A stretch of 64,000 nucleotides of DNA from Octopus vulgaris (Eukaryota). The notes beneath the pieces are model-generated. The model saw only the letters and a program-made list of their open reading frames with translations. It ran no database searches and was not told the origin of the DNA. Of the stretch, positions 1-64,000 are shown in pieces (within the stretch, counting starts at the first letter, position 1; every line of letters begins with the position of its first letter). Where the stretch lies: contig OX597825.1 of the NCBI GenBank assembly GCA_951406725.2, positions 18,724,001 to 18,788,000 on the forward strand. Reading direction: 5' to 3'. The translations under genes and the position numbers were made by a program.

Positions 1-170
1 GTCTTGTTTTCTGTATCTATATGGTTTTCAATCATAGATATATGAACATACTTATATTTAGATGCATACACTCATAAATAGACAAAACAACACACAAATA
101 TGAATATAATATTTCTTACATACATACATATATACATACATATATATGTCTATATATATATACATACATA

Positions 171-226
<56 letters not shown>

Positions 227-439
227 TAGACAGATGTATGTCTATGCGTACGATTCAATACATAGTACATAAATGTGTATAAATATATGTGTGCACGTAC
301 GCGTCAGTCTGCGTGTGGTTGTACATATCAGTATGTAAGTATACACAGATCTACAGATTATTAGATCGATAAACAGAGACATACCCATACGCGTGCATAC
401 ACGCACGCACACACATACAGCACACACAAACATATATAA

Positions 440-480
<41 letters not shown>

Positions 481-1008
481 TGTGGATATAAGTGTGTGGG
501 TGTGTGTGTATGTGTGTGTGTTTGTGTTTAGACAGTTAGATATGTAGATAGGAAAAAGAAACAGATTGAAAGAAAGATCGATAAAGATAGGTAATTATAT
601 GGATATAAATAAAAACAAAATGACAAAAAAAGTACCAAATATATAGAAGGATACACTATATAGATAAATAATAAATATATACACATAAGTCATAGAAAAA
701 CATTGTGCTAACTTAATAATAAATCAATTCGGTTATTTTTCTTGCACACTTCCCTTCTGTAAACTACGTTGAAATATATCCTCTTATATTTGTCGAAAAT
801 TTCATTGGTATGTTGTAAAAGAAAATATATCCCTTTGTTCTTTTTGTGTGTAAAAGCATTAAATACAGAATTCTATACATATATAAACAATGTGATATTT
901 TTCTGTCGTGTCAAATACAAATAAATATGGAAAAGTAAACTGAATTCAACATTTCTTATGTGGTGCGCATATAATTTCCCATGCGTATATAAACATAGAC
1001 ATACATAC

Positions 1009-1045
<37 letters not shown>

Positions 1046-1209
1046 ACTGCATTCACATACAAACGAGGACGGATTACTTACAGTATATACACGACACATA
1101 ATTGTGGTAGAATGCTTTTGCGTGTATACATACACATATATACGTATATGTACATATAAGTCTATATATTTAGTACATATATATATATATATATACATGA
1201 ATGGGTATG

Positions 1210-1269
<60 letters not shown>

Positions 1270-1376
1270 TATATACATATATATATATATATACATATAT
1301 ATATACATATATATGCATATATATATATATACATATATATAGCCATACACACACACATATAGATGCAAACACATAT

Positions 1377-1435
<59 letters not shown>

Positions 1436-2134
1436 ATATACGTGTATCAGTATGTGATGTTGGCAATTAATGACTCCAGCATCCATTACTCAGATTTTCA
1501 TAGTCACACACACAAGATGTCCGTTGGTATTCGAAGCATTAAGCACCTGTCAGAACGTCAGTGAAAATCGAAACAATGGCCTTAGGGAGAAATTAACTGT
1601 TAACCTACAAGTTTGCATTGAACATGACATACCATGGACTCTTATACATGTCTGTATGTTTGTGTGTGTATGTGTGCATGTATACGCCTGTGCATGCGTT
1701 TGTATATATTTGAGATTGCGTATGCGTTTCACTGCTCAGACATGCAGTTTAAGGATTTTGATACGGTTTACCACATCATATACTGTATCTTGTAATTCAG
1801 AATTTCGCTTTTATCACGGATCATAATGAGGATATACTTTGCTTTGTGAGTACAACGGTTTAATACGGAACAACTGAAGTTATATGATGAGGCAGAGAAC
1901 TTTATATTTCCTACCATATTTGACCCGGAAAAAATCCAATATGATTTTAGGGATTGAAAGGGATTGGAAATGAGTCTTGAATTTTCAGCCTGCAGAAAAG
2001 TCTCATTCTATATTCTGCAAGAACCTTAAGAAACATTCTGAAGATTTCAGAAGAATTGTTGCTGCCTGACCCGAAGAAAAATAAAATTCTACTAATTCCA
2101 TTAGCATGTATTAGTTCAATAATAATAATGATCA

Positions 2135-2333
2135 TGGTTTTAAATTTTGCCACAAGAGCAGTAGTTTTAGGAGAGGGGGTGATTTGATTACATCGAACCC
2201 AGAGTTTTACTGGTACTTATTTTATCGACCCCGAAATAATAAAAAGTAAAATCTACTACGGCGGAATTTGAACTCAGAGGCTAGCGACTAAGCATTTCGT
2301 TCATTGCAATAAAATTTCTACCAGTTCACCCTC

Positions 2334-2335
<2 letters not shown>
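2135..2335 (-). mobile_element. tRNA-derived SINE family B (tail type 2), degenerate
   Basis: Reverse complement of the GGCGGTGAGCTGGCAGAA head, GAGTTCAAATTCCGCC B-box and CGGGGTCGATAAAATAAGTACCAG core; flanked by (AAT)n. Confidence 0.8.
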
Positions 2336-2393
<58 letters not shown>

Positions 2394-2568
2394 TCGAGGA
2401 ATGCGATGATGATGATGATGATGTCGACGACGACGACGATTAACATGAGGAGTAGGACAATGATGGCTAGAAAACTTTGAAGGAGCAGAAGAAGAAAAAT
2501 TCGAATAAAAAGCTGAACATTATATATGTGTGTGTGTGTGTCAGTCTTTATACATACATACATTCATG

Positions 2569-2603
<35 letters not shown>

Positions 2604-3241
2604 CTTACAGTCGATCGGTGTGCGAGATAAACAGATTTATTTTCCAATATGATTTCCATTTCATGACAGTGAGTTCGTAAATTTCTTCGCGTAATATTTA
2701 TTTCAGTATGTACAAAAGTAAATCTACATGATTGTATTGATAACTCTGCTTATCATTCTATTATGAAATTGCATAACCATACAATTTTATATTCATAAAT
2801 TAATGCAAATAAAGGATCACCAGAACATCATAGCCACAGCAGTCAGTATAGATATACACGCACATTTTACCATATATATATATATTTATAATAATAGTTT
2901 TATATTCAGGTTGACACCTTGTAGTAGCCTGTTTTCAGCCTGTACACAGAATTAGGCTATCTGATGTCAACGACAGAATGGAGGAATACTCCGCTATATT
3001 TACTGCAGGAGATACTACTTAATTTTATGCAGCCGTATGGAAAGTAAAAAAGACAAATGATGTACTTTTGAAAGGTCAGCTTAGAAGACGCGTCTGCACC
3101 TCAAATACACGACAATTGATTGCAGAGTGAGATAAGGGTGAATGATAAGTTGAATCGATCGTTGTAATTCTAAATAAAAAGCCTCTTTAATTCCATCTCG
3201 TGTCTCTCATTTTTATACATATATATTCATTTTTTTCGATG

Positions 3242-3592
3242 CAGTCATTTGAATGCAGCCAAGCTGGAGCACTGCTTTTGTCGAACGAATCGACTCCCAG
3301 GACTTGTTCTTTTAAGCCTAGTACCTATACTATCGCTCTCTTTTGCCGAGCCGTTAATTTACGGGGACGTAAACACAACAACATCGGTTGTCAAGCGGAC
3401 AAGTTAAGACACACAAACATATATTTATATATATATATGACGGCCTTCAGTTTCCGCCTACCAAATCCACTCACAAAGCTTCAGTCGGCCCGAGGATACT
3501 GTAGAAGCAGTGGCCCAAGGTGCCACGCAGTGGGACTGAACTAGGAAGCATGTTGGTGGTAAGCAACCGACTTACGTGATAGCCACTCCTGC
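3242..3592 (-). mobile_element. SINE family A (microsatellite-carrying), diverged
   Basis: Matches the copies at 29365, 39550 and 50649 (GGAGTGGCT head ... CAGTCAAATGACTG tail). Confidence 0.85.
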
Positions 3593-3756
3593 ATGTACAA
3601 TAAAAGTATATAATATAAAATCAACTATTTTATTAATTTAATGTTTTAATACCGACCACATGTTTCCAGTTTCAAACTTTAATTCATCTACTATCCCTGG
3701 AGAAACGGTACAGCTGGTTTAGAATACGTTTTTGGTGTTAAGCGAAAATTGGTGTG

Positions 3757-3812
<56 letters not shown>

Positions 3813-3860
3813 AATGTACATACACATATATATGTATGTATGTATGTATGTTTCTATGTA

Positions 3861-3901
<41 letters not shown>

Positions 3902-4117
3902 AAGATCTATGGATATCCATATATACGTACATTCATATATATATATAATCTTATACGTTGGAATTGCGTAGGTTTATCTTATTACGATTCTTAAAATGTG
4001 TATATATGTGTGTGTGTATGAGTGTGTGTGTGTGTGCATGAGTGTGTGCGTGTCAATCTGTCTCTATATTTTTCTCTATTCTTCTCTCTCTCTCTATGAT
4101 ATATATATATATACATG

Positions 4118-4151
<34 letters not shown>

Positions 4152-5247
4152 TACATACATATATATACATACTTACATACATACATACGTACATACATAC
4201 ATAGATACATACATACATATAAATATATATCCACAGGAAGAGAGAAAAATGTGATATTAGCTAGTGTTTGTGATTTGGTATTGTGTATGTTACATCTGTA
4301 TACATAATATACATATCCATAGCAGAACAATCGTGCTACGATAGATACATTATACTATGCATTTGAAATCAATACTATTTTGGATAGAGAAAAGGCATTT
4401 CGACAAACATTGTATATTTTTGTCTTTACTTAAGTCAGATTAAACAAAAGTGGTAAACAAACAGAAAGAAAGCAGAACAAATATTTTGAAATAAATTCAT
4501 GTAAGAAGCCGAAACGGAATGAGAGTAAAGAAATCACACAGGCATACTTTTGCATACACACATATCCATATGCACAGATTAACACAGACACAGACATAAG
4601 TATATTTACGTATATATATATATATATGCATATATATGTGTACATATGTATTCAGACACATGCACATACACACACACATATATTCACGTACGTAGATTCA
4701 TATGGTCATACGTATATGCACATATCTATATATGTGTGCGTGTCCACGTGAGTCTGGGAACGTATATATTTCTATTAAAGAAAGCACTGAACGGGTAATA
4801 TTGAAGATTAGATGTTAAAATTGCTATACAACTTGACTAAATGTGAACCGATTATATGCATGGTTGAAGAAATATATTGATTATTTAGATTATGACGATC
4901 TGAAGCGCTCCATTTGTCAAGTTTTCAGGAGATAAAACACGAAGATACAGAAATCTTTTCCTATATTTCACATCAATGCAACATGATTATTTTGGCAGTT
5001 ATTGATTTTTAAAACAAAAATCTGTGTATCTGTGGTGACTATAGGAAAATATCGGACAAACACTCACAGCTTTGCTTCACGACCAAAATAAAAGACGCTA
5101 GTAATTTCTCGGCAATTCCTGATTCAGCCGGAAGCTGGAACGTAGGTGTAGCTGTATATAGATCATTGCAGATATATTTCTTTGTCTATATCTGTGTGTA
5201 TGCGTGTGTGTATGAAAGAAAGAGTGTGAGTGCGCGGGTTTGTGTGT

Positions 5248-5830
<583 letters not shown>

Positions 5831-6164
5831 ATTATATACGCAAGACCACAGATTTATATTTGCACATGTGTGTGTGTGATTGTGGTCATGTATTTGCCGG
5901 TATGTATGTATGTATGTATGTATGTATGTAGGTAGGTAGGTAGGTAGGTCGGTAAGTAGGTAGGTAGGATGTAGGTGGGCAGTTAGGTAGGTAGATACAA
6001 ATATACTTATGTATCTATAAATCGTGTATAGATAAAGAGTTTTTATGTTCGTAAGTATGTGTATAGAAACATACGTACAGACATAAAAAAATCTTTATAC
6101 CCGATTTACAGAATCATAAGTATATTTGTAGACACGTATATACACACGCACCCTACCCACACAC

Positions 6165-6205
<41 letters not shown>

Positions 6206-6640
6206 TGTGTATAAGCGTGCGTGTATGTGTGTATGTATAATTGTGTGTGCTTCTACATGTTTCTACATGTGTGTGTCCGTGAATGTATCTATGTTAGATG
6301 TATAGCTGTGTGAATATCTTTATCTGTGCATGAGCGTTAGATGGTATCTGTTCCAGTAAGATAATAGATACAGAACTCAGGATTTTTGATAAAATTATAC
6401 AGACAGAGACATTGCAATAAATAATATTCCTAACGTCTGTTTGTTTGTACACACACACACACATCATCATCATCATCATCATCATATTAAGGCCTTCTTA
6501 TGAGTGAGAAAATCAGTTATTGAGTTACGTAATCCTTTTCTTTTATGTCCAAAATACTCGTGTTACTTCATATATAAATTCAATAGAACTATACATATGA
6601 AAATATTGTATATGTATATATAAAATATATGCAATATACA

Positions 6641-6680
<40 letters not shown>

Positions 6681-6700
6681 TGTACATAGCATATATATAC

Positions 6701-6755
<55 letters not shown>

Positions 6756-6854
6756 TATGTCTGTATCTATCTGCATATATGTGTGTATGTATATATAAGC
6801 ATGTATGTATATATATACTTAATATAGATTTTTATATATAGATATATATACATC

Positions 6855-6888
<34 letters not shown>

Positions 6889-6949
6889 ACTGTGTGCGTG
6901 TTTGTATTGCGTTATATATACACATACGTAGTCATATATTCATTTATTC

Positions 6950-7139
6950 TTTTACTTGTTTCACTCATTTAATGGATGCGGCCATGCTGGAGTACCGCCT
7001 TAAAGGGTGTTAGTAGAAGTAATCGACCACAGGACTTATGCTTTATAAGCCTTGTACTTATTGTATGGATATCTTTTGCCGAACCACCAAGCTTCGTGGA
7101 CGGAAACCTACCACCATCGGTGGGAGGAAACACACACAC

Positions 7140-7140
<1 letters not shown>
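6950..7140 (-). mobile_element. SINE family A, 3' half
   Basis: TTTTACTTGTTTCA...GCGGCCATGCTGGAG...TTTTGCCGAACC, ending at the internal CA/TA repeat. Confidence 0.8.
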
Positions 7141-7194
<54 letters not shown>

Positions 7195-7300
7195 AATATA
7201 TATATATATATATTCACACACACACACACATATATTGCAGCAATATATATATGTCTGCATGTATGTATCTTTCACTCTTCTCTCTCCCTCTATATCTCTC

Positions 7301-7360
<60 letters not shown>

Positions 7361-7746
7361 CAATATTTTGCGGTCCATGCAAATTTAAGACCATTACAAT
7401 AACCAACACATTACTTTCATTGCGAAACGAAAATTATTTGCTTATTGCTTATTAAGAATTATACCAAAAAGTAGCATTACATGTAAAATCACGCATATAT
7501 TATAGACAAATTACACCCGTCCAACTAATTTTTACCGCGACTTCCTCTGTAATCACAAATCGTCTATTTCGAATAGACACAAATTAAACGGTATGGAATT
7601 TCCTTATTATTATTTTTTTTTTCACATGTGCTACATCGGTCGTATATGTAATTATTTCTTACTCTATGCATCCCAGTGTGATGAAAGGAATAGTAAACCA
7701 GCCAGGACAATATTTGAATACCACCGCTTTATATATGTGTGTGTGC

Positions 7747-7792
<46 letters not shown>

Positions 7793-7820
7793 ATATATAT
7801 AGATATATACATATTCATGC

Positions 7821-7886
<66 letters not shown>

Positions 7887-7895
7887 CTTTATATA

Positions 7896-7926
<31 letters not shown>

Positions 7927-7971
7927 CTTTATATATATATGTATATATATATATATATATATCTTTATATA

Positions 7972-8025
<54 letters not shown>

Positions 8026-9923
8026 CTATATGTTATAGAGCCGGTAAATTTATTATAAATCAAATTAGGTGTCTGGAAATATCTGGTCGTTATCATAATG
8101 TTGACTCGTTTAAGATAATTACATCTAAACCGCTGTGAAATTCGTCGTTCTTTTTCCGCCTTTTACATATTTATTTATCTAGTTCTTTATTTATTGGTGA
8201 TTCTTTTGCTTTTTTTCGGACAGATTGTCCACGCTTCACTGATCTCAGCGTTCATATAATTACAAGACTATTTGTTTTCCGAGTCCATAACCCATAACTT
8301 TATTAATTCTATTTCCAAAGTTTTCTTTATATATATATATATTTTAAAATTTTAAAACGCAAAACGTAAAAGAAAATGTACTTTTTTCCCCTCCTATCAC
8401 AACAGATTATGAAAAAGACAATACAAGCGTGAAATCTCAATTGAAATTTCGATTTAGAGTGTTTTACATATTATTAGTATCAAAATTATTAAATGGTCCA
8501 AGATATAATCCGCAAAATCATTTCGAGGCATAGGTAAATATGACTCTAGAAGTGTACATGCTTTTTGGTACATTTTAATATCTAAGAAATTTCATTCATA
8601 ATATGACTTGTAAATGCATTTCCACGTCTGAAAATAGAAACTTACTATAGTATATATAGTACAAAATTCCTCAAACATATTGCGTTCTAGATAATTGAAT
8701 AAAAACACAAGATGTTTGGAGATCGAGATGCGGTTTCACATTTCAAATTAAACTACTAATATTCTCCTTGAAGCGAAGCCGCTCAACATTTAAGTAATTG
8801 CGTACATTTCATTCCATATTGACTTGATATGGAAAGTATGTTTGAAACGTAATGTAGTTCTGGATGCAATTCCCTTCGAAAATAAAGTGATTTTATTGTG
8901 ACACCGTCTCTCGGGACAGAGCTGTGTAATCAAGAATGAACTGGAACTTTAAAAATATGACACTTACTTAAAAATATATACTCCCTAATTAAAAAAAGTA
9001 TACTCCTAATTAAAAAGATATACTCTTTATGTCGATTGGTATATTATTTTATTTATGGTCAAAACGTTTCACTTTTATTTACCAATTATTATAAATTGTA
9101 GAGAAGTATCCCAAAACGAAGAGACATGCGCTATACAATGTTTAATTTAAATTTGGACAGGACAGAAGTGCAAAGGCGTCAGCTTATCTTCGACTGAGTG
9201 AAATAAATTTTTACATACGGTGAATATACACAAAAATAGAGCCAATATGATATGGTACATATTTTCCCGTGTACAACATATCACGATGTTATGATAAGGA
9301 TTTCTTTACCAGTAGTGTTGTACTAGAATGTTCACTTGTTATGCTGTGCTGCGCTAAAGCAAACTTTTATAGAATTGGTTTGGCTTCTGGCTGATCCCAA
9401 AATGCCAAAGGAAGAGACAAATTTGCAGTGCATGTGGTTACTCAGATACGAATTCCGGATTATCAGCAGAGTGAAATGTTCTTGTTCAGTAAGAAAATTG
9501 ATATACCGGCCTCGCAAAATGTTATTCTCTTTCGTATATTTATTACATTCCAATGCAGAGAAATGAGTTAATAGCATATAATAAATGATGCGACAAAAGT
9601 AATGTAATCCAGAGCAGAGAATATAAGAAATAACACATTATAAACTTACTTAATCTCTATAAAAAATTGTTTCATAGTAGAAGTACGTTGGGGCCATGAC
9701 CTACAATCTGCAGATCGAAACAACGCTTGCAACGGATTTCATACTATGATTTTTATAGTTATACTTCGCAACCGAGTTGTCTACAGATAGTGTGAAACGA
9801 CTAGCAAATCTCGGAAACCAGTTGAAGATAAAACCAGCATAAAACCGAATGTCCCTTGTATCGTGTTTTTGTCTCCCTTTTCTCTCTGTTAAACTTTCGA
9901 CCAGTTTTCATGTATTTTGCCCA

Positions 9924-10147
9924 TACTCTTTTACTCTTTTACTTGTTTCAGTCATATGACTGTGGCCATGCTTGAGCACCGCCTTTGGTCGAGCAAATTT
10001 AACCCAGGACTTATTCTTTCTAAGCCTAGTACTTATTCTATCGGGCTCTTTTGCCGAAACGCTAAGTTACGGGAATATACACACACCAGCATCGGTTGTC
10101 AAGCGATGTTGGGGGGACAAACACAGACACACAAACATACACACACA

Positions 10148-10210
<63 letters not shown>

Positions 10211-10334
10211 CATATATACGACGGGCTTCTTTAAGTCTTTGGTAGGCCCGAGGATGTAGTAGAAGACACATGCCGAGGTGCCACGTAGTGGCACTGAACC
10301 TGAAACCATGTGGTTGGTAAGCAAGCTACTTACC
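9924..10334 (-). mobile_element. SINE family A
   Basis: (TACTCTTT)n tail, internal (TA)n, head with CCATGTGGTTGGTAAGCAAGCTACTTACC. Confidence 0.9.
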
Positions 10335-10947
10335 TACTGTCTAACTTTTGAAAATATATATTCCTATAATAGAAAGTAAAAATTATATTATGATATAGAA
10401 ACTGATACAAAGTCAAGAGATCATCAACTGACCAGCGTACGCCAAGACTCGAGTACCATAGTGTGTAGTGACGATAGCATCAGGACATTTCGCTCAGTGA
10501 TAAAGGATTGGTTTCTAAGGAAAGATATAAAATAGTATTTTATAGCAATCTGTTTTACTGAATACATATATGGATGAAGGTCAATGTTGTTGCAAAGATT
10601 CGAAATCAAAAATTGAAAAAAATAAAGCGAATATAGGACAGCATGTTGTTCAACTCTTAGTAGAATCTGACATATCAGAACAATTCGAATAGTATTTTCC
10701 GAATCTCAAAATATTTATGGATTTTTTTCTCATTAAAATTATGTGCATTCTGGAATGTACAACTTGTCTCTGGTTCATCGGATCAGTCTATTAATAATGC
10801 TTGTGTAGGAAGATAGATATTTCGAATATATGTAGATTTGAAAAACAGAAAAGACTCTGTATAGAATTACACACAAACACACACACAGCAATATATACAT
10901 ATGCACACATACACACATAGACATGCATATTTATACATTATAGGGGC

Positions 10948-10983
<36 letters not shown>

Positions 10984-11531
10984 ATATACAGGTGTGTATA
11001 TACGTATATACATATATATATTTATACATATACATGTATATACAAACATCTTTATGTATTATTATATATATGCATATATACATATATACACATACGCATA
11101 CTTATGTATAATATATATATATATGTATATATGTATAAATAAAAATATAGAAGTATATATGTGTATGTGTGTGCATATACGTATATGCATGTGGGTTGGT
11201 GTGGTTGGATGTATATATATATAAATCACTGGTAACATGTCCACAGAAAAATAGTAAAGTTGTCGGTGAGGTGAACATATTTAGTTTAATTACTCCTTGT
11301 GCCGTTTTATATGTTGAATGATAAATGTGGACAAGTATCACAGCAATAACACACTCTCATTTGTCTATCTCTCATTCGACTGATGGCCTTTTCTGAAATA
11401 TATTTGTATATGTTTCCCTAGATATCATATTTGATGTCACTGCAGAGTTACTGATATTTTTACTGCATATGTATATATATATATATATACATACATATAA
11501 TGAAAGCAGAGATTGTTAACGCATAATAAAT

Positions 11532-11598
<67 letters not shown>

Positions 11599-12599
11599 AT
11601 AATATAATATTTTATATTATATTATATATTGCGTATAATAAATCATCTTTTGAAATGAATATTTTTTTCATTATTCTTTTGCTTTCACATTTGTCTCTAT
11701 TAAAATTTAGAATTGTTTTGTTGAACTGAGTGAAAATAAAAGAGGAAATCGTAATGATATCAAAACGAAACGAAATGCTTTGAAGATATTTATGAATTTA
11801 AATTACAGTAACACATGCATCGACTACAAACGAATGTATTTGATGTTAAAACTATACGGAAATAGAAAAGAATATAACTTAATTGTACTCCGAATAATAG
11901 GCTCTATTATTGTACAAATATTGCTCACTTTTGTATTAATAAAATTACATTTTGTGGACCTTTTTACTGCATATGCATAAAAAATAGAAATATGGCAAAA
12001 GAATTCAAAGAAAATACCAAACGACATTTATTCTACGCAAATGTTTTCTGGAAATTTATTCTCATCCTAAGAATTGATATAGAACTGATGTCACAAAAAT
12101 CTCATGCGCACGCACGCACAAAGACACGCGCATACACAAACACACACACATACACACGCATATATATATGAAGGTATATATCTACACATATACATACAAA
12201 CATACAAGCACACGCACTCACACACATATTTATAGCTACATGCATGCATACATACATATGTATGAATACATGATGTGTGCGTAAGTGTAACTGTGAGTAT
12301 TTATGTATAGCACGTATGTATAACACGTATGCGTATATATGTGTATGCATAAACACACTGACATATTACTGCGCAAATGTTGTACACACATTTTTGTATT
12401 AATTAAAGCCGTGTAAAAAAAAAGCGGTATAATTTTTTTATTAAAGCGATGAAACACGAACTCGTATCTTCAGAAAGATATTCTAATTATTTTAGGAAAA
12501 TTTCATCAAATCACACACACTCTTTACTCTTTTCATTGTGAGAATACTGCTGCACAACAGTCATCTTTTCATTGTACCACTAATATATTTCCTTCAGTT

Positions 12600-13040
12600 T
12601 TCTCCCAAGAAGGGTCGACGAAGTCGAGTGCCGTTCCCTCCTTGATAGAGATCTATCAGAAGCAACCTTCGTGAGAATCTCCCGCTGGATTTCCAAGTGC
12701 CACCATCTCAAACTATGAATATTGGCTTCAAATTTTGGCACAAGGCCAATAAGTTCGTGGAAGGGAGTATGATGATTACATCAACCTCAGTTCTCAACTG
12801 GCACTTATTTTATCGACCCCGAAATTATGAAAGACAAAGTAGACCTCGATAGAATTTGAACTCGGAACGTAAAGACGGATGAAATACCACTAATCATCTT
12901 ACCCGGGGTACTAGTGATTCTATCAACTCACCGCTTTTCAGACAATGGATGCTAGCAAGCCGTTCCATTCTTTATCTACCCCTACATCCCCTAAAGGTTG
13001 AGTAGACTTGAAGAATCCGTCTTGCAATTATTTAAAATAC
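12600..13040 (-). mobile_element. possible RTE-like LINE 3' remnant, interrupted by a SINE
   Basis: Minus-strand peptides ARRILQVYSTFRGCRGR and ILTKVASDRS resemble the RTE C-terminal RGRPR..W and A.DR..W motifs. Confidence 0.3.
12721..12937 (-). mobile_element. SINE family B (tail type 2)
   Basis: TTTTATCGACCCCGAAA core, AATTTGAACTC B-box, CAAATTTTGGCACAAGG tail. Confidence 0.85.
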
Positions 13041-14602
13041 TTGTGTATCATAATATAGAAATGAAATCAATCTAACCTTTATGAGTGAAAATTATTTTCA
13101 ATGTTCAAAATTATCCGTAGATGTACAATATCTAATTTGAAATAAATCAAAACTCCGATCAAACATAAGCTCAGAACCTGACTTCTATAGTGCAGAGTTC
13201 ACAATATCAACCATCAGGACTGGTTTCTGCCTAATGAGAATGCTCCATATTTGTAAGCAATCCTGTATAATAAATATAATGTATTTCTGAAACTCCTTAA
13301 ACGCTTAGGCAACAGGCTCTAACGGGAAAAAAAGGTGATTGTTCGATTAATTTTTAGTGTTAATTTATCTTTCATTTCAGTTTAGTTTTGATAGATTAAT
13401 GTGCAAATCCTTCTTCATATCGATTACAGGCTTGCCAAGGCGAGTTTGGTAGATAATACTTCTATTGTATAGTGTTTGCGAAGCGTTCTGTGCAATTTAC
13501 ATATTTGTATAATTTCAATAGTGAAACATTCAAATAGATATGTTGAGAAAAATGCTGTAGAATTAAAATTAGAGATAACAGGCAACATAAGCCAAATGAT
13601 CTGTGACCAACTGTATAGGCCTAATTACTTCTATTTGTTACTTTAAAATCTCCAACAATCGCAACGCTCTATTGAACTTTGCAACATAAACTTTGAAAGT
13701 TCTTAACGATTAATTCTGTAACATATATCGTTAATCGTTGATTACTTGCCAAATTCTCTTTTTTATTCTTTCAAATACTTTTACTTCTCTAGAATTTTTT
13801 TATCGCATTTTGTTTAATTCGAAGCATGACTTCAAATCAGTTTTCTCTCTTCCTCGCTTAAAAATAATTCTGTATCAACAAAATGTGTTTCACTCCCATT
13901 TTCTTCCCATCAAGTATTATCGCTGTTACTGTTGAATCAAGAAAGTTATCGACATGAATCGTACAGCGTCTCTCAAGCAATATATCGATACCTAAACGAC
14001 CGCATGCATACATATATATATATATATATATCACTGAAGAGGCATTATCTAAGAAAAGCAAACATATATGACCTGTTGTTAGGCATCTGTTATGTTTAAA
14101 CAAAACCTCAAAACGCTATATTGTTAGATATAAAATAAACTGAATAGAACGTTGGCAGAATATCTGAAAAATTCGCCCAGTAATGGAAACCAGTAAAATT
14201 CTAACGTCGTAGCTGGTCACGAGTTCGCAGTGTTTGAAAATGAATCGCTGCAGGCTAATAAATCAGGATCGATGAATTTAATTTAATAGAATAGTTGGAC
14301 AGAAACTCTCTATAAAATGTTCAGGTATGTATTAACTTATCTTGGTGGTATTGATCTCATGCGAAATGCCTCAACCAAATGTCTGAAAGAAATCTGACTG
14401 ATTGTGTTATGAAGAACCATTATTCCTCCTCTATATTGCAATATTATAAATAAACTGTCCCTGTATACCATCGTTTAGATGATATAAGATGCACACTGAA
14501 TACATTTAAAAGTAATAAAACCTCTCTCTCACTCTCTGTCTGTCTATCTATCTATCTATCTATCTAACTGTCAATATCTCGTAGCACACCGAAATGTTAC
14601 AC

Positions 14603-14645
<43 letters not shown>

Positions 14646-14689
14646 TTGCGCACTCGTGTACACACGCGCATGCACACATTTATATAATC

Positions 14690-14870
14690 AGGTGCGTGGC
14701 CTAGTTCTAAGATTGTTGATCGGAAGCTCGTGGTTTCGATTGCTCAGACCGGTGGTGTGTTCTGTTCTTGGACAAAACACTTCAATTCACGTTACTCCCG
14801 ACATATCAAAGGGAAACGTGCAACTCTGAGTCGAACTGGCTTCCCGTTCATTGGTAGGCTGGCCTAACCG
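14690..14870 (+). mobile_element. degenerate SINE with CORE-like body
   Basis: GGTGCGTGGCCTAGT A-box, GGTTTCGATT B-box, TGTTCTTGGACAAAACACTT...TTCACGTT body. Confidence 0.55.
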
Positions 14871-14912
14871 CTAAGCTATTGGGGTTGTATCATCAAGTAG
14901 TAGTAGTAGTAT

Positions 14913-14946
<34 letters not shown>

Positions 14947-14955
14947 TAAAGAAAA

Positions 14956-15280
14956 CTGGCCTTCTGTCGGTTACGACGACAAAGGTTCCAGTTGATTCGA
15001 TAGACAAAAGAGCCTGCTCACGAAATTAACGTACAAGTGACAGAGCATCCCCCCGCACACACACACGTACCCTTAACGTAGTTCTCGGGGAGGTTCAGCG
15101 TGTTATCGAACGTGACAGTGCTGGCCCTTTGAAACGCGTTTACTACTCATGTTTGTCAGCTGAGTTGGAGCAACGTGAAATAAAGTGCCTTAATCAAGAA
15201 CACAGCCCGCCACCGAGAGTCGAACGCATGACCTCAATACCGTGAGCCAAGTACCCTTACGACTAAGCCATACGCATTTA
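14956..15280 (-). mobile_element. SINE with family-C head/CORE-like body and tail X
   Basis: Body GCACTTTATTTCACGTTGCTCCA as in the 59600 copy; tail CAAAGGGCCAGC...CCCCGAGAACTACGTTAAGGGTAC as in the 53023 copy. Confidence 0.75.
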
Positions 15281-15502
15281 CAGTTGAAGCTGTACTCGGT
15301 TTATCGACTTCTGAATTAGTTAAACATTCGCTGGCACGAATACTATGACGTATTCTATGCTATGAATTCTGCCAATTCACCGCTGAGGTCATGAGTTCGA
15401 TTCTCGGTAGCGCGCTCTGATCTTGATTAAGGCACTTTATTTCACGCTGCTCCAACTCAGCTGACAAACATGAGTAGTAAATGCGTTTCAAAGGGCCAGC
15501 AC
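15118..15502. repeat. 119-bp inverted repeat, about 93% identity, 147-nt spacer
   Basis: 15118-15236 versus the reverse complement of 15384-15502; 8 mismatches counted by hand. Confidence 0.9.
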
Positions 15503-15724
15503 TTAGAAGGGATATATTGCGAGGGAAAATTCCTAACGTGTACGATTTCCTTCGGCACCCGCCCGCAGTGGTTGAAATAAAGGTCACTTCTTGTATAGTT
15601 TTCAGCTCCGTAGCTTCGACGTATGCCTATACTTTTCGTGATTTAGGTATAAAGTGAGAACTGAATATGACGCTTTTTTTCCTTAGCTTCAAATGAACAC
15701 ACGTCTAGTAGATATATGATCAAA

Positions 15725-15956
15725 AGGCGGTAAGCTGGCAGAATCGTTAGCACGCCGGGCGAAATGCTTTCCAGTATTTCGTCCGCCGCTGTGTTCTAAG
15801 TTCAAATTCCGCCGAGGTCGACTTTGCCTTTGATCCTTTCGGGGTCGATAAATTAAGTACTAGTTACGCACTGGTGTCGATGTAATCGACTTAATACCTA
15901 TATCCGTCTTTGTTTGTCCCCTCTGTGTTCAGCCCCTTGTGGGTAATAAAGAAATA
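15725..15956 (+). mobile_element. full-length SINE family B (tail type 1) with 18-bp TSD
   Basis: AAGGCGGTAAGCTGGCAGAA head to GGGTAATAAAGAAA; TAGATATATGATCAAAAG on both sides (15709-15726 and 15955-15972). Confidence 0.92.
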
Positions 15957-16200
15957 GATATATGATCAAAAGTGTTGTGGTAGAATTTAATCGTTTTCAA
16001 GTACTTTTGTTCTTAAAGTCATGTTTCTCGCAGGCTGGCTACGGTCTCATGCCGTTGCTGTGATGTTAGAAACTTGGTGCGACACATCTTAGTATTTTAA
16101 TTGATTCAGTTTATGCTGTAATACCACTTTGAAGAATTTCGTCAAACAAATCGACCCGAGTACTTAATTTTTCCGGTCATTTTTCATAGCATTTTTTTCC

Positions 16201-16371
16201 GATGGCCGGATAACTGAAGAGATGGCAGCGTGGAGTTCCACCTCGGCATCCGAGACTCGGAGTCTTATCATGGCTACCGAATAATTATCACATATTACAT
16301 TTATAGATAAATTCCTCTATTTACATAATATCGAGGTTTCTTTCTTTCTTTTGTTATCTTACCATTTTTAT

Positions 16372-16376
<5 letters not shown>
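16201..16376 (+). mobile_element. short repeat with a type I hammerhead-ribozyme-like motif, ending at (TA)n
   Basis: GATAA-CTGAAGA-GATG...CATC-C-GAGA-CTCGGAG-TC-TTATC; the downstream ~100 bp is shared with 47299-47385. Confidence 0.65.
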
Positions 16377-16403
<27 letters not shown>

Positions 16404-16412
<9 letters not shown>

Positions 16413-17525
16413 TTGTAAAAATGAAGTTCGAAAATGCTGCTGTATTATACAATTTTTAATTTTTATATATACATTATAACATGTTTCAGTTCCTGAAATG
16501 AACCTTATCAAAAAAAGTTATATATAAAAAAAGACAGCTCATGCCGTCAAACACAAGAAATTCATTTATAATACACAACGGAGTCAGACATCTTAGAGTT
16601 CATGTATAGTTGATATATAGTTCATGTATAGTTGATATATAGTTTGAAGTATATGTTCAAAGTGTTCGTTGCAGTGGCCCACGGTGGCGATACGTATTCA
16701 ATACAAAAAACAGATCAAAGTGGTGGAAAGCGGTCAATACAGAAGATTGATGTTTCCGAAAGAGCGAGGAATTCATTTTTACCTTAAGCAATTGTGATGA
16801 CCCATGGTGGAAGTTCGCTGGGTGGTTCTAGTGAGTTTTTGTGAAGTGCTCGGTTTTATAATGCCTGTTAGGTGGTCAATCCAGCGTAGCGTGACGTCAT
16901 CAACGTTTTGACCAATCGTTTCGTTAGGTGGCTTTAGTCAAGTAGAACGGGACGTCATCATTATTTTCACCAATCGCTGCATTATAACTGCCTCTTGTTT
17001 GTTTCCTGTTTTGACCAGTCGCTTCGTTAGTCAAGTAGAACGGGACGTCATCATTATTTTGACCAATCGCTGCATTATAACTGCCTCTTGTTTGTTTCCT
17101 GTTTTGACCAGTCGCTACGTTAGTCAAGCAGAACGGGACGTCATCCAGATTCTGCCCAATCACGACTTATAGCTACATTAGATCTGCCCCCTGTCTGTAC
17201 TTGTTAGGTGACTAGTCAAGCAGAAAAGGACGTCATCAATATTCTGACTAATGACTGTCCCCTGTTTGTATCCTGTCCATTCTAGCAGAGCTAGACGTCA
17301 TCAACTTGTTGACCAATCAGAATCGGGTCTGACCCTTAGCTGTATCGTATGTATCAGGATCAGATTTGCACGAAAGAATTTTTTTCCTTTTTTTACTAAG
17401 GCATATTTCCGTCAGAGTGAGTGTCTGTTTGAAGTAGAGGCCGTGGTGGAATTTTGCTTCTCCTTTTCGGAGGACTTATCTTTTGTTTTAGTATTCCTGG
17501 CCCAGGGTGTTTAAACTTGGTCTAA
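16404..17525 (-). mobile_element. probable Penelope-like element 3' remnant with repeat array and terminal degenerate hammerhead motif
   Basis: Minus-strand peptide CLSKKRKKILSCK resembles the GIY-YIG C-terminus; TTGATAA-GGTTC..GAACT-GAAACATGTTA near the end; (TA)n on both sides. Confidence 0.45.
16892..17320. repeat. 93-bp-period minisatellite containing GACGTCATCA and CCAAT motifs
   Basis: Units start at 16937, 17030, 17123 and ~17215; explains the 31-aa repeat ORF at 16924-17163. Confidence 0.9.
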
Positions 17526-17582
<57 letters not shown>

Positions 17583-17656
17583 CATATATATCTTTGATTC
17601 CATGCTATCGTAAGTTGAGATCACAGTTACACACACACATAGTCATACATACATAC

Positions 17657-17709
<53 letters not shown>

Positions 17710-17711
17710 GA

Positions 17712-17799
<88 letters not shown>

Positions 17800-18299
17800 C
17801 TGACATGCTTAGTTATGGGCGCAAATACATATACAAACATGTATATATATATATATATTTGTGTATGTGCCCGTGTGTGAGAATGCACGCCTACATGCCT
17901 GAATGCATGCTCGTGTGTGTGTTGTGTCTGTGTGCGTGCTTCTGTGTGTGTCTGTGTGTTGTTTAATGTGTTTGTGTGTACAGAGAAGGACAGATGGGAG
18001 TTTGTAGCTGAAAGAAACATAGGAGTAGTGAAAATGATTATGAATCGGATGAAAATCAGTCCATTTATTGGTAATTAATAACTTGTATCGCCTTAGTCAG
18101 TAAGCAAAGTCAATAAAAACATTGGCTTGTGGCAAACCAACGCATTTATTACGTATTTCTGATTTAAAACTAAAACATTTGGAGATTAACAAAGGCGGAA
18201 AGAGATTAACATTTTTTTTTTTTTGGTATCTGTTTTACTTCTACCTTCATAATGAAAGAGATAACATCCATAAACAAGATGTGGGAAAATGAGGTACAC

Positions 18300-18638
18300 A
18301 GAAGGAGTAGAAGAAGATGAAGAAGAAGAAGAAGAAGAAGAAGAAGAAGAAGAAGAAGAAGAAGAAGAAGAAGAAGAAGGAGAAGAAGAAGAAGAAGAAG
18401 AAGAAGAAGAAGAAGAAGAAGAAGAAAAAGAAGAAGAAGGAGAAGAAGAGGAAGAATGTGATGAAGAAGAAGAAGAAGAAGAAGGAGAAGAAGAAGAAGA
18501 AGGAGAAGAAGAAGAAGAAGTAGAAGAAGAAGAAGAAGAAGAAGAAAAAGAAGAAGAAAAAGAAGAAGAAGAAAAAGAAGAAGAAGAAGAAGAAGAAGAA
18601 GAAGAAGAAGAAGAAGAAGAAGAAGAAGAAGAAGAAGC
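18300..18638 (+). repeat. (GAA)n polypurine tract, about 340 bp
   Basis: Directly visible. Confidence 0.97.
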
Positions 18639-19109
18639 AGTTTGAGGAGGATGAGGAGACGCTTAAAACGTACAGAAAATCAAAATGGCGTATAGTTCCC
18701 TCTTTCTTTATCCTTCCTTATCTTCATTAGATGCAATACTTCCAATATCAAGCTATAATCGTGAATTTTAGAGAACTTAAGGGCACACTATATAACTTAC
18801 ATTAATGTTTTTCCTACTGCATAAAAAATTAGTAAGAAGTCGTACCTTATTAAGACAAACGTTTTCATTACTTATGGAATTATCTTTATCTACGTTTCGA
18901 AATTATTCGATTATTTTTTCATTAGTTTTGGTTATTGTAATTACAATATTTATTGTTATTTTTAATGGTGGATTTTTCTGATATAAATTTTTTTGTGATA
19001 GATGTTAATTTTCTTTTCAATGTGCCCTCCACAACTTTCACCACATTGAATAAAAGCAATGATGATTATCACCAGCATGATATGTTTATAAGGGCGGAAG
19101 ATTATCAGA

Positions 19110-19830
19110 ATCGTTCGAGCGTTGCATTAATTGTCACGGATCTTTAGAATGAGCTCAAATCCTGCAGAAATCAACTTTGCCATTCATTTCTGCTAGACCA
19201 ATAAAATAAAGTATCTGTGAAGTACTACGTTTAATACAATTCACTATTACATTTTCCTTCAAAATTGGTGAACTTCTTCGTATATTAGAAATAGAAGACA
19301 GCGAAATGGTTGAATCGATACATCAGCAGACAAAATACGTAGCAGTATATCAAACGGTTTTAAAATGTGTTAATTAGTATATCTTTCGGGGTCGATAAAT
19401 TAAGTACCAGTTACGCATTGGGGTCGATGTAATCGTCTCAATACCTATGTCTGTCCTTGTTTGTCCCCTCTGTGTTTAGCCCCTTGTGGGTAATAAAGAA
19501 ATAGGTATTTCGTCTGCGTTACGTTGTGAGTTCAAATTCCACCGAGGTCGACTTTGCCTTTCATCCTTTCGGGGTCGATAATTTAAGTACCAGTTATGCA
19601 CTGGGGTCGATGTAATCGACTTAATACCTATGTCTGTCCTTGTTTGTCCCCTCTATGTTGAGCTCCTTGTGGATAATAAAGAAATAAGTATATCTAGCAG
19701 TTTTACCCCATGAGGTGATTTTGCCTCCTTTAGTTGATAAAATAAGTATCAATTGAGCACTCGTGTTGATGTAATCGAAGAGCCAACGAATCCCAAATTT
19801 CAGACTATCATCCTATAATACAAAAAGCTG
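19110..19830 (+). mobile_element. cluster of family B SINEs including a tandem tail-1 dimer (19383-19686)
   Basis: Two consecutive GGGGTCGATAA...TAATAAAGAAATA units joined at 19503/19504, with older copies on either side. Confidence 0.85.
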
Positions 19831-19893
19831 TTGGTTCATTTGGATCTACAGTAAGTCTGTGATTTCTCTATTCACATTTATTTCTATTTATTA

Positions 19894-19927
<34 letters not shown>

Positions 19928-20056
19928 GAAGATATATTTTTTCAACACGTAAATACTGAACAGTATATATATAATGGATAAAAACCTTTTTCGGTAGATC
20001 TTCAAGTTGTCACACGCATTCTTAGTAGCTTAGATAGGCTCGAATTAGAGATGATG

Positions 20057-20108
<52 letters not shown>

Positions 20109-20137
20109 TGATGATGATGATAATATTAATAATAATA

Positions 20138-20355
20138 ATGGCTTCAAATTTTTCCACAAGGGCAGCAATTTTAGGGGAGGGGATAAGTCGTTTACATCGA
20201 TGCCAGTGTTTCACTGGTACTTAATTTATCGACTGCGAAAGGATGAAAGGCAAAGTCAACCGCGACAAAGTTTGCACTCAGAACGTAAAGACAGACTAAA
20301 TACTGCTAAGCATTTCGCTCGGCGTGCTAACCTTTCTGCCAGATCACTGCCCTTT
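20138..20355 (-). mobile_element. SINE family B (tail type 2) between (AAT)n and (GAT)n
   Basis: Core and B-box match other B copies. Confidence 0.85.
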
Positions 20356-20934
20356 AATGATGATGATGATGATGACGATGAACGAACTCTACCGCCAGTC
20401 GGAGATATTTACTCGACTGCGATTTCAAATTCATGTAACTATTATATATATATATAGTACTACGCAGATTTTCTTCGTTTTTCACTTCTACTAATGAGAC
20501 GATACATTCATTGGCAGAAGCACATAGTTCTCCAGATAATCGGTCATTCTCTTTGCGTATGTTACGCAAAATTAGAAAACAATGGCAAATGTACCGAGAA
20601 ACAATAAACGGAATTACGTGATAGACGAAAGGACTGAATTTGAACGATGTCCGAAGCAAGTTTCAGGCCATTAATAATATCCCCCACACCAATTAGGTGA
20701 CCATTGCAGCATTACCGAAACCAAATATACACAGATGCAAATTGCACTAAAGAATATATAACTTAGAGATTCAAATATTAAACCACATAAACAATACACG
20801 ATTCCATAAGAATTGGCGATAGTTGTTGACGAATCTTGAAATCAAGGCTGTAAAATATGGCTATTAACAACGTATATTTAGTGTTCTTTTGCTATTTCGA
20901 AATTGTGGATCTTGTGTTGTTGGTTTAATAGTTT

Positions 20935-21776
20935 TACATTTTGGTATAGGGGCTGTAGTTTTAAGGGGGATGAGGATGTTGATTACATCGACCCCGGTAC
21001 TTGACTGATACTTATTTTATCAGCGCAAAACGATGAGAAGCAACGTTTATCTTGGTGGGATTTTGAAATCATAACGTAAAGACCAGCCAAATGTCGCACA
21101 GAATTTTGTTCTGCGAGATAACGATTCTTATTTCTTTACAGCCCACAAGGGGCTACACACAGAGGGGACAAATAAGGACAGACAAACGGATTAAGTCGAT
21201 TATATCTACTCCAGTGCATAACTGGTATTTATTTTATCGACCCCGAAATGATGAAAGGCAACCTAGGCGGAATTTGAACTCAGAACGTAAAGACAGATAA
21301 AATACATATTTCTTTATTACCCATAAGGGGCTAAACACAAAGGGGACAAACAAGGACATACATAGGTATTAAGTCTATTACATCGACCCCAGTGCGTAAC
21401 TGGTACTTATTTTATCGACCCCGAAAGGATGAAAGGCAAAGTCGACCTCGGCGGAATTTGAACTCAGGGCGTAACGACAGATAAAATACCGCTAAGCATT
21501 TCGCCCGGCGTGCTAATGATTCTGCCAGCTCATCACCTTAAAGTGGTTAGTAATAGTCATCTTATTGCTGTCTGGAATAATGAAAGTAATCACAATGATA
21601 TGGTTAGTAATATTGATTATACTGATTCCTCTGTTCATCTGGTTCTTATTTTATCGACCTCTAAAGGATGAAAGTTAAATTGACCTCGGTTGGATTGGAA
21701 ATCAGAACCTATAGACGCACGGAACGCTACTAGTATTTTGCCCGGCATGCTAACCATTCTGGCAGCTGGCCGCCTT
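20935..21776 (-). mobile_element. cluster of family B SINEs including a tandem tail-1 dimer (21129-21540)
   Basis: Full copy 21307-21540 followed on the minus strand by a head-truncated copy 21129-21305; degenerate copies at 20935-21128 and 21635-21776. Confidence 0.85.
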
Positions 21777-22427
21777 GAAGAAATTACTAAATTTGTTAAC
21801 CATGTACATGTACATAACAATGTGGATTAAGATTATGCTATTAGGATTTTCCAAAATTTCACATCAGATTAAAAATGAACATCAGCGATGCATCTACCAA
21901 CAGGCGGCTAAAATACGTACCAACCTAATTGATTCTCAAGAACAGTTAGCGTATATCTAAGAAAACCGCTGTTAAGAAACACTATCAGTATACAGAAGAG
22001 ACTCGAGAAATCGCATTATGGTATCAAATTCTGTTATCCAGTTGCGTAATTGTATATATGCTTGTATACTCAAAGTTATAAACAATATGTAAATTTTAAA
22101 AAAGATATCACTACAAATATCAGCTGAGAAATTGACAGTTACAGATGGAAATTATGATATAAAATATATTCTACAAAGGAAGCAAGTAAAATGACACAGA
22201 TGAATGTATGTAGCACTTCCAGATGTGTAAATAACTAAAAACATCATACAACGACGAACAAGAACGACTGAAAACACACAAATTGTTAAAAACATGAGAG
22301 TTAAAATGATTGATAGGAAGTAAAATGTGTGCTTTCAAAATTGCTCTTTCGTAGACAAAATGTAAAAGTAATTTAGACACGATACACGATAAAATCATAA
22401 GCAGCGATGAAATACCCATTGATGAGT

Positions 22428-22860
22428 ATTGGTTTCGAATTTTGGTACAAGGGCAGCAATTTCGTGGGAGGGGTTTAGTCGATTGCATCGGACCCAGTGC
22501 TTAACTGGTACTTATTTTATCTAATCCGAAAAGAAGAAAGGTAAAGTCGACCTCGTTGGAATTTGAACTTAGAACGTCAAGACAAATGAAATGCCCCTAA
22601 CGATGCCGCCAGGTCGCAGCCTTATTCAATGAAGAATATTAGAAGCATTTTAAGGCGGTGAGCTGGCAGAATTGTTAGTACACCGGGCAAAGTGCTTAGC
22701 CGCATTTTGTCTATTGTGAGATCAAATTCCGCTGAGGTTGACTTTGTATTTCAAACTTTGGGGTTGATTAAAGAAGAGTAATTCAAGTGCTGGGTTCGAT
22801 GAAATCGACTCCTGCCTCCCATTAAACCATGACGGCCTTGTGCCAAAATTTGAAACCAAT
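22428..22860. mobile_element. head-to-head inverted pair of family B SINEs (22428-22625 minus, 22652-22860 plus)
   Basis: Both carry tail type 2 (CTTGTGCCAAAATTTGAAACCAAT) in opposite orientation, ~26 bp apart. Confidence 0.8.
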
Positions 22861-23522
22861 ATTATATTAGAAACATTTTGGAAACCAACTGCGGAAACGA
22901 ATTTGGGCAGTAAAAGCACACTGCATGACTATTCTGGTAAGACAATTCGATTGAAATTGGGAAAAACAAAAAAGATATCATCCTAAAAGAGTACAAAATC
23001 TCTTTTGAAGCTTCTTTACGATGAAAAATGCAATTTGTAACTTTAAAATATTGGTGTATATCGTTTCACCTACCGTAGTGCCACACAAAAGTTATATTCA
23101 GTACCCTCTGAAAAAGTTCAGTCCAAATATCTGGATTATTTTCTCATACCAATGATTCTCAAGAAGAGACAAAGGAACAATTTATGTAACAATATACCAA
23201 CACATACTCGATAGTAATTTATAAACTGCTTCTTAAAATACTTCCGAACACGAATATCGAACAAGTACAATAGAAAGAATTTCATATTTTCAGTAAAAAA
23301 GGGGGGAGTTATACTTGAGTCCTGTGACACGATATCGAATAAAAATTGGCTCTGGATAACGCCAGACAATAACAACAAATAAACTTTCATTTGCCTGGAT
23401 CGAAGAGAAGAAAGTTTTTTCGATACAATATTTTATGACTCGTTTAAGAGAGGTCCATTAAATGGTGACAGCATGGTGAGCTACATTAACAGCAATGAAA
23501 TGTAGGAGACAATTCATAGCTG

Positions 23523-23558
<36 letters not shown>

Positions 23559-24921
23559 ATCTGCAAGTTTCAACTTCATGAAAATATTTACTAAGAAATA
23601 CTGAAATGATAGTACTTCTGGCTCCGAATGCAATCAGTAATTTTTACCTTTTAGTTCGGTAATAAAGCCTACTCATTTGGTATTCTACAGGAATAGAAAA
23701 AGAACGAAGCTGATTCATCATTTCCTCTTAAACACAAACCTAAATAGTGTGTAGCTTCAGATAATTTTTTGGATTATGAAACAGTTTACCAAAGGCATTA
23801 GAATGTTCTTTGTACTAGGAAAAAATGCTGACAAGTAGGTTGTCTGGTTATTAATGAGATGACTTAGAACTTCAGGGAGGGAAGAAAATACAGAAGTCCT
23901 TCTTTCCAGAATATTTGTGCATAGAGAAACGAAAGTCATGAATATATGTGTTCATACAGAATGCAAAATAAATATTTTGCTATTCAATGAAATTTAAACT
24001 CATCTCGATAATAAAAGCCGTATACTGAAAAACATTTATCGTACGACTTGGCTCTGGGTTCCCTGAATTAAATGTGTGAATGTGCTCTGGGCTGCCTGAA
24101 TTGTATATTTCAGATTTAAATCCAATAATAATATTATAAATCTATTATAAATCAGTACATATTGCACACTAATTCTAAAGCCCGTGCGTGGAACGTGCAA
24201 CCGAAAAAGGGAAAGTAAGAAGAGACAGCTGGGCGTGGGGTAGTATTCTCAGAATGTTGTATACGACTTTTAACGTTGCGATTCACAAAACAAACCTTGC
24301 TGATTGGGATCGAAAACGGGGTTATCAAATCAAAAATATTAACACAAAATCGATTAAGACATAGTATAATTAAAATCTAGAAAGAAATCAAAAATAGAAA
24401 ACTATGTAACATATACCAAGCATTGGGAACTAACAAAAACACATGGCATTTACATAGCCAGTATTTTTTGGAAAATTGTTTATCCCTATATTTTACCTTC
24501 AAAATGTCTTCAGTTGACTTAGATGCAAAAATCCAGTTTGAATGGATGACAAATGTCGTTTACATGGTGTATTCCTAAACAGCTACATCATTATTTTATG
24601 AAGCTGTCTCACACAAGCTCTACAAAATATACTTAAAGACAATTATGCTACAGCTGCATTTTCATTGTCCAAGCAGAAAATCTTGTTTTCTCTCTGAGAA
24701 AAGTCTCTGATACTGACTCACATTAATTACCAATTGGCTTAGAAAAATGACAATTCGAAAATAATAGGGAGATTTAGTATTAAAGTCAGACTACAAATGT
24801 CACGTAATAAACGTAATGTAATTCTCAATAACAAAACGACAATAACTTCCTAATTACTTATATAGTTATAGCAAATATCTACAATTCTGTGCAAAATAAG
24901 CTAAACATCTCAAAAATCATA

Positions 24922-25209
24922 CACTGGCGAAAACAAATTTAAGACCAATGATAAATGTTCTATTTCTTACAAAATATTTTGTTACTAACACCAGTAAATT
25001 AATTTTGCCGGTAAATTTGAAACGTTTATATTAATTTAGCATTAGAATTCTTGAAGTTTTATAAAATAGTTATTGTCTGCATCATTCGGAAGAGAAGTAA
25101 ATTCTGCATAAAGTGTAAAAGATAAGAATAGTTTGTATGGTGTTAGTAACAAAATATTTTGTAAGAAATAGAACTTTTATCATCGGTCTTAAATTTATTT
25201 TCGCCAGTG
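24922..25209. mobile_element. Tc1/mariner-type MITE (288 bp)
   Basis: 72-bp TIRs starting CACTGGCGAAAA (24922-24993 and 25138-25209, 3 mismatches), TA on both sides, no ORF. Confidence 0.88.
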
Positions 25210-25969
25210 TACTTACCAACTTGTTTAACAAGTTATGGTAAATGTGGAATGTAAGTAATATAACTAACCGGATACATAATCATTTCGTTGACACGGCCAC
25301 CTTATCCCTCAACATAGGCTAGTTCTCGAAAATAGAAAATCATGAGATAGTCTTATATTGGACTTCTTAACATTGAAACCTTCCATGCTTATTTCTTGTT
25401 TTGAGAAGAGAAATTACCGATAACATATATCAAAGAAAAAGTGAGTGGATTGGTAAAATTGTTAGAAGGTCAGAGAACCAACACTGTGGTCATGGAAGAT
25501 AAAGCTGTGAAAAAAAAAACAAATATCATCAGACAAAACTGTGTCGAAGTGCGTATCAAAATATTTATCAAAAACCATTCGTAACAAAAAATAAGGAAAT
25601 GAAGATGTAACAGTAAGAGGAGTGTTATTTAAGGACAGTCAAAGAAAACCTAAATCTCGAACTACGAAAGGCAAGTACTCATACCTGTGCGCAATCTACA
25701 AAAGTTTATAATCCCGCAACATTCAAAAATCTTATAGGGTCTACTGTTCTTTTATACGCCATTCTTCCTTGTTAAATTGTATTAAAACTGTGGATATCGA
25801 CCGAAGTGGAAATTCCCTGCGCCTTCTCAGTTAAAAAACGATGAAAAATATATTGCCCTTATTTAACAAATTACGACGCTGATGATAAATTATCGACGAA
25901 TTCGTCTGATTGTGACAGAAATCCTCCAAGTCATAGCACTCATCCAATATAGATACAGGAAAAATTGTT

Positions 25970-26480
25970 CTTCACTAACTGAATAAATGTACAGGGGTCG
26001 ATGTATATTACGGTGCGCTCCGTGCATTAGCAGCATAATTTGCAGGAATGATGGCCGTGCTTATGATGTTTTATTCTCAATCATTGATTTGCATCGAAGC
26101 TTAAATCACGTTACAGGTCAGTGTCTCAGGGGTACTTCATTTAAACTGTATAGATTTTCTGGATTACGCTCTCCCGACAGCAGCATTATTCATCTATTCG
26201 TACTTTGCAAAATTTTAAATGCGCTGGAGAAGGAAGGGGCTAAAACATTATCAAATATACAAGCTGCACAAAAGAACCCCTGTAAAAAATCACCAGGTCT
26301 GGTCGGCGTTTTTGAGAGATGCAGCATTGAGGATGAATGAAACCAGCTCAACCCCTTCTGGGCAGTAAAGAAATATATTTGAAATACTGCCACTCCTAGA
26401 GACAAGGACACTTAGTGTACGCATGTACAGTCTCAGTTACAAATGGCAAGCCAATTGAACAGAACGTGTTCGGAGTAGAT
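25970..26480 (+). pseudogene. possible piggyBac-like transposase C-terminal remnant
   Basis: Frameshifted peptides TGVDV, *WP and VLFSIIDL in the order of the piggyBac GGVD..RRWP..F..IID motifs; no TTAA-bounded ends found. Confidence 0.3.
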
Positions 26481-27232
26481 GAACCTTCAAACGAATGGAA
26501 TTAGTAATTTCTAAAAGAAACGAGAAAACAGACGCTGCCCGCTCCAGGGCATGATGGTCATGAACATACCTGAAGTAAATATTTACTAGCATTCATATCA
26601 CAACCGGTACGAAAACATTCCCCTACAGCTACGCCTACGCCTGTGACTACGTGGTTGCTACTGGCTACTTGGTTCATTTCTGTGTAGATAAGTGACACTA
26701 CTCGTCACTTCCTCCTAGATAATATATCCGCTTGTGTGAACAAAATCGCATCACGGGAAGGAAACTGAGCAGATGCAGATCAACTTGGAGATTCATTCTC
26801 CAGGTGCCAAGAGGCAAGATAAAGATCGCATCCAAATTAACGCGTGTTACGCTTGCATTACAATTTACATTCTTTCAAAACGGTGCCGTTCGCCTTGATT
26901 AGGATACAACTACGTTGTAAAAAGAAATAAGCAGTAAAATTCACAACGAAACAAAATATTGTATTGAAATTTCTATTATTTTCGTTATATATTATATATT
27001 AGAATGAAGCATGGCTTCATTCTAATAAAACCATGTTATGTCCCTTTTCTGCACTTCAGTCCATACGACTGTAAAGTGTTTCAATGTGTGTGTGAGTGTG
27101 TGTGCGCATATGTGTGTAGTGTGTGCATTCGTGAGTGGTAGGGGACATTTTTGCGTGGGTAAACATCTAAATATTTCGTTACATATATATATATGGATGC
27201 GTGTGTGGGTCTATTTTTGCGAGTGTGTTTAC

Positions 27233-27263
<31 letters not shown>

Positions 27264-27399
27264 TGGAACTAACTTACGGATAGAGCCCCGCTCAGTATGA
27301 GTTCCAAGAATTTAATTAAGTGCTTAGCAGCAGGTCCTAAGAGGTCGACAAAATAAGCCGGAGTCAAACCGATAAGATTCGGTACTGGTGGTAGTGGTG

Positions 27400-27437
27400 G
27401 TAATAGTAGTAGTAGTAGTAGTAGTAGTAGTTGTAGT

Positions 27438-27499
<62 letters not shown>

Positions 27500-27865
27500 C
27501 AGTAGTAGTAGTAGTAGTAGTAGATACCGCGTGCGGCAGCCGCAGGGTAATTTATTTGTAGTGGTCGTGATATGGATGGTTGAAATCATGACGCTGTTAC
27601 TGGTGGTGTTCGTGGTGGTGGTGGTGGTGGTGGTGGTGGTGGTGGTGGTGGTACTTGAAGAAGTAGGTAGACTAATAAACGCTAAGTGACATATGTTAGC
27701 TAATTGTTAGGAGTCTTCACAAGAAAACTTTAAATCTCTAGGAGAGAGACATTCCAGATGGCTGGTTGGCTGGTTGGTCTGCCACTTGGTTGGTTGGTTG
27801 GTTGGTTGGTTGGTTGGTTGGTTGGTTGGTTGGTTTGTTTGTTGGTTGGTTAGTTGGTTGGTCGG
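27400..27865. repeat. (AGT)n/(AGC)n, (GGT)n and (TTGG)n microsatellites
   Basis: Directly visible. Confidence 0.95.
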
Positions 27866-27982
27866 CCAGTTGGTCAATTACTCCGATAAGAATTTTTAAT
27901 TGTAATAAAAGTTTTTTTTTTACAACAAAATTACTATATATAACTGGCTTCTATTGAGTGTCGCTTGCATGATATATAATTT

Positions 27983-28117
27983 TGGAGTGGCTGTGTGGTA
28001 AGTAGCTTGCTTACCAACCACATGGTTCCGGGTTCAGTCCCACTGCGTGGCACCTTGGGCAAGTGTCTTCTACTATAGCCACGGGCCGACCAAAGCCTTG
28101 TGAGTGAATTTGTGAAA
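27983..28117 (+). mobile_element. SINE family A, 5' part
   Basis: GGAGTGGCTGTGTGGTAAG...GGGTTCAGTCCCACTGCG...CACCTTGGGCAAGTGTC. Confidence 0.9.
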
Positions 28118-28754
28118 CCGGAGGTATAAGCTTACACCTTGCGAAGGGATTTTCATTCTTTAAATTACATGTATGTACGCACGTTTGTATGTATGTATAT
28201 ATGTATATACGTGTTTTCCTTCTTTTCTTAATTTAGAGTAAATCTCTCACCGGCCGCCTGCTTGTTAGCAAGGTGGTGCAGGAAAGCAATCTTCTCTTAT
28301 TCATCATCCATTAAATCTTAGTAACATCATGCAAATTTTTATAGTCCCAGATATCGTAATCATTTGTATTACATGAATTAATGTTTTTTAGCGCTCTCTC
28401 CAAGAAACCGAGCTTAGCCATATTTTGCCCCAGACAGGTTATGCATCATGTTGTTCTAGTAATGTTAGGTACGAAACTGAAAGTGTATATTGCTTACTGG
28501 TTCAGCAAACGTGTTATAAATGTCCCTAGATGTCTTCTTATATTTTGGTATGTAGAAGGGCAGCTGGTTATGTATGACTTCACTTTGGGGCTTTGCTTTA
28601 CTTTACTTCTTGCAAGAGTTCACGCCGGGCTAACAAAGCAAGAAGACTTTTTGAATTAAAAGATTTCCTGGTGTTTACAAATGTATGGTTGAGTTGGAGT
28701 GTTGGTTGAACTGTCGCTGCATTACTCAAATGTTTACATGTATACACATATGAA

Positions 28755-29093
28755 ACCCCCTTCGGTAGTGACTGACCATGGGATTGCACCTAGAATGTTA
28801 CCCTCACAGGTACAAGTCCGGGCAAGGTTTTTCTTTTTTTATGGAAGACCATCAGTCGCTCATGCATACTGGCCTCCCCTCTCCACGCCACCAGTGTTAT
28901 CCAAGGGAAAGGCAAGGGCCGATACAGCTTGGCACCTGTGACGTCGCAACTCATTTCTACAGCTGAGTGAATTGGAGCAACATGAAATAAAGTGTCTCGC
29001 TCAAGAGCACAACAAGCAGCCCGGTCCGGGATTCGAGCTCACAACCTCACGATCGTAAGCTCGACGCTCTAACCACTAAGCCAAGCGCCTTCA
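28755..29093 (-). mobile_element. full-length SINE family C
   Basis: Reverse-complement match to 59600-59935. Confidence 0.9.
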
Positions 29094-29364
29094 CGTATTC
29101 ACATAAGAATTTCATATCGAGAAATTTTGGAACGTCTTACAATTCTTCATTTACTGAATCCGCATCGCTCTCTTTTGCTCTTTCTTCGGGAAACTGGGTA
29201 TTTCTAGGTTTTGTGAACATTTGTTTTTACATAACCCCATGCACCATCAGAGGTGCATGGGGTTATGTAAAATAAAAGAATGTATTTATCTACGCATGTA
29301 AGCATATATGTACGTATGTATGTGTTTGTGCGACTGTGTAACGATATGTACTGGCAAATGATAT

Positions 29365-29780
29365 TCTTACTCTTTACTCTTTTACTTGTTTCAGTCATTT
29401 GACTATGGCCATGCTGGAGCACCACCTTTTTAGTCGAGCAAATCGACCCCGGGACTTATTCTTCGTAAGCCTAGTACTTATTCTATCGGTCTCTTTTGCC
29501 GAACCGCTAAGTTACGGGGACGTAAACACACCAGCATCGGTTGTCAAGCGATTTTGGGGGGATAAACACATATACACATACATATACATATACATATACA
29601 TATATACGACGGGCTTCTTTCAGTTTCCGTCTACCAAATCCACTCACAAGGCTTTTGGTCGGCCCAAGGCTATAGTAAAAGACACTTGCTCAAGGTGCCA
29701 CGCAGCGGGACTGAACCCGGCACCCGGAACCATGTGGTTCGTGAGCAAGCTACTTACCACACAGCCACTCCAACGCCTAC
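29365..29780 (-). mobile_element. full-length SINE family A with 17-bp TSD
   Basis: GTACTGGCAAATGATAT at 29348-29364 and 29781-29797. Confidence 0.93.
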
Positions 29781-30437
29781 GTACTGGCAAATGATATGAA
29801 CTTTTGAGAGAAAATCATTAGTAATAGTTGCCCCTATTGATTTGTTCAGTGAAAACTTCCTCCTTCTCACCAGTATAAATACAATGCGCTAGTGATTTAT
29901 CCAGATAGAATCTTACAGCCAACGATGCTGTATTCACAAAAATTCTGCGTAAAATAAGAAATTAATTTACATGTATCATTTATCACGTTAGATAACCACA
30001 TTTCTGTTAGAATATAAGCTTCTTAATTATCAGATAACATTTCAGCAATCACATTAATTTCAATACAGCTATAGCAATAGCTGCCTTTACGTTACCCTCG
30101 AATACAGGCTATAACATCTCCAATAGTTTCTGTTCCCACGCAAACCACTTTGCATAACATTTAATGCAGATGACTCGTACGCATCTTCCGTTCATATCAA
30201 ATGATAAATAACATTTAGCGACCAATAAATTTTAAAAGTCATAGGCAAAATGAGACCCGCAGGAATTTCTGACTGGCGGGCCAAATGTAAAACTGCCTTA
30301 ATTTCCTTTTTTTCTGTTTTTACTAAGCCGTGCAGTTCGCTTGATAAGAAGCTTTGTCAAATGCGATCTGCTTATCGAAAAAAGGTTGCCCATTCCCGGG
30401 TTCATTTACTTCGACCAGTACATAAACCGTATCTATA

Positions 30438-30438
30438 T

Positions 30439-30486
<48 letters not shown>

Positions 30487-30500
30487 CACTACCACTACCA

Positions 30501-30587
<87 letters not shown>

Positions 30588-30652
30588 GTAATAATAATAA
30601 TGATAATAATAATAATGACAACGACAACAAAACCAACAACAGCAACAACAAT
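30438..30652. repeat. compound (ACT)n-(AAT)n-(AAC)n microsatellite
   Basis: Directly visible. Confidence 0.95.
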
Positions 30653-30821
30653 ATCCGGGATAGATTTTTTAGTCTGGAACTTATTCTATCAGTCTTTGTT
30701 GCTGAACTACTAAGTTATGGGTTCGCAAAACAAAGAGGATAAACACACACGCACACACACACACACACACACACATACACACACACACGCACACACACAC
30801 ACACATACATGCATACATACC

Positions 30822-30865
<44 letters not shown>

Positions 30866-31127
30866 AGAATTTATTAATTTAGTAGATAACATGTGCCTTT
30901 ATAGGAACTTATGATATATAGAAAGTTTATTCAGTCTTCATTTATATTAATCTCTGTTCTGAAGTTCCATCACCCACCACCTTTTTGCTCATGTCCACCA
31001 GTAGGGGAATATGCCCACCCTGAGAAGCCCTAATATAGAGGTTCAAATCTGTTACGGGTTTATATTCGTCTATAATCGTACTTTATATTCTCAATATCAT
31101 TGTTGTAATACTACGCAGATATTATTG

Positions 31128-31315
31128 ATTTGAAATTTTAGTACCAGGTCAGTAAGTTCGGCGGAGGAAGATAGTCGATAAAATTGAACCTTATACTCAA
31201 CTGGTACTTGTTTTATCGACTCCGAATCAAATTTGAACTCAGAAAATAAGGACGGACGAAATATAGCTGAACATCTTATCCGGTGTGCTAATGGTTTTGC
31301 CAGCCCGCCACCTTA
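31128..31315 (-). mobile_element. SINE family B, degenerate
   Basis: CTGGTACTTGTTTTATCGAC, AATTTGAACTCAG, GCCAGCCCGCCACCTT. Confidence 0.75.
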
Positions 31316-32859
31316 AAACGCAGATGATATGATGGGATATACGCACTGGGATAATTGTGAAAAAACTACTGTTGCCTCTGTATTCATTGCTTAAACAATC
31401 ATGAATGATATTTGTCAGGATTCAATTTATCAATTAGCTCAAATAAAGTATCTGCATCCATAAACCTTTCTGTCTATCTCGGTTTAATTGAGCTAATATC
31501 GTTGATGTTCATCTTGACTTCATGTTTATTGACGATTGTAAAAGAAATACAAGCAGAGTGTGGATATTATGTTCATGGTGTTCGGTGACGGATGAAATAT
31601 TCCGCTAAGATATTACTACCATGCATGTGAAGTGAAGCAATGCAGTTGAGCTAAATGAAATATGTAAATATATTGAGTTTATAGTTTTCCAGCACGAAAA
31701 AAAAAAAAAAAATTCTATGCAGCAATGATATAGAATACAATAGAAAACGGGAATAAGTGGACGCCTTAACAAGAGGTTACATTCCGTTGATACGGTCGGA
31801 GAGTGTAATGGTGTGGCGATTTTTCTTTTCTTTTCTTAAACCCAACGTCAAAGCTTATTAAACAAATACAAGACATTCAAACCGTGAATGTGCGTCATTC
31901 TTTTTAAAGCAGCGTATATCGACCATCCGCATCATCTAAAATGTCCTCGAATTTTTATGGTGTTCGGGTTTGATTTGAAGTCGAGGTAATTGCTTTTTAT
32001 AGCAGAATGAGCAGCTCCGTAGACGCCAAAACTTTGGCGCGTGTAAGATGTTATTTGGTGTGGCTTTCAAGTGTTGATTGATTCAGAAACCGCACTAAGA
32101 ATAAAGTAGTATTCTAATCTAGAAAGGCTTACTGCTTTCTAGATACACAGACATATATAAACGCTCACGCATACACATATATATTTAAATAGATAAAAGC
32201 GACTTCAAATTTCATCCAAACTGGCTTAGCAAACACCAAATAAAGAATTAGATTTGTAGTACAAATAAATTTTAGTAATGTGAAGAAGTGGACTGAAATT
32301 AGTTGATAGGTGAAGTAGAATGATGGAGAAAGGAAAGAAAAGTAAAGTGGATGGCGAAAAAGGCTAAGAAAGAATTTAATTGGTATAATATAAAAGAACT
32401 CGAGAATAAAATCCCAAAGTGGAATCGTGCTTAGTAATTTAATGGTTTGAGTAGAGTTTAGATATACTTCTGCCGAGAAATTTTATTTTAGCGGTTGGAT
32501 ATTATCTGCAAAACTAATTCTATAAAGAAATTAAAATTTGCTTAGGATCATGCTTAAATGGAGATAGCATGATATAGTCGTGTGTAAAGTATAAAATATT
32601 GTGAGATTGATTTTGGTGAGAATTATTATAAATATTTTTTTTTCTTTCCTTAGTCTGGAAGAAAGAGAAGTGCCAAAGACATTTATCAAGTCCTCTCAGA
32701 CCTTCATGCCGTAAATGACCCGTTAAAAAGTTTTAAGAACACTTGTAGGAAAGACATGTCGACTGATATAAAGTTTACACGGGGCATATGTTGTAAGTAG
32801 AGAAGAACTGGCCAGAGATCTTAGCGTGTGGTTTGGGGTTTGTTGCGGTGGACACTGTT

Positions 32860-33032
32860 TTTTATTTTCTCTCTCTTTGTCTATTTCTATGTTCCTTTCT
32901 GTTGAAGAGCGTAGGCTCGAAACGAAAAAGACTTTCTCACTTCTCGAGCGTTAAACTAATACATCTGTTTCTTGTTTACACACCGGTCTTCGTCTTTTGC
33001 TTATTTTTTTGCAAATTCCAACTATATATATA
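32860..33032 (+). mobile_element. short (TA)n-anchored repeat with a minimal hammerhead-like motif
   Basis: CTGTTGA-A-GAGC-GTAG-GCTC-GAAACG at 32899-32924; ends CCAACTATATATA; a related end is at 55048-55105 (minus). Confidence 0.5.
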
Positions 33033-33044
33033 AATATTTAGCTG

Positions 33045-33097
<53 letters not shown>

Positions 33098-33629
33098 ATG
33101 TATATATATATATATATATGTATAAATTTAGGGCATAAAAATATATACCAGCTATGCTAGAAAGAAAAGTCATCTCTCCAAAGACATATATTTCTCACGT
33201 GTTTTGTTTAGTGAGAAATATGAGGTTTTGGAGAGTTCACTCTTCTTTCTAGCAAAGATGGTATATATGTTGCTTACCCTAATTTTTTATGTATATTGGT
33301 TAAGCTTCCTGGCCACTTTATTATTATCATTTTTAATAATAATGATATTTTATTTTATGTGTGCGTGTATGTGTGTGCGTATGTGTGTGTATGTGTGCGT
33401 GTAGTTTGTGCTCAATTTTGACACGTAATATTTGAAAATCAGCTAAAATCACTCAATTGACAGACGGTATTGAAGCAAACAAATTGTAGAAGACATTGAT
33501 ATTAATTAGAAAATAAAGGAACAAATGTATAATTAACTAATATTACACGTGTTCAGTAATTTGGTAAATATTACAGGAGTAATTATGTCCAGACACAATA
33601 ACATACAGAATGCATAGACGTATGTAAAA

Positions 33630-33893
33630 GTCATGACTGACCATGGGATTGTACCTAGAAACTTCCCTTCCCAGGCACAAGTCCGGTGGATGTTGTTTAT
33701 GGAAGACAAGATGTCGCCCATGCATACCAGCCTCCCTTCTTCTTACCATTGATGTTATCCTTTCCTCAGCTGAGTGATCTGGAGCAGTGAGGAATAAAAT
33801 ATCTTGCTCAAGAACACAACACACAGGCCGGTTCAGGAATCGAACTCATTATCACATGATTGTGAGCTGTAATCACTGAAACATGCACCTTCA
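33630..33893 (-). mobile_element. SINE family C, diverged
   Basis: GACCATGGGATTG...TGTTTATGGAAGAC...TCAGCTGAGTG...CTCAAGAACACAAC. Confidence 0.85.
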
Positions 33894-34129
33894 TGTAAAC
33901 ACACCACACACATACACACATATGTATATATAAAGGAATGCATGCATGTATGTATGGAAGCAAATGTACAGCGACATGGACACTATAATCATGTGGTTTC
34001 GAGTTCTGCTAGTTAGCATTGTTGGACGAGGTGTTTTTACTATAGCCCCATGTCAGATTAGCCGTTGCCTGGTGAGCGAATTTGACTGACAGTATCCGTG
34101 TGAGGCTCAAGGCAACTCACCACTGAAAC

Positions 34130-34550
34130 AATTTCCTAGCTAAGTGTAATTTCAACTACAAAATATATCACAATCCTTCAACTCTGAATCTAACTCATAA
34201 GAATAATTCTATAAATAGACCTAGGAAAATAATATGGTTTGCTACCCTCTTGACATTGAATGTTACAATTAACGTAGGCAAACTTTCCTGTCGATTTTAG
34301 ATAGACATTTCCCAATAAAATGTAAATGCAGGAAGGTATTTAACTGACACTCGATTAAAATATCATACCATTGCTGCCAGAACATGACCAATATTATCAC
34401 CGGTAAGCATCACCAAGAGCTCATTCCTAGCTGCACCACTCGAGACCTGAAACATGGACACTTGATCAGGTGTCGTTTATGAGGCAGAAGTTACAGCACA
34501 GCTTCAAGACAACGTAAGTGAAAAAAAATTACATCAGTTTATGCGAAAGC
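34130..34550 (+). pseudogene. Penelope-like retroelement linker/GIY-YIG remnant
   Basis: Peptides RPRKIIWFATLLTLNVTINVGK, SILDRHFP, LKISYHCCQNMTNII, CPL, GVVYEAEV and YISLCE match PLE motifs (IIWFNPP..N.GK.FL.LID.HFP; SYSC..N; VVY.A; YIG). Confidence 0.75.
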
Positions 34551-35374
34551 GGTCAAAAATCCATTCCTGAAACTTTTAGTCTAATGTATTTCTGCTGAAG
34601 AACTGAATTTACTAGCTTTAGGGAAACAAGATTCTACACCAGAAGCATCATGAAGAATAGTTATAGGTTCCTCAGTCTTAAGGGTTTCCATGTATACAAT
34701 AATCAATTTATAATATAGTATAAGGTAAGTATAGTATTGACCACGTCGGAATCGCAAGACATCAAAGGGAATATATATTAGATAGCGTTACAAAATTTCC
34801 CTACGGAAGAACAAAGGTAAAATTATTTAAAGGGACACTCACAATGATATTCTATATTATTTTCTTTATTTCAAGTCTGAAAAAAAAAAGTGATAATAGC
34901 ATACTCAGACATTCGTACAAACACACGTCTATTTCTTATAATCAAGTTAAGCGACAAAAGTTGAAGTAATAAATTGTATTCATATTTTTCCATAACTATA
35001 AAAAAAAAAATCGATTTTCTTCTTACCGGAAAACACCAATTGTTTATTAAACAAAAATCTTCTTTATTTCTACAACTACATACATGTTTACAATGAATTA
35101 CAAATGTAATCCTATTTTGGGGAATATATTCTCAAGTCAATATTTTAATGTTTTCAATTTTATGTCTGTAACTAGCTTACCAAATTGAACTTACGTACAT
35201 ACGCATAAATATATGCATACACACAAACAAGGAGACGTACATGCAGACACGTATATATGTATACATACACATATATAATATGTGTGGAGAGGTGAGTGTG
35301 AGTGCGTGACTGAGAGAGAGAGAGAGAGATAGAGTGTGTGTGTATGTGTGTAATTATTCATGTATATGTTTGTG

Positions 35375-35811
35375 TGGTGTCTGTGTAACGATGGCTTATA
35401 AGAGGTTGCCCAGGAAGTTGTTTTATGGGGAGTTACAAGGCGGAAAACTTTCGGCCATGTATTTAAGAAACGTTTAGGGATGTCATAGAAAACAGTCATG
35501 AGGTCCCTAGTGTAGATATTCTAGACTGGAAACAGGTGACGTATAATCGATCAATTTGGAAAAAAAGGATTTACGATGGTTGTAAAACATGTCAAGTACT
35601 GGAGTATCGAACTGGAGTATCGAACACTCCGTCTTTAAACGAGCACTTCTTGGACACGACTGACCTCAATTCCAGACAATTTTTTAATCTCCGTATCATC
35701 TGCAGTAGGACATTTTTTTCCGGGGGCCGGACTTGCTAGTCATGCGAGATCACCCGATGGCATTTACTAATTGAAAAGATGGTCTTCATCAGTGAAGAAG
35801 TATCCATCATC
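35375..35811 (+). mobile_element. RTE-clade LINE 3' end remnant
   Basis: Peptides MAYKRLPRKLFYGELQGG, DWKQVTYNRSIWKKRIYDGC and ICSRTFFSG-GLASHAR, then a short 3' UTR ending CATCATC. Confidence 0.8.
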
Positions 35812-36664
35812 AAACATATATATACACGCATATAAATATTTGGGGGTGTAGTTGTGTACTCCATATTTTGAAAATATATTTTCGTTCTACTTGTATTATA
35901 TTATTTAGATTAATTTTTACGTATTTTTCAATATTTAGCCATACATTCTTTTTGAAAACCTTTATTTCAGAACCATCATCAATGCTACAAATATTTGGGA
36001 GGTGCAGTATTATTCACTTGCGTAAGAACAACGCTTATACTCGCTATTATCGATATCTGTAGATTTTTGCAACTGGATTCTGAAATCCTTGGTTAGTAGT
36101 TTTAGGATAGATGCGTATTCTATATATTTGCTTTAGTATTATGTTGTATTATGAAAAATTCTTCTATCATTAAAATTTTATATTTGTGTGGAATTCTATA
36201 CAATATAGACGAGCTGTCCACACACGTTTCCCTCTCTCTCTTTCTCTCTCTCCTCCTCAGTATGTGTATGTATATATATATATATACAAGCACACAAATA
36301 CAAACATATTTTTGTATTACAGTTAAATAGTAATTAAGACAAGAAAACAAAACCATATAATGTTGCAGTTCTATTCACGCGCATGCGTGTGTACTTATGC
36401 GTGTGTGAGTGTGCGCGGGTGCGTATGTGGTTATGCGTGTGTGAGTGTGCGCGCGTGTATGAGGATGTGTTGTGTGTGTGCGTGCATATATGAGTGTGAG
36501 TGTGAATGTGCATCTTGGTAATAATTCCTAATAAAATATATTCGAAAATTTGATGAATCTTTTCTAATATTCGAGTTGGAATCCTCTAGGCAACTAACCA
36601 AGAAGTATAATATATTCTGTTGTCAGGCCAAAGAAAAGAAAATTATCTACTATATTACAACATC

Positions 36665-36876
36665 CTATTTCTTTATTACCCACAAGGGGCTGAACATAGA
36701 GGGGACAAACATGGGTAGACATAGGTATTAAGTCGATTATATCGACCCCAGTGCTTAACTGGTACTTAATTTATCGACCCCGAAAGGATGAGAGGCAAAG
36801 TCGACCTCGGCGGAATTTGAACTCACAACGTAACGGCAGACGAAATACCGCTAAGCATTTCGCCCGACGTGCTAAC
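36665..36876 (-). mobile_element. SINE family B (tail type 1), young
   Basis: Near-identical to 21307-21540 and 15725-15956. Confidence 0.92.
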
Positions 36877-38614
36877 AACATCCACCACAACGTCCACTCC
36901 TTCCTGTACGGTGGTTTGTGTGTTTCAGTGACCCTAAGATCTTTCAGCAGTACACAAGCTCCTGACAGGGGTACAATAGTCGGAGGTATATGGTAAGGTA
37001 GTGAGTGAACTCATAGTGCGCAAAGGAAGGAAGTGACAAGATCAGTTCCTGTTCACAGAGAAGGTTGGATTCCGAGTGGCCTCTGTGCAGAGACAGTCCG
37101 AACCGAGTCAGATATATATATGTATATATATATATATAGTTAACTTTTCTGTTAAGATAAGATCAACAAAAAGAGTAGTCCATCCAGTGTGGGATTAAGA
37201 TTATTTAATGTACGCAGCATATTTTTATTACGAGCAGATAATATTTTCATGCTTCGGAAATACAGTCTAAGTAAAATTTCGTAACACGCTCGCAGACATA
37301 CTTATGTTATTGTAACCTGCCTAATTTACATCTTGCTGTGTAAAACTATTTGTAGCTCGAAACTATATACAGCATGCATTAAATATTATTATATATGGGC
37401 ATATTAGTAAGTACCCCCCCCAAAAAAAAAAAACAGGAGCATACACACATACTTAAACATACATGCACACACATATCGAAAAAGAGAGAAAATGAGAGAG
37501 TGGAACGTGATGGATGAATTGGAGGAGATCCCAGAAAATTGATAAATTATATTTTGTTTACATTTCGATCCAATTCTGCCCGAGGTCTTTTGTATTTATG
37601 TGTATATTCCAGGTTCTATAGTAGATGTGATAGACAAATACTGATGTTAATAAAATCAACATAACTCTGGCCGCAAAATATCTGTCACTCTATTTCTATC
37701 GAAAAATATTTTTAGTTGTTTCTGAATGTTTAGGAAACTCGTATATAAGAGTTAACAAAATGTTGGTGCAAATGATATTACGGTAGGAAAGTGCTTATTT
37801 CATTGGCTACGAAGTAAACAGATTCAGTTACTGGATTTACCTTCATTAGGAAACTAAAATCTTATAAAATATACATATGTGTGTGTGAGTCAGTGAGTGA
37901 GTAAGTGAGTGATTGAGTGAGTGAGTCTGTGTGTATTTATGCGTACATGTAATTTGAGAATGTATTCATATATACACCCACACACACACACATATATATA
38001 TACATATCTATTTATCTATCTATGTGTGTATGTATTTATCGTTTGTAAATGTCATGAGCTTTTTAAATGTGATTGCTGTAACGAATCTAATATAATATGT
38101 ATTACACAGGCCACATCATAAACAACTCAATATGTTAAACGAGATACATGTCAAACCACCAATATACTCCCCCCCCCTCCGATATAAGTACCATCTATCG
38201 CATTAACATGATTCAAAGCTTTTTTTGTCAACCACAGAGACACTCCAAAAATATACTATTTATATTTCAAGAATCAACAATGAAATAATAACATACCCAG
38301 ACAGTCATACAAACACAAACAAAACTTTTTGAAAATATATGAAATAATTAAGTTAAGAGATGAATTTGCAGTCGTATTCATATGAAATCTATTTCTATTA
38401 TCGAAATTTATCGATTTCCTCCATAATAAAATACAGCATACGTTTATTTAAAAGAAAACGCTATTTATTTGTTGAAGTATATCTATTTTTCCTCATGCAG
38501 CACAAATGTAATCCCCTTTTGCAAAATAAATTCGAGTGGCCATTCAAATGTTTCGACTCTCATATTAATAACCAAATTATTAAAATCGACACCGCTCAAT
38601 TATGTATATGTATG

Positions 38615-38652
<38 letters not shown>

Positions 38653-38661
38653 CACAAACAT

Positions 38662-38739
<78 letters not shown>

Positions 38740-38769
38740 GGAGATAGAGATATATAAATTCATAGATAT

Positions 38770-38809
<40 letters not shown>

Positions 38810-38882
38810 GTAGATAGATAGATATATGTACATATCTATCTATATATGTGTGTGTGTAAACATATATATGAGTGTGTATGTA

Positions 38883-38915
<33 letters not shown>

Positions 38916-38959
38916 ATATATACACGCACACATATATGTACATTTACATATATTATATT

Positions 38960-38997
<38 letters not shown>

Positions 38998-39112
38998 CAT
39001 GTATTTAAATTCATATATATGCATACATACGTATATATACTAATAAGTGTGTACGAATTTATAGATGTGCGTATTTATGTTTATATGTATTATGCATGCG
39101 TGCTTATGAGTC

Positions 39113-39158
<46 letters not shown>

Positions 39159-39549
39159 CGTGTGTTTCCATTTGCTTAATATTTGGAGTCGACCTTTGGA
39201 TGTTGGTAACAAAAACGTATCACATTTTGTACATGAGAAATGCCTTGCAAATCCATATTGTTCCTCTTACAGGAAATACCTAAAGTATATGTTGTTAATA
39301 ATGTTCATTATACTAGAGCTGCTTTTATTTCATTTGCAATTTTTTCTAGGCTAAGCCATTTCTGGGCCTGACAGCACATGGTTGTACAAGCCATGATCAT
39401 ATAATTCGTAAACAGACTTTCGTAGTTGAACTTTGTCATTATTTATTTTGTAAAATGAGAATATTTAAAATTTTCCATTTGCACAGATATCTAGATGTTT
39501 GCTGCAGGGGACGTTCTTCCTAACAGAGAAATACCTAATTTGCTGTTTA

Positions 39550-39978
39550 TTACTCTTTACTCTTTACTCTTTACTCTTTTACTTGTTTCAGTCATTTGAC
39601 TGCGGCCATGCTGGAGCACCGCCTTTTAGTCGAGCAACTCGACCCCGGGACTTATTCTTTGTAAGCCCAGTACTTATTCTGTCGGTCTCTTTTTGCCGAA
39701 CCGCTAAGTTACGGGGACATAAACACACCAGCATCAGTTGTCAAGCAATGCTAAGGGAACAAACACAGACACACAAACACACACGCACACATATATATAT
39801 ATATATATATATACATATATACGACGGGCTTCTTTCAGTTTCCGTCTACTAAATCCACTCACAAGACTTTGGTCGGCCCGAGGCTATAGTAGAAGACACT
39901 TGCCCAAGGTGCAACGCAGTGGGGCTGAACCCGGAACCATGTGGTTGGTAAGCAAGCTACTTACCACACAGCCACTCC
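39550..39978 (-). mobile_element. full-length SINE family A
   Basis: (TACTCTTT)n tail, internal microsatellite, complete head. Confidence 0.93.
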
Positions 39979-40175
39979 AAGCTTATGTATATTCAAGTGG
40001 AACGTTTGTTTAATCTTAAATACTCTCTTAATGAAAATATTCATAGATTAGCTAAATTTGAATTATTTAACTGCAACTAGTCCTCGCTTCTATTTACCGG
40101 AAGACCATCGTACAAAATTACTTGTCTAATATAAAGTTTGAAATAGAAAATCTATTCATACAACTGTATAGATTA

Positions 40176-40560
40176 CTAGCAGTATCGCCCGGCGTTGCTC
40201 GGGTTTGTAAGCGAAATAACTATAAAGCATTTTAGAGAGTTATAGCCAAAAAAATAGCGTTAAAAATGGAAAAAAAAATATGGTAAATTTTTTTTAAAAT
40301 CGGTGACTCATCGTAGACATTTTTAGAGAGTTACTTCCCTTATATTTAAAAAAAATATGCATTAAAATGGAAAAAATAATGGTAAATTATTTTTAAAATC
40401 GTAGACTCATCGTAGACGCGCGCTAATACCCAGAAGGGCTCGCTATGAATCACGACTATAAGATACCCGGTTTTGGTTAAACTGCACCGCAAAATGTGGG
40501 AGTAGTTAGGAATCTAAATCGTAGGAGACAGACACACAACCTTACTTTTATATATAAAGA
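40176..40560 (-). mobile_element. non-autonomous Helitron (385 bp)
   Basis: Minus strand starts TC, ends with hairpin CCCGAGCAACGCCGGG then CTAG, and sits between host A and T; internal ~100-bp tandem duplication. Confidence 0.88.
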
Positions 40561-41252
40561 TATGTGAGTTTGCGTCTATTTTTGAGACTTTCTCTCTCCC
40601 ACTCTTTCTCACTCTCTCCTTCTGCATGTGTATGTGAGTGCATGAGTGAGTGTTTGTATATGTGGAGGGGTGCACGCGCATATGTGCGTATGTGTGCATG
40701 CAGCGATAAAGGAACAGAAAATATGTATAACAAAATATTGCTTAGAGATTATTTATCAATTCCATTGCATTACCTGTTTGGCAAATGATCTCATTTATTT
40801 TCATCATTGGAGAATAAAAGTGCATCGTTGTATCGGATTATTGGTCAAAGAAAAATTCATATTCATAAATATAATGCGCTTTAAAAAACAACAATATGAA
40901 ATAATATTAATTATTAATGTCATCCGTCGAAAATCTACGACCTGTACGTTGATAATCTTTTTCTGTTTATCGTATTAACGTTACAAATTGAAATGATTAG
41001 TCTGACTTCCTCATTATTTCTTAAGTCGATATTAAACAATCATTTCGAAGTTAATATATATTTTGTCTCATGCCAAAAGTTTACGTTTCAGGAAATGATA
41101 AATTCAGGTTCTCATACCACTGATGAACCCTATTCGTCGCTTGCCTGGCTTGTTGCCAAACACGTGTGTGTGTTCTCGAATCATCATTGTAATTGTGAAC
41201 CACTTTTAGATTTTGGATCGGTCTCATCTTCGCAATAGTCTCTCTCTCTCTC

Positions 41253-41667
41253 TTTTTACTCTTTTACTTGTTTCAGTCATTTGACTGCGGCCATGCTGGA
41301 GCACCGCCTTTAATCGAGCAAAACTGGACCCCGGGTCTTATTCTTTGTAAGCCTAGTACTTATTCTATCGGTCTATTTTGCCGAACCGCTAAGTGACGGG
41401 GACATAAACACGCCAGCATCGGTTGTCAAACAATGCTAGGGGGACAAACACAGACACACAAACACACACGCACACCCACATATATATATATACACATATA
41501 TACGACGGACTTCTTTCAGTTTCCGTCTACCAAATCCACTCACAAGGCTTTGGTCGATCCGAGGCTATAGTAGAAGACACTTGCCCAAGATGCCACGCAG
41601 TGGGACTGAACCCAGAACCATGTGCTTGGTAAGCAAGCTAATTACCACACAGCTACTCCTGCGCCTA
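41253..41667 (-). mobile_element. full-length SINE family A
   Basis: Complete head AGGCGCAGGAGTAGCTGTGTGG; AGTCTCTCT on both flanks. Confidence 0.93.
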
Positions 41668-41709
41668 AGTCTCTCTAACCTTTTCTTTCTTTTCTGTCTT
41701 TCTTTTTAA

Positions 41710-42080
41710 ATGTTGTGATGTAGTGCTCTCAGTTAACAGTACAAAGATTTTCCCGAAATTCAAGGAATGTGGTGCATTCACCGTATCTAAATGTAGTTAA
41801 TATAACTTGCTTTGTCGTTCACTGGCTTCTGAAATTATTAGGCCTCGGAGCGGCGATGTGGCCTTATTCCATGAACTGAAGGTGCATTTCCAGATCATAA
41901 AATTATACTCACATTTCATCGCCTGTCAGCAGATCGGAGAAATGAAAATTCCACACTTTGGTTTCAAACGTTTCTTTTAACAGGATGAAGCAGCGTTCCA
42001 CTCTTATTTCCTTCAAACCGGGTATCAACTCTCGAGGTACATACCTTGCACACAATCTCTGATACTACCAAACTTTCTGA
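41710..42080 (-). pseudogene. mariner transposase fragment
   Basis: Minus-strand translation YQRLCARYVPREL...DLLTGDEM*V*FYDLE...QFME*GH..PRPNNFRSQ matches the mariner WVPREL and TGDETW..YDPE motifs; multiple stops. Confidence 0.85.
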
Positions 42081-42425
42081 TATTCACAATGCCTTATGCA
42101 GGAATTCTGTGGAGGGAAACTGTGTACAAATTCGTACTAGCATTTGTGTGTGCGTGTGTGTGCGTGACTGTGTGTGAAGGAAGAAAGAAAGAAGGGGTAC
42201 CGAGAGATAATGATGCAAAGACACAAATACGAATTATGTTTATATATCAAGCTCGAGCGTGTTTATTTGTTTATTTCTATCACTATTTCCATATCAGCTC
42301 ACCAGGATTCTTCTTACAGCCACTCGGTAAAGATTTCGGGCTGTAAATTCAAATCATTTGGGAAATAGTACATGTTTTTTATACTGAGCATCTCTGGATC
42401 TCAACTATTCACTCTCTCTCTCTCT

Positions 42426-42491
<66 letters not shown>

Positions 42492-42509
42492 GTGTGTGTG
42501 TTAGTGTAT

Positions 42510-42715
42510 GTGTGCCTTGCTGTCTGTGTTCCTCCAGTTGACAACTGGTATTGGTTTGATTACACCCCCTTTAATTGGAAGTTCTACCAAAACAGAATAT
42601 ATACCAGACTTTAAAAAAATATTAAGTAATATGTTGATTTGTTCGAAAACAGCTCCTCAAGGCGATACCCCGGCATGGCCGCAGTCCAATGAATGAAACA
42701 AGCAAAACGATAAAA
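42510..42715 (+). mobile_element. SINE family A, 3' half, old
   Basis: GCATGGCCGCAGTCCAATGAATGAAACAAG tail. Confidence 0.7.
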
Positions 42716-43237
42716 AAAAATACAATGCAAAAATTATACTGTTTAGAAATACGTGTCCTCACATCATACAAGTGTTATTGAATGGAGAAATAAATATAAC
42801 GGCCATCCCTTTCAACAAATGAATGAATATAGAGTGTAAGCCGCTCAGTTTTCCATTGACGCTTGCGCCATTCACACAATATTCAGATGAAAGCAGCGTA
42901 TTTGAAAAGGATGGATACTTGATTTACTGATCCTCTGCATTCCATCGGCTTCTACAAATACTGTCAGTAGAAAGCAGTTCTAAGAACTGAGACACTCCAG
43001 GCTATGTCAAATATATTATCTAACCAATGGCTTTTCAAATATGGCCGTTGATATTTATAAGGTCAATTCTGTTTTTCGATTTTGCGAATTGAATTTTATA
43101 AAGTACAATATTTTGATGTACTATAAGAGAGTATGTTTCGTAAAGAGTATGATTTTTACACAAAACAACTACACTCGGACAAGGACACACAAACACTAAG
43201 CGACAGTAACACAAGTTCGAAGTAACACATCGAAATG

Positions 43238-43312
<75 letters not shown>
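43238..43312 (+). repeat. (TATC)n microsatellite on the 5' flank of the LINE
   Basis: Directly visible. Confidence 0.97.
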
Positions 43313-43846
43313 GGGCCAGGGCCCATGGACAACTTCCAGAGATCCCTGGCCTGGCAGTGCTACCGAGAAGCGCTACCCGTTCGGGATAAGCTCTACAGAC
43401 ACGGCTCGAGAAACACGGGGCCGACCTGCCCGAGATGCGGTCAGAGCGACGAAACCGTTCTGCACGCACTCGTTCAGTGTCCAACAATTTCCGACCTGTG
43501 GGCTTATGTCGAACAACTGCTGTCACGTGTGGGACGAGTCGGTTTATCAGCTGAGTCTATCGTCAATATTGTCACGCCTCCTTCCTTCAAACGGGAAGGA
43601 AGAGCTATTTTCATCATCCTTGTGGCTATGGCGAAAGAATGTATCTGGTGGACGCGTCTGAAAGGATTGGAGACAAACACTTTCCTCTCTGGTCAATCTC
43701 TCATCAACTTCTTCAAGTACCACTTGAAAAGGAAAGTGAGAGTAGAGAGGCAAGTTTTGTCTAGCGAATGTTTTAAAAAAAGATGGGTGAATGTAGCAAG
43801 AATGGCACGTATGAATGACGAAGCCACCTTGAGCATAGTCCTATGA
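43313..43846 (+). CDS. truncated retrotransposon ORF2 C-terminus (CCHC zinc finger, zf-RVT-like); no genuine start codon
   Basis: ORF 43235..43846, whose N-terminus is microsatellite; ~177 stop-free codons with CxxC-ET-H-C. Confidence 0.75.
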   Translation, partial: GPGPMDNFQRSLAWQCYREALPVRDKLYRHGSRNTGPTCPRCGQSDETVLHALVQCPTISDLWAYVEQLLSRVGRVGLSAESIVNIVTPPSFKREGRAIFIILVAMAKECIWWTRLKGLETNTFLSGQSLINFFKYHLKRKVRVERQVLSSECFKKRWVNVARMARMNDEATLSIVL

Positions 43847-44222
43847 ACCCAGAAATCGAAAACAGAGAGTTGCTTATTTGCAAAAAAAAAAAAAAAGAAA
43901 TATAAAATGTGACTTCATTGACCGAGGTTACCGTGGTCTTTTCCGTAGGCTTTTCTTTCCACGGGTAAACCTCACCTGTCCTCCCCTTTACACTTCATAT
44001 TGACATTTCTGTGATAACGATCCCTATTGATCAATTTTTTTTTCTCTCCCCCTTTTTTTTTAACCCCCTTTTTTTGTCCTCTTTCTCTCCTTTTACGATC
44101 CCTTTTGATCGAAACTCCCCCTTCCTTTTTTTTTTTTTTTTTTTTTTAAACCTTCAAAAGAAAAGCTCTACCTTGTAATTTGTTCTATCTGTGTGCAGCC
44201 CTGTGTGGCTAATAAAGAAACA
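43313..44222 (+). mobile_element. 5'-truncated Tx1/L1-clade non-LTR retrotransposon (ORF2 C-terminus plus 3' UTR)
   Basis: Uninterrupted frame with zf-RVT-type motif W..YREALPVRDKL...CPRCGQSDETVLHALVQC; higher GC than flanks; T-rich 3' UTR; AATAAA at 44211-44216; (TATC)n on both sides. Confidence 0.88.
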
Positions 44223-44690
<468 letters not shown>

Positions 44691-45144
44691 TACATATGTA
44701 TGTATATATATATATATATATATACATACATATATATGCATATATATGTGCGTGTGAATGCGTGTGTGCGCGTGTTTGAATACTTGTTTATGTAAATGTA
44801 TATATGTTCGTGTGTGTGTTTATTAATATATGTATAGCTACATATACGCATATTATACGTCCATAAATGCACTTACACATAGACATACTCACATATAATA
44901 TATACGTACGCATGCATTTGTTAAGTTTAATCAGTACATTTTGAAAGCATCAAGCGAAACACACTCCTAACAGATGTGAATTGAAACATTCTTCTATTTG
45001 TTGATGGAAAATATCAATTATGTAACATTAGTTCTTAATAATCAACATACGCACTCTATGCATTTCGAAAAAAACTCCAGCTAGCCGAGCATTATACATA
45101 TACGTATGTATGTCCATGTCTACACACACACACACACACACACA

Positions 45145-45214
<70 letters not shown>

Positions 45215-45326
45215 GGGTAAACGTTTTTTTAATTTTCTCCTGTTTACGGAATTGATGTTATTTTGCGGTTGAGGCTTTGGCTGTTATTTCTAGTGGGTGA
45301 ATGGCCTATTATGGCTGTTCCTTGAT

Positions 45327-45367
<41 letters not shown>

Positions 45368-45369
45368 TT

Positions 45370-45700
45370 TCATTTATTTGACGCGGCCCGGATGGGGCAC
45401 CGTCTAGAAGCCCTTTGATAGAACGTATCTTCCGCGGTACTTCATATTTTTTGGTAAAGCAAGGTACTAATTTTGTCGGCTCGCTAATTTACGGGGACAT
45501 TAACTGACCTACACTAATTGTCAACCAATGATGGGGAAAAAACACATACACATACATAGATATACATATTCGATGTACTTGTTTACGTTTTTATCCATCA
45601 AATCCACTCACAATGTTTTGGTCGGCCCCACGCCAAAATAGAAACGCCTAAGATGCCAGGCAGTCGTATTGAACCCAGAATCGTGCAGAATTCTTAACAC
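45370..45700 (-). mobile_element. SINE family A, highly diverged
   Basis: TTTACGGGGACAT, AAATCCACTCACAATG, TTTGGTCGGCCC. Confidence 0.65.
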
Positions 45701-45895
45701 AAGGGATGCGGGTAAAAGAACAATAAAGAAACTTCGAAGTGATGCAGCATAACATCCGAAACTTTTAAAATAACACTTCCTAATCAGAGAAAAATTTGTT
45801 ACGCAGAGCAGAGTTCGGTATATGATCGGTGCAACTAGTACGATAATAAAAGCGATAGCAGAAAGGCACACACATATACGAACACACACACACAA

Positions 45896-45928
<33 letters not shown>

Positions 45929-46450
45929 TATATAGGTGTGTGTATGTGTGTGTGTACGTGTGTGTGTTTGTGTGTGTGTATGTATATATATATATACGTA
46001 TATATAAATATACGTATATATATATATATATAAATATGTATATATATATATATATATATATAGTATTATATCCTCTATATTGTTCACAACGATGTTATAT
46101 ACACATAAACATAAAAAAATTACAACCGATGCAACATTTCTCCTAAATACATCTTTACAGCTGTTTTAAAATGGCGGCGTCTGCTTAATGCAATAATGTG
46201 TACTACACAGATGGGTGTGCATATTGATATCGATATACACATCAAAGAAGTATGAACGCATAAACATGAAATGTGTAATAACATTGTGAGACGTAAACTT
46301 TGAAACGTCGAGTCTGTTCTTTAGAAGTAAGGAATAACTCTTTATATCTATCTATTTATCTATCAATGAATCTATTTATGTATATATAGAGAGAGATACA
46401 TATACATATATATATATATATATGTACAGAGAGAGAAAGAGAGAGAAATG

Positions 46451-46493
<43 letters not shown>

Positions 46494-46509
46494 GGGGGTA
46501 TTCACAAAA

Positions 46510-46662
46510 TAGGTGCAGAAGTGGGTGTGAGGTAAGACGTTTGCTCCCCAACCACATGGTTCCGGGTTCTCTCCCACCTGCGTGGCACTGCTACTATAGC
46601 CTCAGGCCAACCAAAGGCTTGTGAGTGGATTCGGTATACGAAATCTGAAAGAAAACCGTCAT
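46510..46662 (+). mobile_element. SINE family A, 5' part
   Basis: AACCACATGGTTCCGGGTTC...CTTGTGAGTGGATT...CTGAAAGAAAACCGTC. Confidence 0.8.
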
Positions 46663-46756
46663 TGAAAACCAGCATTGAAACAGAGGTTTAATGGTTATAT
46701 ATATATATAGAGAGAGAGAGACAGAGAGAGAGAGAATATGGATGGACGTATGTATG

Positions 46757-46794
<38 letters not shown>

Positions 46795-47159
46795 TTTAAA
46801 ATAAAGATGAAAAATTGAATATCAATTTGATTAATATCAATTTAAAACCAGTGATCTAGCACATAGAAAAATCTGAAGATCCATAAAAATTATATTACAT
46901 ATATATAAGAGGGAATAACCATTAAGTGGACATCCATTATGCTAGAAGTCGACCCCTCTGGTCTTTCCACTAAGAAAGGAATGTTCTCAAGAAAATATAG
47001 CAAACGCCAGAATGTAAGCCAGCAAGACAAATGAAAAGATACAAAATATACAGAACTATACACAAGACGTCCGCATGAGATTGAACATGCATATAGTTCT
47101 ACCAATTACATTTGGGGTTATATTTCAAAAGTCTTCGTCTTCGCGCACCAAAATATCTA

Positions 47160-47390
47160 TGTTCTCTAACCGGCAAAATTCACTGTAGAGAATTATGTCC
47201 GGGGCTGAAGTCTGCTCCGGCATCTCATAAGTTATTAAGACAAATGCCGGAGCATACTTCAGCCCCGGTATTCAAAACTCTGAGTTTTATTAAGACAACC
47301 AACTAATTGTCACATATCATATTTATATATAAATTCCTCTATTTCACATAATATCGAGGTCTCATTCATTCTTTTGTTGTCCTCTTATTA
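47160..47390 (+). mobile_element. second member of the hammerhead-like repeat family, with a 70-nt GC-rich hairpin
   Basis: CTGTAGA-GAAT...[25-bp stem 47199-47268]...ATTC-AAAA-CTCTGAG-TT; tail ATAAATTCCTCTATTT(C)ACATAATATCGAGGT shared with 16277-16375. Confidence 0.6.
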
Positions 47391-47853
47391 TTATTTTCCT
47401 TGTCCTGTCTTTTACTGTTTATATTTTGTACTGTCGTTACTGCCCTGTTTATGTTGCCATTTTTACCCCTCCGCAAAAGAATCTCGATCTTTATTTAATT
47501 TGCTTTTCGCGGGAAGAACTGTTTCAGACGAAGTCGCGTCCCGCCTTCACCTTGGAAAACGCGGAGTAGATGAAACCATGCCGACTGATGAAGAGGAATT
47601 TTCCTTCTGCTATTTGTCCTGTACTCTATTTTTTCGTTATTTAAGAAAAAATGTTCAGTTCCTTGGTTTTGTGTTTATGTTTTCGTTTCTCATTGGTTCG
47701 ACATTTTTTTTGGTGTCCTGTACCCATATATGCATGTATATATACATGTAGATGTATGTACGTACATATATGTATGTATATATGCATATGTTTTATTTAT
47801 TAATTTGTTATTACCTGACAGAACGCACGCATCCATTTCTAAGTAAGTTTGTT

Positions 47854-47892
<39 letters not shown>

Positions 47893-48373
47893 CGCGTTGG
47901 ATGAAATGCATCGTATTATTATCGAACTTAAGCCTACTTTATTTAGAATCTAAACATTCTATACTACGGTTAGTATAAAGGAGCCCGAGGTGTCATATAT
48001 GGAAAAGGCTTGACAAACCATGAACGCTGTGTGAGTAATCTCCCTCATCTGCTTTTGAATATCAAAACCGTATAAAGGATATATTTACACTCTAACATTT
48101 CTCACAAACTCACGCTTTGTACTCTGTACTCTTTGTATATCTTCAGCCTTTCTGCTTTACGCAGTTTTGTCATTATAATGTATATCGTGTAATTAATGAT
48201 GTATTACCCTAAACGAAGATATTCTAATTAAATCGACTTTGGATGAATTATATTATAATGTAATGTTTTTATTTTTTCTCTTTTTTTGTAGTTTTCTTTT
48301 TCTCTCTCCCTCTCTCTCTCTCTTAATTGACGGATACACATTTTAGGCACGTTTCTAACTATGTGTCTCAGTG

Positions 48374-48418
<45 letters not shown>

Positions 48419-49156
48419 TTGTACGTCTTTTTGCATGAATGTGTGTGTGTGCGCATGCGCACCTTTGTTTACATATGTAGGGAAACCAGAATTCTAAATT
48501 TCGTTCCGAATTTTGAGACAAGAGATATGTTTACAGTTTGACTGAGAAAACTTCTCATATCGACAAATGCAAGCAGCACGCATGCAAACGCAAGTGCATA
48601 AATGGAACAAAAACCTTCCATTCCATACTTCTCTCTGCGAAACACACATACAAGCACACGCATAGACACACAGAATCACATACACAAACACAAAACGTCA
48701 CTAATATACAGAGACGTAGGAGAGACGGGAAGAAAGGGAATATTATTGGCATAGTTTGAAATAACGGAGGATCCAAATGTTATTGATATTCTCTTTCCAT
48801 TTCTAACAAAGCAGACATCTTTCAATATCTTATGAATGCGTTGTTCCAAATATATGAGAGAACACTTAGACTTGCAATCATAGATAGACACCAACGCACC
48901 CACGTGCCCGTGTGCATATAGTCTCACACTCATGTATAATACATGCGTGTATAGAAATGTGTACGTATACATACATACATACACGTAACTATGTTTCTGA
49001 GTAATAAGTACATTTACATACAATGTAGACAAACACACACATATACATATATGTATATAGATAGATAAATATACATATATTTACATAAATTTATTTACAT
49101 ATAACGTATTATGTATATGTACGTGTATATGTATATGTGTATATGTATAATGTATA

Positions 49157-49194
<38 letters not shown>

Positions 49195-50264
49195 CATATA
49201 TATATATATACGCACACACACGCATATATATGTATACATACGTACATACACACACATATACATACACACAAATACATACATACATACACATACACACACA
49301 CACACACACATATATATATATGTGTGTCCGTATGTATATATATGCCGGTTTTTTGTATTGCTGCATGCCCACTCTCTTTCTGCGTATATTTCAACCTTCA
49401 TGCTTCACTCACTCTCTCTCTCTCTCGCTCTCTCTCTCTGTCTTCCCTCGCTCTCTCTCCATACACTTACATGCACACATACACATATATATATATACAC
49501 ACACAAACGCACACAAAATATATATTTGCAAACACACATATATTAGTGTGTGCATGTATGTATATACTCTTCTGTGTCCGTGCCATTATGCATGTACATA
49601 GTAGAAGTATTTAAGAATGAGTACAAAGATATGTACGTCGTACATATAAGTGTACGAACGTTAGTACACCGTATATATTTTCTCTTGTATGGCTTTCTGC
49701 CGCGTTTGATGTTTTGCCATTACATAAACATTACTTTTCTGAATAATTAACGATTTCAACTTTTAAGGTTCCTTTCATGTGCTTAAACAGGAAGAAACAA
49801 AGCAGATAAAATCGATATTTAGCAATATATCTGGAATATCCGTTGTATGTTTTGCCATGGCAATGTCATTGTTCGTATTTCTTTCGTAAACTTAACTTTC
49901 AAAATTATTGATAAATGTATAAGATTGTACGAAAGAACTCATGTATGTTTTATAGTTATTTTGAACATATTGTTAATCATATATATTTATATGATTTTTA
50001 GCTATTGTTGAGTTCATGTTGCAATGTAACTTTTTTCCATGTTTAAGGCCTCCATATGCGCGGTTTCTGTGTTAGTATATCTATGAAAAACCGTACAAAG
50101 AAACATGAATCTTTCTGCTTGTACGTGTCAGACGCGGAAATAAATGTATAATGTTTGCGAAGGGGTTGCCTACAATCAATCCACTATGCCTGTGATACAC
50201 ACACATATTTGTGCGTGTATCTATGTGTGTATTCATATATACATATATATATATATATACTTAC

Positions 50265-50296
<32 letters not shown>

Positions 50297-50648
50297 TATT
50301 ATATATGTATACATATATATATATATTATATATATGCATACATACATGCATATAAACATATAAACATATAAACACACGTAAACGCTCGTCATAATATTGT
50401 AATACCGAGAAATGCAATATTCAGAAGTCGCTTACTTGAAACTACGATTAACAGTTTCTGAAATTTTTGCAGCTCAATGAAATACGGAAGTAACAATTTT
50501 CCCGCCTTTTCAGCTCGTGAGGTCACGTCTGTTCCAATACACCCATGATTCTATCTGATGTTTTTACTCACACAAATATATCATATGTATATAGAGATCA
50601 AGAATCAATGTAAGCACAAACAAACACACACACATATGAATATATAAG

Positions 50649-51105
50649 TTTGGTAGACGGAAACTGAAAGAAGCCTGTCGTATATATGTATATATATGTA
50701 TGTGTGTTTGTGTGGCTGTGTGGTAAGTAGTTTGCTAACCAACCACATGGTTCCGGGTTCAGTCCCACTGCGTGGCATCTTGGGCAAGTGTCTTCTGCTA
50801 TAGCCCCGGGCCGACCAATGCCTTGTGAGCGGATTTGGTAGACGGAAACTGAAAGAAGCCTGTCGTATATATGTATATTTATGTATGTGTGTTTGTGTGT
50901 CTGTGTTTGTCCCCCTAGCATTGCTTGACAACCGATGCTGGTGTGTTTACGTCCCCGTCACTTAGCGGTTCGGCAAAAGAGACCGATAGAATAAGTAATG
51001 GGCTTACAAAGAATAAGTCCCGGGGTCGATTTGCTCGACTAAAGTCGGTGCTCCAGCATGGCCGTAGTCAAATGACTGAAACAAGTAAAAGAGAGTAAAA
51101 GAGAG
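50649..51105 (+). mobile_element. SINE family A, young, with an upstream duplicated internal segment
   Basis: TTTGGTAGACGGAAACTGAAAGAAGCCTGTCGTATATATG occurs at 50649 and 50834; tail CAAGTAAAAGAGAGTAAAAGAG. Confidence 0.92.
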
Positions 51106-51705
51106 ATATATATAGTAGGTATTTCTACTGTAGCACTGAATCCGAGCTTTGGGCTATCTACATTGTAATATTTCAGACTCACGAAAGTAAAGCGGTTTTG
51201 ATGCTTTGCTGAAGAGTAATATATAATTCAAATAAGAAGAAAAAGAAAGACTTTAACACGTCTTTCATGGTCACTTATAAATGCTTCTGCTTTCAACAAA
51301 GGTTCACTCAAAATTTCCAAGGTAAAGTTCATGTCGTATTTGCGGCTTTAAACGTTCGAGTGGCACTTCGTCAGACCAGCATCAAATTTACGCTCTTACA
51401 CTAGAGTTGGTTAAGGATGTGTTAAAGTCCGTCTTTGTCTTCTTATTCAGATTGTATGAATGTGTGTGTGTGTGTGACAACAGATTTCTTTACTTTAGAA
51501 AAATAAATGAATATGGAACCAAATACTAATAACATTAAAACAAAAAACAAAACACAAAACGCACGTAGACGGGCACATATACATATATGTGTGTGTATAC
51601 ATATGTATACCTACACACATATATATATATATATATGACGTAATTATACTCAATAATAATAGCTGTTTCGGTACATTTATCTATATATATCATAATACAT
51701 AACAC

Positions 51706-51740
<35 letters not shown>

Positions 51741-51902
51741 AACACACACACACATACAAACATAATATGTGTGTGCGTGTGTATTCGGTATAGCATGTGT
51801 ACTTACATGTGTTTTGGAGTTTAAATGGATAAATCACAAAAAGACTGATCTGAATACACAATCATTTAATATTTCCTCTCTGTCTTTGTCTGTCTCTGTC
51901 TG

Positions 51903-51996
<94 letters not shown>

Positions 51997-52026
51997 CATA
52001 CATACATATATACATACATACATACA

Positions 52027-52057
<31 letters not shown>

Positions 52058-52514
52058 GTATATATGTGCGTGTGTGTGTGTGTGTATAAACTCATAATTC
52101 CGTACATACACATATACATAATACAAACACGCATACATGGATGCATATATATATACATACTTAAGTACGTTCGTTCGTACATACATACATTTCCGTGCCT
52201 ATAAAAATGATAATGGATTCTTCATCTCTTTCCATCATAAATTTTCCATGATGAGTTGTTTGATTAAATGAACTTCGGATTCATTGAATTTTTATCAAGA
52301 CGCAATGGTGCGGAGTATTCCGTACACATCGGGAACATGAAAGAAACAATGCATTGTATGTGTCTGTGTGCGTAAGTATGCATATATGTGTGTGTGTGTA
52401 CGTGTATGTGTGTCTATGTATATACGCATGCATATATGTATTTCTGTGTACACAAACAGACACTCGTATACACACACATGTATGTGTATGTCTGTATACA
52501 TATGTACATATATA

Positions 52515-52600
<86 letters not shown>

Positions 52601-52654
52601 TGTATGTGTGTGTGTATGTGTGTATTTATGTATGTGTACACATACACATACACG

Positions 52655-52770
52655 TACGGCTGAATTGCAGTGTTGCTGGGGCAGTGCCTCGACAGATATA
52701 TTCTGTGTAATCAACTACATTACTTACTTTAAGCCTAGTAATCATTCTATCATTTTCTCCTGCGGAACCG

Positions 52771-52816
<46 letters not shown>

Positions 52817-53325
52817 TTTGTGTTGTGACCCCTTTCGGTCATGAATGACCATGGGATTGCACCGAGAAAATTACCCACCGAGGCAGAAGTCCTGGCAAGG
52901 TTGTTTATGGAAGACCAGCAGTCTCCAATGCATACAAGCCTCCACTCTCTGCGCCACCGATGTTATTCAAGGGAAAGGAAAAAACCGATACAGCTTGGCA
53001 CCAGTGACGTCGCAGTTCATTTATTAACGTGCAAGTGACTGAGCACTCCACATACACGTGTACCCATAACATAATTCTCGGGGAGTTTCAGCGTGATACA
53101 GAGTTCGACAAGGCTGGCCCTTTGAAATACAGGTTCAACAAAACAAGAAGAAAAATTGAGAGAAAGTTGTGGTGAAAGAGTACAGCAGATTTACCACTAC
53201 CTCCTGACGGAGCCTCGTGGAGCTTTAGATGTTTTTGCTCAATAAACGCTCACAATCCGGTCTGGGAATCGAAAGCGCGATCCTACGACCGCAAATCTGC
53301 TGCCTTAACCACTGGGCCATTGCAC

Positions 53326-53368
<43 letters not shown>

Positions 53369-53388
53369 TACATACATACATACATACA

Positions 53389-53422
<34 letters not shown>

Positions 53423-53592
53423 CATACATACATACGACGGGGCTCTTTCAGTTTCCGTCTGCTAAATCCACTCACAAGCCTTTGATCCGTCCGTTGTCTC
53501 TACTAGAAGAGTATCACCCAATGTGCCTCGCAGAGGGACTGAACGCAGAACCATGTGATTTGGAAGCGAACTTCTTACCACAAATCCACGCC
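52655..53592 (-). mobile_element. nested SINE stack: family A split by a family C tail (52827-53022) and a family D-head/tail-X element (53023-53328)
   Basis: A 3' part at 52655-52772 and A 5' part at 53433-53592 flank the inserts and the expanded microsatellites. Confidence 0.75.
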
Positions 53593-54728
53593 TACTCTAT
53601 ATTATCAATAACATTTGATTTCGTGTTCGTATTTGCGTATAAATACATATACATTTCATTAAACTCATGAATTACTAAATCACATCTCTTCTCAAACCTG
53701 AACCTCACATCAGTGTACATATTTCTATGGCTACTCACTCTTTTACTCAATGTCCAGAAATTTAAAAGCATACAGACTGTTTTAATTACAGTCATGTAGA
53801 ACATGAAAATATTTAAGGAAATCAATCGAAGCCTTTTGTTTACTCAAACGCTGTACATGTTTTCCAACATAATTAACATAATCTATATTGTGTAGCAAGC
53901 GGTGCTGTAGTATTCTAAACTACAGACTTTCCTTTGAATATTATTTATTTTTATATGACAAAATATTGATAATTTCTGACACAATTTCCCTTTCAGTTGA
54001 ACGAGATAGACGCCTTTTAGTTTTATCGTAAAAGAGTGGATGATTAGAAATAAAACGCATACAATAATGTTTTTAATAGAATATCGATATAAGCTTCGAT
54101 TAATAATATTTTAAGGAACTGTGTTAAAATATAGTTTAATTTCAAAATCGTGTATTCAAATACTTATCCATTATTAACAAAGTGGGTAAATTTTTATCAG
54201 GGCTCACACATGTGCGGTACACAAACTGCATGGAGGTGCATACATATACAAACACAAGCTCAGACACACACACACATACATAGAAAATACACAAACACGG
54301 ACATGCAAGCACATGAATATGCAGGATACATACATACAGATGCACACACACACACACACACATATACCCACATACACATACATACATACACACATGCATA
54401 CATAGGCACACACACACACTGACCCACACATACATACACACATGCATACGTACATGCATGCATTCATAGGCACACACACACTGACCCACACACATGCGCA
54501 CAAACAAACAAAGAGGAACGCAGTGTAAATAACGGACAGAGTCAAAACTATTGGAAAGGTTGCAAGACGCAATGACAATTTTAGGAAAATAAGAAATAAG
54601 TGGAAATTTTACCGGCGCGTGTGTTAAACTATGGGTACAAAAAAAAATGTCTCTCCCCAGACACAACCGAATATGCTTCAACACACGAACTCATATAAAG
54701 AATCTAGCAAACGAAATCCAAACACGAA

Positions 54729-54783
<55 letters not shown>

Positions 54784-55010
54784 ATAACAAACCATGACCG
54801 TGAAGTGACTTTTTATATAAGGGAATGTTATTACGTATGTATATCAGAAAATATTTAAGTCGAAACAATTTGTTGATATTTTATGGGGTTTTAATAATTG
54901 TTCATGTTATATAATATTATTTTATGTTATATTATATTCATAGTATATCATGTAATATTATGAATAAATTATTGGTTTGCCAATATCATCTCTGTATAAA
55001 TTTATCTTTA

Positions 55011-55052
<42 letters not shown>

Positions 55053-55146
55053 ATCCAAACAAGAAAACAAAAAAGACAAACAACGCGAGGAGGTGGAACA
55101 ATTAGAGTACACATACATACATATATACATGCAAATACAACACACA

Positions 55147-55190
<44 letters not shown>

Positions 55191-55774
55191 TGTCTTTGTG
55201 TGCGTGTGTTACTGTCTCTGCCTACTTCCCAACAGCGGGTCTTATTACGTCCCAGTAAATTAGCGTTTCAGCAACGGAGAAGGCCATATTCATTACGAAA
55301 TTTCGAAATAAAAGTCATCAATGACCATTTCGAGCGAAAATAGAGACCAAAGGCCAAGTACTGCTATTTCACTTTAATGTTTCAATGGTAAATGCAAATG
55401 ATGGAAATGATAAAATCAAAAGTGCCATTTCTCTAATGCTGCCAGGAGATTGCTCTTGGTATAGTGTAAAATCAGTAGGGTACCAAATCAGACAGGTTGG
55501 TCGTAGACGTAATCTGTCCCTATCCTCAAAATAGCGGTTCGTAATCATTGATAGGTGCTTTTATTTTTGCGTGTCTCAACTGATGGTGAGTATATTGTGT
55601 TGTTTTATTACTTTCTGCCATTTTTTTCCCTTTATTGGGAATGCATGTGCCAATGTATTGCATATTCTTTATTGTATAAAATTTTGTATTTAACTTGATG
55701 AGTAAAATATACTAATACTACTGCTAATATTATTAGTGAGGACGCCTGAAATACTTCAAAGTAATGTCTGGCCT

Positions 55775-56085
55775 GTGGAGGCACATGGCCTAGTGGTTAG
55801 AGAAGCGGACTCGCGATCGAAGGATCATGGGTTCGAATCTCAGACCGGGCGATGTGTGTGTGTTTATGAGCGAAACATCTAAGCTCCACGCGGCCCCGGC
55901 AGAAGGTAATGGCGAACTTGTGCTGACTCTTTCGACACAACTTTCTCTCACTCTTTCCTCCTGCATCTTGCAGCTCACCTGCGACCGGACCGGCGTCCCG
56001 TCCAGCTGGGGAACCTATATGCCAAGGGAACCGGAAAACCGGCTCTATGAGCCAGGCATGGCTCGAGAAGGAACAAACAAAACAA
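55775..56085 (+). mobile_element. SINE family D, full length
   Basis: A-box TGGCCTAGTGG, B-box GGTTCGAATCT, tail hairpin GAGCCA-GGCA-TGGCTC, (ACAA)n end; approximate 12-bp TSD AAT(G/A)TCTGGCCT. Confidence 0.85.
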
Positions 56086-56279
56086 TATCTGGCCTATTTG
56101 CATCTATCTTTCTATCAGTCTGAACAGAAATGTTCCACAGCAGTGAGATATGATCGTTTTCAAGCACTTGTGTTTGTGTTACCATCGATTATTTCCATAG
56201 GGCAAGTACCAATCGTGGTTGTGGTGGTGGTAGTGGTGGTGGTGGTGGTGGTGGTGGTGGTGGTGGTGGTGGTGGATGG

Positions 56280-56580
56280 TGGTGGTGGTAAGCGTCGAGC
56301 TGGTAGAACCGTTATCACATATGGCGAAATGTTTAGCGGCATTGCGTCCGTCTTTACGTTCTGAGTTCAAATTCCGGCGGGGTCATCTTAGTATTTCATC
56401 GTTTCGGGGCCGAGTACTACTATCGATGTGATCACCTTACCCCTCAAATCGAGTTTGCCTTTCATCCTTTTGATATCGGTGACATAAGTACAAGTTGACC
56501 ATTGGTGCCGATGTCCTCAACTAGCCCCCTCACCAAAAATTTCAGACCTTGTACCTATAGTGCAAATGGTTATTGTTATT
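56280..56580 (+). mobile_element. SINE family B (tail type 2) with a duplicated core, following (GGT)n
   Basis: GAGCTGGTAGAACCGTTA head, TTCTGAGTTCAAATTCC, two TTTCATC(G/C)TTT cores. Confidence 0.75.
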
Positions 56581-56993
56581 ATTCTATGGCTACGTTTCAT
56601 CATAATATTAAAAAAGAAATTCTGATGAAAGATTGCTGCAAAATGCAATTAATTTATAGAAAGCAGAGTATTTGATTTCTCGTGGTTTTACTTAAAAAGA
56701 CTGAAATATATTCTCAACCAAATTAAATTTTATATGGTTTCGGATAATTTTGAATTATGATTTAAATAACTCGTTTCATTCAGTTGTATGAAATGTTTTT
56801 ATTTGCACAGCATGAATTTAGCTATTTTACTCAGAAATATGCTTTTATAGGTTTATTAATCAATGATACGTATAAATATCTATCTATCTGCATCTATCTT
56901 TCAATCTAATCTATCTATCTATTTATCTATCTATCAAATCTATTTCTCTATCTATGTATATATTTATCTATCTACCTCTTTCTATATATATAT

Positions 56994-57082
<89 letters not shown>

Positions 57083-57285
57083 CTATCTACTCTCGCCTCG
57101 CTATTTCTCTCTCTCTCTCTCCCTCTCTCTCTCTATCTATCTAATTATCCTTCTCGGTCTCTCACTTTTTCGCAATTTATGTGTGTATGTGAGTGTGCGT
57201 GTGTGAGTGTGTGTGCACAAGTATAGATGTTTATACATAGGCGTGTGTGTGTATGTGTCCGTACAATAAACTACACAGGTATGTA

Positions 57286-57356
57286 TACTCTTACTCTTTT
57301 TACTCTTTTACTTGTTTCAGTCATTTGACTGCGGCCATGCTGGAGCACCGCCTTTA
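57286..57356 (-). mobile_element. SINE family A 3' terminal fragment
   Basis: TACTCTTTTACTTGTTTCAGTCATTTGACTGCGGCCATGCTGGAGCACCGCC. Confidence 0.85.
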
Positions 57357-58248
57357 ATGATGAGGATAAATATATATATGCGCGCGTGTGTGTATATGTC
57401 CGTGCGCGATACGAAGATATATATATATATACGCACACAGAGATTCACTCGCACATATATGTGTGCATAGATGTATATTGTATGTTGGAGGCGGGGCTAA
57501 CTGAATGAGAAGGGAGAGAGAGAGAGTGAGAGAGAGAGCGAGAGCGGAAAATGGTAAAATCCAATCCATAATAAGAGAAATAACGTGACAAAGAAAATAT
57601 TCATGCATGGATCTGGCTACCTCGGTAGCTGGTCATTCTTACTCAACTAGAAACATCGCATCAGGATTAGTAAAGCAAACACTTTAGGTTTACTGAGCAG
57701 GAAGGAAGGTACTTTGACAGCCTGTCTCTATTAGCAATCAAAGGAGTGGCAAAGTATGAAAATTTCAAAGCATATACTTCGAAAATAGTGACAGAATTTC
57801 ATCTTGAATAAAATTTAGAATAATATATTTGCGGTTATATTTCGTTTGTAAGCTATTCATTTACGCCATGTGAAATGAACACATGGGAAGCTGGGAAATT
57901 GATCCGAATATCAGTGAAAATAACAGCCATCTGAAAATAACGCATCTCGAAGGAGATATACGGTATGAATAACGTATATGTAAGGGAATTATCATAATAT
58001 TTCCGGTATTGATAAGCATTAAATATGACAGAATATTAAATCCTGTATTGATATTACTATTTCCATGTAAGAAAGAGGTTAGTCATAACTGTTACTAATT
58101 TAGCCAAATCGCCAGCGATTTTGAGGGCAGGACGTATTCGGTCTTAATGTCTGTCGTGCGTAGAATATTTACAGATTTTTCGTACACACACTCAGACACA
58201 CATAAGTGCACGCACAATAACCCACAAACACATGAAAACACACACACA

Positions 58249-58319
58249 TAGATAGATAGAGATAGATAGATAGGTAGATAGAGATAGAGAGAGAGAGAGG
58301 TAGAGAGATAGAGAGAGAG

Positions 58320-58381
<62 letters not shown>

Positions 58382-58382
58382 G

Positions 58383-58456
<74 letters not shown>
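58249..58456 (+). repeat. (GATA)n/(GA)n microsatellite
   Basis: Directly visible. Confidence 0.95.
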
Positions 58457-59599
58457 TACATATTCAGACATATTATCCATACATACATACATCGTCCCGG
58501 TACTTGGCAGATCCTTTATGAAATTCAAAATTTACTTCCGTGGGATTAGAACCGAAGCTTAAAAATCTGGAAGCCCTATGCATTGTTGCCAATCTACTGT
58601 CTTGTTTCTGTATTTACTTCTAACACTGTCAGTTTCTGTAAGTCATAGGAAGAAGCAATGTTGTATCCTCTGCACGTTAACAATTTTTGTTGACAATGTT
58701 CATCATGGTACATGTTACCGTCGTTAATAATTAACATCTTCACAAACAGCAAAATGAAAGCTTCAAAAATGATCCTTGCTAGAAAAAACTTGATTTTAGT
58801 TCTGTACAATCGAGGTTAAAAACCAACATAATGTCGGTTGAAAGATCACGTGGAAATCGACCCCTTTGTTAAATTATCTTCTGAAACGATCTTCGTATCT
58901 GGAATTGATAGAAAATTTACTAGTTATTTATTTTATTTTCCTATCACAGTTGCACTCTAATAAAAAGTATAAACTACGGTACTATTTTAAAGTTAGACAT
59001 GTCACATAATATCATGTATGTTTTTCTCCTCACTAACACCGACTAAAATAGCAACAATAATAACAAGAACACCAATAGTAAAACTATAACAAAGAAGCAG
59101 ATACATGCGAAGCAAATCGGCTTAAATGCATAAGTAAGATGTTTACATGAAACCAATCAAAAAGTAAGATGTTATACGCGCATACAGAGGTGAGACTGAG
59201 AAATGCTCAAAAAAGAAAAGAAAAAGTGATCCGAAAGGATATGAATAACATTTTTTAATCTTCAATGGCGACTAAAGTTCTTGCTGCTTTTTTTCTTATA
59301 TCATGTAAGATTTAAAAACATATTCAGTACGTATATTTTATTGTTTACTAACATCAATAAAACGACGCAAATCATTGGAGGGTGTGGATCTTAGTTCTCG
59401 TATTCTTGTCCTGTTTATGAATAAAACTGACGTCGACAATTTAAAGTTAGATAGATGAGAAACGTATGTCTGTATGTACATTCATTTTGACGCGCCCCCA
59501 CCAAAAATCAAACACACCCTATATATATATATATATATTCTGTAAGTGAGATGGAATATACAAGTGAAGAAATATACAAATGAGAGACCTATTTTCAAC

Positions 59600-59935
59600 T
59601 GGCTCAGTGGTTAGAGCGTCGAGCTTACGATCGTGAGGTTGTGAGCTCGAATCCCGGACCGGGCTGCGTGTTGTGTTCTTGAGCAAAGCACTTTATTTCA
59701 CGTTGCTCCAGTTCACTCAGCTGTAGAAATGAGTTGCGACGTCACTGGTGCCAAGCTGTATCGACCTTTGTCTTTCCCTTGGATAACACTGGTGGCGTGG
59801 AGAGGGGAGGCCGGTATGCATGGGCGACTGCTGGTCTTCCATAAACAACCTTGCCCGGACTTGTGTCTAGGAGGGTAACTTTCTAGGTGCAATCCCATGG
59901 TCATTCATGACCGAAGGGGGTCTTTACCCCTTTTA
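59600..59935 (+). mobile_element. SINE family C (tRNA head, CORE-like body, tail), young
   Basis: A-box TGGCTCAGTGG, B-box GAGCTCGAATCCC, TGTGTTCTTGAGCAAAGCACTT body, tail hairpin GGTCAT-TC-ATGACC. Confidence 0.9.
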
Positions 59936-59991
59936 CTGAAGATACGTTTACAGCCCAAGTTTGGCTTATATTAAATTTCTGTATATATATA

Positions 59992-61465
59992 CAGCCTTGG
60001 CCAAAATTAAGTAGCAGGTATGAAAAAATACAGAATATGATTGAAACCCATATTCTAATTAGCTTTTTGAAAATATTTTTGCACCTTCCCTCTTGTACCT
60101 AAGTGTCACCACAAATGAAACCAGTACAATAAACATGCTAGATTCTATCCCATCAATAATTAGTGTTTGATGTGTCCTATTTTTGCTTTTATATCCCCTT
60201 TTATGCGATTTTCATACTTGAGACTACGTTGATGAATGTGGCTTGGTCAATGTTCTATCGTTATTTCTTATTCTTTCGTTGAATATATTATTGATAACTT
60301 ATCAGTGGTTAATAGTTCTTGTAAATATCTCCAAAATAATAGATTCCTAAGACACAAAGGTCTCAAATCTTTGCATTATCAAGTGAAGGATTCTCCCAAG
60401 TTGAAATTGCAAAAAGTTGAAATGCTCAAGAAAAGCTGTCCGTCAACAAGTACAATGAGACAAATTCTTTCAAAATTTGTAAAGGACGAGGTTGCAAAAA
60501 GTGTACAACCACAAGGGAAGACAGGTTGCAGCAGACATCTCTTGCGTATCAAAAATACCTCTTTTGACGTAGCTACTAAGTTTCGGGTTGCAACCAACAA
60601 GGATATATCAACTCACACATTGAGAAGATTATTAGAAGCTGGGCATAAAGGATGTAGGAAGTCGTTTCTGCCTGAGGTAAACATGAATAAGCGATTGGAC
60701 AAAAGATTATGGAGAATTGAACTGGCGATCATTGGCCTAAAGTTGTTTAATCTCATGAAAGTAACTTTGATGTAGGGTCTCTACATTTTTCAGATCTTTG
60801 GAACCACTGGAGCTGTTAATGTTCACCATAGAGTTGGAGAGGCTTGTCGTCCTGGATGTGTGGTCCCAGCAGTGAAATTTATATGGGGAAGAGTAATTTT
60901 GGGGTGCTGCATGTCGTCTTCAGGCCCAGGAATGTTGTTCACTTCCGAGGACAGAATGAATTCCAAAACTTACACCAGCATGTTAGATCAAGATTATCAA
61001 TCTTCCTTAGCTAAAATTTTCTCTGATAACATGCCAGGTGGCATAATAATTCAACGGGCCATTGCTCCATGTCACACATCCAGAAACTCATTGGCTTGGT
61101 GAGGAGAAATGGATGAGGGTAATGAACTGGCCCCTTCAGTCTCCAGACCTCAATCTCATTGAACATTTCTGGTGACACTTAGGTACAAGAATGAGGGTCC
61201 AAAAATGTTCTTCAACAAGCGAATTAGAAGCCAAAATTCAGGAACAGTGGCAGACAATCGGCGCGGTCACTTGCGCCAACTTTGTCTGAAGTATGCAAAA
61301 ACTTATAAAAGAGGTTATAAAAACAAAAGGAGGACGCATCAAATGCTAATTGTTGGTGAGATAGACTCTGTAATGTTTATTATATTGTTTTCAATCATTA
61401 AGTAAATGAGTTTCAATCATATTCTCTATTTTATCATACCTGTTCCATAATTTTGACAAACGCTG
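59992..61465 (+). mobile_element. full-length defective Tc1-family DNA transposon (about 1.47 kb)
   Basis: ~60-bp imperfect TIRs (CAGCCTTGGCCAAAATT... and ...AATTTTGACAAACGCTG), TA on both sides. Confidence 0.92.
60400..61350 (+). pseudogene. Tc1-like DDE transposase pseudogene
   Basis: Frameshifted motifs: TLRRLLEAG (HTH), SHESNF (for SDESKF), VVPAVKF..G, QRAIAPCHTS (for QDNAPCH), WPLQSPDLNLIEHFW, SMQKLIKEVIKTKGG. Confidence 0.9.
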
Positions 61466-62196
61466 TATGCACATACACACACATATATATTACTTGTCTT
61501 TTACGTTCCATTTGGCGCAATAAATTGCCTATGTCCATCGAATACATAAGAATTCATTGGCTAATATTCTAGATGAACCTGAAGGTAATAAAACATTAGT
61601 TGATAAAACAAATTTCCTCTTATAATGGAAACGTTTTCAAACAGCGAAATACAAGACAAAATATATCAAAATACATGTATAAATTTATAAACAATGCCTG
61701 CAAACATAACCAAACAATTTCTTGATTATTTCAACGTTATGTAACAATTGCGTTATTGTTTAGAGGTCTACAACAATTTACTCACTGTTTCATAGCATTT
61801 CTGATGTCTAGAATAACAAGTGAGGGAAACAGTAAATATATATTTATTTAAATGGTCTCATTTCTCAACGGAGTTTACTTCTTAAAGAGATTCGTTTCGA
61901 CGAGATTACTACTCACACATATACATGTATTCACACATACTTCAGTAAAGAAAACTACTCAATTAAAGAAATATAAAATTTATTCGTTTTTGTCTCGTGA
62001 GAGTTTTTCGCGTGTGCGTTTTTGTGTTTTTTTTTCTATTTCCTTTTAGTTTTATCGCATAAATCATTACACATGGCGAGAAATTCTGAATTGCGACGTA
62101 TTGGATAATTCGCCGAATGTCCACACATGTAGATACATATATGCATAGCACAGACACACACAGACACACACAAACAAGCGCGCGCACACACACACA

Positions 62197-63130
62197 GAGG
62201 ATATTCCACTTCGGGGGAAGGGCGCAAAATACATATATATTAGGAACTGGATATTGCCACAAAGTACCCGGTGAACGAGAGAGACAATAAGCTTTTGTAA
62301 TCCCATGTGTAATCGCTTGTGTAAGCTATGCCATGTCTATGTGGAAGACGTCACGCATGTGTAAGCTATGCCATGTCTCTGTGGAAGATGTCACGCATGT
62401 GTAAGGTATGCCATGTCTCTGTGGAAGACGTCACGCATGTGTAAGCTATGCCATGTTTCTGTGGAAGACGTCACGCATGTGATTAGCAGCTGTGCGAAAA
62501 TGTCGTCACGCTACTACCTCCCTATGTTGCACGATGTTGTTGCTAAAACAATTTACAATGACATACGGAAAAATGACTGTCCTGAAATAAACATAGAAAA
62601 CCCACTGCTATATAATACTTTCATGAGTACCAATTCAAGGCAAACTGGTGCATTATTTCCGTCAAAATGTCTGTCAAGTGTAAACATAACAGGCCGGATA
62701 TTGTTGTTTAGGACAAAGGGGCAAAAGTATGAACCATCACGGAGAACAGCTGCCCTACAGATATATATATATCTTTGAAAATCAAAGAAAATGAGGATAT
62801 CTATGGACAACTGCTTCAAAAACTAAATCACAACTATCAATTCATATACATACCAATAACAATTGGAGCAGTAAGTATTGTTAGTAAATGCTATTGTTAG
62901 TAAAGGAGAATCTGGATAAACTGGAATTTTCAGAAAGAGAAATCGACCGACTTATTCGCACATTACAAGTGCAATCTATGAGTGGAACAATAAGATTACG
63001 CAAGACTTTTCTCAAGTTCCAAATGTGAATTTCTCTGTGTTAACTACATCCCAAACCTGGAGCCTTGTATCTTTGTCGGAAACTGGTTTCCGCCTCGGTA
63101 GAAGATTTATAATAATTAAGAAATAGAATA
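62197..63130 (+). mobile_element. REL-endonuclease non-LTR retrotransposon 3' part (R4/Dong/NeSL-like), degenerate
   Basis: Peptides ELDIATKY, CKLCHVSVEDVTHVISSC (CCHC), YLPMLHDVVAK, KCKHNRPDIVV, ENSCP, IPITIGA and KTFLKF* in REL domain order. Confidence 0.85.
62319..62481 (+). repeat. 4 x 40-bp tandem repeat of the zinc-knuckle coding segment
   Basis: GTAAGCTATGCCATGTCT(A/C)TGTGGAAGACGTCACGCATGT at 62321, 62361, 62401 and 62441. Confidence 0.95.
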
Positions 63131-63316
63131 GATATTCATACATACGTACATACATACATATATGCATACATATATGCATGCTTGCATGCGTATATACATG
63201 TATGCATACATAAATAACTACATACATGCATGCATACATAAATAATTACAGGCATACATACATATATACATATAAACACGCAGATATACAAACATACATA
63301 TACATTTACACTAAGA

Positions 63317-63550
63317 ACAATTGGAAAGCTTGGTTTTGTAAGTAAATGCCTGGGTAAGCTTGGATTTTCAGAGAAAGAAATCACCCATCCTAGTTGCACG
63401 TTACAAATATAATTTATAAGCGGAATAGGAAAATTATACAAGATTTTTACCGGGTTTAAAATGTGATATTGCCTTTGGTATCTTCATTCCAAAGATGGAC
63501 CTTTGTATCTTTGTGAGAAACGAGCTCCTTCCTCAGTGGAATAATTTAAA
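63317..63550 (+). mobile_element. second, diverged 3' end of the same REL-LINE family
   Basis: ACAATTGGA..., TTTTCAGAGAAAGAAATC, AAATGTGA stop and CTTTGTATCTTTGT parallel 62859-63110. Confidence 0.75.
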
Positions 63551-64000
63551 TGGCTTAATGCAGGAGAGACACAAACATATATAACAAAAAGAAAATGGAG
63601 GGGATACAAAAATGACATACATCAGCCGGTAGACATTCTATTATGTCTATTCCAAATAAGAAGGCAGTATTATAATAATACATAGACATGCCAAAACTGT
63701 GTGCTACACATAATATATACCCTTAATACGTAAAAGAGTAAAATATTATAAGATCAGTTCCTGAGAATTTTCAAAGATTACTTGCGCTCAGGTGAGGAAC
63801 GAACTACCTGCAAAGCTAACATGGTAGAATATGTATGGAGAACGTATTGACATTGATTATGAATATCACTAATAAGGTTGAGAAAATATTTCACAATGCC
63901 TGATTGAGCTAATTAAAAAGACGATATATTAAATATGTAATAGAAAATGAATTAATAACATTCGATTACCTGATATTAGCTTTACTAATCAAATAAGAAA

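Follow-up and report, generated by a model that had tools for sequence, protein, structure and literature searches.

A stretch of 64,000 nucleotides from Octopus vulgaris (contig OX597825.1, positions 18,724,001 to 18,788,000; hereafter the window, with positions counted from its first letter) consists of AT-rich, microsatellite-dense animal DNA, and raises the question of which kind of mobile element left behind a short repeat that carries an almost complete hammerhead ribozyme. An earlier note, made from the letters alone, had placed the repeat at 16201-16376 and viewed it as the mark of a ribozyme-bearing, non-autonomous retroelement family. A type I hammerhead is present in this repeat, referred to here as copy A, and is more than a chance occurrence. 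On balance, copy A is probably a decayed 3' end, likely truncated on its 5' side, of a Penelope-like retrotransposon (PLE) of the Hydra type. Its features, and those of a related copy B, are given in Table 1.

Table 1. Coordinates of the features of copies A and B in the window.
Feature	Coordinates	Strand	Evidence
Copy A, 200 bp, likely 5'-truncated 3' end of a Penelope-like element	16174..16373	+	depth, loose ends
Copy A, hammerhead stem I, 5' strand	16200..16213	+	core 5 bp GATAA = 16209-13
Copy A, catalytic core C3-A9 CTGAAGA, intact	16214..16220	+	sequence; no alternative letter at or above 10% in 4 runs
Copy A, stem II: long imperfect helix with G10.1-C11.1 and a single bulged pyrimidine at 16250	16221..16251	+	
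Copy A, G12-A15.1 box: GAGA (A14G) in copy A, GAAA in the family	16252..16255	+	16254 = A in 99.4-99.8% of depth
Copy A, stem III: odd 9-base palindrome ACTC-N-GAGT (here ACT-CGG-AGT), predicted to pair between two copies	16255..16263	+	folding energies
Copy A, cleavage triplet: GUC in copy A, GUU in the family; predicted cut after 16264	16262..16264	+	16264 = T in 98.6-99.6% of depth; GTT in copy B
Copy A, stem I, 3' strand (TTATC = 16265-69)	16265..16279	+	pairing
Block best conserved between copies A and B, with the highest family depth	16308..16337	+	depth peak 16324-16351
(TA)n tract at the 3' end, likely insertion target	16374..16412	+	TRF; loose ends
Copy B, inverted 5' arm, with the 5' strand of stem I, a decayed core (C3-A9 has one change) and the 5' part of stem II	47199..47243	-	
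Copy B, direct arm, related subfamily, with stem II, a GAAA box in decayed form, stem III, GTT, the 3' strand of stem I and the conserved tail	47244..47394	+	

All the pieces of the motif named in the earlier note sit in copy A at the coordinates that it gave. Stem I, which had been thought extendable, reaches 13 pairs between its two strands with one bulge (16270) and one mismatch, and its inner 5 bp have a mean pair probability of 0.90. No additional base separates A9 from G10.1. The long stem II is likewise present but is weaker in copy A than had been described, its 10 pairs being interrupted by 3 mismatches and, at 16250, a bulged C. The site is the sole match in the window to a relaxed type I descriptor, and also to a second, looser one; 2 of 200 dinucleotide-shuffled windows match the relaxed descriptor. 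The folding energy of copy A is ordinary (z-score -1.36). An Rfam search of the window gave no hammerhead match, a result that is uninformative because intact motifs of the same type at two unrelated loci, L004 and L011, also score under the cut-off (23.4 bits versus 34 and 21.8 versus 48.5).

The letters of the family were taken from assembled contigs of four of 24 public runs, X1, X2, X4 and X15 (7499, 6085, 4124 and 890 contigs, respectively), aligned to 15960-16373 at a likeness of at least 80%, a cut-off that favours contigs of the subfamily of copy A. X1, X2 and X4 are DNA-like or unlabelled, and X15 is RNA only by guess. Depth in the unique flank is 39.7 (X1), 58.5 and 4.88, and depth in the hammerhead region is 9,000 to 20,000 times higher, a summed contig depth that overcounts and does not amount to a copy number. 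The contigs of all four runs bear out the proposed ribozyme-bearing repeat family and show it to be high in copy number, probably with thousands of members.

The family majority differs from copy A at seven positions: 16227 (G, 91-93%), 16235 (T), 16254 (A), 16264 (T), 16287 (G), 16304 (C) and 16338 (C). G at 16227 restores one stem II pair. A at 16254 is found in all four runs, so the family has a GAAA box and A14G is private to copy A. The family therefore possesses both type I boxes, CUGANGA and GAAA, whereas copy A departs from them at A14. A14G is a published inactivating change that has been used as a non-cleaving control (PMC4889925), in keeping with the inactivation proposed earlier; judged from its letters, the copy A hammerhead is likely inactive, owing to A14G and to a stem II change that misfolds it. 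The GUC triplet that had been reported does end at 16264 but is again private to copy A, and the GUU of the family is a cleavable NUH triplet (PMC3138052). The private letters of copy A are those of the window itself, no identical contig among those listed spanning 16254, and the junction between copy A and its flank was found without differences in three of the four runs. No differing letter reaches 10% in the C3-A9 core, G10.1, C11.1 or the stem III arms, and no indel falls within the motif. The centre base of stem III (16259) varies between G and A, and several minor variants (8-25%) lie at CpG sites, as neutral decay would give. An AACGGT motif lies approximately 40 bases before the core in the family (16174-16179 and upstream family sequence) and also precedes the hammerhead in Hydra-1_oBim and Penelope-15_HM (PMC8557442).

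Folding with the family majority letters raises the probability of the ATG/CAT pairs of stem II from 0.15 in copy A to 0.95. Stem III, however, stays unformed in the monomer even with these letters (probability 0.03), and ACTC-N-GAGT has a predicted energy of +2.1 kcal/mol as a hairpin versus -9.7 kcal/mol as a two-copy duplex. Three helices, an open-ended helix I and an NUH triplet are present, helix III only as a predicted duplex. Stem III is predicted by these folding models to follow the dimer design described for animal hammerheads, and minimal PLE hammerheads did not cleave as monomers and cleaved at a low level as dimers (PMC4209133). The ATG that opens stem II was considered as the start of an open reading frame (ORF) and rejected, its frame closing after 20 codons in copies A and B.

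A related subfamily is represented in the window by copy B, whose inverted arm is identical to its direct arm at 24 of 25 positions and whose direct arm aligns to 16241-16371 with 79.5% identity over 132 bp (E 3e-27). The triplet of copy B is GTT, and T occupies both its palindrome centre and its stem II bulge. Between the two copies, one pair in stem I and one in stem II are changed on both sides and are still paired, and two mismatches of copy A are pairs in copy B; three stem II positions are unpaired in copy B. The stem covariation that had been set as a check is therefore seen with this second subfamily, although evidence from two copies is thin. Stem I of copy B is a perfect 12-bp helix, which the fold-back itself could have produced. 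Inverted head-to-head 5' copies are typical of PLE insertions (PMC8557442; PMC3846280), and copy B displays this head-to-head, inverted and 5'-truncated arrangement.

Copy B lies within a block of approximately 940 bp (46790-47730) between TA-rich tracts. Its inverted arm gives way after approximately 45 bases to unrelated sequence extending left as far as a (TA)n tract at 46790, and its direct arm continues in T-rich sequence beyond the position at which copy A ends. The block is possibly a chimeric head-to-head PLE insertion. An open frame of 155 codons (47284-47751) overlies copy B; neither Pfam nor Atlas gave a match to it, and it was taken as non-coding.

The boundaries of copy A were read from contig depth and loose ends. 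The repeat starts not at 16201, as had been supposed, but at approximately 16174, where loose ends of the family join upstream of 16174-16181. Loose ends before 16181 agree at 0.68 and 0.58, which indicates that upstream family members share sequence, and the joining of shared family sequence at this point suggests that copy A was cut short there. Depth climbs from the single-copy level in X1 to 4e5-2e6 across copy A. In X1 it passes from 6.9e3 (16170-83) through 5.3e4 (16184-97) to 3.9e5 (16198-211), and the pattern is alike in X2 and X4. The roughly tenfold rise at 16184-16211 suggests a single starting point for most copies, the behaviour of a short non-autonomous element. At the same place lies a T run whose length varies (indel at 16192), which can break alignments and contigs. 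Depth approximately doubles across the cut site (16254-16281).

The claim that the family ends at (TA)n holds, with (TA)n loose ends behind 16370 (16370-74) in all four runs and also behind 16309 in three of them, which places the 3' end 45 or about 110 bases from the cut site. The signature of (TA)n insertion is thus seen on the 3' side of copy A; its 5' flank is not (TA)n, and no target duplication is visible. Among the 15 joints listed, eight lead to the opposite strand, seven of them from 16193-16200; each is represented by a single contig in any one run, and the self-complementarity of stem I may account for those that end at 16265-16281. No listed joint leads from the 3' end of the element to its own 5' end, and a joint from 16354 to 16137, present in two runs, leads into a different flanking repeat. 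TRF finds no tandem array at copy A, and copies A and B are both solo in the window. An intron acceptor precedes helix I in Penelope of D. virilis. The pyrimidines and AG at 16189 are less likely to be such an acceptor should the motif belong to a Hydra-type 3' UTR.

Several other repeats occur in the window. An imperfect inverted repeat of 387 bp (15117-15503), with arms 76% alike and partial copies at 53023, 59666 and 28968, may be MITE-like or may consist of two SINE parts in opposite orientation. The sequence at 15716-15967 belongs to an abundant SINE-like repeat, present many times across the window and presumably an octopus SINE. A minisatellite at 16877-17318 alternates 45- and 48-bp units (93-bp period) and is rich in CCAAT-like and GACGTCA motifs. 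The 3' fragment of a LINE ORF2 at 43226-43843 matches zf-RVT (E 1.9e-08) and adjoins an (ATCT)n tract. Two consecutive frames at 60236-61102 resemble, by eye, a broken Tc1/mariner transposase and have no Pfam match at 0.001, and a frame at 62314-62778, which carries a 40-bp tandem duplication and has no Pfam match, looks like the cysteine-histidine terminus of a LINE ORF.

The Hydra-type reading of the tail is drawn from the type of stem III, U17, the (TA)n end and the distance to the 3' end, all of which agree with the published Hydra clade. Of 459 stop-to-stop frames of at least 55 codons in the window, 247 are non-simple; the 150 longest of these were compared with Pfam and contained no reverse transcriptase (RT) or GIY-YIG remnant linked to the repeat, and the only Pfam match among them, zf-RVT, lies 27 kb from copy A. 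The Hydra-clade ORF (RT and C-terminal GIY-YIG, with DKT, RWK and a CxCX5C linker and no CCHH) was likewise absent from the scanned frames, and truncated copies would lack it. We infer Hydra-clade membership from the anatomy of the hammerhead and the ends.

Four other explanations were weighed. That the motif is a chance match in AT-rich repeat DNA might be argued from the Rfam result and the ordinary folding energy, but so few shuffled windows match, the compensatory changes in copy B preserve the pairing and the family majority has a full consensus core; the family letters refute this explanation, which we regard as having practically no likelihood. The repeat could instead be a single monomer from a non-LTR retrozyme, in which the hammerheads of a tandem repeat excise a circularising unit. 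Retrozymes have type I hammerheads, occur in molluscs and are known as solo monomers (PMC7229834; bioRxiv 10.64898/2026.07.22.740005), and the doubling of depth across the cut site would suit them, although that step can stem from B-type subfamilies that align only downstream. Tandem units of 170-400 bases, each with a hammerhead, were not found at the two window loci, where both copies are solo and TRF shows no array at copy A; none of the listed joints is of the 3'-to-own-5' kind, and copies end at (TA)n and begin upstream of stem I rather than at the cut site. A retrozyme origin is accordingly improbable. A tail from a PLE of another clade (Neptune, Nematis or Penelope/Poseidon) appears similarly doubtful. 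These clades also carry hammerheads, often with U17 (24 of 56 rows, PMC4209133), Neptune is linked to microsatellites, and an ATG opens stem II as in PAc of Anolis (PMC11167929); in most of them, however, stem III is incomplete and A9 is followed by an additional base that the octopus motif does not have, and the stem II frame closes early in both copies.

The remaining explanation, which is the reading of the earlier note minus the tandem arrays, is a short (approximately 180-base) non-autonomous derivative of a Hydra-type PLE tail, transcribed and copied as one unit by a full-length partner's enzyme. The stepwise climb in depth at 16170-16211 in X1, X2 and X4, the start of fold-back joints at 16193-16200 and the lack of an ORF in the window all agree with such a derivative. 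Some members, however, continue upstream of 16174 with shared sequence, the depth rise falls on the variable T run that can break alignments, and a truncation hot spot yields the same depth profile. We consider it a possibility of some substance but rather unlikely. The designations "non-autonomous" and "retrozyme" were not retained: copy A is solo, with neither a tandem array nor a head-to-tail joint of its own, the family runs upstream of 16174, and 5'-truncated tails of Hydra-clade PLEs fit the anatomy at least as well.

If copy A is the truncated tail of a Hydra-type PLE, the RT-endonuclease of the element would nick a (TA)n tract and copy the element RNA from its 3' end. Copying would stop early, often just 5' of stem I, leaving truncated copies, and would sometimes fold back to produce head-to-head copies such as 47199-47394. 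In an active element, RNA cleavage by the hammerhead would fall after GUU, approximately 110 bases before the 3' end. Since stem III is not predicted to fold in the monomer, two motifs would have to pair by way of their palindromic stem III before any cleavage, in a tandem transcript or with the help of protein. The (TA)n priming, the dimer cleavage and the inactivity of copy A are what we infer from ends, folding and letters. A more far-reaching idea, to which we attach little probability, is that the cephalopod harbours thousands of short, separately mobilised derivatives of Hydra-type PLE tails whose hammerheads, with a GUU site, a bulged stem II and an odd palindromic stem III, cut only as dimers, intact copies on separate host transcripts pairing in trans by way of stem III and cleaving one another; if true, these would constitute a dispersed, concentration-dependent RNA cleavage system and not inert tails.

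Pattern scans for a like architecture returned 25 metagenome and 3 viral loci, and a blastn comparison of these 28 loci found none similar to copies A or B. Most lack a stem I, apart from L004 and L011, which are unrelated type I hammerheads with an identical stem III. L004 (1909-2022) and L011 (895-1010) each hold a head-to-head pair of intact type I hammerheads with stem III ACTC-A-GAGT, one with GUC and one with GUU, that resemble the published Hydra-2_aMil motif (PMC8557442). Three short motifs of the octopus family were not found in the supplement of the same paper, in which line breaks may hide matches. No description of the family was found in the literature on octopus and cephalopod hammerheads and Penelope elements, a search with Repbase and Dfam outside its scope. 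The main texts of octopus repeat surveys report Penelope expansions and leave ribozymes unmentioned (PMC13282606, PMC8967140), and the family may already be annotated in Repbase, Dfam or the curated Octopus vulgaris repeat library (PMC13282606). The occurrence of hammerheads in PLE tails is widespread and already in print, also for an Octopus Hydra element, and copy A alone adds little; the family contributes a highly abundant case that combines a GUU site with a stem III of clear dimer type, and it can serve in the annotation of short repeats of no known class and as material for the question of what PLE hammerheads do.

Compared with known systems, the repeat resembles non-LTR retrozymes, for which a PLE origin has been proposed (PMC7229834; bioRxiv 10.64898/2026.07.22.740005), in being short and non-coding with a type I hammerhead, but it has no tandem unit and its ends are set by (TA)n, not by the cut site. 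PAc, a Poseidon element of Anolis (Frangieh et al. 2024, PMC11167929), shares the ATG at stem II's beginning, as well as more than one 3' end past the hammerhead; its hammerhead needs protein and is dispensable for insertion in vitro, and the octopus frame, unlike that of PAc, closes after 20 codons. The minimal hammerheads that Cervera and de la Pena (2014, PMC4209133) described in PLE pseudo-LTRs are alike in their long helix II, G10.1-C11.1 and palindromic helix III, and also in their predicted action as dimers, mostly dispersed single copies, opposite-strand pairs and U-rich flanks, whereas the octopus motif has no extra base between 9 and 10.1 and a full 9-base stem III. None of the 56 animal motifs in that compilation is from a cephalopod, and in the PDF text of its Fig. 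S3 the Hydra magnipapillata row stands alone in having an odd 9-base stem III. U17 occurs in 24 of these 56 motifs by our count and in 10 of 25 Hydra-clade families, and the GUU site was consequently rejected as a novelty.

The closest agreement is with the Hydra clade, in whose hammerhead table (26 rows, 25 families; Craig et al. 2021, PMC8557442 File S2; counts made here) stem III is 9 bases long in 19 of the 25 families, a perfect 4+1+4 palindrome in 16 and exactly ACTC-N-GAGT in 5, with C17 in 4. (TA)n is preferred by 26 of 27 Hydra families, and the Hydra consensus sequences that were compared have the motif in the 3' UTR, approximately 35-100 bases before the end (PMC8557442). The octopus repeat shares with these PLEs a type I fold in the 3' tail, U17, the (TA)n end and a similar distance to the 3' end, and it has the canonical hammerhead near the 3' end with a long palindromic stem III that characterises the clade. 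It differs in the greater length of stem I (13 pairs) and of stem II (13 positions), in the bulged pyrimidine beside G10.1-C11.1 in both subfamilies and in having no linked ORF. Hydra-1_oBim, from Octopus bimaculoides, is alike in the core and first stem II bases, U17 and the 4+1+4 stem III, and unlike, in a comparison made only by eye, in its stems and tail beyond the core (PMC8557442). Stem III of Hydra-2_aMil and Penelope-16_HM agrees letter for letter with that of the octopus repeat (PMC8557442).

What the first reader, a model, noticed from the sequence alone, without database searches (positions are those of the whole stretch)
44171..44222. The LINE's last ~50 nt match the tail of SINE B1: a candidate Tx1-LINE/SINE partnership visible in one window
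Seen: LINE end CCTTGTAATTTGTTCTATCTGTGTGCAGCCCTGTGTGGCTAATAAAGAAACA versus SINE tail CCTTGT---TTGTCCCCTCTGTGTTTAGCCCCTTGTGGGTAATAAAGAAATA (19456-19503; also ~15908-15956, 21129, 21307, 36665). By hand this is 40/49 identical, and both terminate at the same point. Both keep a stem-loop before the A-rich end (AGCC-CTGTGT-GGCT in the LINE; AGCCC-CTTGT-GGGCT in the 21129 copy). Established: stringent LINEs recognise a 3' stem-loop that partner SINEs copy, whereas mammalian L1 needs only poly(A). Inference: B1 SINEs are mobilised by this Tx1-like family or a relative, yet they insert outside (TATC)n with long TSDs (18 bp at 15725) and form multimers. Together these suggest an undescribed retrotransposition system.
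Basis: partly seen in the sequence, partly recalled or inferred. Interest (0 to 1): 0.85.

Follow-up and report, generated by a model that had tools for sequence, protein, structure and literature searches.

The report
Octopus SINE shares Tx1-like LINE tail
In what is likely an octopus genome, a short parasitic jumping element ends in nearly the same 42 letters as a nearby reverse-transcriptase element, so it likely borrows the copying machinery of that element or a close relative: a familiar arrangement, but one we found no report of for this branch of animal elements.

Summary
The match is real. The last 42 nt of a young, 5'-truncated L1/Tx1-group LINE (43311-44222, inside a (TATC)n tract) are 76-83% identical to the tails of six SINE units, and all end together (0 of 2000 shuffles reach the score). 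The SINE is one head and body carrying three alternative tails; only tail A matches the LINE, as expected for a LINE-derived tail module. The LINE tail differs from the SINE majority at 8 of 42 positions while the LINE body is identical to contigs of two other runs, so a decayed young SINE fragment is unlikely. Not shown: that other LINE copies carry this tail (the read tool skipped it; no genome is held), that the LINE is Tx1 rather than another L1-group clade, or that a stem-loop is recognised (weak, shifted by one base, no compensatory change). No SINE unit lies near (TATC)n, so the actual helper is more likely a relative. The 'multimers' look like SINE-into-SINE junctions. Verdict: probably an ordinary tail-sharing SINE/LINE pair in an unusual clade; no animal L1/Tx1 tail pair turned up in nine literature searches, but Repbase and Dfam were not searchable.

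The parts
43238..43312 (+). (TATC)n tract, 5' flank of the LINE; its last two bases (TC) also fit the LINE
   Evidence: loose ends at 43311
43311..43846 (+). 5'-truncated ORF2 C-terminus (177 aa open frame from 43313, zf-RVT zinc finger) of an L1/Tx1-group LINE; stop at 43844-43846
   Evidence: zf-RVT E 1.9e-08; 76% to P0131, which has endonuclease, RT and zf-RVT
43847..44170 (+). LINE 3' UTR, pyrimidine-rich (208 of 324 nt C or T), with two copies of a 14-nt motif at 44019-44032 and 44097-44110
   Evidence: covered by family contigs up to about 44128
44171..44222 (+). LINE terminus shared with SINE tail A (ungapped core 44179-44220; 4-bp hairpin 44197-44210; AATAAA 44211-44216); no poly(A) follows
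44223..44483 (+). (TATC)n tract, 3' flank of the LINE
15727..15956 (+). Full-length tail-A SINE; A-box-like 15736-15746, B-box-like 15800-15810; 18-bp target duplication 15709-15726 / 15955-15972
   Evidence: the promoter-box reading rests on recalled consensus
19385..19686 (+). 5'-truncated tail-A dimer (units 19385-19503 and 19504-19686) inside one 9-bp target duplication (19376-19384 / 19687-19695)
21129..21537 (-). Two tail-A units (about 21537-21307 and 21306-21129) sharing a private 14-bp repeat (21476-21489 / 21292-21305): likely a younger SINE inserted in an older one; its 3' end abuts the head region of a tail-B SINE
36666..36874 (-). 5'-truncated tail-A SINE with a 9-bp target duplication (36657-36665 / 36875-36883)
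20122..20361 (-). Example of the same SINE head and body with a different tail (tail B); others at about 2118-2337, 12715-12938, 20926-21128, 22422-22613, 22631-22869, 31123-31317
56297..56575 (+). Same SINE head and body (partly rearranged) with a third tail (tail C, weakly like tail B at its start)

Best explanation
One subfamily of a likely tRNA-derived octopus SINE ends in the same 42-nt block as a young L1/Tx1-group LINE copy; it likely took that tail from such a LINE and is likely copied by the ORF2 protein of a close relative of this LINE family. Shown: the co-terminal homology; a common SINE head and body with three interchangeable tails, only one matching this LINE; 9-18 bp target duplications; no poly(A) after either element; the LINE copy sits in (TATC)n and the SINE units do not. 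Inferred: the block is the family's normal 3' end; a template switch placed it on the SINE; ORF2 binds the tail sequence on SINE RNA and primes reverse transcription at a staggered nick; the helper is a sister family, since the tails differ at 8 of 42 positions and the landing sites differ.
For: Homology far above chance and confined to the terminal 42-49 nt. Tail A replaces tail B or C at one breakpoint after a shared body, the modular pattern described for SINEs that change LINE partners (PMC11481361, passages). LINE copy is young: open frame, 0 differences to a 565-nt stretch of an X8 contig that runs 1369 nt further upstream, and to 551 nt of an X11 contig. Its tail differs from the SINE majority at 8 of 42 sites, 5 of them invariant in all six SINE units, whereas SINE units differ at 0-4; binomial P 0.001-0.004 at the observed SINE divergence. 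No TATC or duplication separates UTR and tail. Duplications of 9, 9, 14 and 18 bp at 4 of 5 junction sets tested fit an L1-type staggered cut (established knowledge). A relative's ORF2 matches human L1 ORF2p at E 3e-50 versus R2 at 4e-24. Length and identity fall inside the range accepted for bivalve pairs, 35-61 bp at 72-95%.
Against: Only one LINE copy was seen with this tail: one search gave no depth from 44129 onward because the tool skipped that part as repeat, and two protein searches with the translated tail found nothing useful. If SINE divergence were 10%, P rises to 0.054, so an older SINE subfamily as source is not excluded. About 15-20 nt at the start of tail A do not align with this LINE. 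No structural support: LINE fold z -0.34; consensus fold -4.23 kcal/mol with covariation term -0.26 and the LINE breaking 2 of 11 pairs. All six SINE tails lie 1390-6745 nt from any (TATC)3/(GATA)3 tract. No other LINE clade could be compared.
Confidence: 0.62

Rival explanations
1. This exact (TATC)n-associated family is the mobiliser; its endonuclease or priming is less selective on SINE RNA because the SINE lacks trailing TATC units to pair with the target.
For: The family is abundant and young (24,993 contigs laid in X1, 8,827 in X15). SINEU-1 and -2 show much weaker target preference (23%, 13%) than SINEU-3 (90%) though all are assigned to Tx1-Mar helpers (PMC4494074, part 3 read).
Against: 8 of 42 tail differences, 5 at columns invariant in the SINEs; 0 of 6 SINE tails near (TATC)n. 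TATC specificity of the family itself rests on one copy.
Confidence: 0.2
2. One-off chimera: reverse transcription began on a diverged SINE RNA and switched to the LINE RNA, or a SINE fragment landed at the LINE end, so the family consensus lacks the block.
For: Only one copy seen; SINEs of this family are dense (about 14 units in 64 kb) and join other elements; template switches are described for Tx1-mobilised SINEU. A stray 28-nt tail-like piece exists at 26348-26375.
Against: A fresh SINE-derived piece on a copy with 0 differences elsewhere should resemble a current SINE, not differ at 8 of 42; no SINE body upstream; no duplication around the block; no other candidate LINE end upstream of it.
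Confidence: 0.12
3. Reverse direction: an ancestor of the LINE family captured a SINE tail (for example as a polyadenylation signal), and the SINE depends on some other LINE.
For: Tail A is about 62 nt but only its last 42-49 nt are in the LINE; the block holds AATAAA; insertion sites differ.
Against: The match stops short of the SINE body, inside the swapped module; published pairs are read as LINE-to-SINE (PMC3747384, passages).
Confidence: 0.08
4. Convergence on a poly(A) signal with a U/G-rich upstream region.
For: 11 of the 34 identities are the A-rich end containing AATAAA.
Against: 23 of 31 identities remain upstream; the best of the other 154 AATAAA sites scores 14.
Confidence: 0.02

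Closest known systems
Stringent SINE/LINE tail pairs in molluscs: bivalve V, Core, Meta and Deu SINEs with CR1, CR1-Zenon, L2 and Nimb LINEs (PMC11481361, passages; PMC4824008, passages)
   Same: 35-61 bp terminal homology at 72-95%; one SINE body with several exchangeable tails; 6-18 bp target duplications.
   Different: None of the four partner clades is L1 or Tx1; here no 3' tandem repeat or poly(A) follows tail A.
L1-clade tail pairs: maize ZmSINE2/ZmSINE3 with LINE1-1_ZM; Chlamydomonas SINEX-3_CR with L1-1_CR (PMC3472496, part 1 of 3; PMC3747384 Table 1)
   Same: An L1-group LINE sharing about 50-80 terminal nt with a tRNA SINE.
   Different: These are the only three L1-tail SINEs among 58 pairs in that 2012-2013 survey and none is animal; the maize hairpin has compensatory changes and -10.8 to -17.7 kcal/mol, this one has neither.
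Tx1-Mar LINEs and crocodilian SINEU (PMC4494074, passages and part 3 of 5)
   Same: A Tx1-clade LINE proposed as SINE helper; tandem and chimeric SINE copies.
   Different: That partnership is argued from shared target sites, age and snRNA heads, with poly(A) ends; here there is tail homology but no shared target and no poly(A).
Microsatellite-targeting Tx1 families Kibi (TC)n, Koshi (TTC)n, crocodilian Tx1 (TTCC/TTTC)n (as described in PMC4494074)
   Same: LINE flanked on both sides by one microsatellite.
   Different: Repeat unit is TATC; one copy only; no RT tree against these families could be built.
Octopus tRNA SINEs OK, OR1, OR2 (Ohshima and Okada 1994; seen only as citations for OR1 and OR2; the name OK is recalled)
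   Same: Octopus tRNA-derived SINEs; SINEs make up 11.6% of the O. vulgaris genome (PMC13282606).

Membership tests
Stringent SINE/LINE tail pair | Homologous, co-terminal 3' ends | tested here: met
   32-35 of 42 identical in six SINE units; shuffle controls negative
Stringent SINE/LINE tail pair | Shared segment belongs to the LINE family consensus 3' UTR | tested here: inconclusive
   One search covers the UTR to about 44128 but skipped the tail; uninformative; indirect support from copy youth versus 8/42 divergence
Stringent SINE/LINE tail pair | Conserved 3' stem-loop with compensatory changes | tested here: not met
   0 pairs with a change on both sides in either 4-bp register; registers offset by one; LINE z -0.34, SINE z -0.38 to -2.95 with differing structures; only 7-8 sequences
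Stringent SINE/LINE tail pair | Overlapping age of activity | tested here: inconclusive
   LINE copy 0 differences to two contigs; five tail-A bodies 92-96% and four tail-B bodies 82-87% to a majority that tail-A copies dominate
Stringent SINE/LINE tail pair | Shared insertion signature | tested here: not met
   LINE in (TATC)n; 0 of 6 SINE tails within 1.3 kb of such a tract
Stringent SINE/LINE tail pair | Tail needed for trans-mobilisation | not testable with these tools
   needs a retrotransposition assay
L1/Tx1 group LINE | ORF2 with APE endonuclease, RT and C-terminal zinc finger, closest to L1 | tested here: met
   Shown on relatives: P0131 has all three domains and is 76% identical to the window fragment; P0004 is nearer human L1 ORF2p than R2 among solved structures, the only two non-LTR kinds returned
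Tx1 clade | RT phylogeny groups it with named Tx1 families | not testable with these tools
   No homologue carried a Tx1 name; no labelled reference sequences at hand
Tx1 clade | Target-sequence preference | tested here: inconclusive
   One copy inside (TATC)n; such tracts cover 624 of 64000 bases
tRNA-derived SINE (SINE2) | tRNA-related head with A and B boxes | tested here: inconclusive
   Box-like motifs at 15736 and 15800 by eye against recalled consensus; ARAGORN found no tRNA; no tRNA among the 150 of 301 Rfam hits shown
tRNA-derived SINE (SINE2) | Short, non-coding, dispersed, with target duplications and 5' truncation | tested here: met
   About 230 nt, some 14 units, duplications of 9-18 bp
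Octopus OK/OR1/OR2 SINEs | Sequence identity to the published consensus | not testable with these tools
   Sequences not in the library; motif search of paper texts gave 0 papers

The most novel reading that the evidence does not exclude
An animal Tx1/L1-group LINE lineage that recognises its RNA by a specific 3' tail with no poly(A), and drives a young, abundant octopus SINE subfamily that lands outside the LINE's (TATC)n target and repeatedly at one site in its own head. It would be the first tail-sharing SINE partner for an animal L1/Tx1 element in the literature searched, and would place stringent recognition on the animal side of the L1 tree, next to relaxed mammalian L1.
Probability: 0.4. 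Interest if true: 0.65.

Novelty: new variant of a known kind. Interest (0 to 1): 0.42.

Why it matters
Ohshima proposed that L1-group elements were ancestrally stringent and relaxed to poly(A) recognition separately in mammals and plants, with evidence only from maize, sorghum and an alga. An animal Tx1/L1 family with a tail-sharing SINE would be a missing data point, and the family looks young enough (a copy identical to contigs of two other runs) for a cell assay of tail dependence. It would also name a likely driver for part of the large octopus SINE load. If the tail proves private to this copy, the finding is a trivial chimera.

Tried and rejected
No genome is held for the window, so no copy pile-up. 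Laying four of the 24 listed runs gave no cover over the tail, which the tool skipped as repeat; this is no evidence of absence. Scans for related loci with alignments A1 and A4 found none in metagenome, genome or viral contigs. The tail pattern found 0 in genome and viral contigs and 1 in metagenomes, L001, which has no SINE or LINE context and looks like a chance hit in a microbial coding region. Searches with the translated tail: 14 candidates, none significant; 2 hits at 40-44% in unrelated repetitive proteins. blastn against plasmids and phages: no match. Cluster and Atlas look-ups gave no clade name. tblastn found no second copy of this LINE in the window, and tails B and C matched nothing in the LINE. 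A shared target motif after the SINE tail (purine-purine-N-A-T in 4 of 6 junctions as read, 2.5% background) was chosen after looking at six sites, two of them the same SINE-head position, and is not claimed. Rfam hits were microsatellite artefacts. Five look-ups of earlier scan notes showed nothing on this genome. The octopus genome paper was not held and the supplement of PMC4494074 could not be read; both may bear on novelty and on whether Tx1 ends generally look like this.

Full report
Setting. The window is microsatellite-rich eukaryotic DNA. No whole genome is held. The LINE fragment's protein hits include an Argonauta hians protein (63% over 95% of the query) and two Octopus bimaculoides gene models (97% and 83% over a fifth to a quarter of it), so the source is likely an octopus.

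The LINE. Between two (TATC)n tracts (43238-43312, 44223-44483) lies an open frame of 177 aa with a zf-RVT zinc finger, a stop at 43844-43846 and a 376-nt 3' region. A relative at 76% identity, P0131, has endonuclease, RT and zf-RVT; another, P0004, matches human L1 ORF2p (E 3e-50) far better than R2 (4e-24), the only two non-LTR kinds returned. This places it in the L1/Tx1 group. 'Tx1' is likely from the microsatellite setting but untested: no homologue carried a clade name. Of 24 runs listed, 18 hold half or more of the words. In the four laid 24,993, 2, 51 and 8,827 contigs align; all four show loose ends at 43311 that, read by eye, continue ORF2 upstream, so this copy is 5'-truncated with a 2-nt overlap with the flank. 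One X8 contig matches 565 nt with 0 differences and runs 1369 nt further upstream; one X11 contig matches 551 nt with 0 differences. The copy is therefore young. Cover continues through the UTR to about 44128; beyond that the tool skipped the sequence as repeat, so the tail was not examined.

The observation. The ungapped core is 44179-44220, 32-35 of 42 identical to six SINE units, and identity drops to 1-4 per 10 nt upstream. Controls: score 49 versus at most 30 in 2000 shuffles; among 160 AATAAA sites the LINE scores 23 of 31 upstream against at most 14 for non-SINE sites. After the shared A-rich end each element has two more bases and then flank; none has poly(A).

The SINE. It is about 230 nt, with A- and B-box-like motifs (consensus recalled; ARAGORN negative). 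Only tail A matches the LINE, and only over its last 42-49 of about 62 nt. Tail-A bodies are 92-96% and tail-B bodies 82-87% identical to a majority that tail-A copies dominate (9 of about 14 units aligned), so tail A is probably the younger form. Exact flanking repeats of 18, 9, 14 and 9 bp were found at 4 of 5 junction sets. Both dimers join at the same position of the SINE head. In the 21129-21537 pair the units share a private 14-bp repeat and the downstream unit is the more diverged (67 versus 75 of 78), which reads as a SINE inserted in an older SINE. The 19385-19686 dimer lies inside one duplication, so it likely moved as a unit. Two cases cannot show a target preference.

Is the tail the LINE's own? 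Indirectly, probably. The LINE differs from the SINE majority at 8 of 42 sites, five at columns invariant in all six SINE units, which themselves differ at 0-4 (P 0.001-0.004; 0.054 if SINE divergence were 10%). A young copy cannot have gained these by decay, no SINE body precedes the block, and no flank sequence or duplication separates it from the UTR. An older or unseen SINE subfamily as template remains possible. All attempts to see a second copy failed.

Stem-loop. Not supported. The LINE end folds no better than shuffles (z -0.34; 69 of 200 as good); SINE tails give z -0.38 to -2.95 with different structures. The LINE's 4-bp stem and the SINE's are offset by one base and neither has a pair changed on both sides (these include the stray fragment as eighth row). 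The seven-sequence consensus fold is -4.23 kcal/mol with a covariation term of -0.26, and the LINE breaks 2 of its 11 pairs.

Mechanism. Most likely a template switch gave the SINE the 3' end of an L1/Tx1-group LINE, whose ORF2 then copies SINE RNA by target-primed reverse transcription. The 19% tail divergence, the unaligned start of tail A and the landing sites (1390-6745 nt from any TATC tract) point to a sister family rather than this one. O. vulgaris has 80 L1-Tx1 consensus families, 13 recently active (PMC13282606; part 1 of 3 and supplement search), so candidates exist. Recognition of the tail is inferred from analogy, not shown.

Literature. A survey of 58 pairs lists three SINEs with L1 tails (maize, Chlamydomonas) and no Tx1 pair (PMC3472496 part 1 of 3; PMC3747384 passages and Table 1). 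Tx1-Mar/SINEU is argued from shared targets, age and heads (PMC4494074 passages and part 3 of 5; supplement unavailable). Bivalve partners are CR1, CR1-Zenon, L2 and Nimb (PMC11481361 passages; PMC4824008 passages). PMC5786205 has no occurrence of Tx1 or octopus. Passages of PMC4758252, PMC8967140, PMC5804259, PMC4176376 and PMC11203168 name no octopus pair. Nine word searches and one motif search found no report of this pair. Ohshima and Okada 1994, the octopus genome paper, Repbase and Dfam were not seen, so prior annotation is possible.

Verdict. Observation confirmed; interpretation partly supported. It works like a tail-sharing SINE/LINE pair; membership is not established because the stem-loop and shared-target features were not met and the consensus test was inconclusive. 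Novelty lies in the clade, not the mechanism. Interest 0.42.

Noticed in passing
window 19503/19504 and 21307/21306: Both SINE dimers join at the same nucleotide of the SINE head although their second units differ in sequence; may be a preferred insertion or template-switch site.
   Followed up: partly
window 26348-26375: Isolated 28-nt tail-A-like piece (86%) with no SINE or LINE upstream; an extremely truncated old insertion or chance.
   Followed up: partly
window 44019-44032 and 44097-44110: Two copies of a 14-nt motif beginning and ending with the same 4-nt palindrome in the LINE 3' UTR; one contig type skips the stretch between them.
   Followed up: no
window 20926-21780: Cluster of four SINE units on the minus strand, with a 12-nt repeat flanking the spacer between two of them.
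   Followed up: no
window 6936-7211, 9923-10334, 29361-29783, 39558-39997, 41244-41670, 50649-51106, 57285-57358: A second abundant dispersed repeat family, several copies bordered by a short tandem repeat; probably another SINE.
   Followed up: no
window 16934-17145 and 62314-62481: Minisatellites of 93 bp (2.3 copies, 97%) and 40 bp (4.2 copies, 94%).
   Followed up: no
window 60236-60775: 179-aa open frame that looked transposase-like by eye; Pfam gave nothing above cut-off.
   Followed up: partly
P0008, P0009: Two O. bimaculoides gene models begin with pieces of this LINE's ORF2 C-terminus, probably annotation artefacts from intronic copies.
   Followed up: no
P0006: A 67%-identical relative is filed under a Herbaspirillum metagenome-assembled genome; likely eukaryotic contamination.
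   Followed up: no
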